In this document: piece after piece, positions 1 through 64,000 of the stretch
Position numbering within the stretch: the stretch's first letter is position 1
Layout of the letters: each line of letters starts with the position of its first letter
DNA from: Pseudomonadota bacterium
GTDB taxonomy: Bacteria > Myxococcota_A > Polyangia > Polyangiales > JAKSBK01
Assembly: GCA_022361155.1 (NCBI GenBank)
Contig: JAKSBK010000210.1
Location: 2,364-66,363 of the forward strand
Length of the DNA stretch: 64,000 bases
Direction: 5' to 3'
Program-made: the position numbers and the translations under genes
The notes under the pieces: generated by a model
Database searches by the model: none
Seen by the model: the letters and a program-made list of their open reading frames with translations, nothing else
Told to the model about the DNA's origin: nothing

Positions 1-16
1 CCCGTCGCCGACATGA

Positions 17-141
17 GTTCCCGCCCAGAATCGCGCGACAGCGGTTTACGTCCTCGCCCCGGCCCTGCGAAATACTTCCAGTATTCCTCGGTCCGGCGCT
101 CCGGGCGCACGCGCTCTCGCATCGATTCTGGGCGGGAACTA
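17..141. repeat. MITE-like palindromic interspersed element, copy D (about 123 bp)
   Basis: Terminal inverted repeats gttcccgcccagaatcg (17-33) and cgattctgggcgggaac (123-139). Central hairpin aatac/gtatt. Same architecture as the copies at 9522, 21251, 35803 and 36066. TAG (139-141, minus strand) abutting the repeat is the dnaJ stop. Confidence 0.75.
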
Positions 142-1239
142 ACCGAGCCAGGTGCGTAGCTTTTCCAAGAACGACTGCTGTCTTGGGTGGGTTTCGGCGT
201 CGAGCTCGGCAGCGAGCTGCTGAACCAGGCGGGCCTGGCGTTCGCTGAGCTTGGCTGGAACCTCAAGATGCACGGTCACCAGCTGGTCCCCCTTGCCGTA
301 ACCACCGAAGACCGGGAAACCCTTACCTCGCAACCGAAATACCGTGCCGGGCTGTGTGCCTGCAGGCACTCTCATGCGCAGCTTGCCCTCGAGCGTGGGC
401 ACATCCACGTGTGCGCCGAGCGCAGCCTGGGCGAAACTGATGGGTATCTCGCACAGGATGTTCGCATCTTCGCGGGTAAACAGCGGGTGCTTTTTCAGAT
501 GCACCTCGACGTGCAGGTTGCCCGTGCCGCCGAGCGTCTGCTCGCCGCCGCCCCGCAGCGTCCGCACCGCGCCATGTTCTATCCCGGCGGGCACACGCAC
601 CGTCATCGTTTCAGTGCGCTGTACGGTGCACTCTGCGCGGCACTCGCTGCAGGCAGTCTGGATGCGTTTGCCGCTGCCGTTGCAGGCGCTGCATGAACGA
701 CTGGCGCTGAAGAAGCCACGCTGGAACTGAATCTCGCCCCGGCCCTGACACGCCGGGCATTCGGTGAGCGGCGTACCGGGCTCGGCTCCACTTCCCGAGC
801 AGTGCGGGCAGATAACCTGCCGCTCGAGCTGGATCTCCTTGGTCACGCCCTTGGCTGCTTCCTCCAGGGTCAGCTCCAACTCGTAGCGAAGGTTTCGCGG
901 AGCCCTGTGCCGCGGTCCGGCTCGGCGCATTCGGAACACGTCGCCGATCAAGCCTTCCAGTATGTCGCTGATTGCCCCGAAATCCACCTGGTCGCGGTTG
1001 GATCCCGAGGTTCTTTCGTAGGCGGCGGCTCCGACCCGGTCGTAGTGGCGACGCTTGTCCGGATCGCTTAGCACGGAAAACGCTTGACTCGCAGTCTTGA
1101 AGGCTTCCTCTGCGCCTTCGTCGTCGGGATTGTGATCGGGATGGTGCTTTATGGCGAGCTTGCGATAGGCTCGCTTGATGTCTTCGGTGGAGGCGGTTCG
1201 GTCTACACCCAATACCTCGTAGTAGTCCCGGGAGGCCAT
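139..1239 (-). CDS. dnaJ: Molecular chaperone DnaJ (J domain plus CxxCxGxG zinc-finger repeats)
   Basis: N-terminal DYYEVLGV...HPD J domain. Zinc-finger motifs [25 protein letters not shown]-terminal substrate-binding region. Confidence 0.9.
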
Positions 1240-1264
1240 GGTGCGCAGCCTGTCCTAGGGTGTT

Positions 1265-2254
1265 GTGGAAGGCAACTGCCAGAGCCGAGTCATGGCCCGT
1301 AACGACCAGCCGGGGGGCGATCAAGCGAGCAGCCTGACCGTTGCCCGCGATCAGGCGGGTCTTCGGCTCGATGTCTTCATCCGGGAGCGCTTCCCCGGCT
1401 GCGGCCGTAGCCGGGCGCGGGCGCTGCTCAGACAGGGAGCCGTGCTGCTCAACGATCGCAGGGCAACCGCCGGCCAGCGCCTCGAGGCGGGCGACCGTGT
1501 GAACTTCAGGCGAGCACCCGAACAAACCGCTTTCGAGCCTCAGGTCAACCCGGCGTTCGAGCTCGAGCTGCTCTTCGAGGACGCGCACCTGGTTGCCGTA
1601 AACAAGCCGCCTCACCTGCCGAGCCATCCACTGCGGTCGGACGAGCGGGACACCGTGGTCAACTTCCTGCTCGCGCGCTTTCCGGAAATGCTGGATGTGG
1701 GCTACCGGCCGCGCGAAGGGGGGCTAGTGCACCGGCTTGACGGGGGCACGTCGGGACTGATGCTGGCCGCGCGCACTCGCCCTGCGTTCGAGGCACTGCG
1801 GCTGCAGCTTCGCAGCTCAGAGCTCGACAAGCGCTACTTGGCGTTGTGTGCCGGCGAGCTTTCGGCTCCGATCGAGCTCAGGCACCGCTTGCTCGTGGCT
1901 CATCGGCGCAAGGTGGTTGTGCAAAAAAGATGCAGCTCGGGCGGAGTTTGGGTACGCAGCTGGATCCTCCGAAGGTCGCTTTTTGATTCGCGGACCGCTC
2001 TCGGCCCCCTGTCGCTGCTATGGTTGAAAGCGCCCCGCGCGGTTCGTCACCAACTGCGCGCTCAACTGGCCGCCATCGGTCATCCGATCGTGGGCGACCG
2101 CCTGTACCAAGGACCCGAGCTTGCTCCCCTCGATCGCCATTTCTTGCACGCCAGTGAGATTCGCTTCCGACATCCGGTCAGCGCTAGACCGTTGCGGCTG
2201 CGCGCGCCGCTCAGCGACGATCTGCGGAGCTGTCTGGCCGGGATAGCTCCCTGA
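1265..2254 (+). CDS. RluA-family pseudouridine synthase (RluD-like, S4 domain plus catalytic HRLD motif)
   Basis: LVHRLDGGTSGLMLAART catalytic motif and an N-terminal S4-like RLDVFI region. Start uncertain (GTG 1265 or ATG 1292). Confidence 0.8.
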   Translation: MEGNCQSRVMARNDQPGGDQASSLTVARDQAGLRLDVFIRERFPGCGRSRARALLRQGAVLLNDRRATAGQRLEAGDRVNFRRAPEQTAFEPQVNPAFELELLFEDAHLVAVNKPPHLPSHPLRSDERDTVVNFLLARFPEMLDVGYRPREGGLVHRLDGGTSGLMLAARTRPAFEALRLQLRSSELDKRYLALCAGELSAPIELRHRLLVAHRRKVVVQKRCSSGGVWVRSWILRRSLFDSRTALGPLSLLWLKAPRAVRHQLRAQLAAIGHPIVGDRLYQGPELAPLDRHFLHASEIRFRHPVSARPLRLRAPLSDDLRSCLAGIAP

Positions 2255-2255
2255 A

Positions 2256-2903
2256 ATGAGGATACCAGCGACAGCAACGGCGGGCTCTTTGCGCCAGAGC
2301 ATGGTCGACCAGCAGCTACGGCGACGTGGCATCGCCGACGAACGTGTGCTTCGTGCCATGGCCGCCGTGCCGCGCGAAGCCTTCGTACCCACTCGGTTGG
2401 TCACCGAGGCGTACGCCGACCGCGCATTGCCCATCGGACATGGTCAGACCATCTCCCAGCCCTTCATTGTTGCGCGCACGTGCGAGCTCGCCAGCATTGC
2501 GCCTGAGGCCACAGTGCTCGAGCTCGGCAGCGGCTCGGGCTACCAGGCGGCTGTGCTGGGCGAGCTGTGCAGGCACGTGGTCACGATCGAGTGCATTGCC
2601 GAACTCGCTGCACGAGCGGCTCGCAATCTCGAGTCCATCGGCCAGCGGCGCGTTCAGGTCGTGACCGGCGACGGCCGGCAAGGCTATCCGGCGCTCGCTC
2701 CCTATGCTGCGATCGTGGTGGCAGCGGCCGCCCCCGCGGTGCCGCCAGCGCTCATCGAGCAGCTCGCCCAGGGCGGCCGCCTCGTCATGCCGGTCGGTGC
2801 GCGCGGCCTGCAGTCGCTCATTGTCATGCACAAGGGCGAAGAGCGGCTCACCGAGACGTCCTACGATCCGTGCGTGTTTGTTCCTCTGGTGGGCCAGGAC
2901 TAG
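2256..2903 (+). CDS. pcm: Protein-L-isoaspartate O-methyltransferase
   Basis: GQTISQPFIVA and LELGSGSGYQAAVL SAM-binding motifs. Typical 215-aa length. Confidence 0.9.
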   Translation: MRIPATATAGSLRQSMVDQQLRRRGIADERVLRAMAAVPREAFVPTRLVTEAYADRALPIGHGQTISQPFIVARTCELASIAPEATVLELGSGSGYQAAVLGELCRHVVTIECIAELAARAARNLESIGQRRVQVVTGDGRQGYPALAPYAAIVVAAAAPAVPPALIEQLAQGGRLVMPVGARGLQSLIVMHKGEERLTETSYDPCVFVPLVGQD

Positions 2904-3086
2904 CTACATGGCGGTGCAAGAGTAGGGGAGGTCTTTCAATGCCTTCAGCAACCGGATAACTGGGCTGCCAACCGGAGCTGCGCTTTTTTTCGCAGGACCG
3001 AGCCCGAGGCCGAGAGCGCCCTCTTCCAGGAGCGCTGGTTGCGCTTGCAGCCCAGGCAGCCTACTCTTACTGGTAGGAGTAATACT

Positions 3087-3323
3087 ATGAAGATTACGTC
3101 AAAGGGCCAGGTGACCATCCCGTTCGAAGTGCGTGAGAGGCTCGGTTTGCTTCCGAATACAGAGGTAGAGTTCGTGATGGAGCGGAACGCGGTGCGCATC
3201 GTCAAGGTCGTGCCCCGACGAGGACGCGGTCGGGGGGGGGACGCCGTTGCTCGCCTGAAGGGACGAGCGGACGTTCGCATGAGCACAGAAGCGATCCTCG
3301 CCCTCACGCGCGCGAAGCGATGA
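3087..3323 (+). CDS. vapB: AbrB/SpoVT-type antitoxin (VapB-like)
   Basis: MKITSKGQVTIPFEVRERLGL swapped-hairpin motif. AGGAG SD upstream of ATG 3087. 4-nt overlap with the downstream PIN gene. Confidence 0.8.
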   Translation: MKITSKGQVTIPFEVRERLGLLPNTEVEFVMERNAVRIVKVVPRRGRGRGGDAVARLKGRADVRMSTEAILALTRAKR

Positions 3324-3733
3324 CCCGTGTTCTCGTCGACAGCAACGTCATTCTGGATGTAGCGACAAATGACCCCGACTGGTCCGACTGGTCAGCGAAC
3401 GCGCTCGAATCTGTAGCGAATCGATCGTCCCTCGCGATCAATGCTCTGATATACGCGGAGGTCTCGATCGCCTTCAGCCGTATCGAGGATCTGGAGCAAG
3501 CGCTCCCGTCAGCGCTGTATCACCGCGCAGTGCTTCCGTATGAAGCCGCCTTTCTTGCGGGTAAGGCCTTTGTTAAGTACCGGCGCAGGGGTGGTGTACG
3601 CACAGCTCCGCTTCCCGACTTCTACATCGGAGCACACGCCGCGGTTGCTGGCTTTCGGCTGCTGACAAGGGACACCAAGCGTTACAGGACGTACTTCCCG
3701 TCAGTCGAGCTTATCGGCCCGGAGCCGGAGTAG
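3320..3733 (+). CDS. vapC: PIN-domain ribonuclease toxin (VapC)
   Basis: N-terminal VLVDSNVILD acidic motif. About 137 aa. Translationally coupled (ATGA) to the AbrB-type antitoxin. Confidence 0.8.
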   Translation: MTRVLVDSNVILDVATNDPDWSDWSANALESVANRSSLAINALIYAEVSIAFSRIEDLEQALPSALYHRAVLPYEAAFLAGKAFVKYRRRGGVRTAPLPDFYIGAHAAVAGFRLLTRDTKRYRTYFPSVELIGPEPE

Positions 3734-4031
3734 CCTACAGTCCGGCGGCCCCCACCGCGCCGCATGCGGAACGGGGCTGTCAGAAGCGTGCGTCGACCGC
3801 CTCAACACAAGCGCTGCCGCCGTTCCAAGCTAGCGCGTATTCCGCAAGCGGGTTCCATCTGGCCGGGCGAGGTCGTTCACTGGTTAGGGCCCGGAGGCCG
3901 GAGCTTCCCGCCGCTCTGATTGACGGTGAAGGTGATGCTCTCGGCAGTCCATATGCAGCCGTAGGTGTTCCAGTTGTCGCGGCCGATCGGTGCAGTGCTG
4001 CCCTTGGGCGGGTCGCGGGTAGTTTGAAGGA

Positions 4032-5204
4032 CTAGAACGGTAGGCGCAGGCCGGCCATTCCGATCATGGCTTTGCCGTAGCGAGGATCGAAGCGCGTTAC
4101 CGTGTAGGTGCGCCATGCGTAGTCGAAGCTCAGGTCGGCCCATGCCCTGCTGGCGAAGCCGAACAGGCTGTCCTCGAGGAAGAACAAACGCATCCGAATC
4201 TGCGCGCCCGCTTCGTGGCTGGAGAACGCCCCCATTTTGGGGTCCGCGCTGAAGTAGATGTCGATCTGCTGCGAATAGGGCTGATTCTCCTTGAAGAAGA
4301 TCGCACCCGATTGACGATAGTAGCGATAGCGCCAGCGCAGCACCAGGTCGTCACCCACTTCCTTGAAGACCCGCAGCTCGGGCGTCAGCGCGGCCAGCTT
4401 CCACGAGTCCAGGTAGGCGCGATACATGGCATGCACGGCGATCTGTGTGTCCGGGTGGTACCACGCCAGTCGTGCCTGCAGGTTGTGCCGCAGGCGCCGG
4501 CCCGGGTGCTGCTCGGGTACGGGGGGCGAATCGTTGGTGCGAACCGAGCGATAGCGGTTCGCCAAAAACCCGGTGAGATATCCAAACGTGTAGGAAAACG
4601 AGGCCACCATGGTGGGGGAGACGACCTGGTCCCAACCGAGCAGCGTGCTCGCGCCCCGCAGGATACGGCGCTGCTGTTCCGATACCACGTTGAAGCCGCG
4701 CAGCACCCTGCCCACTTCGTCCTGCGGCAGCACGGTGAGCGCCAGGTGCAGCACGCTGTTGCGCTCGTTCAGCGACAGCTGCACGGCGGCTCCCGCGCTG
4801 CGTGACACGTAGTCCGGCTCCTGGCTGATGCGACCCGACACCGTTGTTTTGAGCTGAGCTTCGCCCAGATCCGCTTCGTAGCCGACGTACAGTCCCCCTT
4901 CTTTGCGCCACTCGGTAAAGCGGCGATCGACCAGCAATCCGGCTGAGATGCTCGCGCTGGTGATCACGTCCACCAAGCCCGTGGCGCCGAACTCGAGCCC
5001 TCCGGGAGTCTGGACGTGCCCGTAGAGTGTGGGCACGACGACTCGAGTGGATCGATCCCAGTAGTAGCGGGCGCGCGGCTCGAGGTAGCCCGACCAGCTC
5101 CCGGTGCCCTGGTCGGCTTGCGCCGCTGCTGTCACGCTCGACAGCAACAACACCATGCCTATCCAGCGCCGCGTGCGAGGTCCGAGTACCCACCCTGTTG
5201 CCAC
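4032..5204 (-). CDS. DUF3570-family outer-membrane beta-barrel protein
   Basis: Signal peptide from GTG 5204 (RTRRWIGMVLLLSSVTAAAQA). Alternating beta-strand pattern and C-terminal ...GLRLPF. Sits immediately downstream of a DUF4266-like lipoprotein, the usual pairing as recalled. Confidence 0.65.
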   Translation of the reverse strand: MATGWVLGPRTRRWIGMVLLLSSVTAAAQADQGTGSWSGYLEPRARYYWDRSTRVVVPTLYGHVQTPGGLEFGATGLVDVITSASISAGLLVDRRFTEWRKEGGLYVGYEADLGEAQLKTTVSGRISQEPDYVSRSAGAAVQLSLNERNSVLHLALTVLPQDEVGRVLRGFNVVSEQQRRILRGASTLLGWDQVVSPTMVASFSYTFGYLTGFLANRYRSVRTNDSPPVPEQHPGRRLRHNLQARLAWYHPDTQIAVHAMYRAYLDSWKLAALTPELRVFKEVGDDLVLRWRYRYYRQSGAIFFKENQPYSQQIDIYFSADPKMGAFSSHEAGAQIRMRLFFLEDSLFGFASRAWADLSFDYAWRTYTVTRFDPRYGKAMIGMAGLRLPF

Positions 5205-5208
5205 GCTC

Positions 5209-5481
5209 CTAGTTGCAGCCACAACCGCCACCCGTGCTGCTGCTGCTTCCGACGGCTCCTTCGCGCGAATCGTAGATATGGCCCCGGAACGTCTCCTGGG
5301 GTCCCTCACGCTCGAGATCCATGCTGGGCCGGGCGAGGTACTCGCGTTCGTAGGGTGCCACGTGAACGCAGCCCGCAGCGAAGCCGGCCAGGCACACCGT
5401 GACCAGCAGAAGCTTAGGAGGCTGCGCCCGGTCGGAGCGGCTGTTTCTCGGAGCCTCTTTAATCCTCATTGTCGAGTGCAC
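5209..5481 (-). CDS. DUF4266-like small lipoprotein
   Basis: Lipobox LAGFAAGC followed by VHVAPYEREYLARPSM, and a C-terminal GGGCGCN. Family name is from memory. Confidence 0.6.
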   Translation of the reverse strand: MHSTMRIKEAPRNSRSDRAQPPKLLLVTVCLAGFAAGCVHVAPYEREYLARPSMDLEREGPQETFRGHIYDSREGAVGSSSSTGGGCGCN

Positions 5482-7294
5482 GTGCCAGCCAAATCAGCGG
5501 CGAGAGCAGCTGTCGCGTGAACCCGCGCAGCGTTTCGTTGTGCCGAATTGCTCGAGCCGCCACGGGCCCGTGCCGGTAGTACAGGTCGACCAGATAGCGT
5601 CCGGCTGCGTAGGGCATCAGGTAACGATCCCGGAACCTGCGAAGGACGAAGACCTCCTCGGCCAGCGGCGTGCCAAAGGCAGCGCTCGCCACGAAACAGG
5701 GGGAGACCGTGGTGAAGTGGATCTCGCTCGTGGTCACTTCAGCCACCGCGATCGGCCCGGCGCTCGCGCAGCTGTCCACGGCGCGAATCCCCACGTAGTA
5801 GCGGGTCTCGGGAGCCAGGCCGCCGAAATCGATCGAGATCGTCGGCTCTTCGCCGGCAACTGGAATCTTCAGCGCATCCATTTCCGAGCTGGCCGATTTG
5901 GCGGGCAGCGCACGCAGGAAGGAGGTCTCGTCGCTGATCGGTTCGGTACCGACACGCACTTCGTAGCGCGCTATCTGCACGTCGTCTTCAGGGGCCGTGA
6001 AGCTCAGGTGGGCCCACTGATGCGAGTGCTTTTCGTTTCCGTGCCGGAGCACGCTCAGGTCTTGGATGGCTCCCGGTGCACGATCGCTCTTACAGCCGCC
6101 CGAAACGCCGATCTTGAAGCGGCTGCCGTCGGACATGGCCCGCAGGCGGTCGGCGCCGCTGCCGGGTGCCAGGGCCGGATTGTCCCGTATGCCCAACATG
6201 CTTTGGTTGATCTCTCCAAAACCAGGCGCCGTGCTATCCCAGGTGCCACGACCAGCAGCCTCCTTGGTCTGGAAGGTCGTCTCCCGGCCGCTGTACGTCT
6301 CGAACGGCAGGGCGTAGACGACGGACGGTTGGCCCCGATAGGGGTAGCCAAAGGTCAAGGCCCAAGAGTCCCAGCTGTCTTGAGGCGTGCTTGGCGTCGG
6401 CAACGCGTCGGGTCCAAAGGCCGTGCTGCCGGCGCCGTAGTCGCCCTCGACGTTGATTTCGAGCCAGGCCACGTAATCGCCGGGCGCCAAATCCAAGGGA
6501 AACGGCCACGTGTAGTCGACGAGCTCGTCTCCCGGCTGAGTAGCGTGGGTGACCGCGTCGATCTCGGGCATCACCTGGCGCACATCGCTGGCGAAGCGGG
6601 CAACGTCCTGGTGGTCGAAGCACGAGGTGGCGGCACACCGCCTGACGTCGCTGCGTGCGGGATAGAGCGAGCTCAGCGACAGCGGACGCATCGTGCCCGC
6701 GCCCCGGCTGGCCTCGTAGGGCTCCCCGTAGCCACTACCCACGTCGAGCGACGTAAGGTAACGGCCCTTGTCGCTGTTGAACTGGCTCGCGCAGGTTATG
6801 GCGTCGAGCTGGTCGTGCCGCGACAGCTCGGCGTTGAACGACAGGCAGAAGTAATCGTCGGGGGAGAAATCGTTGCTCGAGCGCGATGCGTAGCCCTCCG
6901 CAGGCACGCCGCCGGCATTGCGACGGTCCTGAAAGATGACGCGAGGGAAGCTCTGCGCGCCGGGTGCCTGCGCCCTGGCGTGCGCCCACACCGGCAGCAC
7001 CCCTTCGCGGCGCCCGTAGGGCCAGCGCCAACCGCTGTTCATCTGTGAAGCACCGGGCCGGTTGCCGATGCCTCGGCGAGCCACGGCTTCGGTAAGCCAA
7101 ACGGTACGCAAGAACTCGCCTTCGGCGCTCTCGATCCAGATGGCTATCTGGGCTCGCTTGGTGGGAACGAATTCGAAACGCACCAGGGTGGAGGCTTGCT
7201 GGGCAGCCGCCTCCGGGCAGCTCGAAAGAGCACCCAGTGCCGCCAGCGCCACACCAAGCCAGCGCGCGAACCCTCCTCCCGAGCATGATGGCAT
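5459..7294 (-). CDS. Secreted multidomain protein (DUF2271-like N-terminus, FN3-like middle, C-terminal CFVASAAFG...LRRFRDRYL motif)
   Basis: Signal peptide WLGVALAALGALSSCPEAAAQ. IAIWIESAEGEFLRTVWLT resembles DUF2271. C-terminal about 85 aa carry a CF[VI]A[ST]AA[FY]G-type motif, which I recall as a CFI-box-like C-terminal domain. Confidence 0.55.
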   Translation of the reverse strand: MPSCSGGGFARWLGVALAALGALSSCPEAAAQQASTLVRFEFVPTKRAQIAIWIESAEGEFLRTVWLTEAVARRGIGNRPGASQMNSGWRWPYGRREGVLPVWAHARAQAPGAQSFPRVIFQDRRNAGGVPAEGYASRSSNDFSPDDYFCLSFNAELSRHDQLDAITCASQFNSDKGRYLTSLDVGSGYGEPYEASRGAGTMRPLSLSSLYPARSDVRRCAATSCFDHQDVARFASDVRQVMPEIDAVTHATQPGDELVDYTWPFPLDLAPGDYVAWLEINVEGDYGAGSTAFGPDALPTPSTPQDSWDSWALTFGYPYRGQPSVVYALPFETYSGRETTFQTKEAAGRGTWDSTAPGFGEINQSMLGIRDNPALAPGSGADRLRAMSDGSRFKIGVSGGCKSDRAPGAIQDLSVLRHGNEKHSHQWAHLSFTAPEDDVQIARYEVRVGTEPISDETSFLRALPAKSASSEMDALKIPVAGEEPTISIDFGGLAPETRYYVGIRAVDSCASAGPIAVAEVTTSEIHFTTVSPCFVASAAFGTPLAEEVFVLRRFRDRYLMPYAAGRYLVDLYYRHGPVAARAIRHNETLRGFTRQLLSPLIWLARALDNED

Positions 7295-7408
7295 CCGCGC
7301 AGCCTAGCGCGCGGACCGGTCGCACTCAAGCGTTTAGCGCGGGCCTTCTTGGGGCCACCTTGGCGGCTACGTGGGCCTTGCGCGGCTGCATTTTGCGCGG
7401 TAGCCCGA

Positions 7409-9460
7409 TCAGCGGCGAGCCCGCCGAAAAGCGCGTCTCTGACGCCCTTGGCGCGTGTTTCCAGGTTGCTGGGCTCCGCCCTGCAGGTTGGTGATGCGGT
7501 CCCTCAGCTCCCCCGCCCTCTCGAACTCGAGTTGATCTGCCGCAATCAGCATTTCGCTCCGCAGCCGTTCGATCAGCAGCGGGAGCGACTCCGAGTGCGC
7601 GTCGTCCTCGGGTGCGTCCCCTTTGGGCACGGGCAGATAGTCTTGTTCGAGGGCGTCGGTCGCCATGTCCGGCAACGCCTTGCGCACGCTGCGAGGCGTA
7701 ATGCCGTGCTGGTGATTGTACTGCGCCTGGATCTCGCGGCGGCGCTCCGTTTCGTCGATGGCTTGCTGCATGGCCCGCGTAAGACGATCGGCGTACATGA
7801 TGACTTGTCCGTGTACGTTGCGCGCCGCCCGGCCGATGGTCTGAATCAGCGAGCGCGGCGAGCGCAGGAACCCTTCCTTGTCGGCGTCCAAAATCGCCAC
7901 CAGCGATACTTCAGGCAAGTCCAGCCCCTCTCGAAGCAGGTTGATTCCCACCAGCACATCGAACTTGCCGGAGCGAAGATCCCGCAGGATTTCCACACGC
8001 TCCAAGGTGTCGATGTCGCTATGCAGGTAGCGCACCCGCACGCCCAACTCCGCGTAGTACTCCGTAAGATCTTCGGCCATGCGTTTGGTCAGCGTGGTGA
8101 CGAGCACGCGTTCATCGCGCTCGGCGCGCAGTCGGATCTCGTGCAGCAGATCGTCGACCTGGTTGCTGACAGGCTTGACCGTGACCTTCGGGTCCATCAG
8201 GCCGGTGGGTCGCACGACCTGTTCGATCACGACACCGCCCGTCTTGTCGAGCTCGTAGTCGCCAGGCGTCGCGCTCACGTAGATACGCTGGCTGGCCCGC
8301 TGCTCGAACTCCTCGAACCGGAGCGGCCGGTTGTCGAGCGCGCTCGGCAGGCGAAAGCCGAAGTTCACGAGGGTTTGTTTGCGCGAGCGGTCCCCACGGA
8401 ACATCGCGCCGAGCTGCGGGACGGTCTGATGCGACTCGTCGAGCACGAGCAGATGATCCTCTGGCAGGTAGTCGAGCAGGGTCGGTGGAGGCTCGCCCGC
8501 GGAGCGACCCGAAAGATGCCTCGAGTAGTTCTCGATGCCGTGGCAGAATCCCATCTGTTCCAGCATCTCCAGGTCGTACAGTGTTCGCTGCTCGAGACGC
8601 TGCCGTTCGAGCAGCTTGCCCTCTTGTGCGAGCTTGGGCAGCTGCACGCGCAGTTCCGCGCGGATGGACTCGATCGCCCGCCGGCGCTGATCCTCGGGCG
8701 TGACGTAGTGCGACCCCGGATAGACGCCGTAGCGCTCGAGCTCACGCACGACCTTGCCCCGCAGCGGCTCGATCTCGCTGATGCGCTCGATCTCGTCGCC
8801 CCAGTACTCGATCCGTACGCCCAGGTCTTCTTCGTAGGCAGGAAAGATCTCGACCACGTCACCTCGGACACGGAAGGTACCCCGGTGAAAGTCGACGTCG
8901 TTGCGTTGGTACTGGATGTCGACCAGCCGCCGCAGCAGCTCGTCGCGCAGCAGCTCTTCGCCTCGCTTGATGGTGACGATCATGCCTTGATAGGCTTCCG
9001 CCGAGCCCATGCCGTAGATGCACGACACGCTGGCGACGATAATCACGTCGCGGCGCGACAACAGCGATCGGGTAGCGCTGTGTCGCATGCGGTCGATGCG
9101 GTCGTTGATGATCGCATCCTTTTCGATGTAGGTATCGGTGGTGGGAAGGTAGGCTTCGGGCTGATAGTAGTCGTAGTAGCTGACGAAGTACTCCACCGCG
9201 TTGCGCGGGAAGAAGCTTTTCATCTCCGAGTAGAGCTGCGCGGCGAGCGTCTTGTTGGGCGCGATGATCAACGCGGGGCGCTGCAACTGCTGGATCAGCT
9301 GGGCGACGGTGAACGTCTTGCCGCTGCCCGTGATGCCCAGCAGCACCTGATGCTGCTGCCCCTGCGTCAGGCTCTGGCACAACTGCTCGATCGCCTGCGG
9401 TTGATCACCGCGCGGCGACAGGTCGCTCAGTAGCTCGAATCGTTGCGCCGCTTCGGGCAT
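7409..9460 (-). CDS. uvrB: Excinuclease ABC subunit B
   Basis: GITGSGKTF Walker A, helicase motifs, and C-terminal UVR domain ([12 protein letters not shown]). Start taken at ATG 9460 ([10 protein letters not shown]...). Confidence 0.95.
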
Positions 9461-9521
9461 GCCGCGACTAGTAGCACGAATCACGAGTTCACCAGGGTCC
9501 TGCGGACCGGCCACCAGTCCA

Positions 9522-9680
9522 AGGGCCCGCGGAAGAATAGCTCATCCATTTCGCCGGTTCTGACCACCGCCGGCTATGTTGCTCCTCCTCGAAGTATCCC
9601 CAATACTCCTCGTCGGCGCGCCTCGCCAGCGGCGCCCAGTCCTCACCGAAACGCACGAGTTATTCTTCCGCGGGCCCTAA
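9522..9680. repeat. MITE-like palindromic interspersed element, copy A (about 157 bp)
   Basis: Inverted repeats agggcccgcggaagaata (9522-9539) and tattcttccgcgggccct (9661-9678). Central hairpin agtat/atact. About 85% identical in reverse complement to 21251-21330. The CTA at 9677-9679 is the stop of the ABC ATPase gene. Confidence 0.8.
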
Positions 9681-10621
9681 GGGCCCGAATCCTGGTTGAC
9701 CGCCTTGCGCACGAAGAGGTCCTCGAGGGTCTCGCGCTTCGGCGTCACCGCGATCAAGGTAGCCTGATGGTCGAGCGCGCTGCGGACGACTTCAGGCACT
9801 GCTGCATCGCCTTCGATCGTGACTACCAGGCTGCCCTCCAAGTCGCTGATCTGCATGGCTTGCCGTTCGAGCTGCGCGCGGCACGCCGCGGTCACGTTCG
9901 CAAGCTCGACCTCGACGTGGCGCACCTCGGGTCGCAGGAGCGTGGAAAGCGACCCCGTTGCACTGACGAGGCCTTGATTCAGAATCGTCACCTCATCGCA
10001 GAGCATCTCGACATCGCTCAGGATGTGACTCGTGAAGATCAAGGTCTTGCCGCGCCTGCGTTGATCCAGCAGCACATCGCGCACGTGCTTGCGCCCTACG
10101 GGATCGAGCCCGCTGAACGGTTCGTCCAGGATCAGCATCTCGGGATCGTGCAGCAGCGCCTGCGCCAGGCCGATGCGTTGCATCATGCCTTTGGAGAAGC
10201 GACCGATCGGTCGATCGACGGCGTCCGAAAGCCCCACGTCTTCGAGCTGCTTCGTGCTGCGCGCCTTGCGTTCGCGTTCTTGGAGCCCCACCAGCCGGCC
10301 GCACAGGTCCAGAAACTCGAGCGGACGCAAATACTCGTAGACATAGGGGTTTTCGGGCAGGTAGCCCAGTCGCGCGCGCGCCTCGCGGCTGGCGCCCTCC
10401 GAGCCGAACAGCCGGATGCTGCCCCGGGGGGGATGGATCAGGCGCAGTGCCATCTTGATCGTCGTGGTCTTTCCTGCGCCGTTCGGTCCCAGAAAGCCGA
10501 AGATCTGGCCCCGCCGCACGCTGAAGCTAATGCCCCTGACCGCATGCACCGGCTTGCGAAAAAAGCCGATGCGGAACGTCTTGTGCAGGTCACGGACCTC
10601 GAGCACGCTGTCGCCAGCCAT
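9677..10621 (-). CDS. ABC transporter ATP-binding protein (ABC-2/DrrA-like), no adjacent permease
   Basis: Walker A GPNGAGKTT, signature FSKGMMQRIGLA, Walker B ILDEPFSGLD. Start ATG 10621 or 10651. Confidence 0.85.
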   Translation of the reverse strand: MAGDSVLEVRDLHKTFRIGFFRKPVHAVRGISFSVRRGQIFGFLGPNGAGKTTTIKMALRLIHPPRGSIRLFGSEGASREARARLGYLPENPYVYEYLRPLEFLDLCGRLVGLQERERKARSTKQLEDVGLSDAVDRPIGRFSKGMMQRIGLAQALLHDPEMLILDEPFSGLDPVGRKHVRDVLLDQRRRGKTLIFTSHILSDVEMLCDEVTILNQGLVSATGSLSTLLRPEVRHVEVELANVTAACRAQLERQAMQISDLEGSLVVTIEGDAAVPEVVRSALDHQATLIAVTPKRETLEDLFVRKAVNQDSGP

Positions 10622-10647
10622 GGAGCAGGGTGCGCGGCTGGCACGCG

Positions 10648-11778
10648 TCATGGTGCTTTTCCCGCGCCGCCCCCCAGCACAGCAGCGACGGCGTCGATCA
10701 CGAGTTGCTGTTCGCCGGCTTGCAGCGTCGGATAGAGCGGCAATGCGATGCCGTATTCGGCGATGTGCTGAGCGTTTGGAAAGGAGCGTCCCCGTTGCCG
10801 AGCCAGCTGGCTGGCCTGTGCCAGCTGCGGCAAGCTATGCATCGCGTACGAGAGCATACCGGCCTCGACGTTCCTGGCACGCAGCTGTTCGAGCACGCTG
10901 GCGCGCCGGCTTGCAGACCGCGGAAGCAGCGCGCCCATGGTCTGAACGTTCCACTCGGCACCGGCTGGGGCGCGCTGGAACTCGAGCCCGCCCAGCGCCG
11001 CACGGTAGCGGGCCGAGAGCGCTCGCCTGCGGGCCACGATGGCATCCAGACGTCCGAGCTGGATGCTGCCCATGGCGGCAGCCATTTCGGTGAGCCGGAA
11101 GTTACCCGCAGGCTCGCGGAACCGGCCGGGCGCGGATTGACCGTGGTTGCGCAAGACCGTGAGCCTGTGCGCCAGCTCGGGTTGGTCGGTCAGGCAGGCG
11201 CCCCCTTCGCCCGTAGTCAGCAGCTTTCTCGGATGGAAGCTGAGGCAGGCGATGAGTCCCATCGAACCGCAGGGCTCACCATGCAGGGAGCTTCCGAGGC
11301 TGCAGGCCGCGTCCACGATCAGCGGTAGCTCGCCCAGCGCCGCCTGGATTTCGGTCACTCGGGCGGGGACACCAAACTGGTCGATCACCACGGCGGCGCG
11401 CGTCCGATCGGTACGTGCTTCGGCGAACGCGGCGGGTAGGGCGTTCCATTCGTGGCGATCCACATCCACCAGCACGGGGCTCGCGCCGCAGCGGATGATG
11501 GCATGTGCGGGGCTTGGCCAGCTCAGATCCGGGCACAGTACCTCGTCGCCGGAGCCCACCCCCGCCGCCTGCAGCGCGAGGCTCAGCGCGGCCGTACCGC
11601 TCGCCACGGCGACCGCGAAGGTGCGCCGGCAGGTCGCGGCCAGCAACTCCTCGAACTCGGCGACCCGTTGCCCTTGCACGAGGCGGCCCGAACCGAGCAC
11701 CGCCGCCACGGCGTCGAGCTCTTCGGAGCCCAGCATCGGCTTGCACAGAGGGATCACTGCCAGGTCGCGTTGTCCCAA
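10648..11778 (-). CDS. DegT/DnrJ/EryC1/StrS-family PLP aminotransferase
   Basis: Family-typical fold pattern (GDEVLCPD..., SFHPRKLLTTGEGG with the PLP lysine region). 4-nt overlap with the downstream ABC ATPase. Confidence 0.8.
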   Translation of the reverse strand: MGQRDLAVIPLCKPMLGSEELDAVAAVLGSGRLVQGQRVAEFEELLAATCRRTFAVAVASGTAALSLALQAAGVGSGDEVLCPDLSWPSPAHAIIRCGASPVLVDVDRHEWNALPAAFAEARTDRTRAAVVIDQFGVPARVTEIQAALGELPLIVDAACSLGSSLHGEPCGSMGLIACLSFHPRKLLTTGEGGACLTDQPELAHRLTVLRNHGQSAPGRFREPAGNFRLTEMAAAMGSIQLGRLDAIVARRRALSARYRAALGGLEFQRAPAGAEWNVQTMGALLPRSASRRASVLEQLRARNVEAGMLSYAMHSLPQLAQASQLARQRGRSFPNAQHIAEYGIALPLYPTLQAGEQQLVIDAVAAVLGGGAGKAP

Positions 11779-11927
11779 GCCACGTCTTGCGCTCGATCAT
11801 ACGTCAGTTCGGGGGTCCCTCTGCGCTTCTAGTTTGATACTTTTGGCCGTGTTCGTACCCACGGGACGGGGCCGCGCGGACCCCGTTCGTCTTCCCGCGC
11901 TCGGTCAGGCCGGGTTATCGTGCCCGC

Positions 11928-12230
11928 ATGCAGCCCGAAGGCCTGCTCGAGGCCGCGCTGATCGCGCTTGACAAGCTGGGTGTCGAGGTACGCGTCCAGA
12001 GGCTGCCCGACGAAGCGCAAGTACTCGGTGGCGTCTGCCGCATCCAGGGCCGGCTCACCGTCTTTGTGTCGCCGCACGCTCCCGTCGCCGACAGGCTGGC
12101 GCTCGTTCTCGACGCGCTGCGGCGTTCGGACCACGAGTCCATCTGGCTTGCGCCGCTGCTGCGCGACGCGCTGCGATCGGGGCCGGCAGGACAACAGCCG
12201 AGAGATACGAGACTGGAGAGCAACAGTTGA
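11928..12230 (+). CDS. Hypothetical protein (100 aa)
   Basis: High GC3 codon pattern in this frame and no recognisable motif. Confidence 0.4.
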   Translation: MQPEGLLEAALIALDKLGVEVRVQRLPDEAQVLGGVCRIQGRLTVFVSPHAPVADRLALVLDALRRSDHESIWLAPLLRDALRSGPAGQQPRDTRLESNS

Positions 12231-12465
12231 GAGGTAACCGTTATCCGAACCGCAGCCCGGCGTATTCCTCGTGCGACTGCTGCGGGCGTGCGCGCCCAGA
12301 AAACCGCCCGAAAGCCCGGCTTCCTGGGACCCCGAACGGTTTCGTTGAGAGCCGAAGCCGAGCGCCTACTGTCGACCCCGTAGCGCCCATGTCACGATTG
12401 TTACGCTCGTGTGTCGAAAGCGACCCGTTTTTCCACAGCGCGGATCGGCGCCCATGTGGATTCCC

Positions 12466-12495
12466 TGTGCAAAAAACGTATAAGCACTCGATAAT
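12466..12495 (+). promoter_or_regulatory. Candidate sigma70-like promoter (TGTGCA-18-GATAAT) in an AT-rich patch
   Basis: -10 GATAAT at 12490-12495 and a weak -35 TGTGCA at 12466-12471, in the only AT-rich stretch of the 520-bp non-coding gap. Confidence 0.25.
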
Positions 12496-12501
12496 AAAAA
12501 T

Positions 12502-12652
12502 CAAACGCCTGCTGCCGCTTGTGGATGGCTGGTTGCGTTATTGTCACCCCTGGGGGATGGGTGAAAACCCTCGCCTTTAGGCGAAGCCTTCAGGAGGCGT
12601 AGCCGAAGCGGATTATCCCCCGCATGAATGCGGGGGTTTTGACCTGTTTTTT
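12502..12652 (+). ncRNA. Candidate about 150-nt sRNA or terminator-containing 5' leader upstream of the cNMP/RiPP-like operon
   Basis: Non-coding region bounded by the candidate promoter and a strong intrinsic terminator. Contains local hairpins (tcgcc-ttta-ggcga). No known riboswitch consensus recognised. Confidence 0.3.
12617..12652 (+). terminator. Rho-independent terminator
   Basis: 8-bp GC stem cccccgca / tgcggggg with loop tgaa, followed by TTTTgacctgTTTTTT. Confidence 0.65.
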
Positions 12653-12762
12653 CGTGAATGCCTACCTTTCCTATCGTGGTAATATCGGGGTGACCCGGAT
12701 CAGCCCGGGCCCCGAGCGTCCAAGACGTGGCCGAGCTGCGTTTGATCCAGGGCGGCTGACCC

Positions 12763-14148
12763 ATGTCCGACTCTCCCACACGCAGCCACCCGGAGTCCCA
12801 CGGCCACAGCGGGGTGAGCTCGAGCGACCATGGCGCGTCCGGCTTTGCGCCGCCGACCGCGCTGGAGCGCGCTTGGGCCGACCGCGCGGCCGGGCAGCGA
12901 GAGCGGGCCCTTCGCCTGGCCCTGACCGCGATCGAGGGCCGCACCGCGGGTCCGTGGGCGGCTCTGCTGGTGGTGCGGCTGCTGCTCGAGGCGAGGCGCG
13001 ACCAGGTGGCGTCCCGCGCCATCGATCCCCTCGTCACCGCGTTCATCGACCGCGGTGACCTGCCGGGCGGGGTGGTAGCCGCAGGGCTGCTTGCCGCAGA
13101 GCGAAGGCAGGCGGCGCTGCGGCGTCTGGCTCAGGCGTTTGCGCGGGGCTCGGAGCGCGTGACCGATGCCCCTGTCGCCCCGCCGCCGTTGCCAGACGGC
13201 AAGCCGGCGCCAGCCGAGCAGCAAGCGCTAGCCGGCGAGCCCCTCTTGGGGCGGGCGGAGCAACTGCTGCAGCTGTATCTGTCCCTGGAGGCCGGCAGCG
13301 GCGCACCGTCCCGGCTGCCACGGCTCGCGCTGTTCGGGTCGCTGTCCGCCGACGCGCTCGTGCGCCTGTTGGGTATTCTCGGTTCACGGGAAATCCAACC
13401 CGGGGCCAATGTGGTTCGCGAGGGGGAGCCTGGTCGCGAGGCCTTCGTGCTGGCGCGGGGTCGGCTGCAGGTCGTTCGGCAGAGCGCGGGCGAGCATGCA
13501 GGGCTCGCGAATCTGGGCCCGGGCGATCTGTTCGGCGAAATGGCGCTCGTCAGCGACGCTCCCCGTGCGGCCTCGGTCATCGCAGCCACCGCCTCGGAGG
13601 TGCTGGTGGCGTCGCGCGAGCGCCTTGAAGAGCTTGCGGGTCAAGAGCCCGCGCTCGGCGAGACCTTGGCCCGTTTTTGCCAGCGCAGGATGCTCCAAAA
13701 CCTCGTACGCCACAGTCCCATCCTGTCGAGCCTACAGCCCAAGCAGCGCGAACAGCTCATGGGTCGCTTCAAGACCTGCCACTTTGGAGCGGGTCGGGCA
13801 CTGATAACGCAGGGAAGCCAAGCCCCCGGGCTGTATCTGATTGCCAGCGGCGAGGTGAGCGTCTGCAGTCCTGACGAAGACGGCGACACCGTGGTCCTCG
13901 CCGTGCTCGGTCCGGGCGACGTCGTGGGCGAAATTTCGCTCGTTCTGCGTCGAGAGGCCAACGCCAGCGTGGTCGCGACCCATCCCACAGTCGCGCTGGA
14001 ACTCACACACGAGCAGTTTCAACACAGCATCCGCGAGCACCCCAACCTGCTCGCACGGCTTTACGAAATCGCCACCCAGCGCGACGAAGAAACCCGTAGC
14101 GTGGTTGCACAACGAGCCCTAGATGTGGAAGATGTTGTGCTGGTTTAG
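12763..14148 (+). CDS. Protein with two cyclic-nucleotide-binding (CAP_ED) domains and a helical N-terminal region
   Basis: Two cNMP-binding signatures, GDLFGEMALVSDAPRAASV and GDVVGEISLVLRREANASVV. Ends 12 nt before the HprK-like gene. Confidence 0.8.
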   Translation: MSDSPTRSHPESHGHSGVSSSDHGASGFAPPTALERAWADRAAGQRERALRLALTAIEGRTAGPWAALLVVRLLLEARRDQVASRAIDPLVTAFIDRGDLPGGVVAAGLLAAERRQAALRRLAQAFARGSERVTDAPVAPPPLPDGKPAPAEQQALAGEPLLGRAEQLLQLYLSLEAGSGAPSRLPRLALFGSLSADALVRLLGILGSREIQPGANVVREGEPGREAFVLARGRLQVVRQSAGEHAGLANLGPGDLFGEMALVSDAPRAASVIAATASEVLVASRERLEELAGQEPALGETLARFCQRRMLQNLVRHSPILSSLQPKQREQLMGRFKTCHFGAGRALITQGSQAPGLYLIASGEVSVCSPDEDGDTVVLAVLGPGDVVGEISLVLRREANASVVATHPTVALELTHEQFQHSIREHPNLLARLYEIATQRDEETRSVVAQRALDVEDVVLV

Positions 14149-14160
14149 GCAGCTGGCGGG

Positions 14161-15096
14161 ATGGTTGTGTTCGCGCAAACCCACAGCGAACGAGTGGCTT
14201 GCCGGAACATGATGGAGCTTGGCTTGGCCCTGACAGACTCGGATGCTGCTCTCGCGCTTGGCGTTTCCGGGCGCCGCCGGAGCTTTTATTTCGGGGGCGT
14301 GCGTTTCGATGTCCGGGTAAGGGGGTTGCAGTGGGATGTTCCTCCAGCGGTACAGTCCTACATCACCGCCTGCTCGGACGCACTTCCGGTGGCTGGCCGA
14401 ATCGCGTGTGCGCTCGAAGCGGGCCCGGGCCCTACGCTCGAGGGGGACGCTGACGTCGCATGCGAATGGCACGGCGATCGGGCTAGAGTTCGCACACGCG
14501 GTTTGCATGCGATGCTCCGTCGGTGCGACCGGGGTGACTACGCGGCAAGGGCGCTCGTGCCGTCCGCGCACGAGGGAATCCGGGCGCTTACCTCCGCGCT
14601 CTCTGCGACGGTCGTGGAGCGTGAGGGTGGCATTCGTCTGCATGCTGTCCCGCTTCAGCTCGGTGAGAAGGTCGTACTGCTCATGGGTCCTTCGGGCGCC
14701 GGCAAGTCCACCTCGGCCGATCAGTGCGCCGGCGCTCGTGTGCTGTCTTATGATCATGCTGCTCTGGTTCGCTGCCGCAGCCGCTGGTTCGCGTGGGGAG
14801 TCCCGGGCGGCGCGCCTGCGCACTCACCAGTATCTTCGAGTAGGGCTCTGGCGGTGGCCGGTATCCTGCGAGTTCGCAAGGCAAGTTGCTCGCCCGCTCG
14901 CATAGTCCCGCTGCATTTGGTTCACGCCACCCTCGCTGTGCGTGAGAATGCCAAGAGCGGTACCGGGGCTTCTGGCGAGGCGAGGTTCTTGGCGGCCTGT
15001 GCCGAGATCAGCCGCGCGCTCCCCGTCGCCGAGCTTTGGACTGTCCTCGGAGCCCCGTTGCGCGACGTCATTGAAGAATGGATGAACAATGCCTGA
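14161..15096 (+). CDS. HPr kinase C-terminal-domain-like P-loop protein
   Basis: LHAVPLQLGEKVVLLMGPSGAGKST, the HprK-type pattern of a P-loop preceded by a His-containing strand. 8-nt overlap with the PqqD gene. Confidence 0.6.
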   Translation: MVVFAQTHSERVACRNMMELGLALTDSDAALALGVSGRRRSFYFGGVRFDVRVRGLQWDVPPAVQSYITACSDALPVAGRIACALEAGPGPTLEGDADVACEWHGDRARVRTRGLHAMLRRCDRGDYAARALVPSAHEGIRALTSALSATVVEREGGIRLHAVPLQLGEKVVLLMGPSGAGKSTSADQCAGARVLSYDHAALVRCRSRWFAWGVPGGAPAHSPVSSSRALAVAGILRVRKASCSPARIVPLHLVHATLAVRENAKSGTGASGEARFLAACAEISRALPVAELWTVLGAPLRDVIEEWMNNA

Positions 15097-15388
15097 GCAA
15101 CTCGCTCCAGGGTCGAGCACCAAGCTCAATGGTCTGATTCGAAGGGCCGACCGGGTGGCATGGCGTAACGTTGACGGTCGTGCGGTTCTGGTGATTATCG
15201 ATCGTCAGGAGCTCCATGCGCTAAACGATGTGGGCAGCCGAGTCTGGGAACTCGCGGACCGCCGCTCCATCCGTGAGATTGCGGTTCGCCTCGCAGAGGA
15301 ATTCGAAGTGGACTGCGTCAAGGCGGAGGCGGACGCGCGCTGCTTCGTTGAGCGCCTCCACGAGTTGGGAGCATTGCAGTGCGAGTAA
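15089..15388 (+). CDS. PqqD-family protein (RiPP recognition element-like)
   Basis: 99 aa. AWRNVDGRAVLVIIDRQELHALNDVGSRVWELAD...IREIAVRLAEEFEV matches the PqqD winged-helix pattern. Overlaps both neighbouring genes. Confidence 0.8.
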   Translation: MPEQLAPGSSTKLNGLIRRADRVAWRNVDGRAVLVIIDRQELHALNDVGSRVWELADRRSIREIAVRLAEEFEVDCVKAEADARCFVERLHELGALQCE

Positions 15389-16686
15389 CAGCCACGAGCG
15401 GGGCGGCAGCTAGTCAGACGGCAAACGCGGATGACTTGCTCTTTCGCCTTGGCGAGGCACGCGACTTTCCCCTCACGGCAACCATCGAAATCGCGGACCG
15501 CTGCAACGAGGTTTGTGTCCACTGTTATCAAGTGCAGGGTAAGAAGGGGGAGATGACAACCGAGCAGGTCAAACGGGTCATGGATGAACTGGCCGGTCTG
15601 GGCGTGCTCATGTTGTGCATCTCGGGTGGCGAGGCTACGCTCCGCAGGGATTTTCTCGAGCTCGTCGAGTATGCGAGCGGGCTTGGCTTCTCGATCACTT
15701 TGTTCACCAACGGGCTGACGATGAGCAAGGAGTTGGCCCGTGCCCTCGCGCGCCTCAACGTGCGTGAGGTGCAGATTAGCCTGTATTCGCCACGCCCAGA
15801 GGTACACGACTGGGTGACGGGCGTGCCGGGATCGTGGGAACGCACCACCAGAGGAGTGCGGTACCTTGTCGAAGAGAACGTGCGCGTGCGCGTCAAGACG
15901 CCGATCATGACTGTCAACGGCGGCGACTACAGGCGCTACATGCGGTTGGCCAGCGACCTTGGTGCGCTTTTCAGTCTGGATCAGAGCGTGCTTATGCCGC
16001 GCGAAGACGGCCGCCGGGATCCCGAGGCCATGGCGTATCCATGGGAGCTCAAGCAGCGCATCGTTAGCGACCCCGAGATCAAGAGGAGAGCGCAGATCAC
16101 CGGGCCTCGTTACAAGAGCAATGAACGTCCTGTTTGCGGAGCCTGCCGAACGCTTCATATCGAGGCCAACGGAGAGCTCAGACCGTGCTCTCAACTCGAG
16201 GTGGCGTGCGGGAACGCGTCGCGCGACGGGATCGAGGCTTCCTGGAAGTACGACGAAAACGTCAGGACGATTCGAGAGCTGACCTGGGACGATCTGCATG
16301 GCTGTCGAGAGTGCGACCTGCGCCATTATTGTTCTCGCTGCTTTGCGACGGCGCGCGCAGCCGGCGATGCCCTCGGCCCCTATGGGGCAGCATGTGCGGC
16401 CGCCAAGACGCGCTACCAGTCGGTTCACGGGAGATCGCCCTTCGATCGAGAGGTATCGCCCATTGGGCCGTACCGCCAGGCTGCAAGGGGTAGTTTCGAG
16501 TCGTTTCCCGACCGGATCACACCTCGCGACGAAGAGCTCTCGGCGGCGCTGAAATGGGTGCGACCCGAAGAGGGTGGGGCGCCAGCACCCGAGGCTTCGG
16601 CGATGCCGGGCCAGCTCGTTAAGTTGCGGAGGCCGGGGAAGCGACCGACTTGGGAGACCGTCCCCTCTGGGGCGGCGCCGACTTGA
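15379..16686 (+). CDS. Radical SAM / SPASM-domain peptide-maturase-like enzyme
   Basis: CNEVCVHCY (CX3CX2C) and SGGEATLR. C-terminal Cys cluster CGAC...ANGELRPC...ACGN...CRECDLRHYCSRC typical of SPASM auxiliary 4Fe-4S sites. Confidence 0.85.
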   Translation: MRVTATSGAAASQTANADDLLFRLGEARDFPLTATIEIADRCNEVCVHCYQVQGKKGEMTTEQVKRVMDELAGLGVLMLCISGGEATLRRDFLELVEYASGLGFSITLFTNGLTMSKELARALARLNVREVQISLYSPRPEVHDWVTGVPGSWERTTRGVRYLVEENVRVRVKTPIMTVNGGDYRRYMRLASDLGALFSLDQSVLMPREDGRRDPEAMAYPWELKQRIVSDPEIKRRAQITGPRYKSNERPVCGACRTLHIEANGELRPCSQLEVACGNASRDGIEASWKYDENVRTIRELTWDDLHGCRECDLRHYCSRCFATARAAGDALGPYGAACAAAKTRYQSVHGRSPFDREVSPIGPYRQAARGSFESFPDRITPRDEELSAALKWVRPEEGGAPAPEASAMPGQLVKLRRPGKRPTWETVPSGAAPT

Positions 16687-16755
16687 ACATATGCAGAGTG
16701 ACCCACAGGCGCTGGACTTGTCATGGAGCGGATTTCGGACGAAGGAGACACTCAC

Positions 16756-19700
16756 ATGGTGATCGGCCAGGTTCCAGGCGTTGATAGAAGAGCAGCCGCG
16801 GTGAAACAGCTGGATCGCCCTGCCGCGCGGGAAGCGGGCGTCATCTGGACGCTTGCATCTGTATTGTTTTGCGGCTGCAGCGTCAGCGACGATGGCGCGG
16901 GCATGCTCACGATCGTGAGCCCAGCGCCCAACCAGATGTTCACACCGGCGGACGATATCAGTCCGGACCAGCCTGGCTTTCAGACGCTGGTGGCGGTCAC
17001 GTCCACGAATCTCACCAGGCAGGCGAGGATCGTCTTGCATGTCGACGCCGGAGACCCGGTGCTCGCGAGGCTGCTCGAGGGGGTGGGCGCGCCCGACGAC
17101 GCGGGCAACGCCATGATCATGGTGACATTGCCCGCCGGCACGCACGAGCTGAGCGCGGAGACGTTCCTCGGCAGCGTTCGGTCCGCGGGTGTGGTGTACA
17201 CGGCTCCGGACCTTGGGGGTGGTCCGCCGATCGGGCCGGGAGGATGTCCCACGGCCTTGTTCGTGACACCGCTGCCGCCGGCCATGGGTGCCACGCAGCG
17301 GACGCTCGGACCGGGAAGCGACACCGTGGGCGAGGGCTGCGGGATGACCTTTGCCACCACCGTCGCGCTGGCGACCAACGCGCTCGACGGCGTGGAAGGG
17401 CAGCTGTTCGTCAACGGCACGCCGGGGCCGGTGGTCGCGGCAGCGGGTGGGGCGCTGGTATTCGACGACGTCGAGCTCGGCAACCGCGGCACGTTTCCGA
17501 ACCTGCTCGAGGTCAGGTTCAACCTCGCGGGCGTCGTGTGCGATGCGCTGCGCTATCCAGGCGATCTGCTGGTCGACTGCGAAGGCGCAAGTTGCGAGCT
17601 GACCGCACCACGCACCGATACGGGTTTTCTCAACCTCGAGGACGATGTGTCGAGCATGCCCGGTTTTCAGACGGACTTTCAGGTCACGACCGACAGCTCC
17701 GCCGCGAACCAGCCCGTGCGGCTCATCGTGGACGGCAATTTCAATACCCCCCCCATGATGAATCCGGTGGTCAACGGGCCCCAGGCCATTGCGACTTTCG
17801 GAGGCGTTTCACTTGAAGACGGCGGCCACACGGTCTTTGCCGAATGCCGGGACGACGCTGGCAACCTCACCAGGTCCGCTGCCGGGCGCTGGGTCGTGGA
17901 CACCGTGCCCTGCACCCTGGGTATCGATTCGCCTGCGGCGGGCACGAGCTTCATCGAGACCGACGACGTCAACAGCATGCAGGCCGGGCTGCAAGTCGAG
18001 CTTGAAGGCACCCTCATGGGCGACGGCTGCACCGGGGTGCGGGCAGCGGAGTGCACCGGGATCGAGGGCGTTCCGTTCCAGACGCACGATGGATCGCGGA
18101 GCGTGAGCGCCAATGTCACGCTGTCGAGTAACCGTATGCAGTCCCTGTGCCTCGAAGTGCGTGACGTGGCTCGCAACGTTGCCCAGGAACGAGTCGCCGT
18201 TGAGCGCCAATCAGATGCACCGAAGCTCGCCTTCGCCGTTCCGGACCCTCAGAACCCGGATGCATTGCGCTTCAACTCTGCGGGAAACACGTACGAGGGC
18301 CAAAGCTATGTGGCGGACCTTGACCCGACGACACCCGCTTGCGACGTGCGATTCGAGGTGCTGTGCGACGAGGTGGGCCGCCCCGTTACACTTCATGTTG
18401 AAGCTACGGGTGTTCAGCTGTCGGGCGGCAGCGCCGACTGCGTCGCGGCGCCGGCCATGCCCATGGGATTCCGAGGTCGAGCCACCTTCGCTTCAGTAGC
18501 CGTCGCCGCGGGGACCTCGCCCACCGTCAATATCGTCGCCCGTCAGCAGGGCGGCCGGCTGGAAGGCCAGTCAAGCCCGCTCACGCTGAACCACGACTGT
18601 CAACCACCGGATGTACTTTTCTACGAGCAGGATCCAGTGGACGGCGCCTTGTGCCAAGCATTCACTCCTTCGACCTCAGGGGGCGAGATCACCAAGAATG
18701 TTCGGGTATTCTCGCCGGTTGCAGCGCTTGAGCTGAAGATCTTCCGTACCGATGGCATGACGCCAGCCGTGCCGGTTTTCACGTCAACGACGCCCGTTCC
18801 CTCAGGCGCCTCACAGTTTCTGTTCCCGAATGTGAGCTTCCAAAACGGAGGAACCTACTCGGTGGTGGTGGAGGCTACCGACGGTGCTGGCAACCTCGGC
18901 ATCACCCCCCCGTGTCAGGTGCAGGTCGTGGATATCCCCACCCTTGCGATTACGGCCCCCATGAACGGGGCGGCATTGGATGCCTCGGGGGGATGCGCGG
19001 GTACGGGGATGTTCAATGTTCAGGTCGAAGCAACTACAGACGCGGCCGCGGGCTCGTTGGTCGAGATTCAGATTGCGGACCTTCCCGTCGAGACCACGTC
19101 CGTCGGCGTTAGTGGAGACATCAGCGAGTGCGTGGCGGCCAAGCAGGGCGAGGTTGATATTCGAGTGAGAGTTTCGGACACAGCAAGAGGTGGTGCGTTC
19201 GCCGAGCAGGTGCTGACTGTGACCATTGACAGCCTTCCGCCGCCCAACCCGATCACGGATCTGACTCTTCTGGATCCAACAACGACGCCTGCTACGGAGG
19301 ATGACAATCCGCGCGCAGGCACGGTGCGCTTTCGCTGGACCGCGGTGGATGATGCGGCAATGGGTCAGCCTCTTGCAGGCTACGAGCTTCGCTGTGTTGT
19401 GGCGCCGGGGCAGATCGCCGACGAAGCCAGCTGGTCGGCGGCTAGGTCCTATACGCTGGGCGTGAACCCAGCGGCGGGCGGGAACGTGCAGGAGGCGAAT
19501 GTTTCGGGGTTTCGGATGGGGGAGCCTGTGCGGTGCATTCTTCGAGGGGTGGACGGAGGAGGCCAATTGACGCCTCTACCTGCTGCGTCGGACCCGGGCT
19601 ACAACGTTCCCGTCGCTCTGAGCTTTCGTGACCACCAAGTCCAGCTTGCCGGCTCGGCTCGGCTCGGCATGCGCATGGTAGCGTTGGGAGACGTCAACGG

Positions 19701-21066
19701 GGACGGCCGCCCCGATCTCATGCTCGGTGGCGATGGCGAGGCGTATCTGTACTTTGGCGCTCGGGCCGGAGATCGCTTGCCGGATGCCCCATCGGTGACT
19801 TTCACGGGCTTGCCGGACTCGATGACAGTCCAGCATGGAGCCTTCGGTGAGCAAATCGCGGGCCTCGGAGACTTCAACGGGGACGGTTGTGCTGATTTTG
19901 CTATTGGAGAAGGTGCTGGGCTCGGCTCAACGCAGGGCGGGGACATGGGACGAGTCTATGTGTTTTTCGGGCGTGATGCTGATCCAGGCAAAGCCTGTCC
20001 CGATGAGTGGCCCACCGCTATCGATGTACCGGCGGGTTGCGGCGTGGCGGGACGGGTTGACGTGTGTTTGGTATCGAGTGAGTCCCTTGCCGTGCTGGGT
20101 GGGCGGGTAGACGCTGTCGGTGATTTCGACGGCGACGGTCTCTCGGACCTGGCAACGAGTGCCCGATTCGCCAGCGGGTTCGAGGGCAGAGTCTACGTTG
20201 TGCTGGGCCGGAAAGCCTATGCATCCGGTACCAGGATCGTCGTTCCTGGAACGCCCGGAATGGCGGGGAATGACCCGGATGGCTTTGTTTTCGCCGTTTC
20301 CGGAAGGTACCAGTTCGGTTGGGGGGTGACGGGGGTCGGTGACTTGCAGGGTGATAACCGTTCCGACCTCGTAATCACGACTCTGGGTCGTGGCCGAACC
20401 GGTACCCCCTGGTCGGTCTACCGTGTATTTGGCCAGACCTACAGTGCTGGCGGCGGGCTGGTCGCCGTGGATCAGAGTGAGCTGCTCGAGATCGCTTCGG
20501 GACCGCCAACTGGTAGCCCAGTTCGGGTCGCAGCGTTGGGTGACGTTGTCGGCGGTTCTGGACCCGATCTGGGGCTGTGGTTCCTCGCCGGGGGCCTCGG
20601 TCAGGTGCAGGTGTGGCCCGGCGACGGGCTCGGAAGCTTCGACCCCAGCCAAGCGGTTGTGCTTGACAACGCGGGCGGCGCCAACACGGATTCCCTCGGC
20701 GTGGCGATGGCATCGGTTCGCGGCCCCTTTTCCTCGAACGCAGACATTGATGGTGACGGCAAGGGCGAGCTGTTCATCGGTAGCGCCGGGTTGGGTGGAC
20801 ATCCCGGTGCCGGGCTGCTGTTCTATGCCGACAACGTCGCGTCGGGCGCACAGTCCGGCGCCATCGGCACAGACGTGGCTTCTGTTAGGCTACGGCATGA
20901 CATGGCGGGCGAGCCCCTAATAGTTGCGGGCAATTCCAGCGACAATCAGAACGTATGGGGCTTCGTCCAGTATGTAGGTGATATAAACGGCGACGGTTTC
21001 CCTGATCTCGCATTCGGCGACCCCAAATCGAACTCGGGTCGCGGCCGGGTGCAGATACTCTACTAG
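16756..21066 (+). CDS. Giant (about 1436 aa) putative lipoprotein with Ig-like repeats and a C-terminal FG-GAP/VCBS beta-propeller
   Basis: GAAGGAG SD 8 nt before ATG 16756 and a lipobox-like LFCGC. Repeated GDxNGDGxxD motifs (GDVNGDGRPDL, GDFNGDGCADF, GDFDGDGLSDL, GDINGDGFPDL). Confidence 0.75.
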   Translation: MVIGQVPGVDRRAAAVKQLDRPAAREAGVIWTLASVLFCGCSVSDDGAGMLTIVSPAPNQMFTPADDISPDQPGFQTLVAVTSTNLTRQARIVLHVDAGDPVLARLLEGVGAPDDAGNAMIMVTLPAGTHELSAETFLGSVRSAGVVYTAPDLGGGPPIGPGGCPTALFVTPLPPAMGATQRTLGPGSDTVGEGCGMTFATTVALATNALDGVEGQLFVNGTPGPVVAAAGGALVFDDVELGNRGTFPNLLEVRFNLAGVVCDALRYPGDLLVDCEGASCELTAPRTDTGFLNLEDDVSSMPGFQTDFQVTTDSSAANQPVRLIVDGNFNTPPMMNPVVNGPQAIATFGGVSLEDGGHTVFAECRDDAGNLTRSAAGRWVVDTVPCTLGIDSPAAGTSFIETDDVNSMQAGLQVELEGTLMGDGCTGVRAAECTGIEGVPFQTHDGSRSVSANVTLSSNRMQSLCLEVRDVARNVAQERVAVERQSDAPKLAFAVPDPQNPDALRFNSAGNTYEGQSYVADLDPTTPACDVRFEVLCDEVGRPVTLHVEATGVQLSGGSADCVAAPAMPMGFRGRATFASVAVAAGTSPTVNIVARQQGGRLEGQSSPLTLNHDCQPPDVLFYEQDPVDGALCQAFTPSTSGGEITKNVRVFSPVAALELKIFRTDGMTPAVPVFTSTTPVPSGASQFLFPNVSFQNGGTYSVVVEATDGAGNLGITPPCQVQVVDIPTLAITAPMNGAALDASGGCAGTGMFNVQVEATTDAAAGSLVEIQIADLPVETTSVGVSGDISECVAAKQGEVDIRVRVSDTARGGAFAEQVLTVTIDSLPPPNPITDLTLLDPTTTPATEDDNPRAGTVRFRWTAVDDAAMGQPLAGYELRCVVAPGQIADEASWSAARSYTLGVNPAAGGNVQEANVSGFRMGEPVRCILRGVDGGGQLTPLPAASDPGYNVPVALSFRDHQVQLAGSARLGMRMVALGDVNGDGRPDLMLGGDGEAYLYFGARAGDRLPDAPSVTFTGLPDSMTVQHGAFGEQIAGLGDFNGDGCADFAIGEGAGLGSTQGGDMGRVYVFFGRDADPGKACPDEWPTAIDVPAGCGVAGRVDVCLVSSESLAVLGGRVDAVGDFDGDGLSDLATSARFASGFEGRVYVVLGRKAYASGTRIVVPGTPGMAGNDPDGFVFAVSGRYQFGWGVTGVGDLQGDNRSDLVITTLGRGRTGTPWSVYRVFGQTYSAGGGLVAVDQSELLEIASGPPTGSPVRVAALGDVVGGSGPDLGLWFLAGGLGQVQVWPGDGLGSFDPSQAVVLDNAGGANTDSLGVAMASVRGPFSSNADIDGDGKGELFIGSAGLGGHPGAGLLFYADNVASGAQSGAIGTDVASVRLRHDMAGEPLIVAGNSSDNQNVWGFVQYVGDINGDGFPDLAFGDPKSNSGRGRVQILY

Positions 21067-21086
21067 TGAAGCCTTGGAGAATCCAA

Positions 21087-21254
21087 ATGAAGGACGAAGT
21101 CCCTGGGCAGAGCGAACCACCTCAGGACCCAGCTAGGCGGCCCTACGAGCCACCGGCGATCGAAGAGAGCGCTCAATTCAGCGTGCTGGCCTTGGGCTGC
21201 GATATTCAGCCGGGGGTTTGCGAGTTCCCCGATACGCCCAGTGCGAGCCTTTAG
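21087..21254 (+). CDS. 55-aa acidic/Pro-rich peptide with two C-terminal Cys (candidate RiPP precursor)
   Basis: GGAGA SD 6 nt upstream of ATG 21087. Sequence MKDEVPGQSEPPQDPARRPYEPPAIEESAQFSVLALGCDIQPGVCEFPDTPSASL. Starts 20 nt after the FG-GAP gene stop and is followed by an S26 peptidase gene. Confidence 0.45.
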   Translation: MKDEVPGQSEPPQDPARRPYEPPAIEESAQFSVLALGCDIQPGVCEFPDTPSASL

Positions 21255-21411
21255 GGCCCGCGAGAGAATGATTTGCGCGTTTCGGCGAGGACCGGGCGCC
21301 GCTGGCAAGGCGCAACGACGAGGAATGTTGGGGATATTTCGAGGAGGATGGACACAGCCAGCCGTGGTCGGAAGCGGCGAAACCCATGGGGGCGCCGCTT
21401 CTGTTCGTGGA
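21251..21411. repeat. MITE-like palindromic interspersed element, copy B (about 160 bp, distal repeat degenerate)
   Basis: ttagggcccgcgagagaatg... aligns at about 85% to the reverse complement of 9601-9680. Central hairpin aatgt/atatt (with G-U). TAG 21252-21254 is the stop of the 55-aa ORF. Confidence 0.75.
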
Positions 21412-21978
21412 GACCTTGCTGTTAACGATGCTAACGATGAGAGGGGTTTCTTCCTTGCTCTGTCCAAGCTGAGCGCTCCGCTGCGCCTGCAAGGAAACAG
21501 CATGATGCCTTGGGTGTGGCCGGGAACACGGGTGTCCGTTGTTGCCTGCAGACCGGAAGAGTTGCGAAAGGGAGACGTGGCTGTCGTGGCGCTGACGGGA
21601 GCGCTGCGGGTCCACCGGGTGATCAGCCGAGACCCTGGAGCTGGTTGGATCCTCCGCGGCGATGCGTTGGCTAAGTGCGATCCCAAACACTACAGCACTC
21701 GGATCGTTGCGCGAGTGCCCGGTACGGTGCTCTTTCGGTGGCATTGGCCGACGGCGCCCCCGGCGCTTGGCTGGGCCGTCAACCGTGCGATACTGTTTTC
21801 CACACGTGCCTCACGACCGATCTACCGGCGCTTGCGCAGAATTCGTGCGAGAGCGGAAGGGCTTGAGCGTGAAGTGCTCGCCTGCCGCAACACCACGAGA
21901 ATCAAGCGTCTCGTTTCGCGGGGGACAGCAGTCCGAGCAGCAGCCAAAGATAGCGCTGGTGCAGAACATCGCTGGTGA
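21325..21978 (+). CDS. S24/S26-family serine peptidase, SipW/archaeal-type signal peptidase-like
   Basis: LQGNSMMPWVWPG (catalytic Ser) and ALRVHRVIS (His of S26B-type enzymes). The only in-frame ATG/GTG starts upstream of the Ser motif (21241, 21268, 21325) lie inside repeat copy B. Confidence 0.6.
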   Translation: MLGIFRGGWTQPAVVGSGETHGGAASVRGDLAVNDANDERGFFLALSKLSAPLRLQGNSMMPWVWPGTRVSVVACRPEELRKGDVAVVALTGALRVHRVISRDPGAGWILRGDALAKCDPKHYSTRIVARVPGTVLFRWHWPTAPPALGWAVNRAILFSTRASRPIYRRLRRIRARAEGLEREVLACRNTTRIKRLVSRGTAVRAAAKDSAGAEHRW

Positions 21979-23293
21979 AACCGACCAACATTAGCGCACA
22001 AGTGGTCAGCCACAGCGTTCGATCTTCAACGTCACAGCGTCGGCGCCAGAGCGTCGCAAGTAGCCCCACAAGACTGATCACACCGAGTATGCCGGCCTCG
22101 GCGGCGAGCCCGAGGTAGGTGTTGTGTGGGGTAGCATATTCGTTGGTGCGAGGGTCGGGTCCGAGCTGATAGCGTTTGGCCACAAAACGGAGCGCGTGCC
22201 CGCCGTAGTTTCCTGGCCCTACTCCGAACCATGGGTTCTCGAGGAAGGCTGCGATGGAGGTCCTGTTGGCGAGCATGTACCGGGTCAGTGAACCACCGCG
22301 ATCGTGTCGAGCTCTAAACACTACGCAGCGCTTGCGCTCCTGGAAGAAGGCGACCTGATGCTCCAGGTCGATCCGCGCACAGTCTACTGTGCGGCGGTCT
22401 GAGTCGGCTTGTGGCCAGGTATCGATTCCCAGGTTCATGATCCAGCCAGCGCCCGCCAGTCCCACAGATGCTGCGAGCGCCGCTGCCTTCACGAGTCCAG
22501 GAGCTGGATTCTTGGCCATCCTCAGAGCAACAGCGCCTGCTACGATAGGGGCCCCCAACCAAGCTCGGCTGAAACTGAGCACTTCGGTGACGCATCCAAG
22601 CGTGAGCCAGGGGCCTAAGCGCCGGGCGCCGTGGCCCGCGCCTAGCAGGGTAACGAGGGCGGTCCAGACTAGCGTGTACTCACCCATGGCCTGGGTGTCT
22701 GAGCCGAAACTTCCGGTCAGCCTCGGCCACATGTCGAACAACGGATGCCGTCCGATGTGAACGAACGCTCCTCGAGGCAGCAGTTGGGTCGTGCAAGACA
22801 GCAGGTAGCCAAGCACGGACGCAGTCAGGGCGAGGGTGCCTCCCGCCACCGCCGCGCGGATCACTAGACGGTCTCGCCTGTCGGCAGCCAGCGCCGCGCA
22901 GGCTGCAGCAACGTAGGGGAGGCCCCAAACCTTCAGGGTGCTGCGTAGGCTGCTGCCGTTCACCAGGCCGCTTGCCGTCAGGGCCAGTGCCATCGCGACG
23001 CAAGCGATGAGCAGCCGTGATCCTACGAGCCTGTCGCGGTTCCTCCAGAGCAACGGCGCGAAAGCAGGCACCGCGAGCAACATCGCAAGGTCGGCGAGTC
23101 GCAGACCTAATGCCCTGTCAACACGCCAGTGCCCGATGCCCTCGAACGGAATCAGGAAGGCGTATGCGGACAGGCCCCAGCTGCCCAGTCGAGCGCCAAT
23201 TCCGTTGCACGGACGTGGGCGTGTCGGGTCCAGCACGGCAAGGAGTGGGTCACGCGACCTCAACCTAAAGCCAAGAGAAAGGAGGCACATCAT
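21902..23293 (-). CDS. O-antigen ligase (Wzy_C)-like polytopic membrane protein
   Basis: About 10-12 hydrophobic helices with a large loop. ...ATPHNTYLGLAAEAGILG... is typical of the O-antigen ligase/Wzy_C domain. Confidence 0.65.
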   Translation of the reverse strand: MMCLLSLGFRLRSRDPLLAVLDPTRPRPCNGIGARLGSWGLSAYAFLIPFEGIGHWRVDRALGLRLADLAMLLAVPAFAPLLWRNRDRLVGSRLLIACVAMALALTASGLVNGSSLRSTLKVWGLPYVAAACAALAADRRDRLVIRAAVAGGTLALTASVLGYLLSCTTQLLPRGAFVHIGRHPLFDMWPRLTGSFGSDTQAMGEYTLVWTALVTLLGAGHGARRLGPWLTLGCVTEVLSFSRAWLGAPIVAGAVALRMAKNPAPGLVKAAALAASVGLAGAGWIMNLGIDTWPQADSDRRTVDCARIDLEHQVAFFQERKRCVVFRARHDRGGSLTRYMLANRTSIAAFLENPWFGVGPGNYGGHALRFVAKRYQLGPDPRTNEYATPHNTYLGLAAEAGILGVISLVGLLATLWRRRCDVEDRTLWLTTCALMLVGFTSDVLHQRYLWLLLGLLSPAKRDA

Positions 23294-23306
23294 AGCCCGA
23301 CAGAGG

Positions 23307-25471
<2,165 letters not shown>

Positions 25472-25475
<4 letters not shown>

Positions 25476-25774
25476 GAAAGCACCCGGAGGCGTCGCGGCC
25501 GCTCGGGGCTGGACACCTCGAGCGCTGCGATCTCGTGACGCCGCAGCGACAGCCTCGAACCGCGCACCTCGAGCTCGAGCGGGTCGCCAAGCGGGGCGAC
25601 CTTGGCGACCCGGATCCGGGTCCCCGGCACCAGTCCGAGCTCCATCAAGCGCCGGCGGAAGGCACGGGATCCCTTGATCCTGCGGATCGACGCCGCTTGC
25701 CCAAAGGGCCAAGCCAGCAAGGAACAGCAGGCCTGCCCCGCATGGGGTGCTTCGGTGTGGGGGTCGTGGGCCAT
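25472..25774 (-). CDS. feoA: FeoA-family protein
   Basis: RRLMELGLVPGTRIRVAKVAPLGDPLELEVRGSRLSLRRHEA SH3-like FeoA motif. Confidence 0.85.
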
Positions 25775-25824
25775 GACTCGGGTCGGAAAAGCCAGGTGGG
25801 GAGCGTCGGATCGGGTATCACACC

Positions 25825-25843
25825 GATAATGACAATCAATTTC
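25825..25843. promoter_or_regulatory. Fur box upstream of feoAB
   Basis: GATAATGACAATCAATTTC matches the 19-bp Fur consensus GATAATGATAATCATTATC at 16/19 positions. Lies 51-69 nt upstream of the feoA start, in the divergent intergenic region. Confidence 0.7.
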
Positions 25844-26017
25844 ATTTTGTGCTAGAAGGCCGCTCGACGAAGAACGCCAAAGCGGCTATGCGGCTCCCTT
25901 GTGCGCACAAAGCGACCACGACGCGTCTTGAACACACCCCCGTCGATCCCGATGGACCGATTTCGAAAGCACGGCTGCATTCCAACCTGAAGACCAAGTT
26001 CAAAAAGCGAGGTATCC

Positions 26018-27949
26018 ATGCGCCCACCTAGCAGCTCTGGCAGCATGATCGGCGTAGCTGGCCTTTTGGCCGTGGCAGCGCTGGCCTGCGGAGGCGAAGA
26101 CGAGCACGCGGCACACGGCCTGACACCGGAAGATCGCACGTGGCTGCAGGACCTGTTGGCAACTGCGCCCGCGACCGGGGGTTTCGGCACGTCCGACCGC
26201 ACCACGCTGCAGGGGATCGCAACCGCGATCCAGATGGCCGCCGGGCCGACCGGCGGCTTCGGCGCATCCGACCGCACCACGTTGCAGGGGATCGCAACCG
26301 CGATCGAGATGGCCGCCATGCCGGTCACCACGCTTCCGCCCCAGGGCGGGCCGGGCTGTCATGCCTTGCGCCCCGGGCTCGAGCATAGCGGCACCGAGGG
26401 CGAGTTCATCGTGCGGCTGTTGAACGCCTCGCCGTGGCCCGAGCACCCCGGCAGACACACCTGGCTCGTCCAGCTGCTCGACATGAGCGGCAAGCCACCG
26501 ATGGGCGTCGGCATGGAGGTCGAGGCCCGCATGCCCGCGCACGCGCACGACGCCGGCCCGATCACCGTGCGCGATCGCTCGCCTGACTTCGGCGATGGAG
26601 TGTTCGAGATCGCCGGCATGGACCTAGCCATGGCCGGGCTGTGGGAGATCCGGATCGAGGCGACGCACAGAAACACGACCGACCAGATCCAGTTCAACGT
26701 GTGCCTGGTCGACCCGCCAGCGCCCGGACACGCCTTCGAGCAGCTCTACGTGTTCAGCCAGAGGCTCGGCAGCCCCAACGACCCCATGGACGACGAGGCC
26801 TGGATCACGATCCTCCGGCCCGGTGCCGAGAGGCCCGTGCTCGAGGAAATCGAAATGCACGGGGCCAACTGGGGCGATGCGGTCGTGGCTCCATCCGGCG
26901 AGCGGCTCTTCGTCAACGACCGGGGCAAGAACCAACTGGTGGTGATCGATACAGCCGCGCAAGCGGTGGAGGCCAGGCTCGACGTGGGTGGCCGGCCCAC
27001 GCATCTGTACAACCCCAACCACGGGCACGAAATCTGGACCCACTCCGACGCAGAGGGCGCGTTCTACATCGCGGACATCGACACGCTCGAGCTAATGGGA
27101 CCGGTCGTGGCGGCGCTCGACAACTCGGGTCACGGCAAGCTGGTCTACGACCCCTCGATCGCGCCGAAGGCGTACGCGACCAACACCAACGATGCCGCGG
27201 TCTTCCCGTTGGATCTGGACCACAAGACCGTGGACTACGCCATCCCGGTCTGCGGTTACACCGACAGCGCGGGCATGCCGGCCGGCGGCACCCACGACAA
27301 GGCCATCTCGCCCTTCAACGGCTATGCCTACTTCCAGTGCACCGGCGGCCAGGGTTTTTCCATTGTCGATACCAGCAACGATTCGGTGGTTCGCGACAAG
27401 CTGCCGCTGAGCGGTTCGGTGAGCCAGTCCCCGGACCACCGTTTCATCTTGGTGATCAATGCCTGCGTGGATGAACCGAGCTGCACCCAGGGCGAAGTCA
27501 ACGTCTGGGACACGCTGCTCGGCGATGGCGTCGCTGTTGATCACACCGTGTCGCTGAGCGGCCAGCCCAGCGCGCGCGGGACCCACTTCCTCGTGCCTGG
27601 AGGAAACTACAACCGCATGCTCGCCTACATCCCGCAGTCAGGCGGCAACGGCGTGGCCGTGCTCGATTTCGCCAAGCTCGTAGCCGATCCCCTGACCCCG
27701 CAAGCGGCAGTGAGCGTGGTCGGCGTGGGCGCGGTGGCCGACCCGGGCACGTCGCACTGGTCGCGCCGCGGGGCGCTCGGTGCGGATGCCTTCTACACGG
27801 TCGTCGACGATGTTTCGGGCCAAGCGGTCGCTGCGATCGCCCTGGACGATCACAGGGTCATGGGCGAACCGATCGCCATCAAAGGCGTGATCTCCCGCCT
27901 CGCGGTGGTTCCGGCCGGCCGAGGTCATGCCCGCGCAGCGGGCCCTTAG
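26018..27949 (+). CDS. Lipoprotein with YtkA/FixH-like Ig domain and a YVTN-type beta-propeller
   Basis: Lipobox LAVAALACGG. WLVQLLDMSGKPPMGVGMEVEARMPAHAHD...GLWEIRIEA resembles a YtkA/FixH-type domain. The C-terminal 400 aa are beta-propeller-like. Divergent from feoAB across the Fur box. Confidence 0.6.
   Translation: MRPPSSSGSMIGVAGLLAVAALACGGEDEHAAHGLTPEDRTWLQDLLATAPATGGFGTSDRTTLQGIATAIQMAAGPTGGFGASDRTTLQGIATAIEMAAMPVTTLPPQGGPGCHALRPGLEHSGTEGEFIVRLLNASPWPEHPGRHTWLVQLLDMSGKPPMGVGMEVEARMPAHAHDAGPITVRDRSPDFGDGVFEIAGMDLAMAGLWEIRIEATHRNTTDQIQFNVCLVDPPAPGHAFEQLYVFSQRLGSPNDPMDDEAWITILRPGAERPVLEEIEMHGANWGDAVVAPSGERLFVNDRGKNQLVVIDTAAQAVEARLDVGGRPTHLYNPNHGHEIWTHSDAEGAFYIADIDTLELMGPVVAALDNSGHGKLVYDPSIAPKAYATNTNDAAVFPLDLDHKTVDYAIPVCGYTDSAGMPAGGTHDKAISPFNGYAYFQCTGGQGFSIVDTSNDSVVRDKLPLSGSVSQSPDHRFILVINACVDEPSCTQGEVNVWDTLLGDGVAVDHTVSLSGQPSARGTHFLVPGGNYNRMLAYIPQSGGNGVAVLDFAKLVADPLTPQAAVSVVGVGAVADPGTSHWSRRGALGADAFYTVVDDVSGQAVAAIALDDHRVMGEPIAIKGVISRLAVVPAGRGHARAAGP
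26174..26317 (+). repeat. In-frame 75-nt tandem duplication (25-aa unit TGGFG[TA]SDRTTLQGIATAI[QE]MAA)
   Basis: Two near-identical units starting at 26174 and 26249, inside the lipoprotein CDS. Confidence 0.85.
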
Positions 27950-27995
27950 GGCCCGCGGAAGAATAGCTCGTCTGTATCGCCCGGTGAGTGACTCG
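27946..27995. repeat. Partial (one-arm) copy of the MITE-like element
   Basis: ttagggcccgcggaagaatagctcgtctgtatcgcc... matches the arm of copy A for about 45 bp. TAG 27947-27949 is the stop of the upstream lipoprotein. Truncated at the pstB 3' end. Confidence 0.6.
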
Positions 27996-28766
27996 TCAGC
28001 CATAGCGCCCTTCAATGTAGTTGGCGGTTCGCTTGTCCGTGGGATTGAGGAACAGGGTCTCGGTGCGAAGGTGCTCTATCTTCTCCCCCAGCAGCATGAA
28101 GACACACTCGTCGCTGACACGCCGGGCCTGAGCCATGTTGTGGGTGACGATCAAGATCGTGTAGCCGCCGCGAAGCTCCCTGATCAGCTCCTCCACCCGC
28201 TGGGTGGCCGCAGGATCAAGCGCAGAGCAGGGCTCGTCCATCAGCAACACCTCGGGCTTCAGCGGCAGCAGGCGGGCAATGCACAGCTTCTGCTGCTGCT
28301 CGAGAGGAAGGGTGGTCGCCCGCGCACGAAGCTTGTCCTTGAGGTCGTCCCATAGCCCGACTCGGCTCAGCGCCTGCTCTACGTAGGCCTCCGTTTCGCC
28401 TGACTTCGAGCGTTGCCCTCGATGAATCCTGAGTCCGAACACGATGTTCTCGGCTATGGACAGCGGAAGTGGGTTCGGCCGTTGGAAGACCATTCCGACC
28501 CGCCTGCGAAGCTCGATCAGATCGACCTCCGGCGCATAGATATCGTGGCCGAGTATCTGCACCGAGCCCACCGTACGCACGCCTTCGATGCGTTCGTTGA
28601 TCCGGTTGAAGCAGCGCAGCAGCGTGGTCTTTCCGCATCCAGAAGGGCCGATGAGCGCGGTGACCAACCCGTGCTTGATATCGAGGCTTACGTCCTTGAG
28701 CGCCTGAAAGTCCCCGTACCACAGGCTCAGCTCGCTGGCCCGGATTCCTTGCCGCACGGCCGTCAT
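27996..28766 (-). CDS. pstB: Phosphate ABC transporter ATPase PstB paralog 2 (degenerate signature motif)
   Basis: Canonical Walker A GPSGCGKTT, Q-loop VGMVFQRPNP, Walker B LLMDEP and H-loop IVTHNM. The ABC signature reads TLPLEQQQKL instead of LSGGQQQRL. Confidence 0.85.
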   Translation of the reverse strand: MTAVRQGIRASELSLWYGDFQALKDVSLDIKHGLVTALIGPSGCGKTTLLRCFNRINERIEGVRTVGSVQILGHDIYAPEVDLIELRRRVGMVFQRPNPLPLSIAENIVFGLRIHRGQRSKSGETEAYVEQALSRVGLWDDLKDKLRARATTLPLEQQQKLCIARLLPLKPEVLLMDEPCSALDPAATQRVEELIRELRGGYTILIVTHNMAQARRVSDECVFMLLGEKIEHLRTETLFLNPTDKRTANYIEGRYG

Positions 28767-29530
28767 CCGAACACGCCGTGCACGTACTCGAAGGTTCGGC
28801 GGTCAGCCGGTGTCCGGCCGAACACATCGTTCGTGGCCCCGACCTCCACCAGCTCGCCGTTCAGCAGGAATGCCGTTCTGTCGGCCAAACGCCGAGCTTG
28901 CTGCACGAGATTCGTCACCAGTATGATGGCCATTCGCTCGCGCAACTGCTTGAGCACGTCCTCGATTCGCATCGTGGTGACCGGATCGACGGCGATCGAA
29001 AACTCATCGAGACAAAGCACTTCGGGCTCGTGCGATAGCGCTCGCGCTATGGTGAGCCGTTGCTGCTGGCCGCCCGACAGCCGGGTTCCCAGGTCGTCGA
29101 GCCGGTCCTTGACCTCGTCCCACAACGCCGCCTGCTCGAGGCAGCGTTGCACGAGCCGGCCGATCTCGGTCCGGTCTCGAGGCCCGGCCATGCGGGGAGC
29201 AAAAGCAACATTGTCGAAAATCGACATGGGCAGTCCCACGGGTAGCGGCGCCACCATGCCGATACGACGCCGCAACATGGAGACGTTGCGCATCCTGTAG
29301 ACGTCTTCCCCGTCCAAGCGGACGGAGCCCTCCACCTTCACGTCCGCAATCCGCTCCAGGGTGCGATTGAGCACCTTCAGCAGGGTCGTCTTGCCGGACC
29401 CGGCGGGTCCTATGACGCCCAGGATCTCGTGAGCCCTCAGGTCGAGAGAGACCCTGTGCAAGGCCACCTTCGGGCCGTAGCTGACGCTGAGACCATCGAA
29501 CGCCACCTTGCTCACCACCTTGCTCACCAT
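28763..29530 (-). CDS. pstB: Phosphate ABC transporter ATPase PstB paralog 1 (canonical signature, degenerate Q- and H-loops)
   Basis: Walker A GPAGSGKTT and signature LSGGQQQRL. The Q-loop reads IGMVAPLP (no Gln) and the H-loop ILVTNLVQQA (His to Asn). Confidence 0.85.
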   Translation of the reverse strand: MVSKVVSKVAFDGLSVSYGPKVALHRVSLDLRAHEILGVIGPAGSGKTTLLKVLNRTLERIADVKVEGSVRLDGEDVYRMRNVSMLRRRIGMVAPLPVGLPMSIFDNVAFAPRMAGPRDRTEIGRLVQRCLEQAALWDEVKDRLDDLGTRLSGGQQQRLTIARALSHEPEVLCLDEFSIAVDPVTTMRIEDVLKQLRERMAIILVTNLVQQARRLADRTAFLLNGELVEVGATNDVFGRTPADRRTFEYVHGVFG

Positions 29531-30405
29531 TTTCTGCGGCTCCTGAGGTGGATTCGGAAGGCGATCGAGGCGGCGTTGACGGACAAGACGACGGCCAGCA
29601 GGGTCAGGGCGGTCGCGTAGGGAATGGCCTCGGGCACGTTCGGTACTTGGGTCGAGATCGTGAACAGGTGCATCGACAGCGCCATGCACTGGTCGTTGAC
29701 CGATTCAGGCAGCAGAGGCAGAAAGAAGGCGGCCCCGGTAAACATGATGGGGGCGGTTTCACCGGCGGCCCGCGAGACTTGGAGGATCACGCCGGTGAGG
29801 ATGCCGGCGATCGAGTTTGGGAGCACGACATGCCGGATGGTCTGCCAGCGAGACGCTCCCACGTTCCAACAGGCTTCCCGAAAGGCCATGGGGACGGCGG
29901 CAAGCGCTTCCTTGGTACTGGCGATGATGACGGGCAGCGTCATGATCGCCAGGGTCAGAGCCGCCGACAGAATGCTGGTCCCCAGGCCGAGAAAGAGCAC
30001 GAAGGCCCCCACCCCGAACAACGCGTGCACGATCGAGGGCACACCCGCGAGATTGATGATGGCAAGGTTGATGATCCGGGTGAACCAGTTATCGCGCGCG
30101 TATTCGTTCAGATACACTGCCGCCAGCACGCCGATGGGTGCGGCCACCAGCAGCGAGACGCCCACGAGCCATACGGTACCGACGATGGCTGGATAGATGC
30201 CGCCTGCCGTCATTCCGCGCATCGGCTCATCGAGAAGGAAGTCGAGGGTCATGGCGGGCGCCCCGCGAACGATCAGCAGTCCGATGATGCCCGTGAGAGG
30301 CAGGATGAGCACGAGGGTCATGCCGAAGAAAACGCCGTAGGCGACCTTCTCCGAGCGGTGCTTGCGCGCTCCTAGCTCAGTGGTGGCAAAGACCGACATG
30401 ATCAT
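29524..30405 (-). CDS. pstA: Phosphate ABC transporter permease PstA
   Basis: 6-TM MetI-like permease with an EAA-like loop (KEALAAVPMAFREACWNVGASRWQT). Position in the pst operon. Confidence 0.85.
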   Translation of the reverse strand: MIMSVFATTELGARKHRSEKVAYGVFFGMTLVLILPLTGIIGLLIVRGAPAMTLDFLLDEPMRGMTAGGIYPAIVGTVWLVGVSLLVAAPIGVLAAVYLNEYARDNWFTRIINLAIINLAGVPSIVHALFGVGAFVLFLGLGTSILSAALTLAIMTLPVIIASTKEALAAVPMAFREACWNVGASRWQTIRHVVLPNSIAGILTGVILQVSRAAGETAPIMFTGAAFFLPLLPESVNDQCMALSMHLFTISTQVPNVPEAIPYATALTLLAVVLSVNAASIAFRIHLRSRRKW

Positions 30406-30462
30406 GATCCTTCATGTAGCGGCGGCGACGACGTCAAGAACCTGAAATGACCTTTACTTCGG

Positions 30463-31485
30463 CTACCGCTGACGCACTCCGCGGACTGCGACATCCGCGA
30501 TCAGATTCACCATGAAGGTAAGCAGAAACAACAGCGTTCCCAGCACGAACAGGATCCGATAATGATCACTGCCCCTCGCCGTTTCACCGAGCTCGGCAGC
30601 TATGGTTGCGGTGATCGTGCGAACCGAATCGAGGGGACTCGTGGGGATGTTGACGGCGTGGCCCGTGGCCATGAGGACCGCCATCGTCTCGCCGATGGCC
30701 CTGCCCACGCCGAGCAGCACCGCGGCCAGCAGGCCGTTGCGCGCTGCGGGCAGCAGCACGCGCCAGGTTGTTTGCCAGCGTGTCGCTCCCATGGCCACGG
30801 CCGCCTCGCGGTACGTGTCGGGTACGGCCTTGAGCGCGTCCTCTCCGATCGAAACCATGATGGGCACGCTCATCAGCGCCAGCAGCAGCGCTCCGTTGAG
30901 GATATTGAGGCCGACGGGTGCGTCTAGCAGATCTATAATGATAGGATTGAGAATCATCAAGCCGATGAAACCCCAGACCACCGATGGGATCGCCGCCAGC
31001 AGCTCGACCACGACCTTGAGCGTCTCCTTGAGCCTGCCGGTGCAAAACTCCGAGACGTAGACCGCTGCGCCGAGCCCCAGCGGGATCGCCAGCAGCGTGG
31101 CCAGCAGCGTCACGCTGACCGTGCCGGCGATCAGCGCCAGCGCACCGTAGCGGGCGTTGACTTCGGAATCCGGATACCATGCGGGGCTGCCGACGAACTG
31201 GACGTAGTCAAGCCCACCGAAGAGCAGCGGAGCCGCCTCGCGGAACACGAAGTAGAAGATCCCGAACACGAAGATGACGGCGCTGACACCGCAGGCACGG
31301 ATCACCCACTCGATCAAGAGCTCGCTGGTGCGCCCGACACGCGCTCTGACGCTGCGGGACGGTTCGATCCGGCTACCTCGCGCATCCCCGGCGCCGCCGG
31401 CCGTGTGGTTGCTGCTCAAGATGGCCTCGTTGGGCTCCCATGGCGTCCAGATCGCTGCCCGGCCGTCCGAGACCTGTGGCCGCAT
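30463..31485 (-). CDS. pstC: Phosphate ABC transporter permease PstC
   Basis: Permease with EDALKAVPDTYREAAVAMGATRWQT. Operon context. Start uncertain. Confidence 0.85.
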   Translation of the reverse strand: MRPQVSDGRAAIWTPWEPNEAILSSNHTAGGAGDARGSRIEPSRSVRARVGRTSELLIEWVIRACGVSAVIFVFGIFYFVFREAAPLLFGGLDYVQFVGSPAWYPDSEVNARYGALALIAGTVSVTLLATLLAIPLGLGAAVYVSEFCTGRLKETLKVVVELLAAIPSVVWGFIGLMILNPIIIDLLDAPVGLNILNGALLLALMSVPIMVSIGEDALKAVPDTYREAAVAMGATRWQTTWRVLLPAARNGLLAAVLLGVGRAIGETMAVLMATGHAVNIPTSPLDSVRTITATIAAELGETARGSDHYRILFVLGTLLFLLTFMVNLIADVAVRGVRQR

Positions 31486-31537
31486 GCCTCCATAGGGGGG
31501 CGGGAGACTCCGAGCTGCAGGGTTGGGTCCACGCGCC

Positions 31538-32428
31538 TCAATGTTGTCTGAGCGTGGCCTTGGTGATCGGGGCGTAGCCCACGCTCTTGACGATCGCCTG
31601 AGCCGCCTGGGACTTCACCCAGCTCAGGTACTTGGCGATGGCACCCTTGGGCTCGCCCAACGTGTACATGTACAGCGCTCGCGCGATCGGGTAGCGCCCC
31701 GACATGGCCGTCTCCATGGTGGGCTCGACGCACGGCTTGCCCGCATCAACCTGCACGCACATGGCCTTGACCGCGCCGGTTTTGTACCCCATGCCGCTGT
31801 AACCGATCGCGCACGGCGTGTGCTGGACCAGATCCACGACGTCCTTGGAGCCTTGCATATCCCGCGAACCGAGCTTGAAGTCCTGGGTCTTGCCAAGCAC
31901 CCATGACCGGAAGAACGCATACGTTCCCGAGTTGTTCTGGCGACCCACCCGCACGATTTCCTGTCCGGCGCATCCAGGGACCTCGACCTTGAGGTCGGTC
32001 CACTTGGTGCAGGTGCCCTTCTCTCCGTAGATGCAGGCCAGCTGCTCTCGAGAGATGTGTGCCATGGGGTTGGATTTGTGTGCGTAGACCGCCAGGGCAT
32101 CGTAGGCGACGGTGTGCTCGACCGGGTCCTTGCCGGTGTTCTTCTTGGCCGCCTTTCGCTCCTTGTCCTTGATCCGACGGCTGGCGTTGGCGATGTCGAC
32201 CGTGCCGTTCATGAGCGCCGCGATCCCGGTCCCCGAACCGCCGCCGGTCACCGCGATCACCACGTTGGAATCCACCTTGCGGTATTCCTCCGCCCAGGCC
32301 TGCGCCAGGTTGACGATCGTATCCGACCCCTTGTTCTGGATCATCGCGCGTTCGCCCCGCCCGCTGCTGCATGCCAGCCCGCCGCTGCATGCCAAGAGCG
32401 CGGCCCCGAGTAAGACGACGTACCTCAT
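31538..32428 (-). CDS. pstS: Phosphate-binding protein PstS (lipoprotein)
   Basis: Signal peptide and lipobox LLACSGG. GSDTIVNLAQAWAEEY...VTGGGSGTGIAAL PBP motif. Confidence 0.85.
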   Translation of the reverse strand: MRYVVLLGAALLACSGGLACSSGRGERAMIQNKGSDTIVNLAQAWAEEYRKVDSNVVIAVTGGGSGTGIAALMNGTVDIANASRRIKDKERKAAKKNTGKDPVEHTVAYDALAVYAHKSNPMAHISREQLACIYGEKGTCTKWTDLKVEVPGCAGQEIVRVGRQNNSGTYAFFRSWVLGKTQDFKLGSRDMQGSKDVVDLVQHTPCAIGYSGMGYKTGAVKAMCVQVDAGKPCVEPTMETAMSGRYPIARALYMYTLGEPKGAIAKYLSWVKSQAAQAIVKSVGYAPITKATLRQH

Positions 32429-33543
32429 GCTTCTTCCTCTCTGCGGTCAGCGCCTATCAAAGCGTCGGTCAATTCCTTGATTCGCGAATCCAAGGATTCG
32501 AAGCATTCTTGATATGCCTTGTGCCGTTCTTCTGCGGAACCGGTTGCCAAGGACGGGTCCGCAATGTCCCAGTGAAGCTGAACCGCATCGTAGGCGACGG
32601 CCGGGCACGTGTCCTCGGCTTCCTTGCACAGGGTCACGATGACATTGAAGTCTTCGATCGGACCCAGCTTGGCGGTCGACTTGGAGCGTTGCCGCGAAAT
32701 GTCGAGTCCCCGCTCCAGCATGAAATCGACCGCTCCTCGATCGAGCGCGCCAGGATCGGTGCCGGCACTTGCGAAGATCAGGTGGCCCGGGGCGACGCTT
32801 CGGGCAATCGCCTCCGCCATTTGGCTTCTGCACGCATTGCGCCTGCAGAGAAACAGCACGCGCACGTCCTCGCGAGGCAGATGGCGCAACACCTCACCGC
32901 GTACAACATACACCGCCTCCTCCGCGATGTTGCAGGCTCGATCGGCCACCCGCTCGATGCGATTGATGAGCCCCACGAGCGCGAATCGCACCGGCAGATT
33001 GACATTCCCCTCCGCGGGCTCGGCCAGCGCCTCGAAGATCTGGGAGTTGAGCCGGTCGACCTGCTGATCGGCGTCGAGGGTTCGAGTCGCAGCCTCCGCG
33101 TCTCCCTGGAGAAACGCTTCTACCGCATCGTCCAACATCCCAAAAGACACCTTGGACATCTGCAGAATGTGCTCGCGCTGGGGAATGTTCCGGGCCTCCG
33201 ACGTGACGGCCACCCTCCTGGCGATAGCTTCCGCATAGTCACCGATCCGCTCCAGCTCCGAGTTGACCTTCGCGACAGCCACGGCAAAGCGCAGATGCGT
33301 CGACACGGGCATGTGGCGCACCAGGAACTCCTGGCACATCCGATCGATGTGGCGCTCCATGACGTCGATCCGGTGATCCCTGAGCACGACCCGGTAAGCG
33401 AGCTTGCGATCACCTTCCGAAAAAGCGCTGACGGCGTCCTTGAGCTGACTCACCACCAGCTTGGCCATGCTGCGGACCCGCTCGCGCAGCGCCGTGATGT
33501 CGCGCTCGAGCCGCTCCTCGAGGTGCAGTGCCGGGCTGTTCAT
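32425..33543 (-). CDS. phoU: PhoU domain fused to an ArsC/LMW-PTP-fold domain
   Basis: N-terminal about 215 aa carry duplicated PhoU helices (ELERIGDYAEAIA / NRIERVADRACNIAEEA). The C-terminus has VLFLCRRNACRSQMAEA (CX5R P-loop) and TLCKEAEDTCP (Cys-X6-Cys as in Trx-coupled ArsC). ATGA overlap with pstS. Confidence 0.75.
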   Translation of the reverse strand: MNSPALHLEERLERDITALRERVRSMAKLVVSQLKDAVSAFSEGDRKLAYRVVLRDHRIDVMERHIDRMCQEFLVRHMPVSTHLRFAVAVAKVNSELERIGDYAEAIARRVAVTSEARNIPQREHILQMSKVSFGMLDDAVEAFLQGDAEAATRTLDADQQVDRLNSQIFEALAEPAEGNVNLPVRFALVGLINRIERVADRACNIAEEAVYVVRGEVLRHLPREDVRVLFLCRRNACRSQMAEAIARSVAPGHLIFASAGTDPGALDRGAVDFMLERGLDISRQRSKSTAKLGPIEDFNVIVTLCKEAEDTCPAVAYDAVQLHWDIADPSLATGSAEERHKAYQECFESLDSRIKELTDALIGADRREEEA

Positions 33544-33556
33544 TTCGGGCTCGAGC

Positions 33557-34048
33557 CTAGTTGATGTCCGGGGATGCCACAACAGCGACGACCGTGCGGC
33601 GGCGTGTCGCGTGCGCCGCGGTTGAGCCGCGGCACCCGAGCGGGGAGGCCGGCCCAGGGCTGCCTCGGACGCAGCCGCGGGTTGGCCCTGGCAGCCGGGG
33701 GCTCCCGCAAGCCATGCCAATGGCCATTACGACGAAGGCGAACCCGACGTCTCGCGTTTCCTTCACGGCATTCCTGAAGCGGATGATGGGCAGCGCGCCC
33801 ACCAGCGAGAAGGCACGCGCCAGGTTGGAGCCTATGATCAACATGATAGGAGCCACGACCATGCCCAGAAGCACCAGGGTTTGAGTGTATGACTGCGAGT
33901 ACGAAATACCCTGGTGAGTGTAGCGATAGATCCATGCGATCATCGACGACAATACGTAGCTGAGCAGCAGCACGATGCCGACATCCGCCAGCGTGAAAGC
34001 GCTGGTGATATCCCTGAACCGCTCCATTTCCTTCAAAAGCTCGTCCAA
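33557..34048 (-). CDS. DUF4956-like membrane protein, apparently C-terminally truncated or divergent
   Basis: The first about 115 aa match the DUF4956 pattern (...GALPIIRFRNAVKETRDVGFAFVVMAIGMACG). The last 48 aa are Arg/Pro/Gly-rich and non-membrane. Confidence 0.5.
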   Translation of the reverse strand: MDELLKEMERFRDITSAFTLADVGIVLLLSYVLSSMIAWIYRYTHQGISYSQSYTQTLVLLGMVVAPIMLIIGSNLARAFSLVGALPIIRFRNAVKETRDVGFAFVVMAIGMACGSPRLPGPTRGCVRGSPGPASPLGCRGSTAAHATRRRTVVAVVASPDIN

Positions 34049-34323
34049 GTGTTCCTCCTACAACCGTATGGCCAGCTCCGAGCGTCGAGCGAGAGAATTC
34101 TGCAAGGTGGCAACGCCGGCGCAGTACTTGCTGATCCTACGCAGCTGACAGCCATGGCGAGTCAGCAGACGGCTCACCCACAGCGGCACGGCCTCGTTGG
34201 CTTTGAGGCCGCAGCCCCCCGGCCCGTCTGGCGCGACTCACTCGAAGAGGCCTATGTAGTGCCTTCACATCGCTACCACCCTAGCGCCCGCCGGCGGCGT
34301 TGGGACCTTCTCGAATGTGCCGT

Positions 34324-34398
34324 GCACCGCATCGACCTGCACCGCATCGACCTGAGCCGCATCGACCTGAGCCGCATCGACCTGAGCCGAATCGAAAC
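34324..34398. repeat. 15-bp tandem repeat x5 (g[ca][ag]ccgcatcgacct)
   Basis: Five head-to-tail units, the last degenerate, lying 124-198 bp upstream of the lipoprotein start at 34522. Confidence 0.9.
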
Positions 34399-34521
34399 GA
34401 AGCCGGGCAACTCGAATCGACTTTCAGGACCGTTGTTCTAGGCTGCGTGTATGCCGCAAACACGACAACTACCTGCCGGGCAAACGTCTTATTCGACCGA
34501 TGGCACCCCATAGTGCAACTC

Positions 34522-35763
34522 ATGAACCAGGTTGGGGTCAGGGTTGAGAGCTCGGTGCGCCGTCCGAGCGCTTGCGCTGCAGCACTGTGGTTGGCGTTCG
34601 GTGCGGGAGGGCTGAGCGCATGCGCGGGACCAGCACCCGAGCTCGCGCCGGACGCGGCCGCTGCAGGCTCTGGAGGCGACGGCGGGGCCAGCCCGGCCCC
34701 GCCCGAGCCCCCTCAACCGGGCCCCGACGCGGGCGGCAGGGAGGGCGGCATGACCTCGCAGGACGCTTCCCAGCCTGCGCTCGAAGCCAGCCTGGACGCC
34801 TCGGCGGATGCCGCCCACGACGCAGGCACGTTGGACGCCCAGGCTCCGCCCGCTCCACGCCCCAGCGACCTGAGGCCCCCGCTGCTGTCGGCGACGTTCA
34901 TCGACCTCAGCGGTGACTACGATCGGAGCACGCGCAGGCTCGCGGCATTGGATTGCAGCGAAACCGCCGCAGCCTCGGGCAAGCCTTGCGTAACAGTCTT
35001 CGGCCTGCCCGCGAGCTCGGAGGCAGGCCCAGCTGAGCTCGGCGCCATCGGGCTGAGGGCCCGAGCGGGGACTCCGGTGCTGGCCGCGATGGCAGGCGTG
35101 GTGGATGGTGTGAGGGCCCGGGGCGACAGGACAAGCAACCAGGTACGTTTCGCGCTGTCGCTCAGACGCGGTCCCGAGAGCGCGTTCTGGCTCGATTACG
35201 CAGGACTCGACAGGCTCGTGGTTGCGCAGGGCGCCCGAGTGCAGGCCGGCGACGTGCTGGGTTACGTGGCCTCGGATGGCGCAGCGCAGCCCGCACACGT
35301 CCGGGTCTCGTTGCGCAAACAGCTCGACCGGGTGCAGCGCCTGTGTCCGCTGCGCTACGCCACCGCGGCATTCAAGACCCGCCTTCAAGCCGCGCTGGCA
35401 GCCAGTCTCGAGGCCTACCCCTCCAGCACCGCGAGCGCGCTGTGCTCGGCGGGTTCGCTGCTCTGCACGCAGGGTGACTGCTCCCGTGCCGAGCACTTCG
35501 TCGCCCGGCTCGGCGACCTCGAGCAAGGCCTGACGATCTACCGCAGCGCCTGCGGCAGCTGTCACGGCGAGCAAGCTCAGGGCGGCATCGGCCCCGACCT
35601 GCTCGATTGCGCCAGCTGCTCGACCCCACTTCGGATGGCGCAGCGCACCCGCATCGACATGCCACCGGAAGGTCGCTGCAGCCTCCGCTGCTCCGAAGAC
35701 GTAGCGACCTTCATCTTCCACAGCTATACCGAGCCGTGGCGGGCCGCGCATCCACAGCAGTAA
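34522..35763 (+). CDS. Lipoprotein with degenerate M23/LytM-like domain and C-terminal cytochrome c domain
   Basis: Lipobox GAGGLSAC. GLRARAGTPVLAAMAGVVDGV is M23-like, but the catalytic His motifs are absent. C-terminal CGSCHGEQAQGGIGPDL...IDMPP is a class I heme c site. Confidence 0.6.
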   Translation: MNQVGVRVESSVRRPSACAAALWLAFGAGGLSACAGPAPELAPDAAAAGSGGDGGASPAPPEPPQPGPDAGGREGGMTSQDASQPALEASLDASADAAHDAGTLDAQAPPAPRPSDLRPPLLSATFIDLSGDYDRSTRRLAALDCSETAAASGKPCVTVFGLPASSEAGPAELGAIGLRARAGTPVLAAMAGVVDGVRARGDRTSNQVRFALSLRRGPESAFWLDYAGLDRLVVAQGARVQAGDVLGYVASDGAAQPAHVRVSLRKQLDRVQRLCPLRYATAAFKTRLQAALAASLEAYPSSTASALCSAGSLLCTQGDCSRAEHFVARLGDLEQGLTIYRSACGSCHGEQAQGGIGPDLLDCASCSTPLRMAQRTRIDMPPEGRCSLRCSEDVATFIFHSYTEPWRAAHPQQ

Positions 35764-35802
35764 CCGTTCAGGGGGTGACCACGCTTGCACGACGGCTTCC
35801 CA

Positions 35803-35906
35803 GGCGGTCTTCTGGGCGGCTTTCGTCCTCGGCCTCGCCCTGCGAAGTACGCGTAGTACTCCTCGGGCGATTCCTGCGGGCGCGCTCGCCCAGAAGACCG
35901 CCTAAA
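35803..35906. repeat. MITE-like palindromic interspersed element, copy C (about 100 bp)
   Basis: Inverted repeats ggcggtcttctgggcg (35803-35818) and cgcccagaagaccgcc (35887-35902), followed by TAA. Central hairpin agtac/gtact. Confidence 0.7.
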
Positions 35907-36065
35907 AACCCGACTGACAGGGGCCTGGACAGTTACCCACAGCAGGATGCGGGGACGGCGGCGCCCGACGCGATGTCGACGGCGGCCGATGCGGCAACTG
36001 CGCAGGACGCGGCCCCACCGGACGAGGGTTAGTTAGTTAAGTTTAGTGCCCATCCCGAAACGCCC

Positions 36066-36191
36066 GTTCCCGTTCAGAATGGATGCCAGAGCGAGCGCGC
36101 CCGCAGGAGCGGAGCGAAGGAATAGCAGCGCTATTTCAAGCTTCGGTCTGAGGACGAAAGCCGCTCTGGCGCCATTCTGAACGGGAACTAG
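36066..36191. repeat. MITE-like palindromic interspersed element, copy E (about 123 bp)
   Basis: Inverted repeats gttcccgttcagaatgg (36066-36082) and ccattctgaacgggaac (36172-36188), followed by TAG. Central hairpin aatagc/gctatt. Confidence 0.75.
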
Positions 36192-36252
36192 TTAGTCTAG
36201 GGCTTGTCGTGGCTGGCCTCGACCCGTTAGCCTGGGGGGCAAGGAGGAGACG

Positions 36253-36873
36253 ATGAAGCTCTATTCGAACCCCTTGTCGCCGAATTGCCGCAAGGTCCAC
36301 GCAACGCTTGCGCATGTGGGCCTCGAGGTCGAGCAACAGCTCGTGGATGTCATGAAAGGGGAGCAGCGAACTCCGGAGTTCCTCGCCATCAACCCGAACG
36401 GGAAGGTTCCGGCGCTGGTCGATGGCGCTTTCAACCTGTGGGAGTCCAACGTGATCGCCTGCTACCTCGCAGGCAAAGCCAACTCGGACCTATGGCCAGC
36501 CAATCAGGAAAGGTACTCGATTCTGCGCTGGCTGAACTGGGAAGCCGCCCACCTTTCGCAGGCCGTCGGCACCGTCATCGGCGAGAAGATCTTCAAGCCC
36601 TTACGGGGAGCCGAGCCCGACCCGAGCGTGGTCGAGCAGGGCACCGGCGATTTCCGCAAGTTGGCCACCGTACTTTCGGGCGTGCTCGAGTCGGGCGGGT
36701 TTCTGGCCGGTGCCTCGCCCACCGTGGCGGACTACAGCGTGGCGGTATGGTTCTCCTACGACGAGCCCTGCGGCCTACCCACGCGCGAGTACCGCCACGT
36801 GACACGCTGGCTCGATCAAGTACGCGGGCTTCCAGGTGGCCCAAGCCTGGCGGCCCCCCCGATCCCCAGCTAG
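36253..36873 (+). CDS. gst: Glutathione S-transferase
   Basis: AAGGAGGAG SD. MKLYSNPLSPNCRKV...FLAINPNGKVPALVDG thioredoxin-like N-domain plus a helical C-domain. Confidence 0.85.
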   Translation: MKLYSNPLSPNCRKVHATLAHVGLEVEQQLVDVMKGEQRTPEFLAINPNGKVPALVDGAFNLWESNVIACYLAGKANSDLWPANQERYSILRWLNWEAAHLSQAVGTVIGEKIFKPLRGAEPDPSVVEQGTGDFRKLATVLSGVLESGGFLAGASPTVADYSVAVWFSYDEPCGLPTREYRHVTRWLDQVRGLPGGPSLAAPPIPS

Positions 36874-36916
36874 TTGGCGCTCCAGGGAGCGTCCGGCAGG
36901 CGGTCGCGATCGGTCT

Positions 36917-37023
36917 GTGAAGACCCGTGCCCAGTCCGACGGCTGCTGCCTCTTCCGCGTGAGATCAACTACGCTCTCGATTCCGAGGTGAAGACCCGTG
37001 CCCAGTCCGACGGCTGCTGCCTC
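36917..37023. repeat. Perfect 36-bp direct repeat (two copies, 71-bp period)
   Basis: gtgaagacccgtgcccagtccgacggctgctgcctc at 36917-36952 and 36988-37023, in the gst-cdd intergenic region. Confidence 0.9.
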
Positions 37024-37113
37024 ACCAGCACGACGTGGGGCTGGAAATCGGGAGGCAATCGTGCTTAGTCTGCCGAAAGCTACCAGTTGGAGCAGCATGC
37101 CCCGAGCGCAGTG

Positions 37114-37560
37114 ATGTTGGCCGAGCAAGATATCCTGCCCTTGCTGAGCGCGGCCGCGGCGGCCCGAAACAATGCGTACGCTCCGTACTCGCGCTTCCGA
37201 GTGGGAGCGGCATTGCTGGCGGGCGAGCGTGTGATTCGCGGCTGCAACGTGGAAAACGCCGCCTATGGAGACAGCATCTGTGCCGAGCGTGGCGCCGTGC
37301 TGGCCGCGGTCGCGGCCGGGCTTAGGGAGTTTCGCGCCCTGGCGGTGTCCACGGAAGCGAGCACGCCCGTGCCACCCTGCGGTAGCTGCCGTCAGGTACT
37401 GCGCGAGTTCTGCCTCGACGACTTCCCCATCGTGATGGGCGCAGCGAGCGGTACCTACACCGTGGTCAGCCTCAACGACCTGTTGCCGGCCGCCTTTACG
37501 AGCCGCTCGCTATCGGACGCTGGCCGGCCCCCGTGGCCGCCCCGCCCGCCGCCGCGCTAG
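37114..37560 (+). CDS. cdd: Cytidine deaminase
   Basis: AYAPYSRFRVGAALL, CAERGAV (zinc and catalytic Glu) and PCGSCRQVLREF motifs. Confidence 0.9.
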   Translation: MLAEQDILPLLSAAAAARNNAYAPYSRFRVGAALLAGERVIRGCNVENAAYGDSICAERGAVLAAVAAGLREFRALAVSTEASTPVPPCGSCRQVLREFCLDDFPIVMGAASGTYTVVSLNDLLPAAFTSRSLSDAGRPPWPPRPPPR

Positions 37561-38951
37561 AACGCCGCCTGCAGCTGCACGCGCAACCGGACGACGCCCT
37601 GGCTCCGCTGCTCGCCGTATCCCCACAACTGGAACAGATCCGCCTGCAACTTGAAGGGGTGGCGCGCGAAATAGTAGCCGCCCACGATGCCCAACTCGTT
37701 CTTGCCCTTGAGCACCGAAGCGTCGCCGCCGGGACGGGTCATCCCGAAGCGTGCCCCGAGCTCCAAAGCCATGCCTGGAAGCAGGTACCCGCCCTGCAGC
37801 ATCCAGCCTATGCCGTCGGCCAGGTCGGTGCCTCCGCGACCATCGCGCCAATAGAAATCGCCGAGCACCGAGAGCCCGGCGTACTTGAACAGCAGATCGG
37901 CGTTGGCATTGTGAAAGGTGTCGTCGTCCGCTTCGGGCGCCCTGCCCTTGATGCCCTGCACGCCCGGTGCGTTCTGCAGGTAGGCATAGCCCACCCCGAG
38001 CGAGAGCCGCGGCTTCGCTGTGCGTTCGAAGTCCGCCTCCGAGTAATCCTTGAACATGCCGAAGGGCAGCAGCTCGAAGCGAATCAGGTACATGAGGCCC
38101 AGGTCACCCGCACCGGGAGTCCTATCCGAGGTGTTGCGGCCCTCGCCGATGTAGACGCCCGCGTAGTAGCGAAACAAGCCCAGGCCGAGTAGATCCTTGG
38201 ACCGGAAGTCGAGTCCCAGATCCCGGTCCAAGGTGAACTCGCCGTTCGTGATGGCGCGATCGACGAACTGCAGATTGCCCGACGAGATCACCCGCTGCCG
38301 GCTGTAGGGCACCTTGTACTGGCCGACGCGCAGGGTCAGGTCGCGCAGGTAGTCGAACGTCATGTACCAGTCGAGCAGCGGCGTGGTGCCTACAACATTG
38401 CTACGCGTCGTGCCCGTCACTCCCATGCCCATGCCCGTGGGATCCTGAAGCACGACCGTCGGCTGCGTCAGGTCTTCGTCGCGCGGCGAAAACGCGAGCT
38501 CGATCTTGAACGTGTTGTGCTTGCCCCACATGTTGCCGACGAACTGCAAGCGCGCGCGACGAATGTGGAAGACCTCCTCGTCGGGTCCCCCGGCTACCCC
38601 TTCGTACTCGTAGCGGAACTGGCCGCGCAAGCGCGTGACCAGAGCAAAGCGTCCGTCCGCACTCTTGAACTCCAAGCCCTTGCCCGGGCGGAAGCGCGCA
38701 CTCGAGGCATCCGCCGGGTGGTCCTTGACGAGATCCCTTTCCCAGCTCGGGGGAGGATTGGGCCCCAAGGCATCCGAGTCGGTTTTCACGTTCGCTGCAC
38801 GATGGGGTTCTGCCAAGCTCGTTCCTGCAGGCGGCGGCGAGCGCTCACCGCTTTCGTGCGCGTGTTGGGCCTGCCCAGCGTTCGCCGCTCCGAGCCACAA
38901 CCAACAGATGGCGGCACCCCTGAGCCGCTGCCTACTTCGATCCAATGACAT
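37557..38951 (-). CDS. Outer-membrane porin, putative phosphate-selective porin O/P family (paralog 1)
   Basis: Signal peptide from ATG 38951 and beta-barrel periodicity. C-terminal RLRVQLQAAF. Highly similar to the adjacent paralog. The family assignment is recalled, not searched. Confidence 0.6.
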   Translation of the reverse strand: MSLDRSRQRLRGAAICWLWLGAANAGQAQHAHESGERSPPPAGTSLAEPHRAANVKTDSDALGPNPPPSWERDLVKDHPADASSARFRPGKGLEFKSADGRFALVTRLRGQFRYEYEGVAGGPDEEVFHIRRARLQFVGNMWGKHNTFKIELAFSPRDEDLTQPTVVLQDPTGMGMGVTGTTRSNVVGTTPLLDWYMTFDYLRDLTLRVGQYKVPYSRQRVISSGNLQFVDRAITNGEFTLDRDLGLDFRSKDLLGLGLFRYYAGVYIGEGRNTSDRTPGAGDLGLMYLIRFELLPFGMFKDYSEADFERTAKPRLSLGVGYAYLQNAPGVQGIKGRAPEADDDTFHNANADLLFKYAGLSVLGDFYWRDGRGGTDLADGIGWMLQGGYLLPGMALELGARFGMTRPGGDASVLKGKNELGIVGGYYFARHPFKLQADLFQLWGYGEQRSQGVVRLRVQLQAAF

Positions 38952-39265
38952 GCTTTTGCGCCTCGTGTACGTCCCGGCGGTCCTGGAACAGTGATTGCTT
39001 AGATAGCTCGGGTAGCTTGGGTAACTCGGTGAGCGAAACCTTAAAACCCAAGTTCCCTCAAAGCTCAAGCTCGGGAAAGTGCAGGGGCATGCACCAATCC
39101 GGACCAATCGAGCCGTACAACGCCCCAGGATACAGGCGTGACCGCCCCGGAGACGGGGAGGGCAGCGAGCACCCCATGCATGCAGGCCCGTACCAACCCG
39201 CATCCGAGCTCACTCGCCGGTTGGCGCGCAGCCCAACAGCGTGGCCGCTCGAGCGTTTCGTAGGC

Positions 39266-40678
39266 TCAGAACGCCGCTTGCAGCTGGACGCGCAGGCGAG
39301 TGTTTTGGCCCGCTTTGCTGCCCTGATTCCACAGCTGAAACAAGTCCGCCTGAACCTTCAGGGGATGCTGTGCAAAGTAGTGGCCCACCACGACGCCGAG
39401 CTCGTTCTTGCCCTTGAGCACGGATGAGCGTCCGCGGGGACGGGTCATGCCGTAGCGAGCCCCGAACTCGAGGGCCGTGTAGGGCAGCAGGTAGCCTCCC
39501 TGCAGCATCCAGCCGTAGCCGTCGGACAGGTCCTCGCCGCCGCGGCCTTTGCGTACATAGAAATCGCTCAGCACGCACAGCCCGGCGAACTTGAACAACA
39601 GGTCGGCGTTGGCATTGTGGTAGTTCACCTGCTGCTTGGGCGTGCTTCCGAGGATTCCTCGACTTCCCGGTGCGTTCCGCAGGTAGGCGTAACCGGCACC
39701 GATGGAGAGCCTCGGCCTGAAGCTGCGCTCGAAGTCGGCCTCGGAATAGTCCTTGAACATCCCGAACGGCAAGACTTCGATACGCCCGAGCGCCATCAAG
39801 CCGAGGTCGCCCGCTCCGCGCGTCTTGTTCGAAGTGTTGCGACCCTCTCCAATGTAAACGCCGGCATAGTACTTGAGCACTCCGAGGCCGAGAAAGTCCT
39901 TGGACCGAAAATCAAGACCCAGGTCTCGATCCAGCGTGAACTCGGCATTGGTGACGGCGCGATCCACGAACTGCAGGTTGCCCGAGGAAACGACGCGCTG
40001 GCGGCTGTAGGGAATCTTGTACTGGCCCACGCGCAGCGTCAGGTCTCGCAGATGATCGAACGTCACGTACCAATCGAGCAGCGGGGTGGTACCCACCACG
40101 TTGGCAGCGCTGTTCGTGTTGTCGGAGAGCGCGATCGGCTGGCGTGCCATGTCGCGCGGCGCGACGGCGAACTCGACTTTGAACGTGTTGTGCTTTCCCC
40201 AGAAGTTGCCAAGAAACTGCAGGCGCGCGCGGCGGATCTGAAACGCCTGCCGGTCCTCGGCACCGCTTACCGACTCGTAGTCGTATAGGAACTGTGCTCG
40301 CAAGCGCGTTATGAGTGCGAACCGACCGTCCCCGGTCTTGACCTCGAGCCCCTTGCCCGGCCGGAAACGCATGCTAGCAGGCGCTGCCGCGTGGTTTCGG
40401 ACGAGCTCGCTCTCCCAGGCCGGTACGAGGTCGTTGCGTTCTTCCGGAGCGGTGCTCGGTTGGGAAACAACACGCTGCGGCGAAGCACCAAGCTGGTCGA
40501 CACCGTGCCGAGCGACACCATACCGAGTGTCAGCACCTTGTTCGGCCCTTGCGAAGAACTGCTGGGCCTTTGCGGAAGGCGCTCCCGCGGTCAAGAACAA
40601 GAGCAACGCGGCGGCATGCGCACGCGCAGGGCTCCCGTTGACTTTGCGAACCTTCGATTGCGTCAGTCGTAGCGGCAT
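39266..40678 (-). CDS. Outer-membrane porin, putative phosphate-selective porin O/P family (paralog 2)
   Basis: Signal peptide ...LLLFLTAGAPSAKAQ. Collinear similarity to 37557-38951 across the whole barrel, with the same C-terminus RLRVQLQAAF. Confidence 0.6.
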   Translation of the reverse strand: MPLRLTQSKVRKVNGSPARAHAAALLLFLTAGAPSAKAQQFFARAEQGADTRYGVARHGVDQLGASPQRVVSQPSTAPEERNDLVPAWESELVRNHAAAPASMRFRPGKGLEVKTGDGRFALITRLRAQFLYDYESVSGAEDRQAFQIRRARLQFLGNFWGKHNTFKVEFAVAPRDMARQPIALSDNTNSAANVVGTTPLLDWYVTFDHLRDLTLRVGQYKIPYSRQRVVSSGNLQFVDRAVTNAEFTLDRDLGLDFRSKDFLGLGVLKYYAGVYIGEGRNTSNKTRGAGDLGLMALGRIEVLPFGMFKDYSEADFERSFRPRLSIGAGYAYLRNAPGSRGILGSTPKQQVNYHNANADLLFKFAGLCVLSDFYVRKGRGGEDLSDGYGWMLQGGYLLPYTALEFGARYGMTRPRGRSSVLKGKNELGVVVGHYFAQHPLKVQADLFQLWNQGSKAGQNTRLRVQLQAAF

Positions 40679-40806
40679 GGTTGCTTCCTATGCACCTTGC
40701 GGGGCGGTGTACTATTCGCTCCCTGGGTAGAGCGACCGCGTAACCTTGGCGGCGAGTCAGTCGCTACTATTCATCGATCGCCGGCGTCACGGGCAAGCGA
40801 CAGCGT

Positions 40807-40886
40807 TGTGGCATCGAGGTGACATCAGGAATGGTCCTGGAGCATGTGTCACAGCCGAGCGGCAGCCCTGTGGCATCGAGGTGACA
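40807..40886 (-). promoter_or_regulatory. Two copies of an 18-bp Pho-box-like element upstream of porin paralog 2
   Basis: tgtggcatcgaggtgaca at 40807-40824 and 40869-40886. On the gene strand these read [CA]TGTCAC-CTCG-ATGCCAC, a 7-4-7 direct-repeat layout like the E. coli Pho box CTGTCAT-N4-CTGTCAT. They lie 129-208 nt upstream of the ATG. Confidence 0.35.
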
Positions 40887-41093
40887 GGTTTGGCGTCTTC
40901 AGCCCGAATCTGGCGAAACCGGCCAATCGCTGATCGAGGGTGCTGGGCGCTCGCCGGGTCATCAAGCCGGACGGCCGCCAAGCCGGCCGGCTTCCAGCCA
41001 CGGGTCGCGAGCGCAGCGCATCAACCACTCGAACATGGTCGAACAAGAGCCCGAGGAATGCCTCCCGAAGCTTGAACGTTGAACGAGGACGAG

Positions 41094-41372
41094 CTAGTTC
41101 ACGATGCGGAAGTCGACGTATTCGCCGGTGTAGCTTCGCCAGTACGTTTCGACCTGATCGACCCTGGCTGTCGAGGGACCGCGCTGGGTCCAGGCGAGCA
41201 GGTCCTTGACCTGGTCCTCCTCGCCTTCGGCCATCACCTCCACTGCACCATCGGAACGGTTGCGCACCCATCCCGTGAGGCCGAGTCGCTTGGCCTCGCG
41301 CTGCGCGGAGGCGCGGAAGAACACGCCCTGGACCCGTCCCCGAACCACTACTCGTATGCGTTTCTGTGCCAT
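41094..41372 (-). CDS. acyP: Acylphosphatase
   Basis: [37 protein letters not shown] matches the acylphosphatase signature. 92 aa from ATG 41372. Confidence 0.9.
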
Positions 41373-41559
41373 CGTTGTCTCGTTGTTCGCAGCTGGGGCC
41401 CGGCGCAGCAGCCATGGCAGCGCGGGGCTTGCGTGCCCGAGCACGATCCGCTACGACCCCGCGCGTTGCATGGGCCTGAGCCTGGCTCTCCGGGGCCGAA
41501 GGGTGGCCCGCCAGTGTAGGGCACTCACTCACCAACCAGCCACAAGCTGAATAGCAGCC

Positions 41560-41796
41560 ATGAAGCCAGGCATCCATCCCGAATACCAACAGTCCGTTAT
41601 CACCTGCGCGTGTGGGGCGCGCTACGAGACCCGCTCGACGCGCGGTTCGTTCACCGTCGACCTATGCGCTCAGTGCCATCCCTTCTACACGGGACAGCAG
41701 CGTGTCGTGGATTCCGCCGGTCGCATCGATCGCTTTCGCAGGAAATACGCCAAAAAGGCGGACACGAAACGCAAGAAACCGACTGACACCTCTTAG
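41560..41796 (+). CDS. rpmE: 50S ribosomal protein L31
   Basis: MKPGIHPEY...CxC...[12 protein letters not shown]... is the canonical zinc-ribbon L31. Confidence 0.95.
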
Positions 41797-41811
41797 GGCC
41801 GTCCAAGAATA
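41793..41811. repeat. Solo terminal-repeat-like motif of the MITE family at the rpmE stop
   Basis: cTTAGGGCCgtccAAGAATAa compared with TTAGGGCCCGCGGAAGAATA. The TAG at 41794-41796 is the rpmE stop. Confidence 0.4.
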
Positions 41812-41893
41812 ACCGGTCGAGACCGGCCGCGCAGCGTGGAGGCGATTCGTCCCCGGATGCGACCCCCACCTTGGTGCGGTATACTGATCCGTC

Positions 41894-42913
41894 ATGACGG
41901 AAGGCGCTGCGAAGTACATAGGTGGGCAGGCCGTCATCGAGGGGGTAATGATGCGGTCGTCCTGCGGCCTTTCGGTGGCCGTGCGCCGGCCGAACGGCGA
42001 CATCGCAGTCAGCGACAAACCGCTGGTCGATCGTTGGGAAAGCTCGAGGCTCTGGAGGCTGCCGGGCTTTCGAGGCGTCGCCGCCCTGATCAGCTCGGTT
42101 TCGGACGGTTTCAGCGCGCTGCGCTTCTCGGCAGAACAGCAGCTCGATGAGGCGGAGCGCAAGCAGGAAGCGCAGGCATCGACCAAGGGCGCGTTCGTCG
42201 TATCGACCTTGATCGCGCTGCTTGTCTTCATCGCGCTGCCTCAGCTGATGACGGCCGGAGCGGCGAGCTTCATGGGCACTGAGCTCGCGGTTCAAGACTG
42301 GCGCTTTCACCTGATCACGGGTGGCTTCAAGCTGCTGCTGCTGGCGGGTTATCTTTGTCTAATCGGACAGATCCCCGACGTGCGCCGCGTGTTCCAGTAC
42401 CATGGTGCGGAGCACAAGACGATCTATGCGTACGAGCAGGGTTTCGAGCTGACCGTGGACAACGTACAGCGCCAGTCCAAGCTGCATCCGCGTTGCGGAA
42501 CGACGTTTCTGATCGTGGTGATCGTCATCTCGATCGTGCTCGGCTCGCTGGCGACCCCGTTGTTGCTTCCCGGCGCCCAGGGGGTGAGCGGCCAGCTGTT
42601 GACGCTGGCGCTGCGACTGGCGCTGCTGCCGATCGTGGCGGGGATGTCGTACGAGCTTCAGCGCTGGCTGGCGCGGCAGCCTGATTCGGGCCTGCTCGGC
42701 GTGCTGCTCTGGCCTGGATACGCGTTTCAGCTCATCACTACGAGGGAGCCAGACGACACCCAGGTCGAGATCGCGATCGCAGCCATGCAGACCGCTATTT
42801 GGCGCGAAACCGTGGGCAGGGAGGTGCCAGAAGGCGAGCCGCTCGTGTTCCGCGGGTTCGAGGCCTTCAACAAGGCGCTGCCCTCGCTGCGCCCCCTAGC
42901 AGCGGCTGCATAG
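41894..42913 (+). CDS. DUF1385-family membrane protein (YqhQ-like)
   Basis: IGGQAVIEGVMMR N-terminal motif, YHGAEHKTI, and multiple TM helices. Located upstream of prfA, as is common. Confidence 0.8.
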   Translation: MTEGAAKYIGGQAVIEGVMMRSSCGLSVAVRRPNGDIAVSDKPLVDRWESSRLWRLPGFRGVAALISSVSDGFSALRFSAEQQLDEAERKQEAQASTKGAFVVSTLIALLVFIALPQLMTAGAASFMGTELAVQDWRFHLITGGFKLLLLAGYLCLIGQIPDVRRVFQYHGAEHKTIYAYEQGFELTVDNVQRQSKLHPRCGTTFLIVVIVISIVLGSLATPLLLPGAQGVSGQLLTLALRLALLPIVAGMSYELQRWLARQPDSGLLGVLLWPGYAFQLITTREPDDTQVEIAIAAMQTAIWRETVGREVPEGEPLVFRGFEAFNKALPSLRPLAAAA

Positions 42914-42919
42914 CAGGTC

Positions 42920-43996
42920 TTGCTTCCCAACGAAAAACTCGAATCGCTGCGCTCGCGCTACCTGGAGCTCGAGGATCTGCTGTGCCAGCAGCACGTGTTG
43001 TCCAACGCCAAGCAGTACACGACCATCAACCGAGAGCGAGCCGAGCTCGAGCCGGTGGTCGAGGCGTACGCGCGCTACTGCGAGCTGCAGCAGCGGCTCG
43101 AGGAAGACCGGGAGCACATCAACGATCCCGAGCTTCGGCCTATGGTCTTGGCAGAGATCCCGGAGCTCGAGGCCGGGCTCGCAGAGCTCGAACGACAGCT
43201 TTCGGTGCTGCTGCTGCCTCGGGATCCCAACGATGCGCGTAACACCGTGCTCGAGATCCGCAGCGGCACGGGGGGCGAGGAGGCCGCCCTTTTCGCCGCC
43301 GACCTGTTTCGCATGTACTCGCGCTACGCCGAGAGCCGCAGGTGGAAACTCGAAGTGCTATCGGCCAGCACCGCCGATGCGGGCGGATTCAAGGAGATCG
43401 TGGCCTTGGTCAGCGGGGAGCGCGTGTACTCGCACCTGCGGTTCGAAGGTGGCGTGCATCGGGTGCAGCGGGTGCCAACTACAGAAACCCAGGGCAGGAT
43501 ACACACCTCGACAGCTACGGTCGCGGTGCTGCCGGAAGCAGACGAGGTCGACGTCGGCATCGATGACGCGGACCTGGAGGTCAGCATAGCGGCCGCCAGC
43601 GGGCCTGGTGGACAGGGAGTGAACACGACCAACTCCGCGGTGCAGATCCTGCATGTTCCGACGGGAATCATCGTCCGCTGCCAGGATGAACGCTCACAGA
43701 TCAAGAACAAGGCGCGGGCTCTGAAGATCCTGCGCGCACGCTTGTTGGAGCGACAGCAGCGCGCGCAACACGAAGCGGTCGCCGAGGAGCGCCGCGGCAT
43801 GGTGGGCACGGGGGAGCGTTCGGAGAAGATTCGCACGTACAACTACCCCCAAAACCGAGTCACAGACCACCGTCTCGGCCTGACGCTGCACAAGCTTGAC
43901 GACATCGTTGACGGCGATCTGGACCAACTGCTGATCCCGCTGCGCACCGATCATCAAGCGGCGCTGCTGCAAGCGCAGGTGGGTGACCTACGCTGA
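42920..43996 (+). CDS. prfA: Peptide chain release factor 1
   Basis: SGPGGQGVNTTNSAVQILHVPTG (GGQ motif) and RVQRVPTTETQGRIHTS (PxT RF1 tripeptide region). Confidence 0.95.
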   Translation: MLPNEKLESLRSRYLELEDLLCQQHVLSNAKQYTTINRERAELEPVVEAYARYCELQQRLEEDREHINDPELRPMVLAEIPELEAGLAELERQLSVLLLPRDPNDARNTVLEIRSGTGGEEAALFAADLFRMYSRYAESRRWKLEVLSASTADAGGFKEIVALVSGERVYSHLRFEGGVHRVQRVPTTETQGRIHTSTATVAVLPEADEVDVGIDDADLEVSIAAASGPGGQGVNTTNSAVQILHVPTGIIVRCQDERSQIKNKARALKILRARLLERQQRAQHEAVAEERRGMVGTGERSEKIRTYNYPQNRVTDHRLGLTLHKLDDIVDGDLDQLLIPLRTDHQAALLQAQVGDLR

Positions 43997-44041
43997 GGCG
44001 TCGGGTCGAGACAGCGCGCGCATGGTCCGCCGACTCACAGC

Positions 44042-44069
44042 TTGACGGCGCACAATCCGTTCCTACATT
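44042..44069 (+). promoter_or_regulatory. Candidate sigma70-type promoter for ribA (TTGACG-16-TACATT)
   Basis: -35 at 44042-44047 and -10 at 44064-44069, 31 nt upstream of the ribA ATG. Confidence 0.3.
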
Positions 44070-44099
44070 AGCACGGCTGTTCGCTGCTTATCACGAAAG

Positions 44100-44738
<639 letters not shown>

Positions 44739-44746
44739 GGCACCCC

Positions 44747-45244
44747 CTACTCGTCGAGCGAGCAGGCCTTTGGACCGGCTCCCCACAGCAGTTGTGCAGG
44801 TCGCGGACACCTGTCGCTCGTGTTGAGGTCACAGCGATCGCAGCACTCGGGAAACGGCCCGTGCGTGCAGCCGCGGCAGTGCTCGATAAACTGCAGGGTT
44901 TCCCCAAGCTCCCTATGCACGCGCTTCAGCAGGTTGATCTTGCGCTCGAGCGCCTTGGCGCGTTCCCCCAGCGCGTTGCCCAGGCCCGCGACCGCCTGCT
45001 CGGGTGACTCGCAGCGGCTCTTGAGCTCCATGAGGTTTCGGATCTCGTCGACGGTTAGCCCGGCCTCGCGAAAACCGACAATGGCCCGCAACCGCTCGAG
45101 CTCACGCGGATCGAACTTCCGGTGTCCCCCCGGAGTACGCGAGACAGGACGGATCAGCCCGACATCCTCGTAGAAGCGCACGGTGCGAAGCGTGGACTCG
45201 GACCCGCTTGCCATCTCCCCGGTGGTTAGCAGCCGCCTCTTCAC
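44747..45244 (-). CDS. MerR-family transcriptional regulator with Cys-rich C-terminal tail
   Basis: HTH LTTGEMASGSESTLRTVRFYEDVGLI, a coiled-coil, then HCRGCTHGPFPECCDRCDLNTSDRC. Confidence 0.8.
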   Translation of the reverse strand: MKRRLLTTGEMASGSESTLRTVRFYEDVGLIRPVSRTPGGHRKFDPRELERLRAIVGFREAGLTVDEIRNLMELKSRCESPEQAVAGLGNALGERAKALERKINLLKRVHRELGETLQFIEHCRGCTHGPFPECCDRCDLNTSDRCPRPAQLLWGAGPKACSLDE

Positions 45245-45419
45245 CCGTTGGGTACTCCCGCGCCAAAAATCTAGCCTGATGGCGACATTTTCATATAGAG
45301 AGCGGCCCTGTCGGGGTCAACCCGTCTGGCCGGCGGTATGCCGGCGGTAGCAGGATTTGGGCCGTGAGCCCTTGCTGGCAAGCTATGGCGACCTTAGGCT
45401 GGGGACAAGGCACATCGCT

Positions 45420-45773
45420 ATGAGCACGCCGATTCGTCCCCCAGGAGGCGCCCCTGCGCCCGTCACGGTTCCAACCGAGGCGCTCGAAAGCGCGCAGCCG
45501 GCCAGCCAGGAAGCGGGCCCCATGAGCACAGGCGTGAAGGCGCCCGCCCCCGCCGATGGGTCGCACCCCATCGCTACAGAACTGGCTGCGGGACGTATCG
45601 ATCTAGATTCGGCCATGAACGCCCTCGTGGATAGCGTGGCAGACGGAGCACTCAACCCAACCGTGGCTGCTGCAGAGCGCGAGCAGCTGGTCGCGCTGCT
45701 GAGGAGTGCCCTGGCCGGGGACCCGTCGCTTCAGGCCCTGATGCGAGACTTGGAACGCTCGCTGGAATCCTAG
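45420..45773 (+). CDS. Hypothetical protein (117 aa)
   Basis: Coding-like GC3. Pro/Ala-rich N-terminus and helical C-terminus. No motif recognised. Confidence 0.4.
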   Translation: MSTPIRPPGGAPAPVTVPTEALESAQPASQEAGPMSTGVKAPAPADGSHPIATELAAGRIDLDSAMNALVDSVADGALNPTVAAAEREQLVALLRSALAGDPSLQALMRDLERSLES

Positions 45774-45795
45774 CCAGGGTCGTGAGGACACCGTA

Positions 45796-46929
45796 TTGGC
45801 CTTTTCGCCCGCACCGAGGGCAGCCGCGGGCCTCGCGACCTTGGGCTGGCTGGTCGTCTGCTGCGGCGGCGACGATCGCCGCGGGCCCACAGAGCGACCG
45901 CGGGCATTTTACGCGATGGTGCAGGAAGCTGCGAAGCCGGCGGGGCTCGTCAAGGTGCTGGGATCTCGGCACGCGCGAGGCAGGAGCGGCCATCGCGCCA
46001 CCTTGGGCAAGGCGCCACGCCACGAGCCCCCTTCCGCGTCCGATCCAGCCTACGCCGGTGCCGAACCGGTTCACGCACGCAGGCTCGTCTACCGCGTCCG
46101 TTTCCTGGTGCCCAAGGCGTTTGGCGAGCGCCCGCCCGATGTCTTTGCCGCCGCCACCGAGCTGACGATCGATGTGTCGCCGGACCGCCTGCGCGCGCAG
46201 TTTTCTGGGCCTGGATGGCCGGTCGACGCCGATTCCCAGGTGCGCCTGCGTGGCGATCGGCCGGGTGTCTACGTGTTCGACAGCGAGGGGGGGCGCCCGC
46301 TCGGCGCCTCGCAGCTGGCCGCTTGGTTCGAGGGTCGGCTGCCGGGTCACCAATCCACGACCCGGCTGGGCGTGGGCAGGGTCTGGGGAAGGCGGGTGGA
46401 TGGGCCCGGTGAGCTCACGTGCGCCTTGTTCGCGGAATGGTCGGGCCGGGCTCGCGAAGGTGTCATGGGGCGTTGCCGGGGCAACGCCATGCCGCCCGTC
46501 TTCGTGCTCGGACCCTGGCGCGGCGAGCTCACCGCCGCCGTTGCACTGGAGCTGGCCAGGCGGGATCTGGCGGCCGACGCGACCCGACCGCCCCAAGGCA
46601 TCCGGGTCGGGTCAGCCCCCTTTCTCGAGCCCCGGGCACTCGGCAGGCTGCAACCGGCCCGAGACAAGAGCGGCGAGGGCAAGGTCGAGCCGCCGCCGGC
46701 CGCCGGGCCCACCACCCTCGAGGTGGTGAACCACGAGCTGTTCACGGTGGTCGTCGTGGTGGACGGCACCCCCGTGGGCGCTGTGCGCGCGCAGCAGGCG
46801 GCGCGCTTCCTCGGATTGATGGCCGGGCCCCATCGCGTGGGGCTCATGCGTCCACTTGGGCTGTGGGCTCGCAGACCAAGATTGAAGTTCTTGCCCCATC
46901 GCCTGACCGTCGGGTCCGTCCAGGAGTAG
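45796..46929 (+). CDS. Hypothetical lipoprotein
   Basis: Signal and lipobox LGWLVVCCGG. Balanced amino-acid composition, unlike the Arg-rich antisense ORF. Confidence 0.5.
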   Translation: MAFSPAPRAAAGLATLGWLVVCCGGDDRRGPTERPRAFYAMVQEAAKPAGLVKVLGSRHARGRSGHRATLGKAPRHEPPSASDPAYAGAEPVHARRLVYRVRFLVPKAFGERPPDVFAAATELTIDVSPDRLRAQFSGPGWPVDADSQVRLRGDRPGVYVFDSEGGRPLGASQLAAWFEGRLPGHQSTTRLGVGRVWGRRVDGPGELTCALFAEWSGRAREGVMGRCRGNAMPPVFVLGPWRGELTAAVALELARRDLAADATRPPQGIRVGSAPFLEPRALGRLQPARDKSGEGKVEPPPAAGPTTLEVVNHELFTVVVVVDGTPVGAVRAQQAARFLGLMAGPHRVGLMRPLGLWARRPRLKFLPHRLTVGSVQE

Positions 46930-47038
46930 CTCGACCGGCTGCGGCAGCGGCAGGACTTGCTCGCGGCTTTCGGGCTCGCAACGGCTCGTTCTCGGAGGCG
47001 GCGTTGGCTACCTACCTGTCGTTGCGACGCGGATCCCG

Positions 47039-49354
47039 GTGGACGGCTACCGTGCAGACGGCTTGCACCGATTGCGATGTCAGCTAGTGTCGCGGTCGGG
47101 TCTTCGTATGCCGGACGGAGCCAAAGCGCAGTCCGCCGCGGGTTACATGGGAGTCGCTGGTGAGACACGGGCCGAGCGCGTCCACGTCCCGGCGGCGGAC
47201 GGTGGCCTCGACAGCGTGGAGATCTACCGCTGCATCAACGTGGCCACCGATCCGGAGCTCAAAGAGCGGGCGCTCGAGGGTCGCCTGCATCGCCTGGCCG
47301 ATGGACGCGAGCTCGCCGTGCCGTTTGTCTACCACGACCCCGCGTCAAGCAGGTTCGCGCTGGTGGTCCCGAGCGTGTTGGCCTACCGAGAGCTTCCCGA
47401 GCGTGCCCAGCTTCTGTGCGAAGTCGCGCGCGAAACCGCTCACGCCATACCCGCCTACGTGCGCGCCTGTCCGAGTCTCGTGGGACTCGACGCCCTTAGG
47501 AGCTTCCTCGAGCAAGCGCCTCAGCAGCAACCGGGGCCAAGACAAGCCAGCGCCACGCAAACAGCCAGCGAGCCCACGCAGCCGGAGCCAACGCCGCGCC
47601 CTAGAACGCCGCCAGGGCCCATGCACGAAAGCGTCGAGTGGACTACCCAGATCACCGAGGGCGAGCTGCACGAGGTACGTGAAGCGCTCAACGCTCTGGA
47701 CAGCGACGACGAGGTGGTGCCGCCCCCGTCGCAGGCTCCCGAACGGCACCCGGCCAGGGGCTCTCTACCACCCCCGATACGCAGCGCACCTCCCGGGCTG
47801 GGGTCCCGACCCGGAAGCAGGCCACCACCGCTGCATCGTAGAGCCGAAGCGGTGCCGCCCCCGCTGCACTTGACGCGCAGGTCAAGCCCGGTCCCGCGCA
47901 ACGATGGGCCGACGGCGGCGCTTTCGGCGCCCCAAGGGGGCGTCCGGTCGGCTCCCCCGCCATTGCCTCGACATGACGCAAGCCGCGACGGTAGCGAGCC
48001 AGGCAGAAACGACAGCGGCGACAGCGATAGCGACACCTACGCGGTAGCCGAGCCCACGCACGTAGAGGGTCCGCAGCCAGGTGTGGCTCCGCCACCTTCA
48101 TTCTTCGACACCTCGGGGCCGCATTTGGCCGCAGTGGTGGCCGGCGAGGAGCTTTGGCTGTTTGCTCGCATGGAACCGAGCTTCTTTGAAGCTCACCGGC
48201 CGCAAACACTCGAGCTGTGGGTGCAGGGGATCGAGGCCCAGGGCTGTCCCTTGGTTGTTGTCGTGCTAGGTGAAGCGCGGTCCGAGGCTTCACGCTACCT
48301 GTTGCGTGTACCGCTGGCGCTTCACGAGCGGGACGATAGGCGCGTGATCGACGCGCTCGTGCGAGCCTTCGAGGCCAGGGTGGCGCTCTACCGTGGCGAG
48401 CGCTACCAGCGCACGATCCAGGTACGCGGCCACGACCGCGGCACGCAGCTGCGGCACGTACTCGAACGGCTGGACCAGCTGCCGCGCCCGATGCCGCACA
48501 CAAGCGCCGCTGCCATGGCGCGGCTGCGTAGCGATCCACCGCCCTTCGAACCGAATGCCGCCAGCCTGTTGCTGCGCACGGACGCACATGGGCGCTACAG
48601 CGCGGTCCCTTCGCAAGCAGGGTCCCCCGCGGCGCGCGCGGCATCCACGCGACCAGCCGGGAGCACCCCGCCGCCCCCCCCCACCCCGGCAGCCGCGCGA
48701 GCCGACGCAGCTCCCGCACACCCGTCACCCCCGGTGGGAACCGGCGGGGACGGCGGTCACCGCTTGGCTACGCTCCTGACTATGTGCCGCAAACGTGACC
48801 CGGCCGCGCTGCCTAAGCTCCTTGCCGATGTGCAAGAACTGACCATCTTCGAGGCTGCCCAGGTATTCGCAGCGACGGTGGGCTTCGGCGGCAGCGTATT
48901 GCCGGTGCTGCTCGAGGGGCTCAGTGAAACGTCCCCGGCCATCCGCCAGCTGTCGATGCTGGCCATCGGCGAGCTCGGGGACAGCCGTGCTGTCGTCCCC
49001 ATGCTCCAGCAGCTGCGCCGCGAGCCAACCGAAGCGTGGCGCGAGGCCGCGAGGGCGCTCGGCTGCATGGGATCGGAGGTCTTCAAGGCCATCGACGACA
49101 GCCTCGACCTGAGTGACTACGAGGACCGCCACGTGCTCGCGCTCGCCCACCTGTCCAACCGGGGAGCGCTATCCGACTTGCAGAAAATGGAAAAAGGGGA
49201 CGGCCAGAAACGGCGCAACGTGGCCCGCAAGGCGCTCGCGGTTCGGGGCCTGGTGCGGAGCGAGGACCGGGCCGTTCGTTCCGCGGGGGTGCTTCCCAGG
49301 GAAGACGAAGTGAAACGATTGTCGCAGGGCTTCTACGCAGCGCTGCACCCCTAG
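47039..49354 (+). CDS. Hypothetical protein with Pro-rich linker and C-terminal HEAT/PBS-lyase-like repeats
   Basis: C-terminal LSETSPAIRQLSMLAIGELGDSRAVVPMLQQL repeats. Start uncertain (47039, 47108 or 47147). Confidence 0.55.
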   Translation: MDGYRADGLHRLRCQLVSRSGLRMPDGAKAQSAAGYMGVAGETRAERVHVPAADGGLDSVEIYRCINVATDPELKERALEGRLHRLADGRELAVPFVYHDPASSRFALVVPSVLAYRELPERAQLLCEVARETAHAIPAYVRACPSLVGLDALRSFLEQAPQQQPGPRQASATQTASEPTQPEPTPRPRTPPGPMHESVEWTTQITEGELHEVREALNALDSDDEVVPPPSQAPERHPARGSLPPPIRSAPPGLGSRPGSRPPPLHRRAEAVPPPLHLTRRSSPVPRNDGPTAALSAPQGGVRSAPPPLPRHDASRDGSEPGRNDSGDSDSDTYAVAEPTHVEGPQPGVAPPPSFFDTSGPHLAAVVAGEELWLFARMEPSFFEAHRPQTLELWVQGIEAQGCPLVVVVLGEARSEASRYLLRVPLALHERDDRRVIDALVRAFEARVALYRGERYQRTIQVRGHDRGTQLRHVLERLDQLPRPMPHTSAAAMARLRSDPPPFEPNAASLLLRTDAHGRYSAVPSQAGSPAARAASTRPAGSTPPPPPTPAAARADAAPAHPSPPVGTGGDGGHRLATLLTMCRKRDPAALPKLLADVQELTIFEAAQVFAATVGFGGSVLPVLLEGLSETSPAIRQLSMLAIGELGDSRAVVPMLQQLRREPTEAWREAARALGCMGSEVFKAIDDSLDLSDYEDRHVLALAHLSNRGALSDLQKMEKGDGQKRRNVARKALAVRGLVRSEDRAVRSAGVLPREDEVKRLSQGFYAALHP

Positions 49355-49400
49355 TTCCGCGGCCCGGGAATTCGAACCGGGGTTTCTGGGCCGTCGTGCC
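49351..49400. repeat. Possible degenerate core-less relative of the MITE family
   Basis: cTAGTTCCgcggcccgggAATtcg resembles TTAGTTCCCGCCCAGAATCG and is followed by the inverted ggtttctgggccg. The TAG at 49352-49354 is the stop of the 771-aa ORF. Confidence 0.3.
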
Positions 49401-49513
49401 CGAGTCGGCCAAGAGTGCACGGATGCACCTGGTGGCCGATCCGGATCGAAGTATCCGGCGGGTGCGCGGGGATAGACACGGTAGTGACCGCGTCCTATAC
49501 AGACTGACTATCG

Positions 49514-50251
49514 ATGCGCATCGGGGTCTTCAGCGACGTTCACGCCAATGTTGAGGCGCTGAGCGCCGTTCTCGAGGCCTACCGCGACGAACGTGTCGAC
49601 CGCTACTATTGCCTGGGCGACGTCGTGGGCTACGGTGCGAGCCCCAACGAGTGCATCGAATTGGTGCGAGAAACCGCCGAGCTCACGATTCTGGGCAACC
49701 ACGACGCGGCGGTGGCCGGGCGCATGGACTACTCGTACTACTACGAGGCGGCACGGCGCGCGCTTGATACGCATGCCCGTATGCTGACCCCGGAGCACAT
49801 GCAGTGGCTCAAGTCGCTCCCTTACAAGCATGACCTGGACGAGCTCGGTGTCTTGTTGTGCCACGGCTCGCCCGTGCGGCTCGAGGAGTTCGAGTACATC
49901 TTCGCCCCCGAGCAAGCCCGCGAATGCCTCGAGGTTTACGACGAGCTGGGCGACCTCACACTGATCGGTCATTCCCACTTGTGCAAGGTCTTTGCGCTCT
50001 CTCGCTACGATGTCCGCGAGCTGCCTCCGGCCAGCTTTTCCTTGGAACAAGGCTGGAAGTACATCGTAAGCGTGGGTTCGGTAGGCCAGCCGCGCGACTA
50101 CGACAATCGCGCGAGCTACACCGTCTACGACTCTGGGACGCGCTCTTTCGAATTCAAGCGGGTCGAGTACGACATCGACGCGGCAGCCAACAAGATCTTC
50201 GCCAGCGACCTCGAGCACAACTTCGGCCACCGGCTGTTCATCGGCGTGTAG
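49514..50251 (+). CDS. Calcineurin-like metallophosphoesterase (YfcE/MJ0936-like)
   Basis: MRIGVFSDVHAN, GDVVGYG, GNHD and GHSH motifs. Confidence 0.85.
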   Translation: MRIGVFSDVHANVEALSAVLEAYRDERVDRYYCLGDVVGYGASPNECIELVRETAELTILGNHDAAVAGRMDYSYYYEAARRALDTHARMLTPEHMQWLKSLPYKHDLDELGVLLCHGSPVRLEEFEYIFAPEQARECLEVYDELGDLTLIGHSHLCKVFALSRYDVRELPPASFSLEQGWKYIVSVGSVGQPRDYDNRASYTVYDSGTRSFEFKRVEYDIDAAANKIFASDLEHNFGHRLFIGV

Positions 50252-50371
50252 GCTGGATCGTGCCGAAGTTGACCGGGCCATCCCGCCCACTGCAAGATCG
50301 GGGGGGACGCCCGACTGGCAGGGGCTACGAAGGTGCCGCCGGTCGCTCATGGCTTGCACGCCGGCCGACCC

Positions 50372-51181
50372 ATGACCCTCGCATCCATCCGCGCGCGTAC
50401 CTACGAGCTATTGTCGGTCGAGCACCGCGCGGATCGCACGAGCCGCCGGTTCAACGGGCTGATCGGAGGCTTGATCGTGGGCAACGTGCTCGCGACGGTG
50501 CTGGAATCGGTGAGCTCGATTCGGCAGGGGCATGAAGCATGGTTCAGCTACTTCGAAACGCTGTCGGTGGCCGCGTTCAGCATCGAGTACGTGGCGCGGC
50601 TGTGGAGCGCGGCGGCCGGCTTCGGTGCCCGCGTGCGTCTGATGTTCCGGCCGATGATGCTCGTGGATCTGCTTGCGATCCTGCCTTGGTATCTGCCGCG
50701 CGCCGGCGTAGACCTGAGGGTATTGCGCGCACTGCGGCTGTTTCGTGTGGCGCGTGTCATGCGGCTCGGCCCTTACGTGTCGGCGCAGCGCACCTTGATG
50801 CGCATGTTCGAGCGCTGTCGTTATGAGCTCGGCGCGACCTTGGCCCTCGGCATACTGTTGCTGTTGCTCGCTTCATCCGGCATGTACTTCGTCGAACGCG
50901 AGGCCCAACCCGAAGCGTTCTCGTCGATTCCAGCGGCGATGTGGTGGGCCGTCGTGACGCTCACGACCGTGGGCTACGGCGATACCTACCCCGTGACCGC
51001 CGCCGGACAGCTCCTCGGGGGTGTGATCGCGACGCTGGGCATCGGCTTGTTCGCGCTGCCCACGGCGATTCTGGGCGCATCGTTTCTCGAAGCGCTCAAG
51101 GAGGAACGCCAACACCCGGAGCCCGCACGCTGCCCGCGTTGCGGCGCTGATCTCTCGCCCCGATCCCGAGGCGGTGCTTGA
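50372..51181 (+). CDS. Voltage-gated potassium channel (6TM, Kv-like)
   Basis: Selectivity filter TLTTVGYGD. S4-like LRVLRALRLFRVARVMRL with Arg at every third residue. Confidence 0.85.
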   Translation: MTLASIRARTYELLSVEHRADRTSRRFNGLIGGLIVGNVLATVLESVSSIRQGHEAWFSYFETLSVAAFSIEYVARLWSAAAGFGARVRLMFRPMMLVDLLAILPWYLPRAGVDLRVLRALRLFRVARVMRLGPYVSAQRTLMRMFERCRYELGATLALGILLLLLASSGMYFVEREAQPEAFSSIPAAMWWAVVTLTTVGYGDTYPVTAAGQLLGGVIATLGIGLFALPTAILGASFLEALKEERQHPEPARCPRCGADLSPRSRGGA

Positions 51182-51232
51182 TACGCCGCCTCGCTCGCGT
51201 AGCGATCGCTCGACCGGCAACGAAGCTCCTGC

Positions 51233-52147
51233 TCAGCGGTCACGCTGCGTTTCGGCAAAGCGACTCTCCAGCACATCGAGCGCGCGCAGCCGAGCGAAAT
51301 GCAGCAACGAGGCCAGGTGCTGTCTGGGCGAATCGAGCACGATGGGAAACAGCAGCAGGCGCCTGCGCCAAGGCGCGAGGCCGGGCCACCGAAACTGCAG
51401 CACGCCCTCGTGCGAAGCGGTCACGCGCCGCACGTAGCGCCGGCGCAGCGTCCGAGGTGACAGCCCCGCGAGCGTGGCCTCGGGCACTGGGCTCGAGAAG
51501 CGCTGGCGCGCAGAGGTGAGCAGCAGCCAGAGCGCGATGCAACAGCCCCACGAGCGGGCGCGCCCCGACAGCACATCCCAGCGGATCGGAAACGCGCGGA
51601 TGAGACGATGGGCGTCCTCGATGTTGCGCAGATCCGCATCGAGCCCGTGCCCATGGACGGTGCGGTGCAGTGCCAGGTGCAGCAAGCTGTCCTCGGCGCA
51701 CAAGCGCCGGACGGGCTGCCCCGAGAGCTCGCTGGTTTGCGCGCGAGCAAACAGGCCCTCGAGATCGATCCGGTAGCGGACAGGATGAATCAGGTTGGTG
51801 TGGATCTCGACCGGAACTGGACGGGCGGCAGCGCCCGAAAGGAAGGTACGCTCGTAGAACTGGCGCGCTGTGGCGGGGCGACCTGGCGGCGGCCTGATTC
51901 GATAACCCAGGCCTTGCAGAGCTGCGACCGAACGCTCCTGCTCGTCCGGGTGAACCAGCAGATCGATGTCGGTCACCTTGCGTTCGCCCGGCTCGTAGAT
52001 GCTTGTCCAAAACGCCGTGCCTTTGAGCAGCAGCGCATTGACCTCTTGGGCCGACAGCGCGCAGAGCACCTCTGCCAGCTGCGAGCCTACGAGCAGCTCG
52101 ACCCCGACGCGCGTCCAGCGCGGCCGTGATGGACTCGGATCGCACAT
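51233..52147 (-). CDS. Nucleotidyltransferase-family protein (NTP_transf_5-like)
   Basis: LLKGTAFWTSIYEPGERKVTDIDLLVHPDE matches the uncharacterised nucleotidyltransferase pattern (GxxxD.D). Family is recalled, not searched. Confidence 0.55.
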   Translation of the reverse strand: MCDPSPSRPRWTRVGVELLVGSQLAEVLCALSAQEVNALLLKGTAFWTSIYEPGERKVTDIDLLVHPDEQERSVAALQGLGYRIRPPPGRPATARQFYERTFLSGAAARPVPVEIHTNLIHPVRYRIDLEGLFARAQTSELSGQPVRRLCAEDSLLHLALHRTVHGHGLDADLRNIEDAHRLIRAFPIRWDVLSGRARSWGCCIALWLLLTSARQRFSSPVPEATLAGLSPRTLRRRYVRRVTASHEGVLQFRWPGLAPWRRRLLLFPIVLDSPRQHLASLLHFARLRALDVLESRFAETQRDR

Positions 52148-52175
52148 ACGCTGAGGTCCGGCCTGGAAAGCGCGG

Positions 52176-52394
52176 TCAAGCCGTTGGCGTGCCGCGCCCG
52201 CCAGTCCCGTCGCCGGCGAGGCCCCGCTCGAGCGATTCCAGCCCGCGCAGCACGGCCAACCGCAGGACGATCGATCGCGACACACGGCCCACGACCATCA
52301 TCTGATCGTCGTCGCGCAGCTGTGGGATCAGGCGGTCAGCGCGCTCAACCAGCGACTTCGGCAGGCGCAAGGTAACGATGGTCGAGTCTGCCAT
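52176..52394 (-). CDS. Ribbon-helix-helix (CopG-like) protein
   Basis: TIVTLRLPKSLVERADRL...SRSIVLRLAVLRGLESLE is an RHH pattern. Lies 28 nt upstream of the nucleotidyltransferase gene. Confidence 0.5.
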   Translation of the reverse strand: MADSTIVTLRLPKSLVERADRLIPQLRDDDQMMVVGRVSRSIVLRLAVLRGLESLERGLAGDGTGGRGTPTA

Positions 52395-52583
52395 TCACAA
52401 TCTCCGCATGGGTTGGGTATCACCCTCGAGTCTGCCGTCCGTCGTCTCGAGCGAACTACTCACCGCTGGGACAACACCTCGTTTCACTTTAACACGGCTG
52501 CCTGCATTCTCGTAAAGGTTACCCTGCAGCGGAACGATCAGCCCTGACACGAGAAAATCACATATTGGGTGGAAAAGGGGCTC

Positions 52584-53420
52584 CTACAACCCTTGTTCAA
52601 GTCGCCGCTGGGTGAAATCGGCATCGGTCACCGACGGCTGGTTGAAGCGCACGCCGTCGAACTCGAGCACGGTGGTCGATTCCACCTTGCCCTTGCGCAC
52701 AGTACGTACGGCGATGCGGTGCGCCATCCAGATCCCATCGACTTTGCGCAACTGGGTGAACTTCAAGTACTTGAGCTTGCGCCCTTCCATGACCCAGGCC
52801 TTGGACTGGACGGGCATCAGCTTCGACTTGCTGATCCACTGGTGGACCTTGAGGTAGCCGGTTTCCTTTTTCTCCTTGGCGGTGCGCGGCCGCGCTTCGA
52901 TCACCCAGCACTCCTCACCGTCGACCCGAGCCGACGCCTCGAGCAGCTTGTAGTCGTACTGAGCCACGTCCCGCTTGGTCATGTCAGCGTAGCTGATGTC
53001 CGTACCCAGAAACGAGCGCGACTTCTCGGACGTCGAGATACGCGTAGAGCGATGCAGGCTGGGCAGATACAGCCACTGATCGTCGTCCTTTTGACCCGCG
53101 TCGTAGTCGATCGTCAACAGCCCCGTGTTGCGAACGTCCGCCGGTGCCTCGAACAGCATCAGGGTCTTGCTGCCCCCTGGGAAATCCATGGAGCGTGTCC
53201 TTAGCGTGCGGACTCGCTTGCGACCGCTCGGATCGCCCAGCGTCATGGTCATGCGCGTCACACGCTTGTTGCCGTCATCGCGGTCGTTGACAGCTTTTGC
53301 AATCGCCCGCGGGTCGCGCGTGCTCGGTTCGATCGCATAGGCACGGGGCACGAGCGCAACGGCGAGCAGAACAAGCAGCAGGGGATGCACTCCGATCATC
53401 CTCGGGCACTCGCTAGCCAT
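52584..53420 (-). CDS. Outer-membrane lipoprotein-sorting (LolA-like) family protein
   Basis: Signal peptide. ...DDQWLYLPSLHRSTRISTSEKSRSFLGTDISYADM is typical of the LolA_like family. Confidence 0.7.
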   Translation of the reverse strand: MASECPRMIGVHPLLLVLLAVALVPRAYAIEPSTRDPRAIAKAVNDRDDGNKRVTRMTMTLGDPSGRKRVRTLRTRSMDFPGGSKTLMLFEAPADVRNTGLLTIDYDAGQKDDDQWLYLPSLHRSTRISTSEKSRSFLGTDISYADMTKRDVAQYDYKLLEASARVDGEECWVIEARPRTAKEKKETGYLKVHQWISKSKLMPVQSKAWVMEGRKLKYLKFTQLRKVDGIWMAHRIAVRTVRKGKVESTTVLEFDGVRFNQPSVTDADFTQRRLEQGL

Positions 53421-53544
53421 TTGCAGCTCCCTTCATCTGGTCGGCCGGCACCCGGGCGCGGGCAGCCTATGGTACTCTGGTCGCGCTTCAGCAGCAGCGT
53501 GCAATCCAGTTCGTCGCCAACCGATACGGAAGCAAACTCGGTCG

Positions 53545-54489
53545 TCAGGACCTGTCGGGACCCTGCCGGGCCCTGGCGATCGCCTCGCGCGCCTCGTCAA
53601 AGGCCTCGGGGCTCTCGACGCTGACCCGCGGCACCGCCCTGTCGATGCGTGCGAGCAGCGAGCTCAGCACGCGCCCGGGCCCGATTTCGACGAAGACCGA
53701 GGCGCCTGCTTCGAGCATGCGCTCGATCGACTGCTGCCACAGCACCGAGCGGCTGACCTGACGCGCAAGGGCGTCCCGGGCCGCCTCGGCACTGCGCACG
53801 GTCTCGGCATCCACATTGACGACCACGGGCCAGGCCGGGTCACGGAAGTCGGCCTCGCGCAGATGCGGCGCGAGCCGCGCTTCGGCCGGTCGCATCAGGC
53901 TCGAGTGGAAGGGCGCGCTCACAGCCAAGGGCCTGAGCTTCGCACCGAGCGCCTTGATCTTGATCCCCGCCCGTTCCACAGCCGCGGCCTCGCCCGCGAT
54001 GACCAGCTGCCCCGGGCAGTTGTAGTTGACGACTTCGACCGTGCCGCCGGTCTCGGCGCAAGCTTTCTCGATCGCGCTCGCGTCCCCGCCGAGAGCGGCT
54101 GCCATGGCGCCTTGACCCACGGCAACCGCCTCTTGCATGTACTGACCTCGGCGGCGAACCAGCTGAATCGCGTCCTCGAAACGCAGCGTGCCCGCAGCCA
54201 CGTGCGCCGAGTACTCGCCCAAGCTGTGCCCCGCCGCCAGGTCGCAGCGTTCGCCGAGGGCTCGAAAAAGTGCGATCGAAGTCGCAAGCAGCGCGGGCTG
54301 CGTATTGACGGTAAGGCGCAGCTGCTGTTCGGGTCCACGAAAACACAGCTCGGAAAGCGACTCGGACAGCACATCGTCGGCGCTGGCGAACACCGCCCGC
54401 GCCGCCGCGCTGTGCTTGGCCGCCGCCTCGCCCATACCGACTTTCTGCGACCCTTGCCCGGGAAATAGAAAAGCAACTTTGCCCATCAC
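53545..54489 (-). CDS. fabD: Malonyl-CoA:ACP transacylase
   Basis: FLFPGQGSQKVGMG and GHSLGEYSA active-site motifs. Confidence 0.9.
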   Translation of the reverse strand: MMGKVAFLFPGQGSQKVGMGEAAAKHSAAARAVFASADDVLSESLSELCFRGPEQQLRLTVNTQPALLATSIALFRALGERCDLAAGHSLGEYSAHVAAGTLRFEDAIQLVRRRGQYMQEAVAVGQGAMAAALGGDASAIEKACAETGGTVEVVNYNCPGQLVIAGEAAAVERAGIKIKALGAKLRPLAVSAPFHSSLMRPAEARLAPHLREADFRDPAWPVVVNVDAETVRSAEAARDALARQVSRSVLWQQSIERMLEAGASVFVEIGPGRVLSSLLARIDRAVPRVSVESPEAFDEAREAIARARQGPDRS

Positions 54490-54607
54490 AAGCTCATCTA
54501 CCCATCAAGCTCATCCATAGCACTTCCGTGTGCCCAAAACCCGCCACGCCGCCTGCAGCATACGTTCGGCGCGCTCGGACCGCGGCCCCGCCATCCCGGC
54601 TCCGCCA

Positions 54608-55093
54608 TCATTGCGAGTCAGGGGGGGGCGTGCCCGGAAGCGCTCCCTCGATCACGTAGCTGAGCGCCTGAACGACCTGTTCCGGGGTTTGCGCCACGAC
54701 GGCTGCTGCGGCGTCCACCTCTTTGAGCGCGTGGGTCAGGCTGGGATCGTGCAGCACGATGACGGACTTGCCGAGCGCCGCTGCATAGCCCGCGTCAAAG
54801 GCTGCGTTCCATTGCCGGTACTTCTCCCCGAAGCGCACGACCACCGCGTCGGCGCGTCCGAGCAGCGTTCGGGTGCGCACCGAGTTCAGCTTGGCACCCT
54901 TGTGGTCCTTCCAGAAAGCCTCGCTTTCGGGGCCCAGAATGCTCACGCCGCAGTTGTCGCTGCTGGCGTGATCGGTGATCGGTCCGGTGAGCGTGATCGG
55001 AAGACCCGCACGCTCGACGGCGGCCTCGATGCGTTGTCGCCAGTCGGTGTGGATCTCTCCGGACAGGTAGACTTGCCAGTGCTCCTTGCTCAT
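54608..55093 (-). CDS. YtoQ-family protein (nucleoside 2-deoxyribosyltransferase-like fold)
   Basis: VYLSGEIHTDWR...RFGEKYRQWNAAFDAGYAAALGK matches the recalled YtoQ pattern. Confidence 0.65.
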   Translation of the reverse strand: MSKEHWQVYLSGEIHTDWRQRIEAAVERAGLPITLTGPITDHASSDNCGVSILGPESEAFWKDHKGAKLNSVRTRTLLGRADAVVVRFGEKYRQWNAAFDAGYAAALGKSVIVLHDPSLTHALKEVDAAAAVVAQTPEQVVQALSYVIEGALPGTPPPDSQ

Positions 55094-55100
55094 GTTGACC

Positions 55101-56216
55101 TCATACGAAATTCAGGTGTTCTGGCGGCGCTCCCCTCGCAGCACGCAGCTGTACCAAGCCCTTCATGTGGGCATCAAGGGTCTCGTTCACCTTGTGCTGA
55201 AGGCACAGCGAGCCGCACATGACCTGCGCGTTGAACTCGGGCGAGGCGAGGTAGTTCATGACTTCCCAGTAGCGGTCGCTTGCCCAGATGTCCTTGAAGC
55301 GTTGCTCGCAGATGTTGCCGATATGCAGCTTCTTGTAGCGTTCGTTGAAGAGCATCCCGCAGGGGGCCACGAGCCCCGACCCGGAAAGCTGCAGCAGAAA
55401 AGGGGGGCCGTAACAGCGCTGATAGGATCGTTTGCCCTTGGCCTCGATCTTCGACCACTTTACCACGACCTTGTATTGCTGATCGGACATCGCTTCGGCT
55501 TCCCGAAAGCGGTCGTACAGGGACTCGTAACCCTCGTAGTCGACACCGAGCTCGCCGTCCTCGCTGTCGGAGCAGTGCTTGAGCACGAGGTAGTCGGGCT
55601 GAAGCCGCTTGCCCAAGCGGGCCAATGGCAGGATCTGATCGCCGTAGCCGGGCATGACGACCATCTGCATGCCGATGGTGACCGCGAGGCCGTTGCGTCG
55701 CTTGATCTCCATCATGTCGCCGATGTTCTGGCACACGCGATGAAACCACGCTTCCTTCACGCCCATGATTTGCGCGTAGCGCCGCGGCTCACCAGCCGAG
55801 ATGTTGACGCGCAGGTAGGTCAGGCAAGGCAGCAGCTCTTCGAGCTTTCGGCGCGTAAGCGCCAGGCCGTTGGTGCCCACAGCCATGGCCAGGCCGAGCT
55901 CATGACCCCTGCGCACCGTATCGACGAAAACCGGGGAAATCGTGCTCTCGCCGTCCGAGACCAAGCTGATGGCCTTGACCCCGATGCTCGCGCAATCCTC
56001 CAAGAAATCGAAGATGACCTGGCGCGTGATCGGCCTGCGGTCGTTTTCCTGAAGCATGGCGTAGCAGTATTCGCAAGCGAAATTACAGGCCCGCGTCAGC
56101 GCCATGTCGATCGTGATCGGTGCGATGCGCTCGCCGCGTTCCCAAGCGGCGACGCGCTCCATGTGCCACGCGATCTTGGTACCGTCCAAGAGCAGCTCAC
56201 CGGCTGGCGCCGTCAC
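55101..56216 (-). CDS. Radical SAM enzyme in the sugar-modification cluster
   Basis: LTRACNFACEYCY (CX3CX2C) and a C-terminal Cys-containing auxiliary region. ATGA-type coupling to the upstream gene. Confidence 0.8.
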   Translation of the reverse strand: MTAPAGELLLDGTKIAWHMERVAAWERGERIAPITIDMALTRACNFACEYCYAMLQENDRRPITRQVIFDFLEDCASIGVKAISLVSDGESTISPVFVDTVRRGHELGLAMAVGTNGLALTRRKLEELLPCLTYLRVNISAGEPRRYAQIMGVKEAWFHRVCQNIGDMMEIKRRNGLAVTIGMQMVVMPGYGDQILPLARLGKRLQPDYLVLKHCSDSEDGELGVDYEGYESLYDRFREAEAMSDQQYKVVVKWSKIEAKGKRSYQRCYGPPFLLQLSGSGLVAPCGMLFNERYKKLHIGNICEQRFKDIWASDRYWEVMNYLASPEFNAQVMCGSLCLQHKVNETLDAHMKGLVQLRAARGAPPEHLNFV

Positions 56217-57415
56217 GGGGCCTCCTGCAACAGCGCCAGGCGCCGCAGCTTGTTGCGATCCTTGAGCTCGGCCAGCAGCACTTCAAGCCGCGGGTCGATC
56301 TCATCCCGGATGGCGCGCTCGATCCTCATCGCGAGCCCTGGTTTCTCGTGTTCGGCAATCAAACGGGACATGCGCAGCACCACGCGCACGTCGAGCTGGA
56401 TCGCGAGGACCTCGATACGCTCGGGATGGTAGCCCAGGGGCCCGGCGTTGCGGGTGATGCTGCGCCGCAACGAAGCCAGCCGTTCGGGCTCGGACATGGC
56501 GAGCCAGCCGGCGCCCGGCAGCCGATCGTGGAAATTGGCGACCTCGTGGTTTCCCGTTTGCTCGCGGTAGCGGGCCGCGGCCAGCCGCAGCAGCTCGAGG
56601 GGCAGCGCGAACGCGGGATCGGCGGCTTGTGGTGTGACGATGCCAGGCACGGGGGGCGGCTGCGCGCGATCGCGCAGCGTGTGCTCGAGCCGGATCACGC
56701 CGTGGTCGCTCGCTTCCTGAAGCGGCAGGCCGAGACACAGCGCACACAATCGGTCCAGCAGGGCCCGCTCGAGGGCGTTCCGCGTGCCCGAGAAACACGC
56801 GTCGCGGACTACCTGCGCCCGCGTGTCCACCACCAGCCACAGCGCAACCGAGCCGACCTCGCCGCGCACCGTGAGCGAGCCGGTGCTTTCCTTTGGCGCG
56901 CGCTCGAAGCCGATGCGCGACAACCCTTCGCCGATCGCCTTGGCATAGACGTCCCCCATGCCAAGGCGACGCCCGACGTGCGCCGGGCGTGCCTGGGCGG
57001 TCTCGGGGGCGCCGTGGAGAGCCGTCCTGGTAGCTGCCCGCTCCCGTGGGCGCTGCGGGACCGATCGCCGCGGCGCACGAAGCGCATCCACGGCGAGCAC
57101 GACGCCGTCCTCGAGTCGCACCAGGCGCACCCGGCCGAACTCGCGGGCTGCTTGTTCCAGCTCCGCCAGGTCCATGCTGGCGGTGGTGGCAGCGCCCATG
57201 CGCAGCGTCAGCTCGGGCCTGCCGAGCTCGGCCGCCGCGTCCAGCATGTTGGCGACGCTGCGCATCGGATCCTCGTCGGGTACCCACAGCTCCAGGTAAT
57301 CCGCGCTCGGGCCGAAGCCGCGCAGCTTGGTGGCGAGCCCGCTACGGTAGTCTGCACAGAGCTGGTCGAAGTCGAGTGCGGTCCCCAGCCGATCCTGATC
57401 CAGCGTTTCGGTCAT
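56213..57415 (-). CDS. Hypothetical protein (400 aa) inside the sugar cluster
   Basis: Translationally coupled on both sides (ATGA at 57412-57415). No motif recognised with confidence. Confidence 0.5.
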   Translation of the reverse strand: MTETLDQDRLGTALDFDQLCADYRSGLATKLRGFGPSADYLELWVPDEDPMRSVANMLDAAAELGRPELTLRMGAATTASMDLAELEQAAREFGRVRLVRLEDGVVLAVDALRAPRRSVPQRPRERAATRTALHGAPETAQARPAHVGRRLGMGDVYAKAIGEGLSRIGFERAPKESTGSLTVRGEVGSVALWLVVDTRAQVVRDACFSGTRNALERALLDRLCALCLGLPLQEASDHGVIRLEHTLRDRAQPPPVPGIVTPQAADPAFALPLELLRLAAARYREQTGNHEVANFHDRLPGAGWLAMSEPERLASLRRSITRNAGPLGYHPERIEVLAIQLDVRVVLRMSRLIAEHEKPGLAMRIERAIRDEIDPRLEVLLAELKDRNKLRRLALLQEAP

Positions 57416-58554
57416 GCGTAGAACCCGTTGATCGTGCGGCACACGTACTCGATATCGTCGCCATGCAAGAACTGGTGAATCGGCAGCGACAGAATCCGCT
57501 GCGCCTGGCGCTCTGCAGCAGGGAAAGCGCCTTTCTTGTAGCCGAGCTCCGTTGCCGCCGGCTGTAGATGAATGGGCACCGGATAGTGGACCGCGCTGGC
57601 CACACCGCGGCTTGCCAGATGCGCTTTGAGCTCATCGCGCCGGTCCACCTGAATCACGAACGTATGGTAGGTGTCGATAGCTTGCTCGCGCCAGGCGGGA
57701 TGCTTGACGTGGCGATCATCGAGCAGCTCGAGGTAGCGGCGCGCGTTGGCACGCCGGTCCCGAAGCACGGCATCCAGTCGCTGCAGGCGATACCGGAGCA
57801 CCGCCGCCTGCAGGTTGTCCAAACGCGAGACCACGCCCCATTCGAGCGCGCTGTCGCGGTCCACGAGGCCATGGTCCCGCAGCCTGCGCAGCCGGGTGGC
57901 CAGCTTCGCGTCGCGGCACAAGACGAAACCCGCATCGCCGACGGCATTGAGGTTCTTTAGCGGGTGCGCGGAAAAGCATCCGAGGTGTCCGAAGGTGCCG
58001 GCAGGCTGACCTTTCAGCGTGGCTCCAAAGGCCTGAGCCGCGTCTTCCACTACCTTCAGATCGTGGCGCCGGGCTATCTCCACGATGGCGGGCATATCGG
58101 CGCTGCGACCCGTGAGGTGAATGGGCAGGATCGCCGCGGTGGCCCGGGTGATGGCCGCCTCGATGCCCGAGGGATCGATGTTCTGATCCTCTCCCACGTC
58201 CACGAAGACGGGTCGCGCGCCGGCGTGCACGATGGCGGCCGCCGTGGAAATAAAGGAGTTGGGCGCCGTGATGACCTCATCGCCCGCGCCGATCCCCAGG
58301 GCACGCAGCCCGAGCAGCAGGGCGTCCGTTCCCGACCCCACGGCGACGGCGTGCTCGACTCCAGAGCGGCGCGCGACGGCTGCTTCGAAGCGAGCGATCG
58401 CTTCGCCACCCACCCAGCAGCCCGAGGCGAGCGCCTGTTCGATGGCGGCCATGAGACCTTCACGCTCCTTGCGAAACTGCGCCCGCAGATCGATATAAGG
58501 GATCCGGCGCCACTCTCCGGGGGCTTGGCGGTCTGTTCTAGCTGCTGCCCGCAT
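57412..58554 (-). CDS. DegT/DnrJ/EryC1/StrS-family aminotransferase
   Basis: IPYIDLRAQF..., GSGTDALLL, and FSAHPLKNLNAVGDAG (PLP Lys). Confidence 0.85.
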   Translation of the reverse strand: MRAAARTDRQAPGEWRRIPYIDLRAQFRKEREGLMAAIEQALASGCWVGGEAIARFEAAVARRSGVEHAVAVGSGTDALLLGLRALGIGAGDEVITAPNSFISTAAAIVHAGARPVFVDVGEDQNIDPSGIEAAITRATAAILPIHLTGRSADMPAIVEIARRHDLKVVEDAAQAFGATLKGQPAGTFGHLGCFSAHPLKNLNAVGDAGFVLCRDAKLATRLRRLRDHGLVDRDSALEWGVVSRLDNLQAAVLRYRLQRLDAVLRDRRANARRYLELLDDRHVKHPAWREQAIDTYHTFVIQVDRRDELKAHLASRGVASAVHYPVPIHLQPAATELGYKKGAFPAAERQAQRILSLPIHQFLHGDDIEYVCRTINGFYA

Positions 58555-59644
58555 AAAACTCCTTGACGGTCTTTACGACGTAGTCTTGCTGCCGGCGGGT
58601 CAGGTGCTGATCGCACGGGAAGGTAATCATGGAGGCAGCATGGCGATCCGCGACCGGGAAGGCACCGGCCCTGTAGCCGAGAAACGCGAGACCCTTCTGG
58701 CGGTACAGAGGCACCGGGTAGTGGATCTTGCACTCGATTCCCTTGTCCCGGCAGTAGCGGTACAGCTCGTCTCGATTCTGGGCGAAGACGACATAGAGAT
58801 GGAATACGCAGCGCATGCGAGCGGGGCGGGCCGGCAGGCTGATCTCCGGCAGCTGCCCTAGTTGCTCGTCGTAGTAGCGCGCGTTGTCGATCCGTTGGGA
58901 GGTGATGTTCTCGGCCTGTCCGATCAGCCAGTTGCCGACCAGCGCCTGCAGGGTATCCAGCCGCGAGTTGCAGCCCAGCAAGGCGATTTCGTCCCGGCTG
59001 GTCATGCCATGGTTGCGCAGCAGTCCCAAGGTGTTGGCGAGCTCGTCGTCGCCGGTGACGATCACTCCGCCGTCTCCCCAGACGTTCAGGTTCTTGAGCG
59101 GGTGCAAGGAGAACGCGCCAGCGGTGCCCCAAGTGCCTGCGCGGCGCTGGTCGAGCTCGCCCAAAATGGCCTGACAAGCGTCTTCGACGACGGGAAGCCG
59201 GTTCTTCGTGGCAACGGGCATGAGCTTGCGCATGTCGGTCATGGCTCCCGTGTAGTGGACGGGTACGATGGCGCGCGTCTTGTCGCTGATGACGTCTTCG
59301 ACCTGGTCGACGTTCATGCAGAAGCTGTCGTCGCAGTCTACGAACACCGGGCGCGCCCCAAGCTCGGCAATGGCCCCGGCCGTGGCGACGAAGCTGTTGG
59401 CGGCCGTGATGACCTCGTCGCCAAACCCCACACCGAGCGCTTTGAGGGAAAGCTTCAGGGCGTCGGTTCCGGAACCTACTCCAAGCGCGTGCCTGCTGCC
59501 GATGAGCTCGGCGAAGCGGGCTTCGAAACGGGCCAGCTCGGCACCGAGCGTGAAGTCACCTTGCTGCGCCAGGCTCCGTATGCGATCGAGCAGATCGTCG
59601 ATCTCCGAAAACTGCTGAGGCAAGTAGGAGTAGCGAACGTGCAT
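58538..59644 (-). CDS. DegT/DnrJ/EryC1/StrS-family aminotransferase (second copy)
   Basis: YSYLPQQF..., GSGTDALKL, and FSLHPLKNLNVWGDGG (PLP Lys). Confidence 0.85.
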   Translation of the reverse strand: MHVRYSYLPQQFSEIDDLLDRIRSLAQQGDFTLGAELARFEARFAELIGSRHALGVGSGTDALKLSLKALGVGFGDEVITAANSFVATAGAIAELGARPVFVDCDDSFCMNVDQVEDVISDKTRAIVPVHYTGAMTDMRKLMPVATKNRLPVVEDACQAILGELDQRRAGTWGTAGAFSLHPLKNLNVWGDGGVIVTGDDELANTLGLLRNHGMTSRDEIALLGCNSRLDTLQALVGNWLIGQAENITSQRIDNARYYDEQLGQLPEISLPARPARMRCVFHLYVVFAQNRDELYRYCRDKGIECKIHYPVPLYRQKGLAFLGYRAGAFPVADRHAASMITFPCDQHLTRRQQDYVVKTVKEFYAGSS

Positions 59645-59657
59645 CACGGGGCTCCGA

Positions 59658-60740
59658 TCAAAAGGGGCCTTGAAAGGCCGGATGCGGGACATCCAGCGGC
59701 AGGTCCTCGCGCTTGCTCACGAGCGTTTCGCAGACCCGCGCAACCGTTTTCTCGCTCAATCCTGCGAGCTTGCCTGCGGCGCGAGCCAGGTCGGGAGAAC
59801 GCGGATAGTACTCGGCTGCAAGGGCTCGCGAGCTGGGCGTCGGGTGCTCGGGCAAGCCCATGCGAACCGGGGCGGCCTCGAGACGGGCGAAGCAGGCTTC
59901 GGATACGCGGGCGGTGACCTCGGCACCGATGCCGAGATTCTGAAAGCCCGTGTCGACGCACAGGAGCTTGCCGGTTCGCCTGACCGATTCGTAGATCGCG
60001 CTCGGACGGAGCGGACTGAGCAGGCGCAGGTCGATCAGCTCGACCTCGCAGCCTTCCCGTGCAAGGGCATCTGCGGCCTGCAAGGCTTCGAGGGTCATGT
60101 AGGAAGTTGTGACCAGCGTCAGGTCGCGGCCCGGGCGTATGCACCTGGGCCCGTCGAGCGGCAAGGGCGTGCTGCCGGCGGGGACATGGCCTCGCACGTA
60201 GTGCACCCAGCGGTGCTCGATGAAGATCACCGGGCCGTCGTCCGCGATCGCACCAAGAAGCAGTCCCTTCGCGTCGGCAGCGCTGGAGGGCATGACCACC
60301 TTGAGCCCGGGAACCTGGGCAAACATGGCTTCGAGGCTCTGGGAGTGGGCGGGACCCTGGCCCCAGCCGCGTCCCACGATCAGGCGTACGACCAGGGGCA
60401 CTCGGTGCCTGCCGTCCGAAACGTAGTGGAGCTTCGCGGCGTTGTTGACCAGCTGTTCCATCGCAAGCAGGCAGAACTCGACGCGCTGATGGATCACCAG
60501 CGGGCGCTGCCCGAGCAAGGCCGCACCGATGGCGATGCCGGTAAACGCCGCCTCGGAAATGGGCATCTCGAGCACGCGCTCTCGGCCGTAGCGTTGCCAA
60601 AGCCCTGCGGTCGTACCGAAGATGCCCTTGGGATCGAGCGCGCCTTCGCCCATGACGAAGACAGCCGGATCGGACTCGAGCGCGATCGCCGTGGCTTCGA
60701 AAATGGCCTGAGCCGCTGTCAGCATGCGGGTTTCAGGCAT
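59658..60740 (-). CDS. ThDP-dependent 2-oxoacid dehydrogenase E1 beta / transketolase C-terminal-like subunit
   Basis: Pyrimidine-binding domain pattern (VFVMGEG..., EAAFTGIAIGAAL, GPAHSQS), then a transketolase C-terminal-like domain. Confidence 0.8.
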   Translation of the reverse strand: MPETRMLTAAQAIFEATAIALESDPAVFVMGEGALDPKGIFGTTAGLWQRYGRERVLEMPISEAAFTGIAIGAALLGQRPLVIHQRVEFCLLAMEQLVNNAAKLHYVSDGRHRVPLVVRLIVGRGWGQGPAHSQSLEAMFAQVPGLKVVMPSSAADAKGLLLGAIADDGPVIFIEHRWVHYVRGHVPAGSTPLPLDGPRCIRPGRDLTLVTTSYMTLEALQAADALAREGCEVELIDLRLLSPLRPSAIYESVRRTGKLLCVDTGFQNLGIGAEVTARVSEACFARLEAAPVRMGLPEHPTPSSRALAAEYYPRSPDLARAAGKLAGLSEKTVARVCETLVSKREDLPLDVPHPAFQGPF

Positions 60741-61728
60741 AGACCTTGGTCCTTGCATGGGCCGGGTTCGGAAAGGGAGCACGCTGCGCCGCCGTGAAGG
60801 CGGTTTCGATCTCGCGCTTCAGTTTCAGCAGCAGCTCGCATTCCAGCGCCGCGTCCCACAGCTCCCGGCGTTCGAGCCACGCCTTGAAACGCTGGATCGG
60901 GCACTGCGCCTTCCAGCGGGCGAGCTCTCCCTGAGGCCGGTAGCCCAGCTGGTCATCGCACTGGGGGCCGCAGTGCTCGAGCCAACGGTAGGTGTCGACG
61001 CACACCAGGCCCGGTCCGCCTCCGGATCGGGCGCGCTCGACAGCCTCCGTGCTCCGGCGATAAACCTCTAGTACGTCGTTGCCATCGGCGCGCCGGGCGG
61101 GCAGCCCATGCGCCGCCCCGAAACGGGTGAGCTGCCCGGACGGCTGGCGGTCATCGATGCGCGTATAGACCGAGTACAGGTTGTTCTCCACGAAGAACAC
61201 GATCGGAAGCCGATGGGCTGTAGCGAAGTTGGCGGCTTCGTGGGCAACGCCCTCTTCCAGAGCCGCATCTCCCAGAAAGGCCATGCAAACGCGGCGCTGC
61301 GCGCGTTGCCGAAAAGCGAGGGCCACCCCGACGCCGATGGGAATCGAGCTTGCCACGATCGGCACGCTGGCCAAGACACCTGCCGCGTCGTCGAAGAGGT
61401 GCATGGAGCCGCCACGGCCGCCACAGCATCCCGTGACCTTGCCGTAGAGTTCTGCCAGCATGGCCCCAAGGTCGCCTCCTTTCGCCAGGTAGTGGCCGTG
61501 GCAGCGGTGCGTACTGACGATCTTGTCGTCGGCTTGCAGCGCCCGGCAGGCACCGACCGCGCTGGCTTCCTGCCCGATCGACAGATGCACCGGGCAGCGC
61601 ATTTCCTGTTCGCCGTAGCGCCCGGCGATCGCCTCCTCGACCAAGCGAATGCGCCGCATTTGGCGGTAGACCCCGCGCAGCCCATCGTGGGACAGCCGAG
61701 CCGGGTGCTGGGGAAGCGCTTCGTGCAC
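60733..61728 (-). CDS. ThDP-dependent 2-oxoacid dehydrogenase E1 alpha-like subunit
   Basis: GQEASAVG..., GGRGGSMH, and the ThDP-binding motif FLGDAALEEGVAHEAANFA...ENN. Confidence 0.8.
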   Translation of the reverse strand: MHEALPQHPARLSHDGLRGVYRQMRRIRLVEEAIAGRYGEQEMRCPVHLSIGQEASAVGACRALQADDKIVSTHRCHGHYLAKGGDLGAMLAELYGKVTGCCGGRGGSMHLFDDAAGVLASVPIVASSIPIGVGVALAFRQRAQRRVCMAFLGDAALEEGVAHEAANFATAHRLPIVFFVENNLYSVYTRIDDRQPSGQLTRFGAAHGLPARRADGNDVLEVYRRSTEAVERARSGGGPGLVCVDTYRWLEHCGPQCDDQLGYRPQGELARWKAQCPIQRFKAWLERRELWDAALECELLLKLKREIETAFTAAQRAPFPNPAHARTKVYA

Positions 61729-61730
61729 GA

Positions 61731-62738
61731 TTAGTGCAGCCTCGCTTCTTGCATCCGTTTGATGTTGAAGTAGCGGGGATCTTCGAGGGAGTTAGGTACC
61801 TTGCCCGCCCGGAAGGCCCCCCGCAGATCGCGCACCGCGTCGGCTATGCTTCTCGTGGGGCTGAAGCCGAGCTTTGTACGCGCCTTGGCCGAGGACACGC
61901 GGTAGGAGCGTCGATCTTCGCTTGCTGTCACTCGGATGCCGACATCGGCGTCTAGGGTGTCCCGCACGGTTTCGGCGATCTCGATGAGACTCAGGTTGTC
62001 CGAGCCCACGTTGAAGATCTCGTTGTCGATCCTGCTGGCGGGCTGCTCGAGGAGATATAGATAGAAATCCACCATATCGTCGATGTGGATGTTGGGTCGG
62101 AGCTGCTCGCCACCGAACACCGTGATCAGGTTCTTGCTGATGGCGTGGTTGGTGAAGATGTTGACCGTCAGATCGAGACGCAGTCGAGCAGCATACCCGC
62201 ACACCGTGGCGGGACGGACCGTGACCGCCGTCAACCCATCGCTGCGCCTATCGTGCAGAATGTCTTCGCACAGCGCCTTGTAGCGCGAGTAGTCGGTGAG
62301 CGGCTTCGGCTCGAGCGCTTCGGTGATGTCCGGCTCGTCGCGCAGGCCGTAGACGCTCGACGAGGAGGCATACACGAAGCGTCTCACGCCCGCCTCTGTG
62401 GCGCTCTGAAGCAAGGGCTCGAAGGCATCGAAGTTGATCGACTTGCCGAGCCTGGGATCGAGATCGTAGGAGGGGTCGTTGGAAATGCAGGCGAGGTGAA
62501 CCAGGGCGTCGGCGCCGCCGAGCGCTTGCCGGACCAGTTTGGCGTCGCGCACGTCGCCCTCGACCTCTCGCAGGCGGTCGCCGCGATAGGCCCTGAAGAC
62601 GTCTCGGCCATACAGGTACAAGTCCATGACGGTTACCCGGTAGCCGGCATCCAGCAACCGCGGCACGAGCGCAGAACCCACGTAGCCTGCACCGCCGGTG
62701 ACGAGCACGTGCTCGAACAGACGTTGGCCTCGCAGCAT
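61731..62738 (-). CDS. NAD-dependent epimerase/dehydratase (extended SDR)
   Basis: VTGGAGYVGSAL Rossmann motif and YSRYK (YxxxK) catalytic motif. Confidence 0.85.
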   Translation of the reverse strand: MLRGQRLFEHVLVTGGAGYVGSALVPRLLDAGYRVTVMDLYLYGRDVFRAYRGDRLREVEGDVRDAKLVRQALGGADALVHLACISNDPSYDLDPRLGKSINFDAFEPLLQSATEAGVRRFVYASSSSVYGLRDEPDITEALEPKPLTDYSRYKALCEDILHDRRSDGLTAVTVRPATVCGYAARLRLDLTVNIFTNHAISKNLITVFGGEQLRPNIHIDDMVDFYLYLLEQPASRIDNEIFNVGSDNLSLIEIAETVRDTLDADVGIRVTASEDRRSYRVSSAKARTKLGFSPTRSIADAVRDLRGAFRAGKVPNSLEDPRYFNIKRMQEARLH

Positions 62739-63436
62739 CAGCGGGCACCGGATCCGATCGAGGCGACCGAGCCCCCCGCGTCATCGAAAATCGGCGCGCG
62801 CAGGGGCCGTCGCGGTTCTCGGCTCGACTCCGCCCCCAGCTTCCGAGTCAGCCAGCTCGTGATCAGGTGGGCGACCACGGCATGTGCTGCTTCCGCCGCA
62901 CCGTAGTCACAGACCGCGACATGAATCGAGCAGTCCGCCTCGGCCAGCGCTCGCCCGCCGTCGAAGCCGAGCCAGGCCATGCTGGTGAGCTCGAGACGCC
63001 GTGCCCACTTCAGCGCCTCCAAGACGTTGGGGGAGTTACCGCTCGCGCTGATCACCAGCAGCACGTCGCCCGCAAGCGCCAGGCCGCGCAACTGTTCGCC
63101 AAAGACGCAGGCGTAGGATTCGTCGTTAGCCCAGGCGGTCAGCGTGGCCACGTTGTCGCACAGCGAGCGCGCGCGAAAGCGCTTCGTCTGTTTACGAGGT
63201 TCGCGGCCGCACGTGGTCTTTTCGAGATCGCACGCGAAGTGACTTGCCAGGGACGCGCTGCCCCCGTTGCCTGCGACAAAGACCTGGGCGCCGCGCCGAT
63301 AGGCATCGAGGAGCACGAGCGCACAGCGCTCGATGGACTGCGCGGGGATTGCTTGGAGCGTTTCCGAAAAGGCTGCGACATAGTCGTGCGCAAATGTTGC
63401 AGGTGATGCGAGCGACTCGGATGTTGTAGGCGTCAC
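62738..63436 (-). CDS. SIS-domain sugar-phosphate isomerase (GmhA-like)
   Basis: VFVAGNGGSASLASHFACDL and LLVISASGNSPNVLEAL. GTG start overlaps the upstream TGA. Confidence 0.75.
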   Translation of the reverse strand: MTPTTSESLASPATFAHDYVAAFSETLQAIPAQSIERCALVLLDAYRRGAQVFVAGNGGSASLASHFACDLEKTTCGREPRKQTKRFRARSLCDNVATLTAWANDESYACVFGEQLRGLALAGDVLLVISASGNSPNVLEALKWARRLELTSMAWLGFDGGRALAEADCSIHVAVCDYGAAEAAHAVVAHLITSWLTRKLGAESSREPRRPLRAPIFDDAGGSVASIGSGAR

Positions 63437-64000
63437 GCGATTCTCCACTGGCCGAAGCGGCCGCTGTCGAAGTCCTTGCGGGCCGACTTCAAGCGCTCGG
63501 GCGAGTCCACGGCGCAGCGATAGCCCGCAAGCGATTGAGCCCAAAGATTGCCCGCTGCGGCCCAGCGAGGAAATGCGTCCCGCGGCAGGTCCTGCGCCTG
63601 CATTACGTCGAGCTCGTCGAGGGCGGCTTGAGACAGCACGCACAAACCGGAAAAGGCCCAGCTCCCCTCGGGATCGGCGAAGGGTGGCGCAACCCGGGGC
63701 CGCTCTACAAAGCGCTTGACGAGGCCGCGCTCGTCGACATGAGCGTAGCTGTTCGACCCGCGGCGCCGATGGACGAGCAGGGTCGCAAGCGCGCTCCGCT
63801 CGCAATGAACGCCGAAGAGCGACGCGAGATCGTGCTCGGTGAGCACGTCGCCGTAGTGGACCAGCAGCGGCCCGTCGTCAAAGTGCTCGCGCAACGCCCG
63901 CAGCGTGCCGGCCGTTCCTAGTGGACTCTGCTCGTAGCTGAAGCTGATCGCCAGGCCATAGCGCGCACCGCTGCCTAGATGGTTCCTGAACTGCTGGGCG
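63433..64000 (-). CDS. Sugar-phosphate nucleotidyltransferase (5' end outside window)
   Basis: ...YEQSPLGTAGTLRAL..VHYGDVLT... resembles the NTP_transferase domain. The open frame continues to the window edge. Confidence 0.7.
   Translation of the reverse strand, partial: AQQFRNHLGSGARYGLAISFSYEQSPLGTAGTLRALREHFDDGPLLVHYGDVLTEHDLASLFGVHCERSALATLLVHRRRGSNSYAHVDERGLVKRFVERPRVAPPFADPEGSWAFSGLCVLSQAALDELDVMQAQDLPRDAFPRWAAAGNLWAQSLAGYRCAVDSPERLKSARKDFDSGRFGQWRIA

Follow-up and report, generated by a model that had tools for sequence, protein, structure and literature searches.

The bacterial repeats closest to the elements described here are Correia/NEMIS of Neisseria, ERIC/IRU of the enterobacteria and RUP of the pneumococcus. 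They have in common with them a length of 100-200 bp, TIRs and TA-centred duplications, an intergenic position with co-transcription with the neighbours, long hairpins, and movement in trans (general knowledge and PMC10969869). Each of Correia, ERIC and RUP is restricted to a single genus or family, whereas the core of the present elements is found with unrelated arms in MAGs that carry the labels of four phyla (labels that may be wrong), and its surrounding mismatches are, unlike theirs, systematically strand-specific. In one survey, 97.4% of MITE clusters remain within genus boundaries (bioRxiv 10.1101/2024.01.18.576219).

For the ends of the elements, the nearest relatives are insertion sequences (ISs) of the ISAzo13 family (PF07592, NF033519), which make 3-bp target duplications (PMC10045372), as does Zator, a eukaryotic relative of ISAzo13 (PMC5718144, PMC10045372). 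Tourist MITEs of PIF/Harbinger share the TWA 3-bp duplication, and the Nuwa II group, which is related to PIF/Harbinger, has the target context C-TNA-G (PMC4482050). PIF/Harbinger and Zator belong to another host domain, however, and the transposases of PIF/Harbinger are relatives of IS5 rather than of ISAzo13. REP/REPIN elements with their RAYT are also extragenic hairpin palindromes, often at gene 3' ends, and integron attC sites are imperfect palindromes that follow stop codons, fold on one strand and keep their structure as the sequence varies.

The window, the whole stretch of 64,000 nucleotides analysed here, is chromosomal DNA of 65% GC, part of a metagenome scaffold (ENA ERZ23487888). 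Its genes, from a comparison of ORFs with Pfam, include dnaJ, uvrB, prfA, the pst operon and feoB. Five full copies and a number of fragments, all short and without a transposase gene, are located beside unrelated genes.

17..139, minus strand: c1, full copy of 123 bp with a type-B core; perfect 18-nt TIR GTTCCCGCCCAGAATCG; inverted ends 16-33 / 123-140 (18 nt, 100%); central hairpin 68-90; flanks TGA (14-16) and TAA (140-142); fold z -9.2; covariance model 25.5 bits, E 6e-5.
9523..9677, minus strand: c2, full copy of 155 bp with a type-A core; ISAzo13-type TIR GGGCCCGCGGAAGAATA[G/A]CTC; inverted ends 9522-9553 / 9647-9678 (32 nt, 88%); central hairpin 9590-9612; flanks CAA (9520-9522) and TAA (9678-9680); covariance model 89.8 bits.
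9681..9692, no strand assigned: TIR remnant GGGCCCGAATCC, to be compared with the TIR GGGCCCGCGGAAGAAT; the TAA is common to the remnant and c2.
12258..12335, plus strand: right-half copy, type B, closest to c4; nhmmer matches at 12258-12309 (E 1.7e-6) and 12259-12335 (E 1e-6).
21251..21411, plus strand: c3, decayed type-A copy; TTA at 21251-21253, left TIR at 21254-21275, right TIR eroded, which gives refined limits of 21254-~21411 with a decayed right end; central hairpin 21319-21341, containing a G·U; covariance model 76.7 bits.
27946..27995, plus strand: solo left end, TTA (27946-27948) and then the TIR GGGCCCGCGGAAGAATAGCTCGTC.
35803..35906, minus strand: c4, type-B copy of 104 bp with inverted ends of its own, GGCGGTCTTCTGGGCG / CGCCCAGAAGACCGCC, lying within 35793-35818 / 35887-35912 (26 nt, 85%); central hairpin 35843-35865; fold z -6.9; covariance model 20 bits, E 0.003.
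36066..36188, plus strand: c5, type-B copy in the orientation opposite to c4; perfect 17-nt TIR GTTCCCGTTCAGAATGG; inverted ends 36066-36082 / 36172-36188 (17 nt, 100%); divergent central hairpin 36115-36140 (aatagc/gctatt); fold z -10.6.
41793..41814, plus strand: solo end, TTA and then GGGCCGTCCAAGAATAACC, a diverged ISAzo13-type TIR.

The full copies form two subtypes, type A (c2 and c3, ~160 bp, 76% identical to each other) and type B (c1, c4 and c5, 104-125 bp). Their inverted ends are among the longest inverted repeats of the window. The end motif TA[GA]-KKCC[CG]G-N3-6-RGAAT is present six times in the window (0.08 expected) and the core pattern three times (0.00 expected). An nhmmer profile built from the five copies recovers all five, with E values of 1e-22 to 1e-27, and a covariance model, applied to the entire window with its filters off, gives no additional ones. 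Of the copies, c1, c4 and c5 were folded, and each is one long imperfect hairpin, with z between -6.9 and -10.6. The copy c2 and the c4/c5 pair are also located upstream of the next gene.

Most of the original prediction for this DNA is borne out. All five of its full copies are present at the positions given, with limits refined here, and the solo ends that it placed at 27946-27995 and 41793-41811 are real, the second now being set at 41793-41814. The central stems it listed, agtat/atact, aatgt/atatt (with G·U), agtac/gtact, aatac/gtatt and aatagc/gctatt, are exact. The right-half copy at 12258 was missed, and a possible end at 49351-49400 has a weak resemblance and is not confirmed. All copies are intergenic, as had been proposed, and the window is indeed free of transposase genes, with none among ~50 ORFs scanned against Pfam.

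ISs of 1.3 kb found in metagenomes have TIRs that match the solo ends and those of c2 and c3 (GGGCCCGCGgAAGAATAaC). Metagenome matches were ascertained by the TIR, with the end itself as the query (TWAGGGCCCGCGBADRAAYANC; at least 120 loci), and genome matches by the core (see below). Among the metagenome matches listed, inverted TIR pairs are found 1316-1357 bp apart in five loci. The three of these that were examined contain a single ORF each, of 411-412 aa, which matches Pfam DDE_Tnp_ISAZ013 with E values of 1e-133 to 1e-146. The two ORFs compared with NCBIfam match its model 'ISAzo13 family transposase' (E 8e-180 and 4e-165) and, weakly, the IS630 model as well (E 1e-11). With two of the transposases as queries, tblastn gives matches in 20 of the 120 loci, among the matches listed, and 18 of these are substantial (174-412 aa aligned, 43-100% identity). 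Neither the window nor the genome loci ascertained by the core give a match in this search.

The IS TIR GGGCCCGCGCAGAAATAACTTTTAC is a close match to the window TIR GGGCCCGCGGAAGAATAACTCG, and IS ends are exemplified by TAA followed by GGGCCCGCGCAGAAATAACTTTTAC and by GGGCCCGCGTATGAACAACCG. The TIR GGGCCCGCGGAAGAATA[A/G]CTC of the window likewise compares with the IS TIRs GGGCCCGCGCA[G/A/T]AAATAAC.. and GGGCCCGCGTATGAACAAC.., both of which bound ISAzo13 transposase genes. Close resemblance to the IS ends is also seen for the MITE ends of Sandaracinaceae, CAMASI and JBKDQC MAGs. With the ISAzo13 ISs, c2, c3 and the solo ends have in common the TIR GGGCCCGCG..AAYAAC, and elements with this TIR have the 3-bp target duplication (length per PMC10045372). 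The elements of the window differ from the ISs in their size of 104-161 bp, in having no transposase gene and in an unrelated interior; the core is not found inside the ISs.

On the strength of this TIR match and of the TWA 3-bp duplications, we assign c2, c3 and the two solo ends (27946 and 41793) to the ISAzo13 family as its putative MITEs, which would be moved in trans. It is likely that the elements of the window are non-coding passengers of ISAzo13-family ISs. The MITE reading of the original prediction thus holds, and the family that it left without a name can be called ISAzo13 from the TIR match and the TWA duplications. The autonomous IS with the same inverted ends that it proposed to look for is found, as an ISAzo13-family element on metagenome contigs. 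There is no autonomous partner, by TIR pairs, among the 120 core-scan genome loci listed, no ISAzo13 transposase within the 64-kb window, and no relevant match in a BLAST search of c2 against 72,556 plasmids. ISAzo13 is a little-studied IS family, and it gains MITEs here, no description of ISAzo13 MITEs having been found in the literature searched.

Identical 3-nt flanks are observed for 19 of 33 TIR pairs, MITEs and ISs together (TTA in 11, TAA in 8), the base before being C in 23 and the base after being G in 27 of the 33. In the core-ascertained genome loci they are observed for 8 of 16 elements, which were picked by eye from the matches to a loose TIR regex, otherwise swamped by chance matches in GC-rich DNA. 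The flanks are duplications rather than an extension of the inverted repeat, since an extension would pair TTA with TAA, a combination that is rare among the TIR pairs. At the locus L183, a paralogous empty site reads CATTC-TGC-GGCG, compared to CATTC-TTA-[MITE]-TTA-GGCG for the filled site. These 3-bp duplications fit those of ISAzo13 and Zator, and a target rule is supplied for elements with this TIR, namely C-TWA-G with a 3-bp duplication. The duplications of the window copies are imperfect (CAA/TAA for c2, TGA/TAA for c1, none for c5). Look-ups of identical proteins gave no orthologous empty site: no record exists for the ABC ATPase, and all five contigs with an identical DnaJ carry c1.

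The copies c1 and c2 and the end at 27946 touch stop codons, and all three supply the G of a TAG. Two convergent stops are directly adjacent to c1, which takes up precisely the gap between them. One, the TGA at 14-16, ends a convergent FliI-like ATPase gene (contigs L244-L247), and the other is the TAG of DnaJ at 141..139 (-), formed by the flanking TA and the last base of the c1 TIR. In the same manner, the TAG of the ABC ATPase gene 9677-10651(-), at 9679..9677 (-), is formed by the flanking TA and the outermost base of the c2 TIR, and the final residues of this protein (..SGP*) are encoded by the TIR remnant at 9681..9692. The gene 26018-27949 ends in a TAG at 27947-27949 that consists of the TA of TTA and the first G of the TIR, an arrangement also present on contigs L001 and L002. 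This solo end occupies the 46-bp gap separating two convergent genes. Next to it, positions 27938-27945 (GCGGGCCC) resemble the tail of a second TIR.

Long ORFs that abut elements in the genome loci end in TAG (36), TGA (13) or TAA (9), often exactly at the element boundary. The copies probably abut gene ends because TWA and the first G of the TIR recreate a TAG or TAA stop. The original prediction was therefore correct in placing the copies at gene 3' ends, but this placement follows from the C-TWA-G target and is not a hint of terminator function. The location is explained by target choice and tolerated insertions, and a terminator role is not needed. No intrinsic terminator (a G+C-rich stem with a T run) is found on either strand of c2, c4 or c5, and no promoter-like sites are found in the elements. 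The TWA rule explains a puzzle of GC-rich genomes, where genes run into a palindrome at their ends and stop at a TAG, and some of the genes here have C-termini made from transposon ends.

In the proposed mechanism, an ISAzo13-family DDE transposase encoded elsewhere would bind the ~20-27-bp TIRs (GGGCCCGCG..AAYAAC), cut the element out and paste it into C-TWA-G, with the 3-bp TWA being duplicated. We infer catalysis by this transposase from the family; the TIR match and the duplication themselves are observed directly. Insertion at or just before a stop would leave the gene terminated, as TTA/TAA together with the G of the TIR reads TAG/TAA. In a 65% GC genome the gene-end sites would be the ones that tolerate insertion, and the counts of abutting stops support this. 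The IS is not the source of the interior, a long imperfect hairpin whose core is conserved.

This core was searched for in other genomes, one per species, with the pattern CYKCGAARTAYNNNNNRYAYTCCTCGK, which gave at least 120 loci, with ~10 chance matches expected by our own estimate. About one quarter of the listed core matches are chance matches inside genes, most of which encode EEYFLYFEE by our own reading. The remaining listed matches are 84 palindromic elements. In viral contigs there is a single chance match, inside a coding region. When the elements are clustered by their arms only, they fall into more than 20 unrelated groups. Their hosts comprise Labilithrix luteola, of which strain DSM 27648 has a copy at L074 886-1048, and MAGs labelled Sandaracinaceae, Polyangiales or Myxococcota, together with a Vicinamibacterales MAG carrying at least 16 copies, Desulfobacterales, and a Clostridia MAG of 48% GC. 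The core is therefore shared, with unrelated arms and other ends, by MAGs labelled Myxococcota, Acidobacteriota, Desulfobacterota and Clostridia, a four-phyla spread that is subject to possible errors in the MAG labels.

In other arm families, those of Vicinamibacterales and Sandaracinaceae among them, the flanks are CTAG..CTAG and in two cases CGAG..CGAG, and the CTAG-type ends read GTGCACCGCCGTCGAGATG and GTCACCCGTCTCAGCG. TA within CTAG is a signature of the IS630 type, and a 4-bp YTAR is one of the IS5 type. The copies c1, c4 and c5 and their CTAG-flanked relatives could thus be MITEs of another transposase, IS630-like or IS5-like, that share only the interior module with the ISAzo13 MITEs. 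We regard this as quite possible but lean slightly against it. Their ends differ from GGGCCCGCG, those of c1 and c5 (GTTCCCGCCCAGAAT) and of c4 (GGCGGTCTTCTGGGCG) resembling the ISAzo13 TIR only in outline, and the weak IS630 match of the ISAzo13 transposases (see above) points in the same direction. The c1/c5 TIR does, however, follow the ISAzo13 TIR in that outline (G-KK-CCCG-N-AGAAT), and the CAMASI and L145/L161 elements join a type-B core to ISAzo13 TIRs. Moreover, no autonomous element with those ends, including any partner of the Vicinamibacterales and Sandaracinaceae families, is found in ~1.5 Mb of fetched loci. The ends in question for this alternative are GTTCCCGCCCAGAAT and GTGCACCGCCG. 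The copies c1, c4 and c5 have the same core with other ends, and we prefer to view them as probably being moved by a related enzyme.

The consensus structure of the interior was obtained with RNAalifold for the purine-rich strand of 18 unrelated type-A elements. The central stem of the core has 7 bp and is A/T-rich, with an invariant G·U. It is accompanied by two or three 2x2 loops, which are tandem G·A pairs split by single C-G pairs, and by the conserved internal loops CAAGG / CAACGCAG. The outer helix has 14 bp and shows changes on both sides at every pair. In this type-A consensus, 89.3% of cells are paired (69.3% in shuffles), and the covariation score is 0.527, compared to 0.179 for shuffled and at most 0.157 for slid partners. 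The covariation of the outer helix lies far above both kinds of control.

The variable positions of the central stem were left free in the search pattern. In the 84 elements these positions are always Watson-Crick pairs, or G·U on the purine strand; chance coding matches have mismatched stem combinations. Additional stem variants are found in samples that are independent of the core (nhmmer on the arms, TIR-ascertained MITEs and covariance-model matches): AATGC / GCATT, GATGC / GCATC, CGCAC / GTGCG, GCATAC / GTATGT, GCACAT / ATGTGT and TAATAT / ATATA. The compensatory change that had been claimed for the central stem is upheld by both sets. A separate, TIR-defined family also follows this design, its tandem G·A motifs being AGAU/AGAU.

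The mismatches of the arms (the central 37 nt excluded) show a large difference between the two strands. Those compatible with G·U number 125 on the purine strand and 49 on the other strand, and G·A mismatches number 119 and 28, respectively. In 30 of 31 arm groups it is the purine strand that is predicted to fold with the lower energy; the remaining group is a chance coding-region match. The single-stranded form of the purine-rich strand, as RNA or as ssDNA, seems to be under selection, since all the irregularities favor the folding of that strand. The most likely reason would be that folding helps the element to spread or persist. The orientation of the elements is random relative to the abutting gene (30 vs 28) and shows no significant bias with respect to local GC skew (49 vs 32, p 0.07). 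These distributions give no support to a sense-strand role in 3'-UTRs or to a replication-strand mechanism.

In kind, these elements are ordinary, MITEs with an identified partner family, and the strand-specific tandem G·A core is the unexplained feature. A plain MITE model predicts neither a core kept across unrelated arms and four-phyla-labelled MAGs nor strand-specific mismatches.

Could the elements be mainly functional structured RNAs (3'-UTR stabilisers, processing sites, protein-binding RNAs or small RNAs), with the core as the active part and spread by transposon ends secondary? The strong covariation of the pairs would be accounted for, as would the invariant G·U and the recurrent tandem G·A on one strand only, where G·U and G·A outnumber their complements. 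The loop sequences are kept across the unrelated arms and the four-phyla-labelled MAGs, and the copies are directly 3' of stop codons and are probably co-transcribed. However, palindromic DNA can mimic 'covariation' without any RNA, and the TIRs, target duplications and decayed copies (c3, and L043 2799-2969) mark a mobile element. The random orientation to the abutting gene and the lack of promoter-like or intrinsic-terminator-like sites in the elements also argue against this explanation, which we consider rather unlikely. Rfam 15 gives no family match at gathering thresholds over the whole window and none on c2 at E up to 10. At permissive E, c4/c5 and ten related loci give sub-threshold generic hairpins, for example plant miRNA precursors with 20 bits against a threshold of 90-140 bits.

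More tentatively, the interior may be a functional structured RNA or ssDNA module in its own right, folding on one strand only. It is similarly doubtful, though possible, that MITEs with two or more kinds of ends (ISAzo13-type TWA and CTAG-flanked) have carried this module or captured it repeatedly. If so, the module may bind a universal host factor or the transposase, or may let one strand fold while preventing cruciform extrusion, and it would raise the spread or persistence of the element. It would then be an undescribed class of RNA/ssDNA motif riding on DDE-transposon MITEs. The four-phyla-labelled, strand-specific core could show whether MITE interiors are selected modules and not filler.

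Strand-specific folding would also suit a single-strand mechanism, in which the elements were of the REP/REPIN type and a RAYT (HUH Y1) transposase moved them in the form of single-stranded hairpins. They are extragenic palindromes with long hairpins, and their nTAG ends are superficially like a GTAG head. However, they have 3-bp direct target duplications, which to our knowledge are not expected for transposition of the IS200/IS605-RAYT type. Their ends equal the TIRs of DDE-type ISAzo13 elements, conservation peaks in the center and not at the ends, no Y1_Tnp domain is found in the ORFs of the window, and significant bias relative to GC skew is absent. This mode of movement is very improbable. 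The label 'REP-like' in the original prediction finds no support, as the elements lack a GTAG head, have target duplications and are partnered by a DDE transposase, not a RAYT.

The attC sites of integrons were considered for the likeness noted at the outset and rejected, with no R''/R' boxes (RYYYAAC / GTTRRRY), cassette array or integrase domain in the ORFs of the window. The ends here read TWA-GGGCCCGCG or TAG-TTCCCG, unlike attC core sites, and the copies are scattered, at least 10 kb apart, next to dnaJ, uvrB and other housekeeping genes.

In most families one reading frame of the core gives DEEYxxYFEE, and some copies have an ORF of 25-55 codons from ATG/GTG to a stop, so that the core might be conserved because its purine-rich strand codes for a small and acidic peptide (..ARRDDEEYxxYFEEEQR..). 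We give this almost no credence. In-frame stops are located 2-4 codons upstream with no intervening start (L009, L027, L096 and L122), and in other elements stops follow directly after the core. The nucleotides GAC GAG GAA are kept in hosts of 40-48% GC instead of being replaced by synonymous codons, and copies with replaced stems alter the 'peptide' and retain the pairing. The small ORF is a by-product of nucleotide conservation.

Other candidates for the core were rejected as well. A hammerhead-like CGAAA-stem-U, seen by eye, has no CUGANGA box, and its A15.1 equivalent is a G in c2. The core does not fit the usual consensus of an IHF site, a LexA box or an ARG box.

Among the many matches, related elements are often found at contig ends. 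The elements break assemblies, and they matter in this respect for the quality of soil Myxococcota and Acidobacteriota MAGs.

The full type-B copy near the start of the window, c1, takes up exactly the gap between the stop codons of two convergent genes: the TGA belongs to a gene for a FliI/T3SS-type ATPase, the TAG to dnaJ. There is no other intergenic DNA between these two stops, either in the window (14-142) or in L244 (2599-2742). The ATPase gene is complete on contigs L244-L247.

Two unrelated genes in the window share the same terminus, ..GGGCCC-TTA-G (..GP*):

window 9677-10651, minus strand: ABC ATPase gene, terminus within 9677-9692
window 26018-27949, plus strand: YtkA-like gene, terminus within 27938-27949

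From their sequence, the last codons of both genes appear to consist of a TIR remnant, the duplicated TTA and the G of the next TIR. As these codons are seemingly TIR-derived, the C-termini of the two genes would have been remodelled by the elements.

Adjoining elements frequently have one TTA or TAA in common (L028 5745-6106; L110 and L113; window 9678-9692 and 27938-27954). This sharing of a single triplet by back-to-back elements suggests that the junction beside an existing copy (CCC-TWA-GGG) is a preferred target in its own right. The type-B unit is also found in a head-to-tail array, with a period of 130 bp, at least 3.2 copies and 98% identity, at the border of the stretch retrieved from a delta-proteobacterial MAG (L118 1-420; also L049). 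This arrangement is tandem amplification, not dispersed insertion.

In three copies (L056 5864-6014, L070 5253-5428 and L038 194-347), the flanking scaffold CTGCGTTGC.. / ..GCGCCTTG is kept, and a different self-complementary sequence (GATGC/GCATC, CGCAC/GTGCG) substitutes for the hairpin.

Among the matches listed, many of these MITEs are located in a MAG labelled Klebsiella pneumoniae (CAMASI01...). The GC content of its fetched loci is 63.8%, well above that of Klebsiella, and the bin looks mislabelled or contaminated. The core CCTCGAAATAC-N5-GTATTCCTCG is also present within A/T-richer palindromic repeats of low-GC MAGs, including a Clostridia MAG with three identical copies, each on a separate contig, among the matches listed. 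In many phyla the search pattern for the core also falls within coding sequence that, read by eye, translates to EEYFLYFEE; these matches were rejected as chance look-alikes, not elements.

Loci matched by the core pattern or carrying MITEs
Klebsiella-labelled MAG, with MITEs: L017, L028, L042, L055, L060, L066, L068, L087, L090, L095, L100, L102, L108, L110, L113, L117
Clostridia MAG (47.7% GC), core: L004 5540; L040 1697; L076 3145
MAG loci of 40-54% GC, core: L054, L106, L122
Coding regions, look-alikes: L003, L010, L015, L022, L034, L037, L044 and others

Other genes in the window were noted as well. The end of a pstSCAB-like operon (27996-32428) is occupied by an ORF (32425-33720) in which two PhoU domains are fused to a low-molecular-weight phosphotyrosine phosphatase domain, and two phosphate-selective porin genes (37557-40678) are located nearby. 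An ORF of 94 codons (3039-3323) precedes and overlaps a PIN-domain gene (3320-3733), an arrangement usual for VapBC-type toxin-antitoxin pairs.

Follow-up and report, generated by a model that had tools for sequence, protein, structure and literature searches.

The window, meaning the whole stretch of 64,000 nucleotides that was analysed, carries on its forward strand a block of genes in the order cNMP-binding protein, HprK-like protein, PqqD-type protein, radical-SAM (rSAM) enzyme, FG-GAP protein, small peptide and peptidase. These genes would form an operon, the peptide being translated from its last part. The conserved block opens with a protein of two cNMP-binding domains (12763-14148; Pfam cNMP_binding, E 2.5e-41). 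It is followed by an HprK-like/ScmC-family P-loop protein (14161-15096) bearing the motif GPSGAGKST, a putative peptide kinase, the stop codon of which overlaps the start of the PqqD gene by 8 nt. The latter gene (15089-15388; Pfam PqqD, E 6.7e-14) encodes a discrete RRE (RiPP recognition element) of the PqqD family and overlaps in turn the rSAM start by 10 nt. The radical SAM/SPASM enzyme resembles peptide maturases (15379-16686; Pfam Radical_SAM 8e-25, SPASM 4e-5), and the next gene encodes a 1447-aa FG-GAP/Big_13 repeat protein (16723-21066; Pfam FG-GAP 1.6e-23, FG-GAP_3 and Big_13) with one N-terminal hydrophobic segment. The block closes with a 55-codon ORF (21087-21254, with its TAG stop at 21252-21254) and an LppS-like protease (21268-21978), a putative leader peptidase that resembles ER/archaeal-type signal peptidase I and has no membrane anchor. 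An NTP_transf_5 nucleotidyltransferase encoded on the reverse strand (51233-52285; Pfam PF14907, E 3e-33), 30 kb from the operon and outside it, is a possible unlinked member.

Part of this gene set recalls the clusters of the linear polyphosphorylated peptides (LPP; lppA-K-B-S-D-N) of Bacillota (Popov et al., Nat Commun 2026; PMC13381572), with which it is compared throughout.

The precursor gene and its family

The 55-residue product is MKDEVPGQSEPPQDPARRPYEPPAIEESAQFSVLALGCDIQPGVCEFPDTPSASL. Its start codon (ATG, 21087) is preceded by a Shine-Dalgarno-like GGAGA (21076-21080, forward strand), and direct reading of the sequence gives the 6-nt spacing that the first-pass annotation had stated. 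The features which that annotation had listed, namely a YxxPx[LI] motif, A35-L-G37-C38 and C45, are likewise all present in the translated product. On the forward strand, Y20-E-P-P23-A-I25 (21144-21161) is a putative RRE-binding leader motif. Further downstream, F31-S32-V33 (21177-21185) is the counterpart of a family [FL]-E-T motif, with a first candidate cleavage site after V33. A35-L36-G37 (21189-21197), directly before Cys38, forms the second candidate site, the one proposed in the first-pass annotation. The putative core is the variable two-Cys segment CDIQPGVCEFPDTPSASL (21198-21251), with C38 at 21198-21200 and C45 at 21219-21221.

An ORF with a single motif, taken alone, is not beyond chance. 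The window contains 506 open frames of 40-90 codons, four of them with Y..P.[LIV], and the composite pattern occurs only in 21087-21254. An untranslated ORF arising by chance in GC-rich DNA would agree with these hundreds of ORFs of similar size and with the lack of a promoter or terminator signal of its own in a scan for such elements; an Rfam search around the ORF also returned nothing. The lower GC3 that the first-pass annotation had given as a caveat does not apply, since the value of the ORF (0.696) falls within the range of its operon neighbours (0.60-0.73) and is not lower. The feature is taken as real because it is conserved across genomes, and not on account of the ORF or the motif.

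A word-index search with the single peptide returned the self-match only, and the family was recovered only by synteny-guided tblastn and profile searches. The first-pass annotation had named the lack of a conserved small ORF beside related peptidase or rSAM genes as what would speak against a precursor; instead, a homologue is found in every sufficiently complete related locus, that is, in 26 of the 26 related Myxococcota loci whose contig extends to that position (family HMM, one ORF per locus). Its place is also kept, after the FG-GAP gene or, in locus L006, directly after the rSAM gene, and most homologues display purine-rich, SD-like runs 5' of the start codon. A profile search retrieves 173 family proteins predicted by independent gene callers, and the family amounts to 848 representatives at 50% identity, none carrying an annotation. 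The identical product is called in five metagenome contigs and in an NCBI MAG, as MJD61_07770. In the homologue alignment, entropy is highest at the third codon position (1.39 vs 0.99 and 0.77), pN/pS is 0.53 in frame vs 1.30 and 1.69 in the shifted frames, and the invariant Pro of YxxP is written with four different codons. Protein conservation, synonymous-biased substitution and the conserved position and SD sequence effectively refute a chance origin, and on these comparative grounds the ORF of 55 codons is a genuine gene, conserved among relatives and encoding a putative RiPP precursor. As far as seen, the family is restricted to Myxococcota (Polyangiales/Sandaracinaceae), and its producers are soil and sediment myxobacteria. 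Within the order, the cluster appears to be widely conserved and present as a single copy. No description of the cluster or of the peptide family was found in the literature.

The family signature reads RRP-Y-E-x-P-x-[IV]...[FL]-E-T-[LMYF]-[AS]-L-[AS]-C, followed by a variable tail with one more Cys. Among the 243 column-aligned members, Tyr and Pro of YxxP are invariant (243/243), Y+5 is Val or Ile in 240, Y+11 is Phe or Leu in all 243 and Y+12 is Glu in 240; Y+13 is more diverse (T161/S27/V18/R18/H8). The residues before the first Cys are strongly constrained, with Ala, Ser, Val or Thr at -3 (242/243), Leu at -2 (234/243) and Ala, Ser, Thr or Gly at -1 (228/243). The Cys and C-terminus counts rest on 249 members, in which the first Cys stands at Y+18 in 245 and exactly two Cys occur in 245, so the second Cys is present in >98% of members. 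The two Cys are separated by 5-17 residues, the tail past the second is mostly 7-10 residues long, and the C-terminal residue is Ser or Thr in 230/249 (92%). The conservation check proposed in the first-pass annotation thus comes out in favour of the YxxP motif and of the fixed first Cys. The NCBIfam model lasso_leader_L3 is matched by 6 of 70 peptides. The window member departs from the family at three places: it has Gly at -1, a C-terminal Leu, and Ser for the Glu of F-E-T, the latter being unique among the 243 members. Its processing may therefore differ or be poorer.

Column entropy is at most 1.8 bits up to the first Cys and at least 2.8 bits directly past it. Beyond this point, sequence and length are hypervariable save for the second Cys and the terminal Ser/Thr. 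This pattern bears on the possibility that the peptide, like PqqA in the making of PQQ and MftA in that of mycofactocin, gives rise to a redox cofactor or another invariant small molecule and not to a peptide product. A PqqD protein, an rSAM/SPASM enzyme and a peptidase follow PQQ/mycofactocin logic, the profile matches of the rSAM enzyme include MftC and PqqE, and the apparent single copy and wide conservation in the order would also suit a cofactor. However, such precursors have invariant modified residues, which is at odds with the hypervariable core, and no PqqB/C- or MftD/E/F-like genes are present; a cofactor precursor is thus very unlikely.

Candidate modifying enzymes and accessory genes

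The best NCBIfam match of the PqqD protein is lasso_PqqD_Bac (E 9.8e-8, below the cut-off). In both LPP and lasso systems, the YxxP motif is essential for RRE binding (PMC13381572). The rSAM enzyme possesses the invariant C42-x3-C46-x2-C49 and seven invariant SPASM Cys (C253, C270, C309, C312, C318, C321 and C339). Its closest relatives of solved structure are SkfB (2e-30), which forms Cys thioethers, and PqqE (1e-19); it reaches no NCBIfam family cut-off, and an exact-sequence look-up returned nothing. The rSAM/SPASM gene is coupled to the RRE gene in 38 of 38 rSAM-anchored loci and in the three peptide-anchored loci (3/3) that cover the region. The substrate of the rSAM enzyme is deduced only from co-occurrence, and a plain disulfide could link the two Cys instead.

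The peptide might also be an LPP-type substrate only, on which the RRE, the HprK-like protein and the peptidase act, the rSAM enzyme serving the FG-GAP protein or a cofactor and the Cys forming a disulfide. RRE, HprK-like protein, SpI-like peptidase and NTP_transf_5 make up the exact LPP gene set, which needs no rSAM enzyme, and in most loci the FG-GAP gene, an accessory gene that is usually syntenic, stands between the rSAM gene and the peptide. Against this, the PqqD gene runs up to or into the start of the rSAM gene in nearly all loci, an arrangement typical of RRE-dependent rSAM maturases, and none of the peptide-anchored loci looked up lacks the rSAM gene. Moreover, no RRE is built into the rSAM enzyme itself, and the solved proteins nearest to it are peptide-modifying enzymes. 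L006, L031-L034 and L040 have no FG-GAP gene and retain the peptide and/or the peptidase; in L006, L031, L032, L034 and L040, rSAM, peptide and peptidase are all retained. A role of the rSAM enzyme unrelated to the peptide is therefore improbable.

The assignment of the putative kinase draws on its family. Among the 11 aligned members, ScmC (TIGR04249) is matched by 11 (best 8e-9), HprK_rel_A by 10 and HprK_rel_B by 8, all of them below cut-off, and the family profile aligns with the HPr kinase 1jb1 over 50 residues (E 0.002). Relatives of the protein carry the precomputed Pfam assignment PF27840 ScmC. There is precedent for phosphorylation by HPr-kinase homologues, at the C-terminal Ser in lasso precursors (PMC8498205) and at Ser3 in the LPP core (PMC13381572). 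By analogy, the most likely target of the putative kinase is the C-terminal Ser/Thr of the family, a site that the first-pass annotation did not note. The cultured relative Chondromyces apiculatus DSM 436 appears to encode a related peptidase and an HprK-RRE fusion, its cluster lying around EYF04406/EYF04409.

A cNMP homologue lies upstream of the HprK-like gene in ~24 related loci; it is accessory and absent from Polyangiaceae-type loci. The window NTP_transf_5 protein belongs to the LppN family of LPP clusters and is homologous (E 7e-69) to cluster-adjacent genes of L021, L025, L031, L039, L041 and L044-L048. Such a gene occurs within 10 kb in five rSAM-anchored loci: it adjoins the cluster in L021, L031, L039 and L041, and lies ~0.1 kb upstream of the HprK-like gene in L025. 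It is found directly 3' of the peptide in three peptide-anchored loci. No ABC_membrane/MsbA-type exporter was detected among the Pfam-scanned flanking genes, and none is conserved across loci. The set of HprK-like, PqqD, rSAM/SPASM, S26-like and peptide genes survives rearrangement in the Polyangiaceae-type and peptide-anchored loci.

The leader peptidase and the site of cleavage

The start of the peptidase gene is uncertain (GTG 21241, ATG 21268, ATG 21325 or GTG 21364). Its predicted catalytic residues are Ser (21499-21501), His (21613-21615) and Asp (21661-21663), located in G-x-S-M-x-P, H-R and G-D boxes that are invariant among 22 peptidase homologues. In the numbering of the 245-aa ORF, the Ser and His are S87 and H125. 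The first-pass annotation had described the downstream gene as an S26 peptidase. From the single sequence this assignment is weak (Pfam, E 0.002; NCBIfam sigpep_I_arch, E 0.002), phmmer against the PDB with that sequence gave only noise, and an AlphaFold2 single-sequence model is unusable (mean pLDDT 41.8). The family profile was needed, and at that level the assignment holds: TIGR02228 sigpep_I_arch is matched by 20 of the 22 members (best 5e-10), and the profile aligns with human SEC11C/A (5e-9), the best solved match, with the boxes facing SGSMEP, VHRV and GDN. Furthermore, hhalign relates the family to LppS with a probability of 97.3% (E 1.9e-11). As regards S26 membership, the catalytic boxes are present, and the membrane anchor and a Sec-signal substrate are lacking, as the leader has no h-region; with 1.08 as the highest Kyte-Doolittle (KD) value of any 19-residue window, no TM helix is predicted in the peptidase. 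The gene is found in 20 of the 26 peptide-holding loci and is absent within 10 kb in the other 6 of 26. The idea that it is a dedicated signal peptidase of the FG-GAP protein was rejected, as six loci hold the peptidase without FG-GAP.

Type I signal peptidases favour small residues at -3 and -1. In the peptide family, the [ASV]-L-[AST] preceding the first Cys satisfies this -3/-1 rule in ~94% of members. Together with the adjoining signal-peptidase-family gene, this A-L-G/C junction could suggest a secretion or lipoprotein signal on an ordinary mini-protein, its likeness to a RiPP leader being coincidental. Such a signal is extremely unlikely: the acidic, proline-rich leader lacks a hydrophobic core, its best 12-residue window offering only FSVLALGC, and [SA]-L-[AS]-C is in the wrong order with respect to the lipobox L-[AS]-[GA]-C. 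In addition, the peptidase without membrane anchor is homologous to the cytoplasmic LppS, and Sec and Lol signals make no use of an invariant YxxP.

The two candidate cleavage sites are four residues apart, V33 lying upstream of G37. LppS is the proven RRE-dependent RiPP leader peptidase of LPP and cuts after FET (PMC13381572); MS and the study of mutants placed this cut after F(-3)E(-2)T(-1) (PMC13381572). Homology with LPP thus slightly favours a cut after V33, the counterpart of the F-E-T motif. Against this site count the Arg, His or Gln that occupy its would-be P1 position in 12% of members. A cut directly before Cys38, the site suggested in the first-pass annotation from the residues at -3 and -1, can be proposed only tentatively. 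That annotation had pictured a RiPP precursor with a PqqD-read leader, an S26-type peptidase and a two-Cys core acted upon by a SPASM enzyme and a kinase: the comparison of genomes strongly supports this idea, with G37 as one of two candidate cleavage positions.

Relation to known RiPP systems and proposed pathway

LPP clusters share with the myxococcal one a discrete PqqD-type RRE, an HprK-like protein (here with sub-threshold profile matches), a soluble LppS-like Ser/His/Asp peptidase and, in many relatives though 30 kb off in the window, NTP_transf_5. The leader [KR]-x-Y-x-x-P-x-[VI], followed by F-E-T (F-S-V in the window member), is also common to both. However, the myxococcal cluster couples an rSAM/SPASM enzyme to the RRE, whereas the LPP core gene set has no cross-linking enzyme. 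The myxococcal core is ~18-22 residues long with two Cys and a Ser/Thr end, in contrast with the 45-residue, Gly/Asn-rich LPP core with its phospho-Ser3. In the myxococcal peptides, FET follows YxxP at a distance shorter by two residues, and the LPP consensus YxxPxVLxHQxIxFETxxS is departed from at the +3 position after FET, which is an invariant Leu and not Ser. The myxococcal cluster also lacks an MsbA-type exporter, adds cNMP-binding and FG-GAP proteins, and comes from Myxococcota; LPP are described as restricted to Bacillota, with three Myxococcota SpI homologues placed only in small, unanalysed network clusters (PMC13381572). Neither LppA against the peptide family (hhalign) nor LppB against the window PqqD protein (BLASTP) gave a significant match, so the kinship with LPP is argued from the peptidase, the set of domains and the shared motifs.

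Other systems share parts of this architecture. Lasso peptides of the paeninodin/pseudomycoidin type have a YxxPx[LVI] leader and a B1-type RRE, and in these an HPr-kinase homologue acts on the C-terminal Ser, with a nucleotidyltransferase partner (PMC8498205). The myxococcal leader differs by lacking a Thr at -2, and an rSAM enzyme is present instead. A lasso peptide was considered and rejected, as no B2 cysteine protease or Asn-synthetase-like cyclase is encoded in the cluster, among the conserved genes or among the called genes of L044-L048. The RRE-dependent rSAM systems (SkfA/SkfB, ranthipeptides, PqqA/D/E and MftA/B/C) also place a PqqD-like chaperone beside a 7-Cys SPASM rSAM enzyme, with a Cys-containing substrate; unlike the myxococcal cluster, they have no kinase-like protein or S26-type peptidase, and the myxococcal leader is of lasso/LPP type. 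The bioinformatically defined SynChlorMet system (TIGR04248-04251) displays the same trio of ScmC-like P-loop, PqqD-like and rSAM/SPASM proteins. The window PqqD protein matches ScmD (0.0024) and the rSAM enzyme matches ScmE/F (~1e-25), yet the scores (ScmC 14.8, ScmD 18.1 and ScmE/F 88-92 bits) stay far below cut-offs of 100-400, and the taxa differ. No paper on SynChlorMet was found, and it therefore offers no functional guidance.

Sequence comparison thus indicates that the peptide is probably a RiPP precursor of LPP-like type, on which a radical-SAM enzyme acts in addition. By analogy with lasso and LPP systems, the discrete PqqD-type RRE would bind the leader via Tyr20, Pro23 and Ile25, and would hand the peptide to the translationally coupled radical-SAM/SPASM enzyme. 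The latter would modify the short C-terminal segment, most plausibly via the two Cys, through a thioether-type or other radical cross-link. The HprK-like/ScmC protein would phosphorylate a Ser/Thr, in the family likeliest the C-terminal one, as in paeninodin-type lasso peptides, and in relatives the NTP_transf_5 enzyme may further decorate the phosphorylated Ser/Thr. Finally, the soluble LppS-like Ser/His/Asp peptidase would remove the leader inside the F-E-T-L-A-L-x-C segment.

A bolder and rather doubtful reading is that the peptide represents a RiPP class of its own, as its first member: a radical-SAM cross-linked two-Cys peptide with a phosphorylated, possibly nucleotidylated or glycosylated, C-terminal Ser/Thr, combining lasso/LPP-type recognition with sactipeptide-type chemistry. 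Were this so, the product may act not as an antibiotic but at the cell surface or in signalling, in the multicellular life of myxobacteria, since the cluster looks single-copy and vertically conserved (Polyangiales/Sandaracinaceae) and also encodes a giant surface protein of FG-GAP type and a sensor of cyclic nucleotides.

It was only with LPP, in 2026, that leader peptidases resembling signal peptidases became part of RiPP biology. In Myxococcota, a second phylum, a counterpart of the LPP toolkit of B1-type RRE, HprK-like protein, LppS-like peptidase and NTP_transf_5 is now found, apparently coupled to a radical-SAM/SPASM enzyme and to a two-Cys substrate of another kind. Experiments can start from a precisely defined substrate and from the sets of motifs and enzymes given here, the key question being whether the cut falls after F-E-T or before Cys, and Chondromyces apiculatus DSM 436 is a candidate for a cultured, tractable host. 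The family also opens a route to annotating hundreds of "hypothetical" small ORFs in the myxobacteria, a group prized for its natural products.

A conserved gene for a small peptide

The peptide ORF (21087-21254, forward strand) starts at an ATG at 21087, ends with a TAG at 21252-21254 and encodes 55 residues; a Shine-Dalgarno-like GGAGA (21076-21080) is separated from the start by six bases, exactly as the first-pass annotation had described. Its caveat of a low GC3 drops out, since the value of the ORF (0.696) lies within the range of the other operon genes (0.60-0.73). An ORF of this size is unremarkable in a window of ~65% GC that holds 506 open frames of 40-90 codons. Four of these frames contain Y..P.[LIV], and the composite YxxPx[LIV], 8-16 residues, [AVS]-x-[AGS]-C is found in the peptide ORF only. 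In existing annotation, the product appears only as hypothetical, within a MAG that bears the label "Proteobacteria bacterium", and Rfam returns no match in the region. Establishing it as a gene needed comparison across genomes.

Thirty-eight loci were fetched from species-representative genomes via alignment of orthologues of the nearby radical-SAM/SPASM enzyme (rSAM), whose relatives come from Sandaracinaceae, Polyangiales, and Polyangiaceae MAGs (~35-54% identity). A tblastn search, followed by one with an HMM derived from its initial hits, revealed exactly one homologous small ORF in each of 26 loci. The remaining 12 all stop inside or just past the FG-GAP or rSAM gene and thus end too early, so that the homologue is present in 26/26 informative loci, the conservation beside related rSAM genes that the first-pass annotation had proposed to look for. 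It directly follows the FG-GAP gene, or the rSAM gene in L006, a locus devoid of FG-GAP; in Polyangiaceae-type loci, the distance is a few kb and the strand is sometimes the opposite one. Most homologues have a purine-rich run ahead of the start codon. Among 5.8 billion proteins searched by profile, 173 small proteins of 47-106 residues matched, none of them named or carrying a Pfam domain, and HMMER, run exhaustively over 1.84 billion cluster representatives, yielded 848 at E<=0.001. A gapless 21-codon leader block from 25 loci shows a positional entropy of 0.99, 0.77, and 1.39 at the first, second, and third codon position, respectively. Four different codons specify its invariant Pro, and pN/pS is 0.53 in frame but 1.30 and 1.69 when the frame is shifted. 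The ORF is a real conserved gene, and its reading as a chance ORF is excluded.

The gene is located near the end of a tightly packed block of forward-strand genes (12763-21978). They encode a protein with two cNMP-binding domains identified by domain matches (12763-14148), a P-loop protein with weak HprK-related matches (14161-15096), a PqqD-family protein (15089-15388) whose gene overlaps by its 3' end the start of the rSAM gene (15379-16686), a 1447-residue FG-GAP/Big_13 protein (16723-21066), the peptide, which begins 21 nt further on, and a weakly S24/S26-like protein (to 21978, with alternative starts at 21241 or 21268). The FG-GAP/Big_13 gene is wedged between rSAM and peptide in most loci, in which the gap to the peptide start is only 20-100 nt. 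Upstream of the cluster, on the opposite strand, genes for an ABC-transporter ATPase and a DegT-family aminotransferase (9677-11778) are kept beside it in 8-9 related loci; this may be plain synteny or a part of the system.

Signature of the peptide family

Residues were counted relative to the Tyr in 243 aligned members. Tyr and the Pro at Y+3 are invariant (243/243 each), preceded by Arg at Y-3 (188) and Pro at Y-1 (179), and accompanied by Glu at Y+1 (194) and Val or Ile at Y+5 (240). A second block comprises Phe or Leu at Y+11 (243), Glu at Y+12 (240) and, at Y+13, T161, S27, V18, R18, and H8. It is followed by Ala, Ser or Val at Y+15, Leu at Y+16 (234), A140, S59, T23, and G6 at Y+17, and Cys at Y+18. 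After this Cys1, column entropy rises to at least 2.8 bits. The variable part holds exactly one further Cys in 245/249 sequences, 5-17 residues past Cys1, with a tail beyond it of mostly 7-10 residues, and the C-terminal residue is Ser (203) or Thr (27) in 230/249 members. Such a layout, a putative conserved leader followed by a hypervariable core with a few fixed reactive residues, is typical of RiPP precursors. The hypervariability of the core also makes it very unlikely that the peptide is a cofactor precursor.

The window peptide is a divergent outlier of its own family at three conserved places. Ser replaces the near-invariant Glu of F-E-T (sole case in 243), Gly stands at -1 of Cys1 (6/243), and the C-terminal residue is Leu instead of Ser/Thr. 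This peptide is 100% identical across five independent metagenome assemblies.

Partner proteins and relation to known systems

Linear polyphosphorylated peptides (LPP) of Bacillota were described in 2026 (PMC13381572). Their core genes encode the SpI-like peptidase LppS (TIGR02228-type), the discrete PqqD-type RiPP recognition element (RRE) LppB, the HprK-like kinase LppK, LppN from the NTP_transf_5 family, and a pump resembling MsbA. LPP leaders follow the consensus YxxPxVLxHQxIxFETxxS, in which YxxP is required for RRE binding; LppS (Ser/His/Asp) cuts after F(-3)E(-2)T(-1) with obligatory RRE, and LppK polyphosphorylates core Ser3 (PMC13381572). The myxobacterial peptides share the Y-x-x-P-x-[VI] and F-E-T motifs with the precursor LppA, although the spacing between them is two residues shorter; with hhalign, the match of the family to LppA was too short for significance. 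The myxobacterial system also differs by the presence of the rSAM, the absence of a Ser3 site and, among the flanking genes scanned, of an MsbA-like pump, and its phylum, on which grounds membership in LPP as defined was rejected. A lasso peptide was likewise rejected, as B2 protease and cyclase are missing from the cluster.

The G-x-S-M-x-P, H-R, and G-D boxes are invariant across the 22 peptidase homologues, which match the NCBIfam models sigpep_I_arch (20/22), NiSOD maturation protease (13/22), and SipW (4/22). The best solved matches of their profile are human SEC11C and SEC11A (5e-9), with the catalytic Ser/His/Asp regions aligned, and the family is homologous to LppS (hhalign, 97.3% probability over 108 columns). 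No hydrophobic anchor was found in the sequence. A Sec or lipoprotein signal is highly improbable, given a soluble peptidase, a peptide without h-region and a residue order wrong for a lipobox. The peptidase gene occurs in 20/26 peptide-bearing loci, six of which lack FG-GAP; its distribution thus tracks that of the peptide and rSAM rather than that of the large secreted protein. In L020 (15546-16523) and L028 (15539-16636), two loci devoid of the S26-like gene, an ORF right after the peptide on the opposite strand carries a sulfotransferase-like G-[FL]-P-R-C-G-T-T motif and is possibly an alternative tailoring enzyme.

The P-loop family matches ScmC (11/11), HprK_rel_A (10/11), and HprK_rel_B (8/11) in NCBIfam, all below cut-off; its profile matches HPr kinase across the characteristic His-Gly...P-loop stretch, and its relatives carry Pfam ScmC. 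Polyangiaceae-type loci (L031-L034, L036, L039-L041, L044-L046) contain a pair of HprK-like/ScmC paralogues, arranged in tandem or to either side of the rSAM. A PqqD domain lies within a 348-residue product in L048 (3806-4852), and EYF04406.1 of Chondromyces apiculatus is an HprK-like-RRE fusion (supplement of PMC13381572). These arrangements suggest that RRE and kinase-like protein probably function as a single unit.

The rSAM possesses CX3CX2C and seven invariant SPASM cysteines, without an RRE domain of its own. It reached no curated family cut-off; among solved structures, SkfB (2e-30) and PqqE (1e-19) are closest to it. That it acts on another substrate, the peptide being plainly LPP-like, is unlikely, as the PqqD-rSAM coupling is conserved and loci without FG-GAP exist. 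A second radical-SAM/SPASM gene of the window (55101-56216, reverse strand, with 56213-59692 on the same strand) adjoins an unannotated 409-residue ORF and two DegT/DnrJ/EryC1 aminotransferase genes, with no peptide of the family nearby; its neighbourhood looks like sugar-modifying chemistry.

Three further genomes, reached through the peptide, harbor an S26-like small protein, two ScmC, PqqD, rSAM/SPASM, FG-GAP, and the peptide, with an NTP_transf_5 gene immediately downstream in each; this family also occurs in five rSAM-anchored loci. The window homologue (PF14907; 51233-52285, reverse strand) shares its Pfam family with LppN and is homologous (E 7e-69) to those nucleotidyltransferase genes directly beside the cluster in other Myxococcota, but stands alone 30 kb from the peptide, between an ion-channel and a LolA-like gene.

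Proposed maturation and leader cleavage

The system very probably works in an LPP-like manner for recognition and leader removal, and in a sacti-/PQQ-type manner for the rSAM step. The PqqD protein would bind the leader through Tyr20/Pro23/Ile25, and the rSAM coupled to it would modify the core, most simply via the conserved pair of Cys. Phosphorylation of a Ser/Thr would fall to the HprK-like protein, and the soluble peptidase would take off the leader. The C-terminal Ser/Thr of 92% of members points to a C-terminal phosphorylation site of the paeninodin type (PMC8498205) rather than to Ser3, since here the third residue past F-E-T is invariably Leu.

Cleavage after the F-E-T equivalent (V33 in the window peptide) is somewhat favored. 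This site has the sole experimental precedent, from the homologous LPP system, and would account for F/L-E being conserved to the same degree as Y and P; however, R/H/Q occupies that P1 in 12% of members. Cleavage directly before Cys38, as the first-pass annotation had proposed, is a less probable candidate. It fits the canonical -3/-1 rule (A/S/V/T at -3 in 242/243, A/S/T/G at -1 in 228/243) but lacks experimental precedent in a related system. The distance from Pro to the scissile bond (-11 or -15 here, compared with -13 for LPP and -14 for lasso peptides) is non-discriminating. The outline of the earlier interpretation holds, with its cleavage site and chemistry as proposals. The analysis demonstrates that the gene is real and linked to its neighbours, that its family has a signature, that the peptidase is homologous to LppS, and that the SPASM and P-loop signatures are present; the maturation steps are inferred.

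S24/S26 and signal peptidases go unmentioned in a review from 2023 on RiPP leader proteases, and a literature search found no paper on this myxobacterial cluster. The LPP authors regarded such peptidases as new to RiPP biology and LPP as confined to Bacillota; three Myxococcota homologues appear in their supplementary table within small unanalysed network clusters, one of them from Chondromyces apiculatus DSM 436 beside the HprK-like-RRE fusion (PMC13381572). The myxobacterial cluster is relevant to both RiPP and myxobacterial natural-product research.

Follow-up and report, generated by a model that had tools for sequence, protein, structure and literature searches.

In Escherichia coli, PhoU, which binds PstB and PhoR, acts as a brake on, or a reporter of, the activity of the phosphate transporter Pst. 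Pseudophosphatases of the STYX type, in a different setting, have lost the nucleophilic cysteine yet keep their fold under selection and use it for binding or scaffolding. Binding of PhoU to PstB, PhoR, and metals is credited to Gardner 2014 in a 2026 PstSCAB structure paper, in which the signal from PhoU and Pst to PhoR on phosphate sufficiency, a long-standing question, is still called unclear (PMC12976172). Arsenate reductases (ArsC) have been called "predestined" for fusions, with ArsR-ArsC, Acr3-ArsC (M. tuberculosis), and AqpS-ArsC (Salinispora) as precedents; the same review does not mention PhoU (PMC6205960). Adjacent pairs of pstB genes within one pst operon have been described in Firmicutes, namely, E. 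faecalis and B. subtilis (pstBA/pstBB) (PMC12096839; PMC11466899). Heterodimeric ABC transporters in which one of the two ATP sites is degenerate, such as TM287/288, TmrAB, BmrCD, and those of the CFTR type, are reviewed in PMC7756269.

The locus described here lies in a 64-kb stretch of DNA (the window) (Table 1). Its first gene is a real single gene for a two-domain protein, PhoU followed by an ArsC-type domain with the LMW-PTP fold, as the preliminary description had proposed and as Pfam, NCBIfam, and Foldseek confirmed. The reading frame has 372 codons plus TGA. The mechanical open reading frame extends to a TTG at 33720; the start was placed at the ATG at 33543 (MNSPALHLEER...) because homologues of 365 to 380 amino acids align from there. 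The stop codon (32425 to 32427) overlaps the ATG of pstS (32428 to 32426) as ATGA, an overlap noted earlier and read directly in the sequence GAAGAAGCATGAGGTAC. NCBI entry MCG8555182.1 is identical to the encoded protein. An AlphaFold2 (AF2) model of the protein had a pLDDT of 93.7, with a short interdomain linker at about residues 216 to 226. In the model of a relative with aspartate at the nucleophile position (Asp type), pLDDT fell below 50 at linker residues 219 to 221 and pTM was 0.61 to 0.70; therefore, no fixed interdomain geometry is established.

Table 1. Features of the fusion locus and its surroundings, in window coordinates
Feature	Coordinates	Strand	Basis
PhoU + ArsC-fold (LMW-PTP) fusion gene, first in operon	32425..33543	-	ORF and translation, Pfam, NCBIfam, AF2
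PhoU domain, residues 1 to ~220, six-helix bundle	32884..33543	-	Foldseek, conserved motifs
ArsC-type LMW-PTP-fold domain, residues 227-372	32428..32865	-	Pfam, PDB sequence matches, Foldseek
P-loop C233-R-R-N-A-C238-R239-S240 (CX5R-S)	32824..32847	-	Counterpart of B. subtilis ArsC Cys10..Ser17 in alignment
C306-x6-C313, equivalents of ArsC relay Cys82 and Cys89	32605..32628	-	Alignment
D329, equivalent of general acid Asp105 (DP motif)	32557..32559	-	Alignment
pstS, PstS-family phosphate-binding protein	31538..32428	-	Pfam PBP_like_2; TIGR02136, 224 bits > 206.6
pstC, permease	30463..31485	-	TIGR02138, 281.9 bits, above cut-off
pstA, permease	29524..30405	-	TIGR00974, 257.1 bits, above cut-off
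pstB1, ATPase paralogue	28763..29530	-	Motifs; PstB model 275 < cut-off 343
pstB2, ATPase paralogue	27996..28766	-	Motifs; PstB model 329 < cut-off 343
Two tandem phosphate-selective porin (Porin_O_P) genes (PF07396)	37557..39203 and 39266..40678	-	Pfam; paralogues 67% identical

The N-terminal half is a canonical PhoU. Pfam placed PhoU (PF01895) in two stretches (E = 2.7e-39), and the score with the PhoU equivalog TIGR02135 was 166.4 bits, above the cut-off of 130.25. The helices of the AF2 model span residues 4 to 215 and superimpose on crystal structures 2i0m, 1xwm, 1t8b, and 4q25 with TM scores of 0.92 to 0.94 (Foldseek), in keeping with the duplicated motifs first noticed in this region. 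Both repeats carry an E/DxxxD metal motif (E98..D102 and E197..D201). Residues E98, R99, G101, D102, E197, and R198 were invariant across 120 homologues, among which D201 did not vary in group A1 and was kept in at least 90% of group A2.

The C-terminal half matched Pfam LMWPc (PF01451) over residues 229 to 358 (55.6 bits; gathering cut-off, 23.2). Its closest PDB sequence matches were D. indicus ArsC2 (8p5n) and B. subtilis ArsC (1jl3), and it superimposed on the latter with a TM score of 0.91 and an rmsd of 1.5 Å over 135 columns (Foldseek). The two motifs that had been quoted for this domain, VLFLCRRNACRSQMAEA (residues 229 to 245) and TLCKEAEDTCP (residues 304 to 314), held up on alignment to 1jl3 (HMMER), in which C233, R239, S240, C306, C313, and D329 fall on Cys10, Arg16, Ser17, Cys82, Cys89, and Asp105, and the C-x6-C spacing of C306 and C313 is identical to that of the B. 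subtilis enzyme. By alignment, then, the catalytic set of thioredoxin-coupled ArsC is complete in the window protein (C233, R239, C306, C313, and D329).

The fusion gene is followed by pstS, pstC, pstA, pstB1, and pstB2, in that order. The N terminus of PstS (MRYVVLLGAALLAC) resembles a lipoprotein signal by eye. Although the mechanical open reading frame of pstB1 runs to 29689, translation likely starts at the ATG at 29530, which has AGGAG 9 nt upstream and gives the length of the 254-aa homologues. The two PstB paralogues are 42% identical and are degenerate in complementary ways. PstB1 has an intact signature (LSGGQQQR) and a degenerate Q-loop (GMVAPLPVG), Walker B region (LDEFSIAVD), and H-loop (VTN); PstB2 has an intact Walker A, Q-loop (GMVFQRPNP), Walker B, and H-loop (VTH) and a degenerate signature, LPLEQQQK for LSGGQ. 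From these motifs, one ATP site is predicted to be active and the other dead. Related loci showed the same complementarity in every one of 44 PstB1 and 40 full-length PstB2 sequences (a 41st PstB2, at locus L013, was disrupted), whereas canonical loci with an unfused PhoU or a catalytically intact fusion had a single PstB with all motifs intact. Gene order was conserved at ~45 loci from many phyla, and the fusion was always accompanied by pstS-pstC-pstA and two PstB paralogues. It came first in the operon or, in one subgroup, second after pstS, so that the unusual leading position of PhoU reported earlier is a property of the family. The operon that the fusion heads is in a class of its own among phosphate ABC-transporter operons. 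No second PhoU gene was present in the 64-kb window. The tandem Porin_O_P pair is probably accessory to phosphate uptake, as judged from proximity only.

The fusion architecture is widespread. At 90% identity it was recovered in >120 clusters and at 50% identity in at least 145; the genomes of 47 GTDB species from many phyla carry it as well. Two sets were compared: the best 120 homologues, which are 46 to 62% identical to the window protein, and 145 representatives of the 50% identity clusters, taken as the wider family. The 120 close homologues came from independent assemblies and were full-length (~310 to 430 aa), and 118 of them had both Pfam domains in precomputed calls. All database entries consulted name family members simply "PhoU" or "phosphate transport system protein," and the fusion is therefore invisible in current annotation; our literature search returned no published account of the PhoU-ArsC fusions, of the phoU-arsC gene pairs, or of the operon with its paired PstBs.

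Conservation of the catalytic residues differed sharply from that of the fold. Among the close homologues, Cys233 was kept in 64/120, Arg239 in 91/120, Cys313 in 81/120, and D329 in 111/120; Cys306 was present in only three, and the full set occurred in the window protein alone. The arrangement of a thioredoxin-coupled reductase, as originally described, thus stands for the window sequence and fails for its relatives. Homologues with Cys233 had R239 in 59/64 cases and S240 in 64/64, compared with 32/56 and 28/56 for those without it (raw counts that ignore phylogeny). This co-retention points to a P-loop that still works in roughly half of the lineages of the subgroup, that of the window included. 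Position 313, where it is not cysteine, is hydrophobic (L, V, F, W, or I), and Cys313 was not co-retained with Cys233 across the 120 homologues. In the quick neighbor-joining trees, which carry no support values, the window protein was nested inside its subgroup rather than basal, and Cys306 is therefore most parsimoniously read as a lineage-specific, single-nucleotide Ser-to-Cys change.

Across the wider family the losses are deeper. The nucleophile position was acidic in 118 of the 145 representatives (Asp in 107 and Glu in 11) and Cys in 12, the P-loop Arg was present in 21/145, and the relay cysteines were missing. A Verrucomicrobia-type subgroup has the site D-x2-N-x-C-R-S, in 34 to 42 of its 43 members. 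The C domain nevertheless remains under constraint: its within-group identity was 0.41 to 0.53, compared with 0.50 to 0.60 for the PhoU half, and the core residues F231, A243, S259-A-G261, and W325 were conserved in all groups. The Asp-type member was likewise predicted to fold, with a pLDDT of 91.6 and TM scores of 0.85 to 0.88 to ArsC structures. Because the fold is kept and predicted to form though the nucleophile is gone, the C domain is a predicted pseudoenzyme in most of the family, the window copy with its Cys233 excepted.

A second kind of PhoU-ArsC fusion, found in metagenomes only, has intact ArsC catalytic sets (e.g., P0180, P0133, and P0269). These fusions are 26 to 36% identical to the window protein, have the P-loop C[TIV][GH]NS[AV]RSQMAE, and are encoded by the last gene of canonical pstSCAB operons, after a single pstB. 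In a rough neighbor-joining tree of PhoU domains, the family of the window protein appeared monophyletic, whereas the intact fusions were scattered among unfused PhoUs and so appear to have arisen independently. At an Anaerolineaceae (Chloroflexota) locus (L077), the start of an intact, unfused arsC lies 8 nt beyond phoU. Intact fusions of apparently separate origin together with adjacent phoU-arsC pairs make the PhoU-ArsC link a recurrent one. The window family probably descends from a catalytically active fusion like those that end pstSCAB operons.

Since most members lack the nucleophile and the relay cysteines, the conserved role of the family, judged from these losses, is neither arsenate reduction nor phospho-relay catalysis, either of which the window protein itself may still perform. 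Of the two functions put forward in the preliminary description, a coupling of the Pst system to arsenate reduction is thus supported by the intact fusions and gene pairs of other lineages and not as the conserved role of this family, and a phospho-relay role for the family was not borne out, its catalytic residues being mostly lost. We favor, as the probable explanation, a mainly regulatory fusion in which the ArsC-fold half is a noncatalytic accessory module working with an asymmetric PstB pair. Against this reading speak the complete ArsC residue set of the window protein itself and the joint retention of P-loop residues in its subgroup. The PhoU half would dock on a PstB1/PstB2 heterodimer, and on PhoR where present, and from there would throttle import and report transport status. 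The PstB2 catalytic motifs facing the PstB1 signature would form the competent ATP site, and the crippled Q- and H-loops of PstB1 facing the crippled signature of PstB2 would form the dead one. The ArsC-fold half may serve as a docking surface or as an oxyanion-sensing P-loop; sensing is unlikely as a general role because the arginine, too, is gone in most of the family. It is possible that the window copy also reduces arsenate leaking in through Pst, as a lineage-specific trait.

A bolder version, which we consider doubtful, is that these operons represent an unrecognized, multi-phylum class of phosphate importer in which the ArsC-derived domain senses oxyanions (phosphate or arsenate) or docks on the degenerate PstB1/PstB2 site, the window copy having kept or regained arsenate reductase chemistry. 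If so, PhoU would directly read cytoplasmic phosphate or the state of the transporter, and in the window organism a single protein would control the entry of phosphate and also detoxify the arsenate that comes in with it.

Turning from the regulatory reading to its rivals, it is unlikely that the window C domain is selected mainly as an active thioredoxin-coupled arsenate reductase that PhoU anchors on the cytoplasmic side of Pst, where it would immediately reduce any arsenate passing through the importer. The complete residue set with its exact spacing and the close match to the B. subtilis fold, in which residues 307 to 312 between the relay cysteines are also modeled as helical, would favor such an enzyme, as would the recurrence of intact fusions and gene pairs elsewhere and the precedents of ArsC joined to arsenic-handling proteins (PMC6205960). 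The P-loop of the window protein is unusually basic (CRRNACRS) and resembles CKRNSCRS of Synechocystis ArsC; Arg-Arg at positions 234 and 235 was found in no other of the 120 homologues, 96 of which have Asp or Glu at 234. Against it stand the restriction of the full set to 1/120 close homologues, the probable origin of Cys306 from serine by a single-nucleotide change in a nested lineage, and the behavior of Cys313 as a hydrophobic core position. The domain also scored 96.2 bits with the ArsC equivalog arsC_pI258_fam (TIGR02691, NCBIfam), below the cut-off of 174.3, and the 64-kb window contained no ars, acr3, arsR, or thioredoxin gene and no WCxPC motif in any frame. The homologue search found no relative above 62% identity that would show conservation of these residues within the lineage.

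A very improbable alternative is a redox switch, in which a C233-C238 or C306-C313 disulfide tunes the PhoU brake on phosphate uptake under oxidative stress. LMW-PTPs do form a protective disulfide between two P-loop cysteines, the window protein has four cysteines in or near its P-loop, and Cys238 was present in 51/64 homologues with Cys233 compared with 17/56 without. These cysteines are not conserved across the family, however, and the Asp-type subgroup keeps Cys238 without its partner, suggesting a structural role; no redox genes occur in the context.

Very improbable too, in our view, is an active LMW-PTP-type phosphatase (using only Cys233, Arg239, and Asp329) directed at a Pho-signaling partner or another phosphoprotein, with PhoU directly resetting the pathway. 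Joint retention of the Cys/Arg/Ser P-loop and the Asp-Pro acid by roughly half of the subgroup and the above-threshold LMWPc match would fit, and phoB and phoR adjoin many related loci (~21/46; at locus L024, PhoB scored 328 bits and PhoR 401 bits, both above cut-offs). At the window locus, however, phoBR was not found within 19 to 44 kb. The ArsC type is evident in the P-loop flank CRSQMAE and in the closest matches by sequence and by structure: E values were 1e-19 to 2e-21 for ArsC and 0.003 to 0.009 for YwlE and LMW-PTP chains, and TM scores were 0.91 for ArsC and 0.58 to 0.75 for the tyrosine and arginine phosphatases Wzb and YwlE (Foldseek). Loss of the nucleophile in most of the family also rules out phosphatase activity as the general mode of the fusion. 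Finally, although separate adjacent phoU and arsC genes exist in some Chloroflexota, the chance that a sequencing or assembly frameshift joined two such genes here is negligible, and this explanation was rejected, because the same continuous frame, with a conserved short linker (RGEVLRHxPRxDxRVLF), occurs throughout many phyla, in hundreds of independent assemblies and in the 47 GTDB species.

The family bears on how PhoU and Pst signal phosphate sufficiency to PhoR. In at least 145 clusters at 50% identity, PhoU has acquired a domain from an oxyanion-handling enzyme, and the Pst ATPase appears to be an obligate heterodimer with one predicted dead ATP site; the extra PhoU domain and the asymmetric PstBs are separable parts for dissecting the coupling of PhoU to PstB. 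The relatives display stages toward a pseudoenzyme, from a separate intact ArsC through fused intact ArsC and Cys-retaining intermediates, the group to which the window protein belongs, to the Asp forms. From the genomic side, they independently support the idea that phosphate import and arsenate reduction are physiologically linked.

In comparison with canonical PhoU (E. coli; P. aeruginosa 4q25; A. aeolicus 1t72), the window fusion shares the two repeats, the six-helix bundle, both E/DxxxD motifs, and location in a pst operon. It differs in its extra 145-residue ArsC-fold domain, in being first (or, in the one subgroup, second) rather than last in the operon, and in being paired with two nonidentical PstB subunits rather than a PstB homodimer. 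With thioredoxin-coupled ArsC (S. aureus pI258, 1jl3, and 8p5n) it shares the LMW-PTP fold at 34 to 35% identity, the CX5R-S P-loop, both relay cysteines with their spacing unchanged, and the general acid in its Asp-Pro motif; unlike ArsC, the domain is fused to PhoU, lies outside an ars operon, falls below the equivalog cut-off, and has orthologues that do not conserve the catalytic residues and mostly have Asp at the nucleophile position. The intact PhoU-ArsC fusions have the same domain order within a pst operon and differ in operon position, in their single canonical PstB, and in their placement among unfused PhoUs. ArsR-ArsC, Acr3-ArsC, and AqpS-ArsC likewise join a small ArsC domain to a protein concerned with the same chemistry, but there the partner is an arsenic sensor or arsenite exporter, and here it is the regulator of a phosphate importer. 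The C domain of the family resembles STYX-type pseudophosphatases in being a phosphatase fold under selection without the nucleophilic Cys; it differs in being a bacterial LMW-PTP fold of the ArsC subfamily with Asp in place of Cys, and the window copy still has the Cys. The tandem pstB1/pstB2 of Firmicutes are also two adjacent pstB genes in one pst operon, whereas the pair described here was complementarily degenerate in every locus examined. In this respect it resembles transporters of the TM287/288 kind, in which complementary motif losses in two nucleotide-binding domains leave one consensus and one degenerate site. Most of the latter are type I exporters in which the transmembrane domains are fused, in contrast to the type I phosphate importer of this locus, with its free-standing ATPases and dedicated PhoU-type partner.

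Domain searches recovered both halves of the fusion protein that had been read from the sequence in the preliminary description. Two PhoU repeats were matched in Pfam (E = 2.7e-39), and LMWPc covered residues 229 to 358 (55.6 bits versus a cutoff of 23.2). Among NCBIfam models, the N-terminal 217 residues passed the PhoU equivalog cutoff (166.4 versus 130.25), and the C-terminal domain was nearest to arsC_pI258_fam, yet under its cutoff (96.2 versus 174.3). The P-loop and Cys-X6-Cys motifs quoted earlier are both present, and in alignment with B. subtilis ArsC, residues C233, R239, S240, C306, C313, and D329 correspond to Cys10, Arg16, Ser17, Cys82, Cys89, and Asp105, respectively. The mechanical open reading frame (ORF) reaches a TTG at 33720, and the ATG at 33543 is where alignment with homologs of ~365 to 380 residues begins. 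Reading of the sequence also confirmed that the fusion stop codon shares ATGA with the pstS start. The AlphaFold2 model of the window protein (pLDDT 93.7; pTM 0.70) resembled PhoU crystal structures in its N-terminal half (TM 0.92 to 0.94) and B. subtilis ArsC in its C-terminal half (TM 0.91); none of the PDB chains among the structure matches spanned both halves.

The caveat that a frameshift or assembly error had joined two genes is ruled out by the identical frame in hundreds of independent assemblies. The best 120 homologs (46 to 62% identity) were full length, with both Pfam domains in 118 of them according to precomputed calls. In a profile search against 1.84 billion cluster representatives, the best 150 matches were almost exclusively full-length fusions, with E values still ~1e-54 at rank 150. 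When one genome was scanned for each GTDB species, the same architecture was likewise recovered in 47 species, including Myxococcota-labelled MAGs, Verrucomicrobiota, Fibrobacterota, Acidobacteriota, KSB1, Rhodothermia, Magnetococcales, Alphaproteobacteria, and sulfur-oxidizing gammaproteobacterial symbionts. Related sequences came mostly from MAGs, and there were no named cultured strains among the best 120 Verrucomicrobia-type homologs. The architecture is already in public databases without being named there as a fusion; all source names seen for family proteins were plain "PhoU" or "phosphate transport system protein," and an NCBI entry identical to the window protein (MCG8555182.1) is named only "phosphate signaling complex protein PhoU."

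The analysis establishes a real PhoU-ArsC-fold fusion whose operon is conserved and includes a complementary-degenerate PstB pair. The operon in the window begins with the fusion, after which come pstS, pstC, pstA, and two ABC ATPase genes, and tblastn with the window proteins found an identical pst gene set in all related loci. The order fusion-pstS-C-A-B1-B2 was found in Myxococcota-type, Verrucomicrobia-type, and related genomes, and the proteobacterial and Rhodothermia group has pstS-fusion-C-A-B1-B2. Where PhoU is unfused, loci keep the textbook order with a single pstB and phoU last, which bears out the earlier remark that PhoU is displaced from last to first position. PstB1 has an intact LSGGQQQR signature, with Pro in place of the Q-loop Gln (GMVAPLPVG), Asn in place of the H-loop His (VTN), and an altered Walker-B region (LDEFSIAVD). 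PstB2 has intact Walker A, Q-loop, Walker B, and H-loop motifs, with LPLEQQQK replacing LSGGQ. This complementary pattern was without exception in related loci from all phyla sampled (44 of 44 PstB1 and 40 of 40 full-length PstB2 sequences); a 41st PstB2, at locus L013, is disrupted. Every motif is canonical in the single PstB found beside an unfused PhoU or an intact fusion, i.e., a separate PhoU-ArsC protein with the full catalytic set. Each ATP site of an ABC transporter pairs the Walker side of one subunit with the signature of its partner. From this composition and the motif pattern, one competent and one dead ATP site are predicted, in what would be an obligate PstB1/PstB2 heterodimer.

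Two loci show other combinations of these genes. In a Pirellulales MAG (L076:6400-8700), a PstB1 (VTN, LSGGQ) and a PstB2 (LTLEQQQR) occur at a locus whose last gene encodes an ordinary unfused PhoU; the asymmetry is therefore wider than the fusion, and this arrangement may be an intermediate form. In a Verrucomicrobiota MAG (L016:528-9051), a fusion-type operon is directly preceded by a canonical pstA-pstB-phoU cluster; this one genome thus has Pst systems of both kinds.

The thioredoxin-coupled ArsC arrangement proposed for the C-terminal domain does not extend to the family. Among the 120 homologs, the nucleophile position is occupied by Cys in 64, Asp in 25, Ser in 20, and Gly in 9; the catalytic arginine is kept in 91 and the Cys89 equivalent in 81. 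The relay Cys82 equivalent is Ser in 100 and Cys in 3, and the complete catalytic set was found in the window protein only. The other two subgroups nearly always have Asp in place of the nucleophile and lack the relay cysteines; proteobacterial-group members have usually lost the arginine and Asp-Pro as well. Across 145 representatives of the wider family, the nucleophile position holds Asp in 107, Cys in 12, and Glu in 11, and Arg is kept in 21. Catalytic residues have thus been lost family-wide while the fold has been retained, and the ArsC-fold domain is not decaying. Within-group identity of the C-domain (0.41 to 0.53) approaches that of the PhoU half (0.50 to 0.60), and C-domain core residues are conserved across all groups. 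In a Verrucomicrobia-type subgroup, D-x2-N-x-C-R-S and Asp-Pro are conserved in 34 to 42 of 43 sequences, and the predicted fold of an Asp-type member (pLDDT 91.6) has TM scores of 0.85 to 0.88 to ArsC structures. In most of the family, the domain appears to be a pseudoenzyme kept for a noncatalytic purpose.

A quick neighbor-joining (NJ) tree nests the window protein in the Myxococcota-type subgroup, among neighbors carrying Ser at position 306, and Cys306 would most simply be a single-base Ser-to-Cys change. Within the subgroup, retention of P-loop elements follows the nucleophile (raw counts, kinship ignored): Arg is kept in 59 of 64 sequences with Cys233 and 32 of 56 without it, Ser240 in 64 of 64 and 28 of 56, and the second P-loop Cys in 51 of 64 and 17 of 56. 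This joint retention or loss makes a working P-loop plausible in about half of the subgroup, the window lineage included. Arg-Arg after the nucleophile is unique to the window protein (1 of 120), with Asp or Glu there in 96. Within a family that is degenerate for the most part, the window protein is therefore the one most like ArsC. Its closest relative is only 62% identical, and its ArsC-likeness could be either adaptation or chance. Genuine arsenate reductase activity, for which the window protein has the complete residue set and most of its family does not, is unlikely to be the main selected function in this organism. A protein phosphatase role and a redox switch role there are each less probable still.

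Three further readings of these residues found no support. Descent of the window protein as a basal, ancestral keeper of the ArsC triad is unsupported by its nested position and Ser306 neighbors. Gene conversion from a true arsC is unsupported as well, since the C-domain does not stand out in its identity to B. subtilis ArsC (35%; subgroup mean, 31%; maximum, 41%). A functional relay role for Cys313 in the subgroup is ruled out, as it occurs in 42 of 64 sequences with Cys233 and 39 of 56 without (raw counts, kinship ignored), i.e., without co-retention, and is replaced elsewhere by Leu, Val, Phe, Trp, or Ile; position 313 behaves as a hydrophobic core site.

Full catalytic sets with canonical ArsC P-loops were found in 5 of the 145 representatives, and 2 others depart from the set at the Cys82 position alone. 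These intact fusions are 26 to 36% identical to the window protein and, where context was available, follow a single canonical pstB. In a rough NJ tree of PhoU domains (no support values), the asymmetric-operon fusions form one clade and the intact fusions branch off at two or three different points among unfused PhoUs; the intact fusions probably arose by independent fusion. A separate, intact arsC (CTHNSARSQ ... VCDRADQQCP ... EDP) starts 8 nt past the phoU stop in a pst operon of an Anaerolineaceae MAG (L077:637-1984), and at another locus (L059:7968-8426) phoU and pstB have a stand-alone arsC nearby. Because fusion and adjacency recur, we argue that tethering arsenate reductase to PhoU would be advantageous. 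The suggestion in the preliminary description that arsenate detoxification is coupled to Pi uptake is therefore sound in principle. Active PhoU-arsenate-reductase coupling was probably the origin of the window protein's family.

Coordinates of the fusion gene, neighboring features in the window, and intact fusions at other loci
Feature	Position	Strand	Remarks
Fusion gene	32425..33543	(-)	ORF, 372 residues
pstB pair	27996..29530	(-)	Complementary-degenerate motifs
DUF4956 gene	33557..34048	(-)	Directly upstream of fusion; good AGGAGG ribosome-binding site, TTG start
Two tandem Porin_O_P genes	37557..39203, 39266..40678	(-)	Phosphate-selective porin paralogs, 67% identical
Intact PhoU-ArsC fusions	L086-L088:4343-9116; L085, L089-L092		Canonical pstS-C-A-B operons, last gene

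phoB and phoR adjoin the operon in ~21 of 46 loci, and both proteins at one of them (L024) exceed their equivalog cutoffs; these operons are therefore Pho-regulon transporters. Pho-box-like direct repeats, (Y)GTCAC with 11-bp spacing, were seen upstream of the operon at three loci (L081:9187-9354, L003:4740-4770, and L006:7915-7945). In the window, there was no phoBR within 19 to 44 kb and no match to YGTCAC-N4-YYGTCAC with one mismatch allowed. Between 27.5 and 34.6 kb, promoter and terminator scans yielded no sigma-70-like site and only a chance level of terminator-like sites, an Rfam scan of the whole window gave zero hits, and no ars, thioredoxin, second phoU, or second LMW-PTP gene was found in the 64 kb. 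The DUF4956 gene matches only positions 5 to 89 of the 169-position Pfam profile, its last ~45 residues look nonhomologous, and the gene is probably truncated where it abuts the start of the operon. In some close relatives its place is taken by a PhoU_div (PF01865) gene, which is absent from the window. The porin pair, 4 to 7 kb away from the pst operon, may form a single phosphate-acquisition locus with it. A 15-bp tandem repeat at 34327..34395 (consensus CCGCATCGACCTGAG; 4.6 copies, 94% matches) falls inside the first 100 nt of a mechanical ORF (34300..35763, +) with M23-peptidase and cytochrome-c matches. Farther away, a 1,447-aa ORF (16723..21066, +) with FG-GAP repeats, a bacterial Ig-like domain, and third-position GC below that of its neighbors adjoins an O-antigen-ligase-like gene (21902..23293) and feoB (23307..25712).

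Since PhoU binds PstB, PhoR, and metals, according to the passage of PMC12976172 that cites Gardner 2014, the PhoU half of the fusion would dock on PstB1/PstB2, limit import, and report transport state. The ArsC-fold half would be a noncatalytic accessory. Where a subgroup retains Arg and Ser, this half could still be capable of binding an oxyanion; in the Arg-less majority, the conserved Asp may simply occupy the oxyanion hole, and the role left to the domain would be that of a docking surface. Linker confidence was moderate to low in the window and Asp-type models (pTM 0.61 to 0.70), so a fixed interdomain geometry cannot be claimed. The family provides a naturally asymmetric entry point for studying PhoU-PstB coupling, together with a clear enzyme-to-pseudoenzyme series.

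Full-text literature searches found no description of the fusion, its pseudoenzyme character, or an asymmetric PstB heterodimer. Known fusion partners of ArsC are ArsR, Acr3, and an aquaglyceroporin (PMC6205960); PhoU is not among the partners reviewed there, whereas the family described here fuses the ArsC fold to PhoU. Similarly, tandem PstB proteins occur in Enterococcus faecalis, but the motifs of both are canonical (PMC12096839), in contrast to the complementary-degenerate pair of the window type.

Follow-up and report, generated by a model that had tools for sequence, protein, structure and literature searches.

The stretch of DNA analysed here (the window, 64,000 nt in length and 65% G+C) carries a dispersed family of short elements with terminal inverted repeats, and at four genes the end of such an element coincides with the stop codon. 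In each of the four, as the ORF listing and translations confirm, the TAG that closes the reading frame spans the junction on the sense strand: its TA is the end of a TTA flank, and its G is the opening base of the inverted repeat. This holds for dnaJ (ORF 139..1239, minus strand), whose TAG at 139-141 is composed of the TA of the flank and the G at 139; an ABC ATPase gene (9677..10651, minus strand), whose TAG at 9677-9679 joins the TA of a duplicated triplet to the element's G at 9677; the gene for a 643-aa beta-propeller lipoprotein (26018..27949, plus strand), with its TAG at the element junction (27947-27949); and rpmE (41560..41796, plus strand), with its TAG (41794-41796) at the junction with an 18-nt relic. 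An earlier note had counted at least five genes with a stop supplied in this way, and probably one more. Four of these cases are solid, one is doubtful, and one has to be rejected. The doubtful case is a 55-aa ORF that does end at an element end (21252-21254) but whose codon-position GC is not gene-like; no NCBIfam family matched it (55-62 aa). At the rejected one, a 771-aa ORF (stop 49352-49354), nhmmer detects no adjoining element, and chance alone would yield 0.29 matches to a pattern made to fit the site.

TAG is a frequent stop in this DNA. On the calls of a simple GC3-based caller, rather than a trained gene finder, TAG closes 25 of the window's 51 genes, TGA 23, and TAA 3, and only 4-5 of the TAG stops are linked to an element; the other fetched loci gave 32 TAG, 61 TGA, and 15 TAA. 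A TAG share of 49% is high for a bacterium. It could thus be argued that TAG is so common that repeats beginning with G and lying after genes would often abut one by coincidence, a reading to which we attach hardly any credence. Of about 8 copies in the window, 4 abut a stop with single-base precision, as do 11 of about 33 copies elsewhere, and the junction stops of the latter include TAA. Furthermore, a T precedes just 1 of the 20 TAG stops that lack an element, and the count at stops exceeds that expected from harmless TTA/TAA sites (binomial p = 0.002, see below). Among the TTAG stops of real genes in the window, 4 of 5 carry an element end.

Architecture of the repeat family

The most complete member, a type-A element of 155 nt (9523..9677, minus strand) with ends GGGCCCGCGGAAGAATA, lies between the stop of the ABC ATPase gene and the next gene on the same strand. 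Its terminal inverted repeats can be extended to arms of 31-32 nt that are 88% complementary, and the whole copy is predicted to form a single hairpin (dG -103.8 kcal/mol, z -14 against shuffled sequences). The triplet next to the ABC gene (9678..9680, minus strand) reads TTA on the minus strand, and the second copy of the duplication, at the other end (9520..9522, minus strand), has decayed to TTG (CAA on the plus strand). When this element was used as a query, nhmmer returned two further type-A matches. One (21254..21390, plus strand) is 83% identical to the query, has a decayed far end, and is flanked by TTA at 21251-21253. The other (27949..27990, plus strand) is a truncated copy of about 40 nt, comprising one terminal repeat plus about 25 nt and flanked by TTA at 27946-27948; it is wedged between the lipoprotein stop and a convergent pstB-like gene (stop at 27996-27998).

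The fourth type-A copy, the solo terminal-repeat relic 3' of rpmE (41796..41813, plus strand; TTA flank at 41793-41795), reads GGGCCGTCCAAGAATAAC and matches the terminal repeat GGGCCCGCGGAAGAATAAC. It is missed by nhmmer. A flank-free pattern, GGGCCN{4,7}AGAATA, is expected 0.07 times per window and matches only three canonical ends and the rpmE site; since it is so rare by chance, the relic was accepted as a genuine solo end. Six same-population contigs carry the identical relic. A sigma-70-like promoter match (9/12, consensus only) spans 41783-41810 and is made up of AAGAAT from the inverted repeat and a flanking CTGACA 16 nt upstream.

A second group of copies differs in sequence. After dnaJ lies a type-D element (17..139, minus strand) with terminal repeats GTTCCCGCCCAGAATCG and, on the minus strand, flanks of TTA (140-142) and TCA (14-16); its predicted hairpin has a dG of -84.7 kcal/mol (z -6.7 against shuffles). 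The second type-D element (36066..36188, plus strand) is intergenic and away from gene stops, and a TAG follows it at 36189-36191. Two type-E relatives are also intergenic: a copy with terminal repeats GGCGGTCTTCTGGGCG (35803..35902, minus strand), whose flank at 35903-35905 is TTA on the minus strand, and a half-element relic (12259..12307, minus strand; E = 4e-4). The window thus holds four type-A and four type-D/E copies or relics. Type A accounts for the element ends at the ABC ATPase, lipoprotein, rpmE, and 55-aa ORF stops, and type D for the one at dnaJ. Copies of the family measure 70-176 nt and contain no transposase gene, and all full copies are predicted to fold end to end (dG -73 to -127 kcal/mol, z about -7 to -14 against shuffles).

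Types D and E are clear relatives; the sequence link between them and type A is weak. It consists of an exact 17-mer common to the central loops of 36066-36188 and of a copy from the groundwater MAG 'bacterium nzgw111'; the other pairs give p values of about 0.015-0.04. Judged by eye, the sequence of the central stem varies between the subfamilies while its pairing is kept. A small-peptide gene shared by the element interiors (EEYWGYF) was considered and dismissed: the likeness is that of the hairpin's central palindrome, and the sequence differs across subfamilies. Nor does the repeat unit reach into the last codons of the genes, as the 60-nt flanks have no mutual similarity beyond 6-8 nt of GGGCCC. 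A search for further type-D copies gave 85 matches of viral contigs to the degenerate type-D end, which are attributed to chance and have no nhmmer support.

Around the second type-D element, TTAGTTAGTTAAGTTTAG (36029-36046) lies about 20 nt upstream, and TAGTTAGTCTAG (36189-36200) follows the copy directly. The former contains stops in all three frames on both strands, and both resemble stacked TTAG/TWA units, where TWA denotes TTA or TAA. Repeated rounds of insertion and excision could have left the two strings as scars, in a hot spot to which the type-E copy at 35803-35902 would also belong. In the same organism but outside the window, past its left edge, a repeat variant (L075, 5484-5720) lies between a recF-like gene and dnaN. 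It starts TCA|GGGCCCGCGGGACACC, contains a long internal inverted repeat (GTGCCTCGCCACAGGAATCCTG ... CAGGATTCCTGTGGCGAGGCAC), and matches type A weakly (E = 0.008).

Related copies and the target-site duplication

For a search of public genomes and metagenomes, the query was confined to the 17-nt repeat end, which left the flank free to vary, and members were confirmed by nhmmer. In the groundwater MAG, 10 loci hold 11 copies, each about 160 nt long, and versions of 157, about 89-91, and 70 nt occur in Acidobacteria MAGs and soil metagenomes. Where both ends are available, perfect direct repeats (TTA..TTA or TAA..TAA) flank 8 of 18 copies, and at least 4 more copies have flanks that differ at one base. 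Across 51 non-redundant ends, the flanking triplet is TTA in 20 and TAA in 13, and position -4, just before the triplet, holds a C in 29 ends and a G in 15. The inverted arrangement TAA..TTA, in which the triplet would lie inside the inverted repeat, is confined to one copy, represented by two loci (L006 and L026), and a model with a 2-bp TA duplication would leave the two ends of the element unequal.

Direct 3-bp TWA repeats of this kind are a target-site duplication, and the TTA is consequently host target sequence, only the G belonging to the element. The earlier note had treated TTAG as the conserved end of the repeat; this view has to be abandoned, given that the triplet is duplicated target and that TAA is equally common in its place. 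The type-D/E copies, including the one at dnaJ, have no intact duplication (TTA vs TCA, CCC vs TAG, and TTA vs TGG), and their mode of insertion is therefore deduced from their kinship to type A.

The host sequence beyond the triplet has a peculiarity of its own in the window. The earlier note had pointed to a palindrome, GGGCCC-TTA-GGGCCC, at three junctions and to a 6-bp hairpin that it could form at the stop. The palindrome is exact at 9672-9686 and 27940-27954 but degenerate, with two mismatches, at 21245-21259; with up to two mismatches allowed, 0.18 matches are expected by chance. As for the hairpin, a local structure of 6-8 bp is predicted at the truncated lipoprotein copy only, while in the full copy the long hairpin wins. 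The host flank 5' of TTA reads GCGGGCCC or CGGGCCC in two window copies and is degenerate in the third, and this (G)CGGGCCC (listed at 9672-9677 and 27940-27945, and in degenerate form at 21245-21250) is the same sequence as the final 7-8 nt of the inverted repeat. From their sequence, the type-A junctions in the window thus look like two element tips abutted across a duplicated triplet. The GGGCCC flank was absent from about 50 ends in other genomes.

The terminal inverted repeats (with partner ends in 18 copies) and the duplication are directly visible, and together with the small size and dispersed copies they are the features of a MITE; the 3-bp TTA/TAA duplication is that of the IS5 / PIF-Harbinger type. 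We consider it very probable that the repeats are MITEs of this type which insert at TTA/TAA, and that the target motif together with selection places them on stops. In this model, non-autonomous elements of 120-160 nt with long terminal inverted repeats would be moved by an unseen transposase that inserts at TTA or TAA, preferably within C/G-TWA-G, and duplicates the triplet. Because the inverted repeat begins with G, each junction reads TTA|G or TAA|G. Whenever the target overlaps a stop codon (T-TAG, T-TAA, or TAA itself), the stop would be kept as TA|G or TAA|, and the protein would be unchanged. The genome is tightly packed and 65% G+C; its TWA triplets are scarce, and most of them fall within genes, where an insertion would kill the cell or carry a cost. 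Where the gap between genes is short, the stop codon would often be the sole harmless target, and surviving copies would accumulate there.

A parent IS would be expected to have ends GGGCCCGCGGAAGAATAAG, TWA flanks, and an IS5/PIF-type transposase. No autonomous partner was seen beside the terminal-repeat matches checked, either as a partner end within 3 kb or as a transposase-like long ORF, and no partner IS with matching ends turned up in the fetched loci, a plasmid collection, or viral contigs; the assignment to IS5/PIF is therefore drawn from the TTA/TAA duplication. MAG assemblies often lose IS copies. One candidate parent (L022) proved to be a plain palindrome before an unrelated gene.

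Stop codons before insertion and among the available targets

Whether the stops are older than the elements can be read from the empty site, rebuilt by joining the two flanks with a single triplet between them. At the ABC gene, the empty site reads ...GGC CCT TAG ACT..., with the TAG already present, and the rebuilt empty sites of four related loci (L005, L027, L032, and L038) likewise contain an in-frame TAG or TAA. Thus, insertion keeps the stop and leaves the protein unchanged. The earlier note had allowed for a TAG that pre-existed and bore no relation to the element; the stop did pre-exist, but it did so as the insertion target and is hence not unrelated. At dnaJ, the original codon is unreadable because the far flank has decayed to TCA.

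The earlier suggestion that the elements extend or trim ORFs by a few codons does not apply to the ABC gene or to the four related empty sites, but a tail of GPAEE has been added in two or three related loci. In these (L002 4270, L017 369, and L046 327) the flank has changed to CAA or TGG, and ORFs of 76-175 codons continue across it into the inverted repeat as far as the repeat's internal in-frame TAA (GGG CCC GCG GAA GAA TAA). The first 18 nt of the element thus supply a stop codon in two of the three reading frames. In four loci, a TGA directly before GGGCCC was considered as a mutated TAA stop; none of these closes a credible ORF.

Orthologues and relatives were also consulted. Exact look-ups of the RpmE and DnaJ proteins retrieved only same-population contigs, from several metagenomes, all of which carry identical elements, with no empty site among them; the same look-up for the ABC ATPase returned no record. 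The ABC ATPase is identical to a protein annotated as 'MAG: Proteobacteria bacterium', and its nearest homologues, at 64-68% identity, come from Polyangiales and Myxococcales MAGs. Among ABC homologues, the tail that follows RETLEDLFVRKAV varies from about 1 to about 25 residues. Since homologue tails are this variable, the 6-residue tail in the window is uninformative.

How often the elements sit on stops was determined for about 33 non-redundant type-A insertions, of which 11 (about one third) have as their junction the stop of a credible gene, a gene counting as credible when its frame was the best of the six and it had 139-941 codons. As a null, the unoccupied TWA sites in the same 234 kb were classified as stop-compatible (24), intergenic (167), or genic (387). 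Relative to the harmless TWA sites, 12.6% of insertions would be expected at stops (p = 0.002 for 11/33, binomial), and with S-TWA-S as the null the expectation is 15% (p = 0.007). However, when the CTWAG motif is used, the expectation rises to 28% (5 of only 18 sites), against 33% observed, and the excess vanishes (p = 0.30). With all loci taken together, stops are occupied about 3.5 times more than other harmless TWA sites (odds ratio 3.5, p = 0.005); in the window taken by itself, elements occupy 4 of 9 stop-compatible TWA sites but 4 of 54 intergenic ones (Fisher p = 0.011).

These frequencies bear on the idea, raised in the earlier note, of a strong insertion preference for TAG/CTA at stop codons, which was nearly right. 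There is a preference for the TTA/TAA triplet, usually within C/G-TWA-G, but not for stops as such: the target motif plus selection against gene disruption accounts for most of the stop pattern. Beyond the motif, there may be a modest extra preference for, or retention at, stops. A stronger version, in which the transposase or the retention of copies favours stops or gene 3' ends beyond the TWA motif, is unlikely in our estimation. It draws on the window and all-loci comparisons just given, and two routes to it can be imagined. The transposase might capture targets that mimic the element's own tip (GGGCCC-TTA), as the flanks of the type-A window copies would suggest; alternatively, copies with a junction stop might not be cleanly deletable and so persist as relics, and both relics that keep only the stop-proximal end do lie at stops (rpmE and the lipoprotein gene). 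However, the excess is lost against CTWAG sites, the GGGCCC flank is missing from the ends in other genomes, two thirds of the insertions are elsewhere, and the samples are small. We infer that the cause of the excess is passive, with selection and motif acting rather than active recognition of stops, and that the transposase is of the family named above.

The remaining two thirds or so of the copies sit away from stops, many of them 6-12 nt upstream of predicted starts or between divergent genes. Loci in which a copy ends 6-12 nt before a predicted start are L037/L048, L029/L040/L056, L032, L027, L049, and L006/L026. Within the window, 8 nt separate the element that follows the ABC stop from the predicted start of the next same-strand gene (7409..9514; interval 9514-9523); the arrangement looks like an insertion inside an operon.

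Comparison with known repeats and possible functions

Bacterial MITEs have been described as non-coding elements of <200 nt with terminal inverted repeats and a TA-containing duplication (Delihas review, PMC2229807; PMC10969869). Dispersed and truncated copies are found, transcripts of one stem-loop are predicted, and the elements occur downstream of genes and inside operons (PMC2229807; PMC10969869). The anatomy of the Correia/NEMIS, ERIC, RUP, and Chunjie MITEs is the same as that of the window family. However, the classic MITE families are A+T-rich and mostly duplicate TA, whereas the window family is G+C-rich and duplicates TTA/TAA.

Duplications of TTA/TAA define the PIF/IS5 superfamily (PMC4565680). 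Like the IS5 / PIF-Harbinger elements and the Tourist-type MITEs, the window family has a 3-bp TTA/TAA duplication, and GG opens its inverted repeats. Its preference for C-TWA-G resembles that of the maize PIF element for the palindromic target CWCTTAGWG; E. coli IS5 itself differs in duplicating 4 bp.

Other classes of repeat were compared and set aside. IS200/IS605-type palindromic elements and REP/RAYT duplicate no target, have a fixed tetra- or pentanucleotide at just one of their sides, and form short subterminal hairpins, whereas intact copies of the window family have direct TWA repeats on both sides, and the units are 155 nt long with inverted repeats rather than REPs of 20-40 nt. Integron attC sites, imperfect palindromes that follow the ORFs of arrayed cassettes, do not fit either: the ends GGGCCC and GTTCCC do not match the RYYYAAC...GTTRRRY cores, the adjoining genes are housekeeping genes (dnaJ and rpmE), and duplications are present.

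A stop codon supplied by a repeat has a precedent in the pneumococcal BOX repeats, which provide the stop of upstream genes in 36 CDSs, including dnaJ, with no evidence of truncation (PMC3049150). BOX elements thus resemble the window family in overlapping the extreme 3' end of well-known genes, dnaJ among them. However, they are modular (boxA, boxB, and boxC) and have no clear duplication, while in the window family the mechanism is explicit, the stop being put together from the duplicated target and the G with which the inverted repeat opens. Repeats that overlap stops are already known in bacteria, and the window family adds a case without changing this picture. The literature searched held no description of this family.

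The earlier note had also proposed that the element end is a functional 3'-end module (termination, ribosome rescue, or mRNA stability) selected at stops, and coupling of genes by looping the insert out of the message may be added to these roles. Each full copy is predicted to fold from end to end into a highly stable hairpin beginning at the stop codon, and its central stem appears by eye to stay paired despite the subfamily differences; bacterial MITE hairpins have been reported to affect the mRNA of adjacent genes (PMC2229807), and the ABC-site element, with the next predicted start 8 nt away, sits in an apparent operon. Palindromy is, however, expected of MITEs anyway, and two of the four window cases are truncated relics that have no hairpin partner and a z of about 0. 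There is no T-tract, an intrinsic terminator (a GC-rich hairpin plus a T-run) being absent from both 9300-9900 and 41500-42000, and no Rfam family matches at or above the gathering threshold in the whole window. The location of about two thirds of the copies away from stops, many of them just upstream of predicted starts or between divergent genes, and the presence of both orientations at stops also speak against such a module, which we regard as very unlikely.

An improbable variant is that stops and operon junctions are the favoured niche of the MITE family and not merely tolerated. If this were true, the element tip, with G and then a TAA or TAG in frame 18 nt in, would guarantee a stop in two of three frames. 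With the 155-nt insert looped out of the mRNA by the hairpin, the upstream stop and the downstream start would remain next to each other, and the transposase might capture targets that are like its own end (GGGCCC-TTA). The result would be an 'operon-compatible' transposon that saturates T-TAG stops, given that 4 of 5 such stops in the window are occupied.

Insertion at TTA/TAA by a MITE, the reading that we prefer, explains for annotation why several housekeeping genes end in TTAG followed by the same sequence; the C-termini of housekeeping genes that adjoin an element are probably native. It would also make this a G+C-rich MITE family with TTA/TAA duplications that is common to a Myxococcota-like MAG, a groundwater MAG, and soil Acidobacteria, and a clean example of how a target motif that contains a stop, combined with purifying selection, puts mobile elements exactly on stops.

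Repeats of other kinds are also present in the window. Two adjacent genes (37557-39203 and 39266-40678) are paralogous, with 72-78% DNA identity, and the second of these matches the Pfam family Porin_O_P in same-population contigs. A 75-nt tandem duplication lies within the lipoprotein gene (26172-26321), and a 15-nt tandem repeat, CCGCATCGACCTGAG, is present in 4-5 units at 34327-34401.
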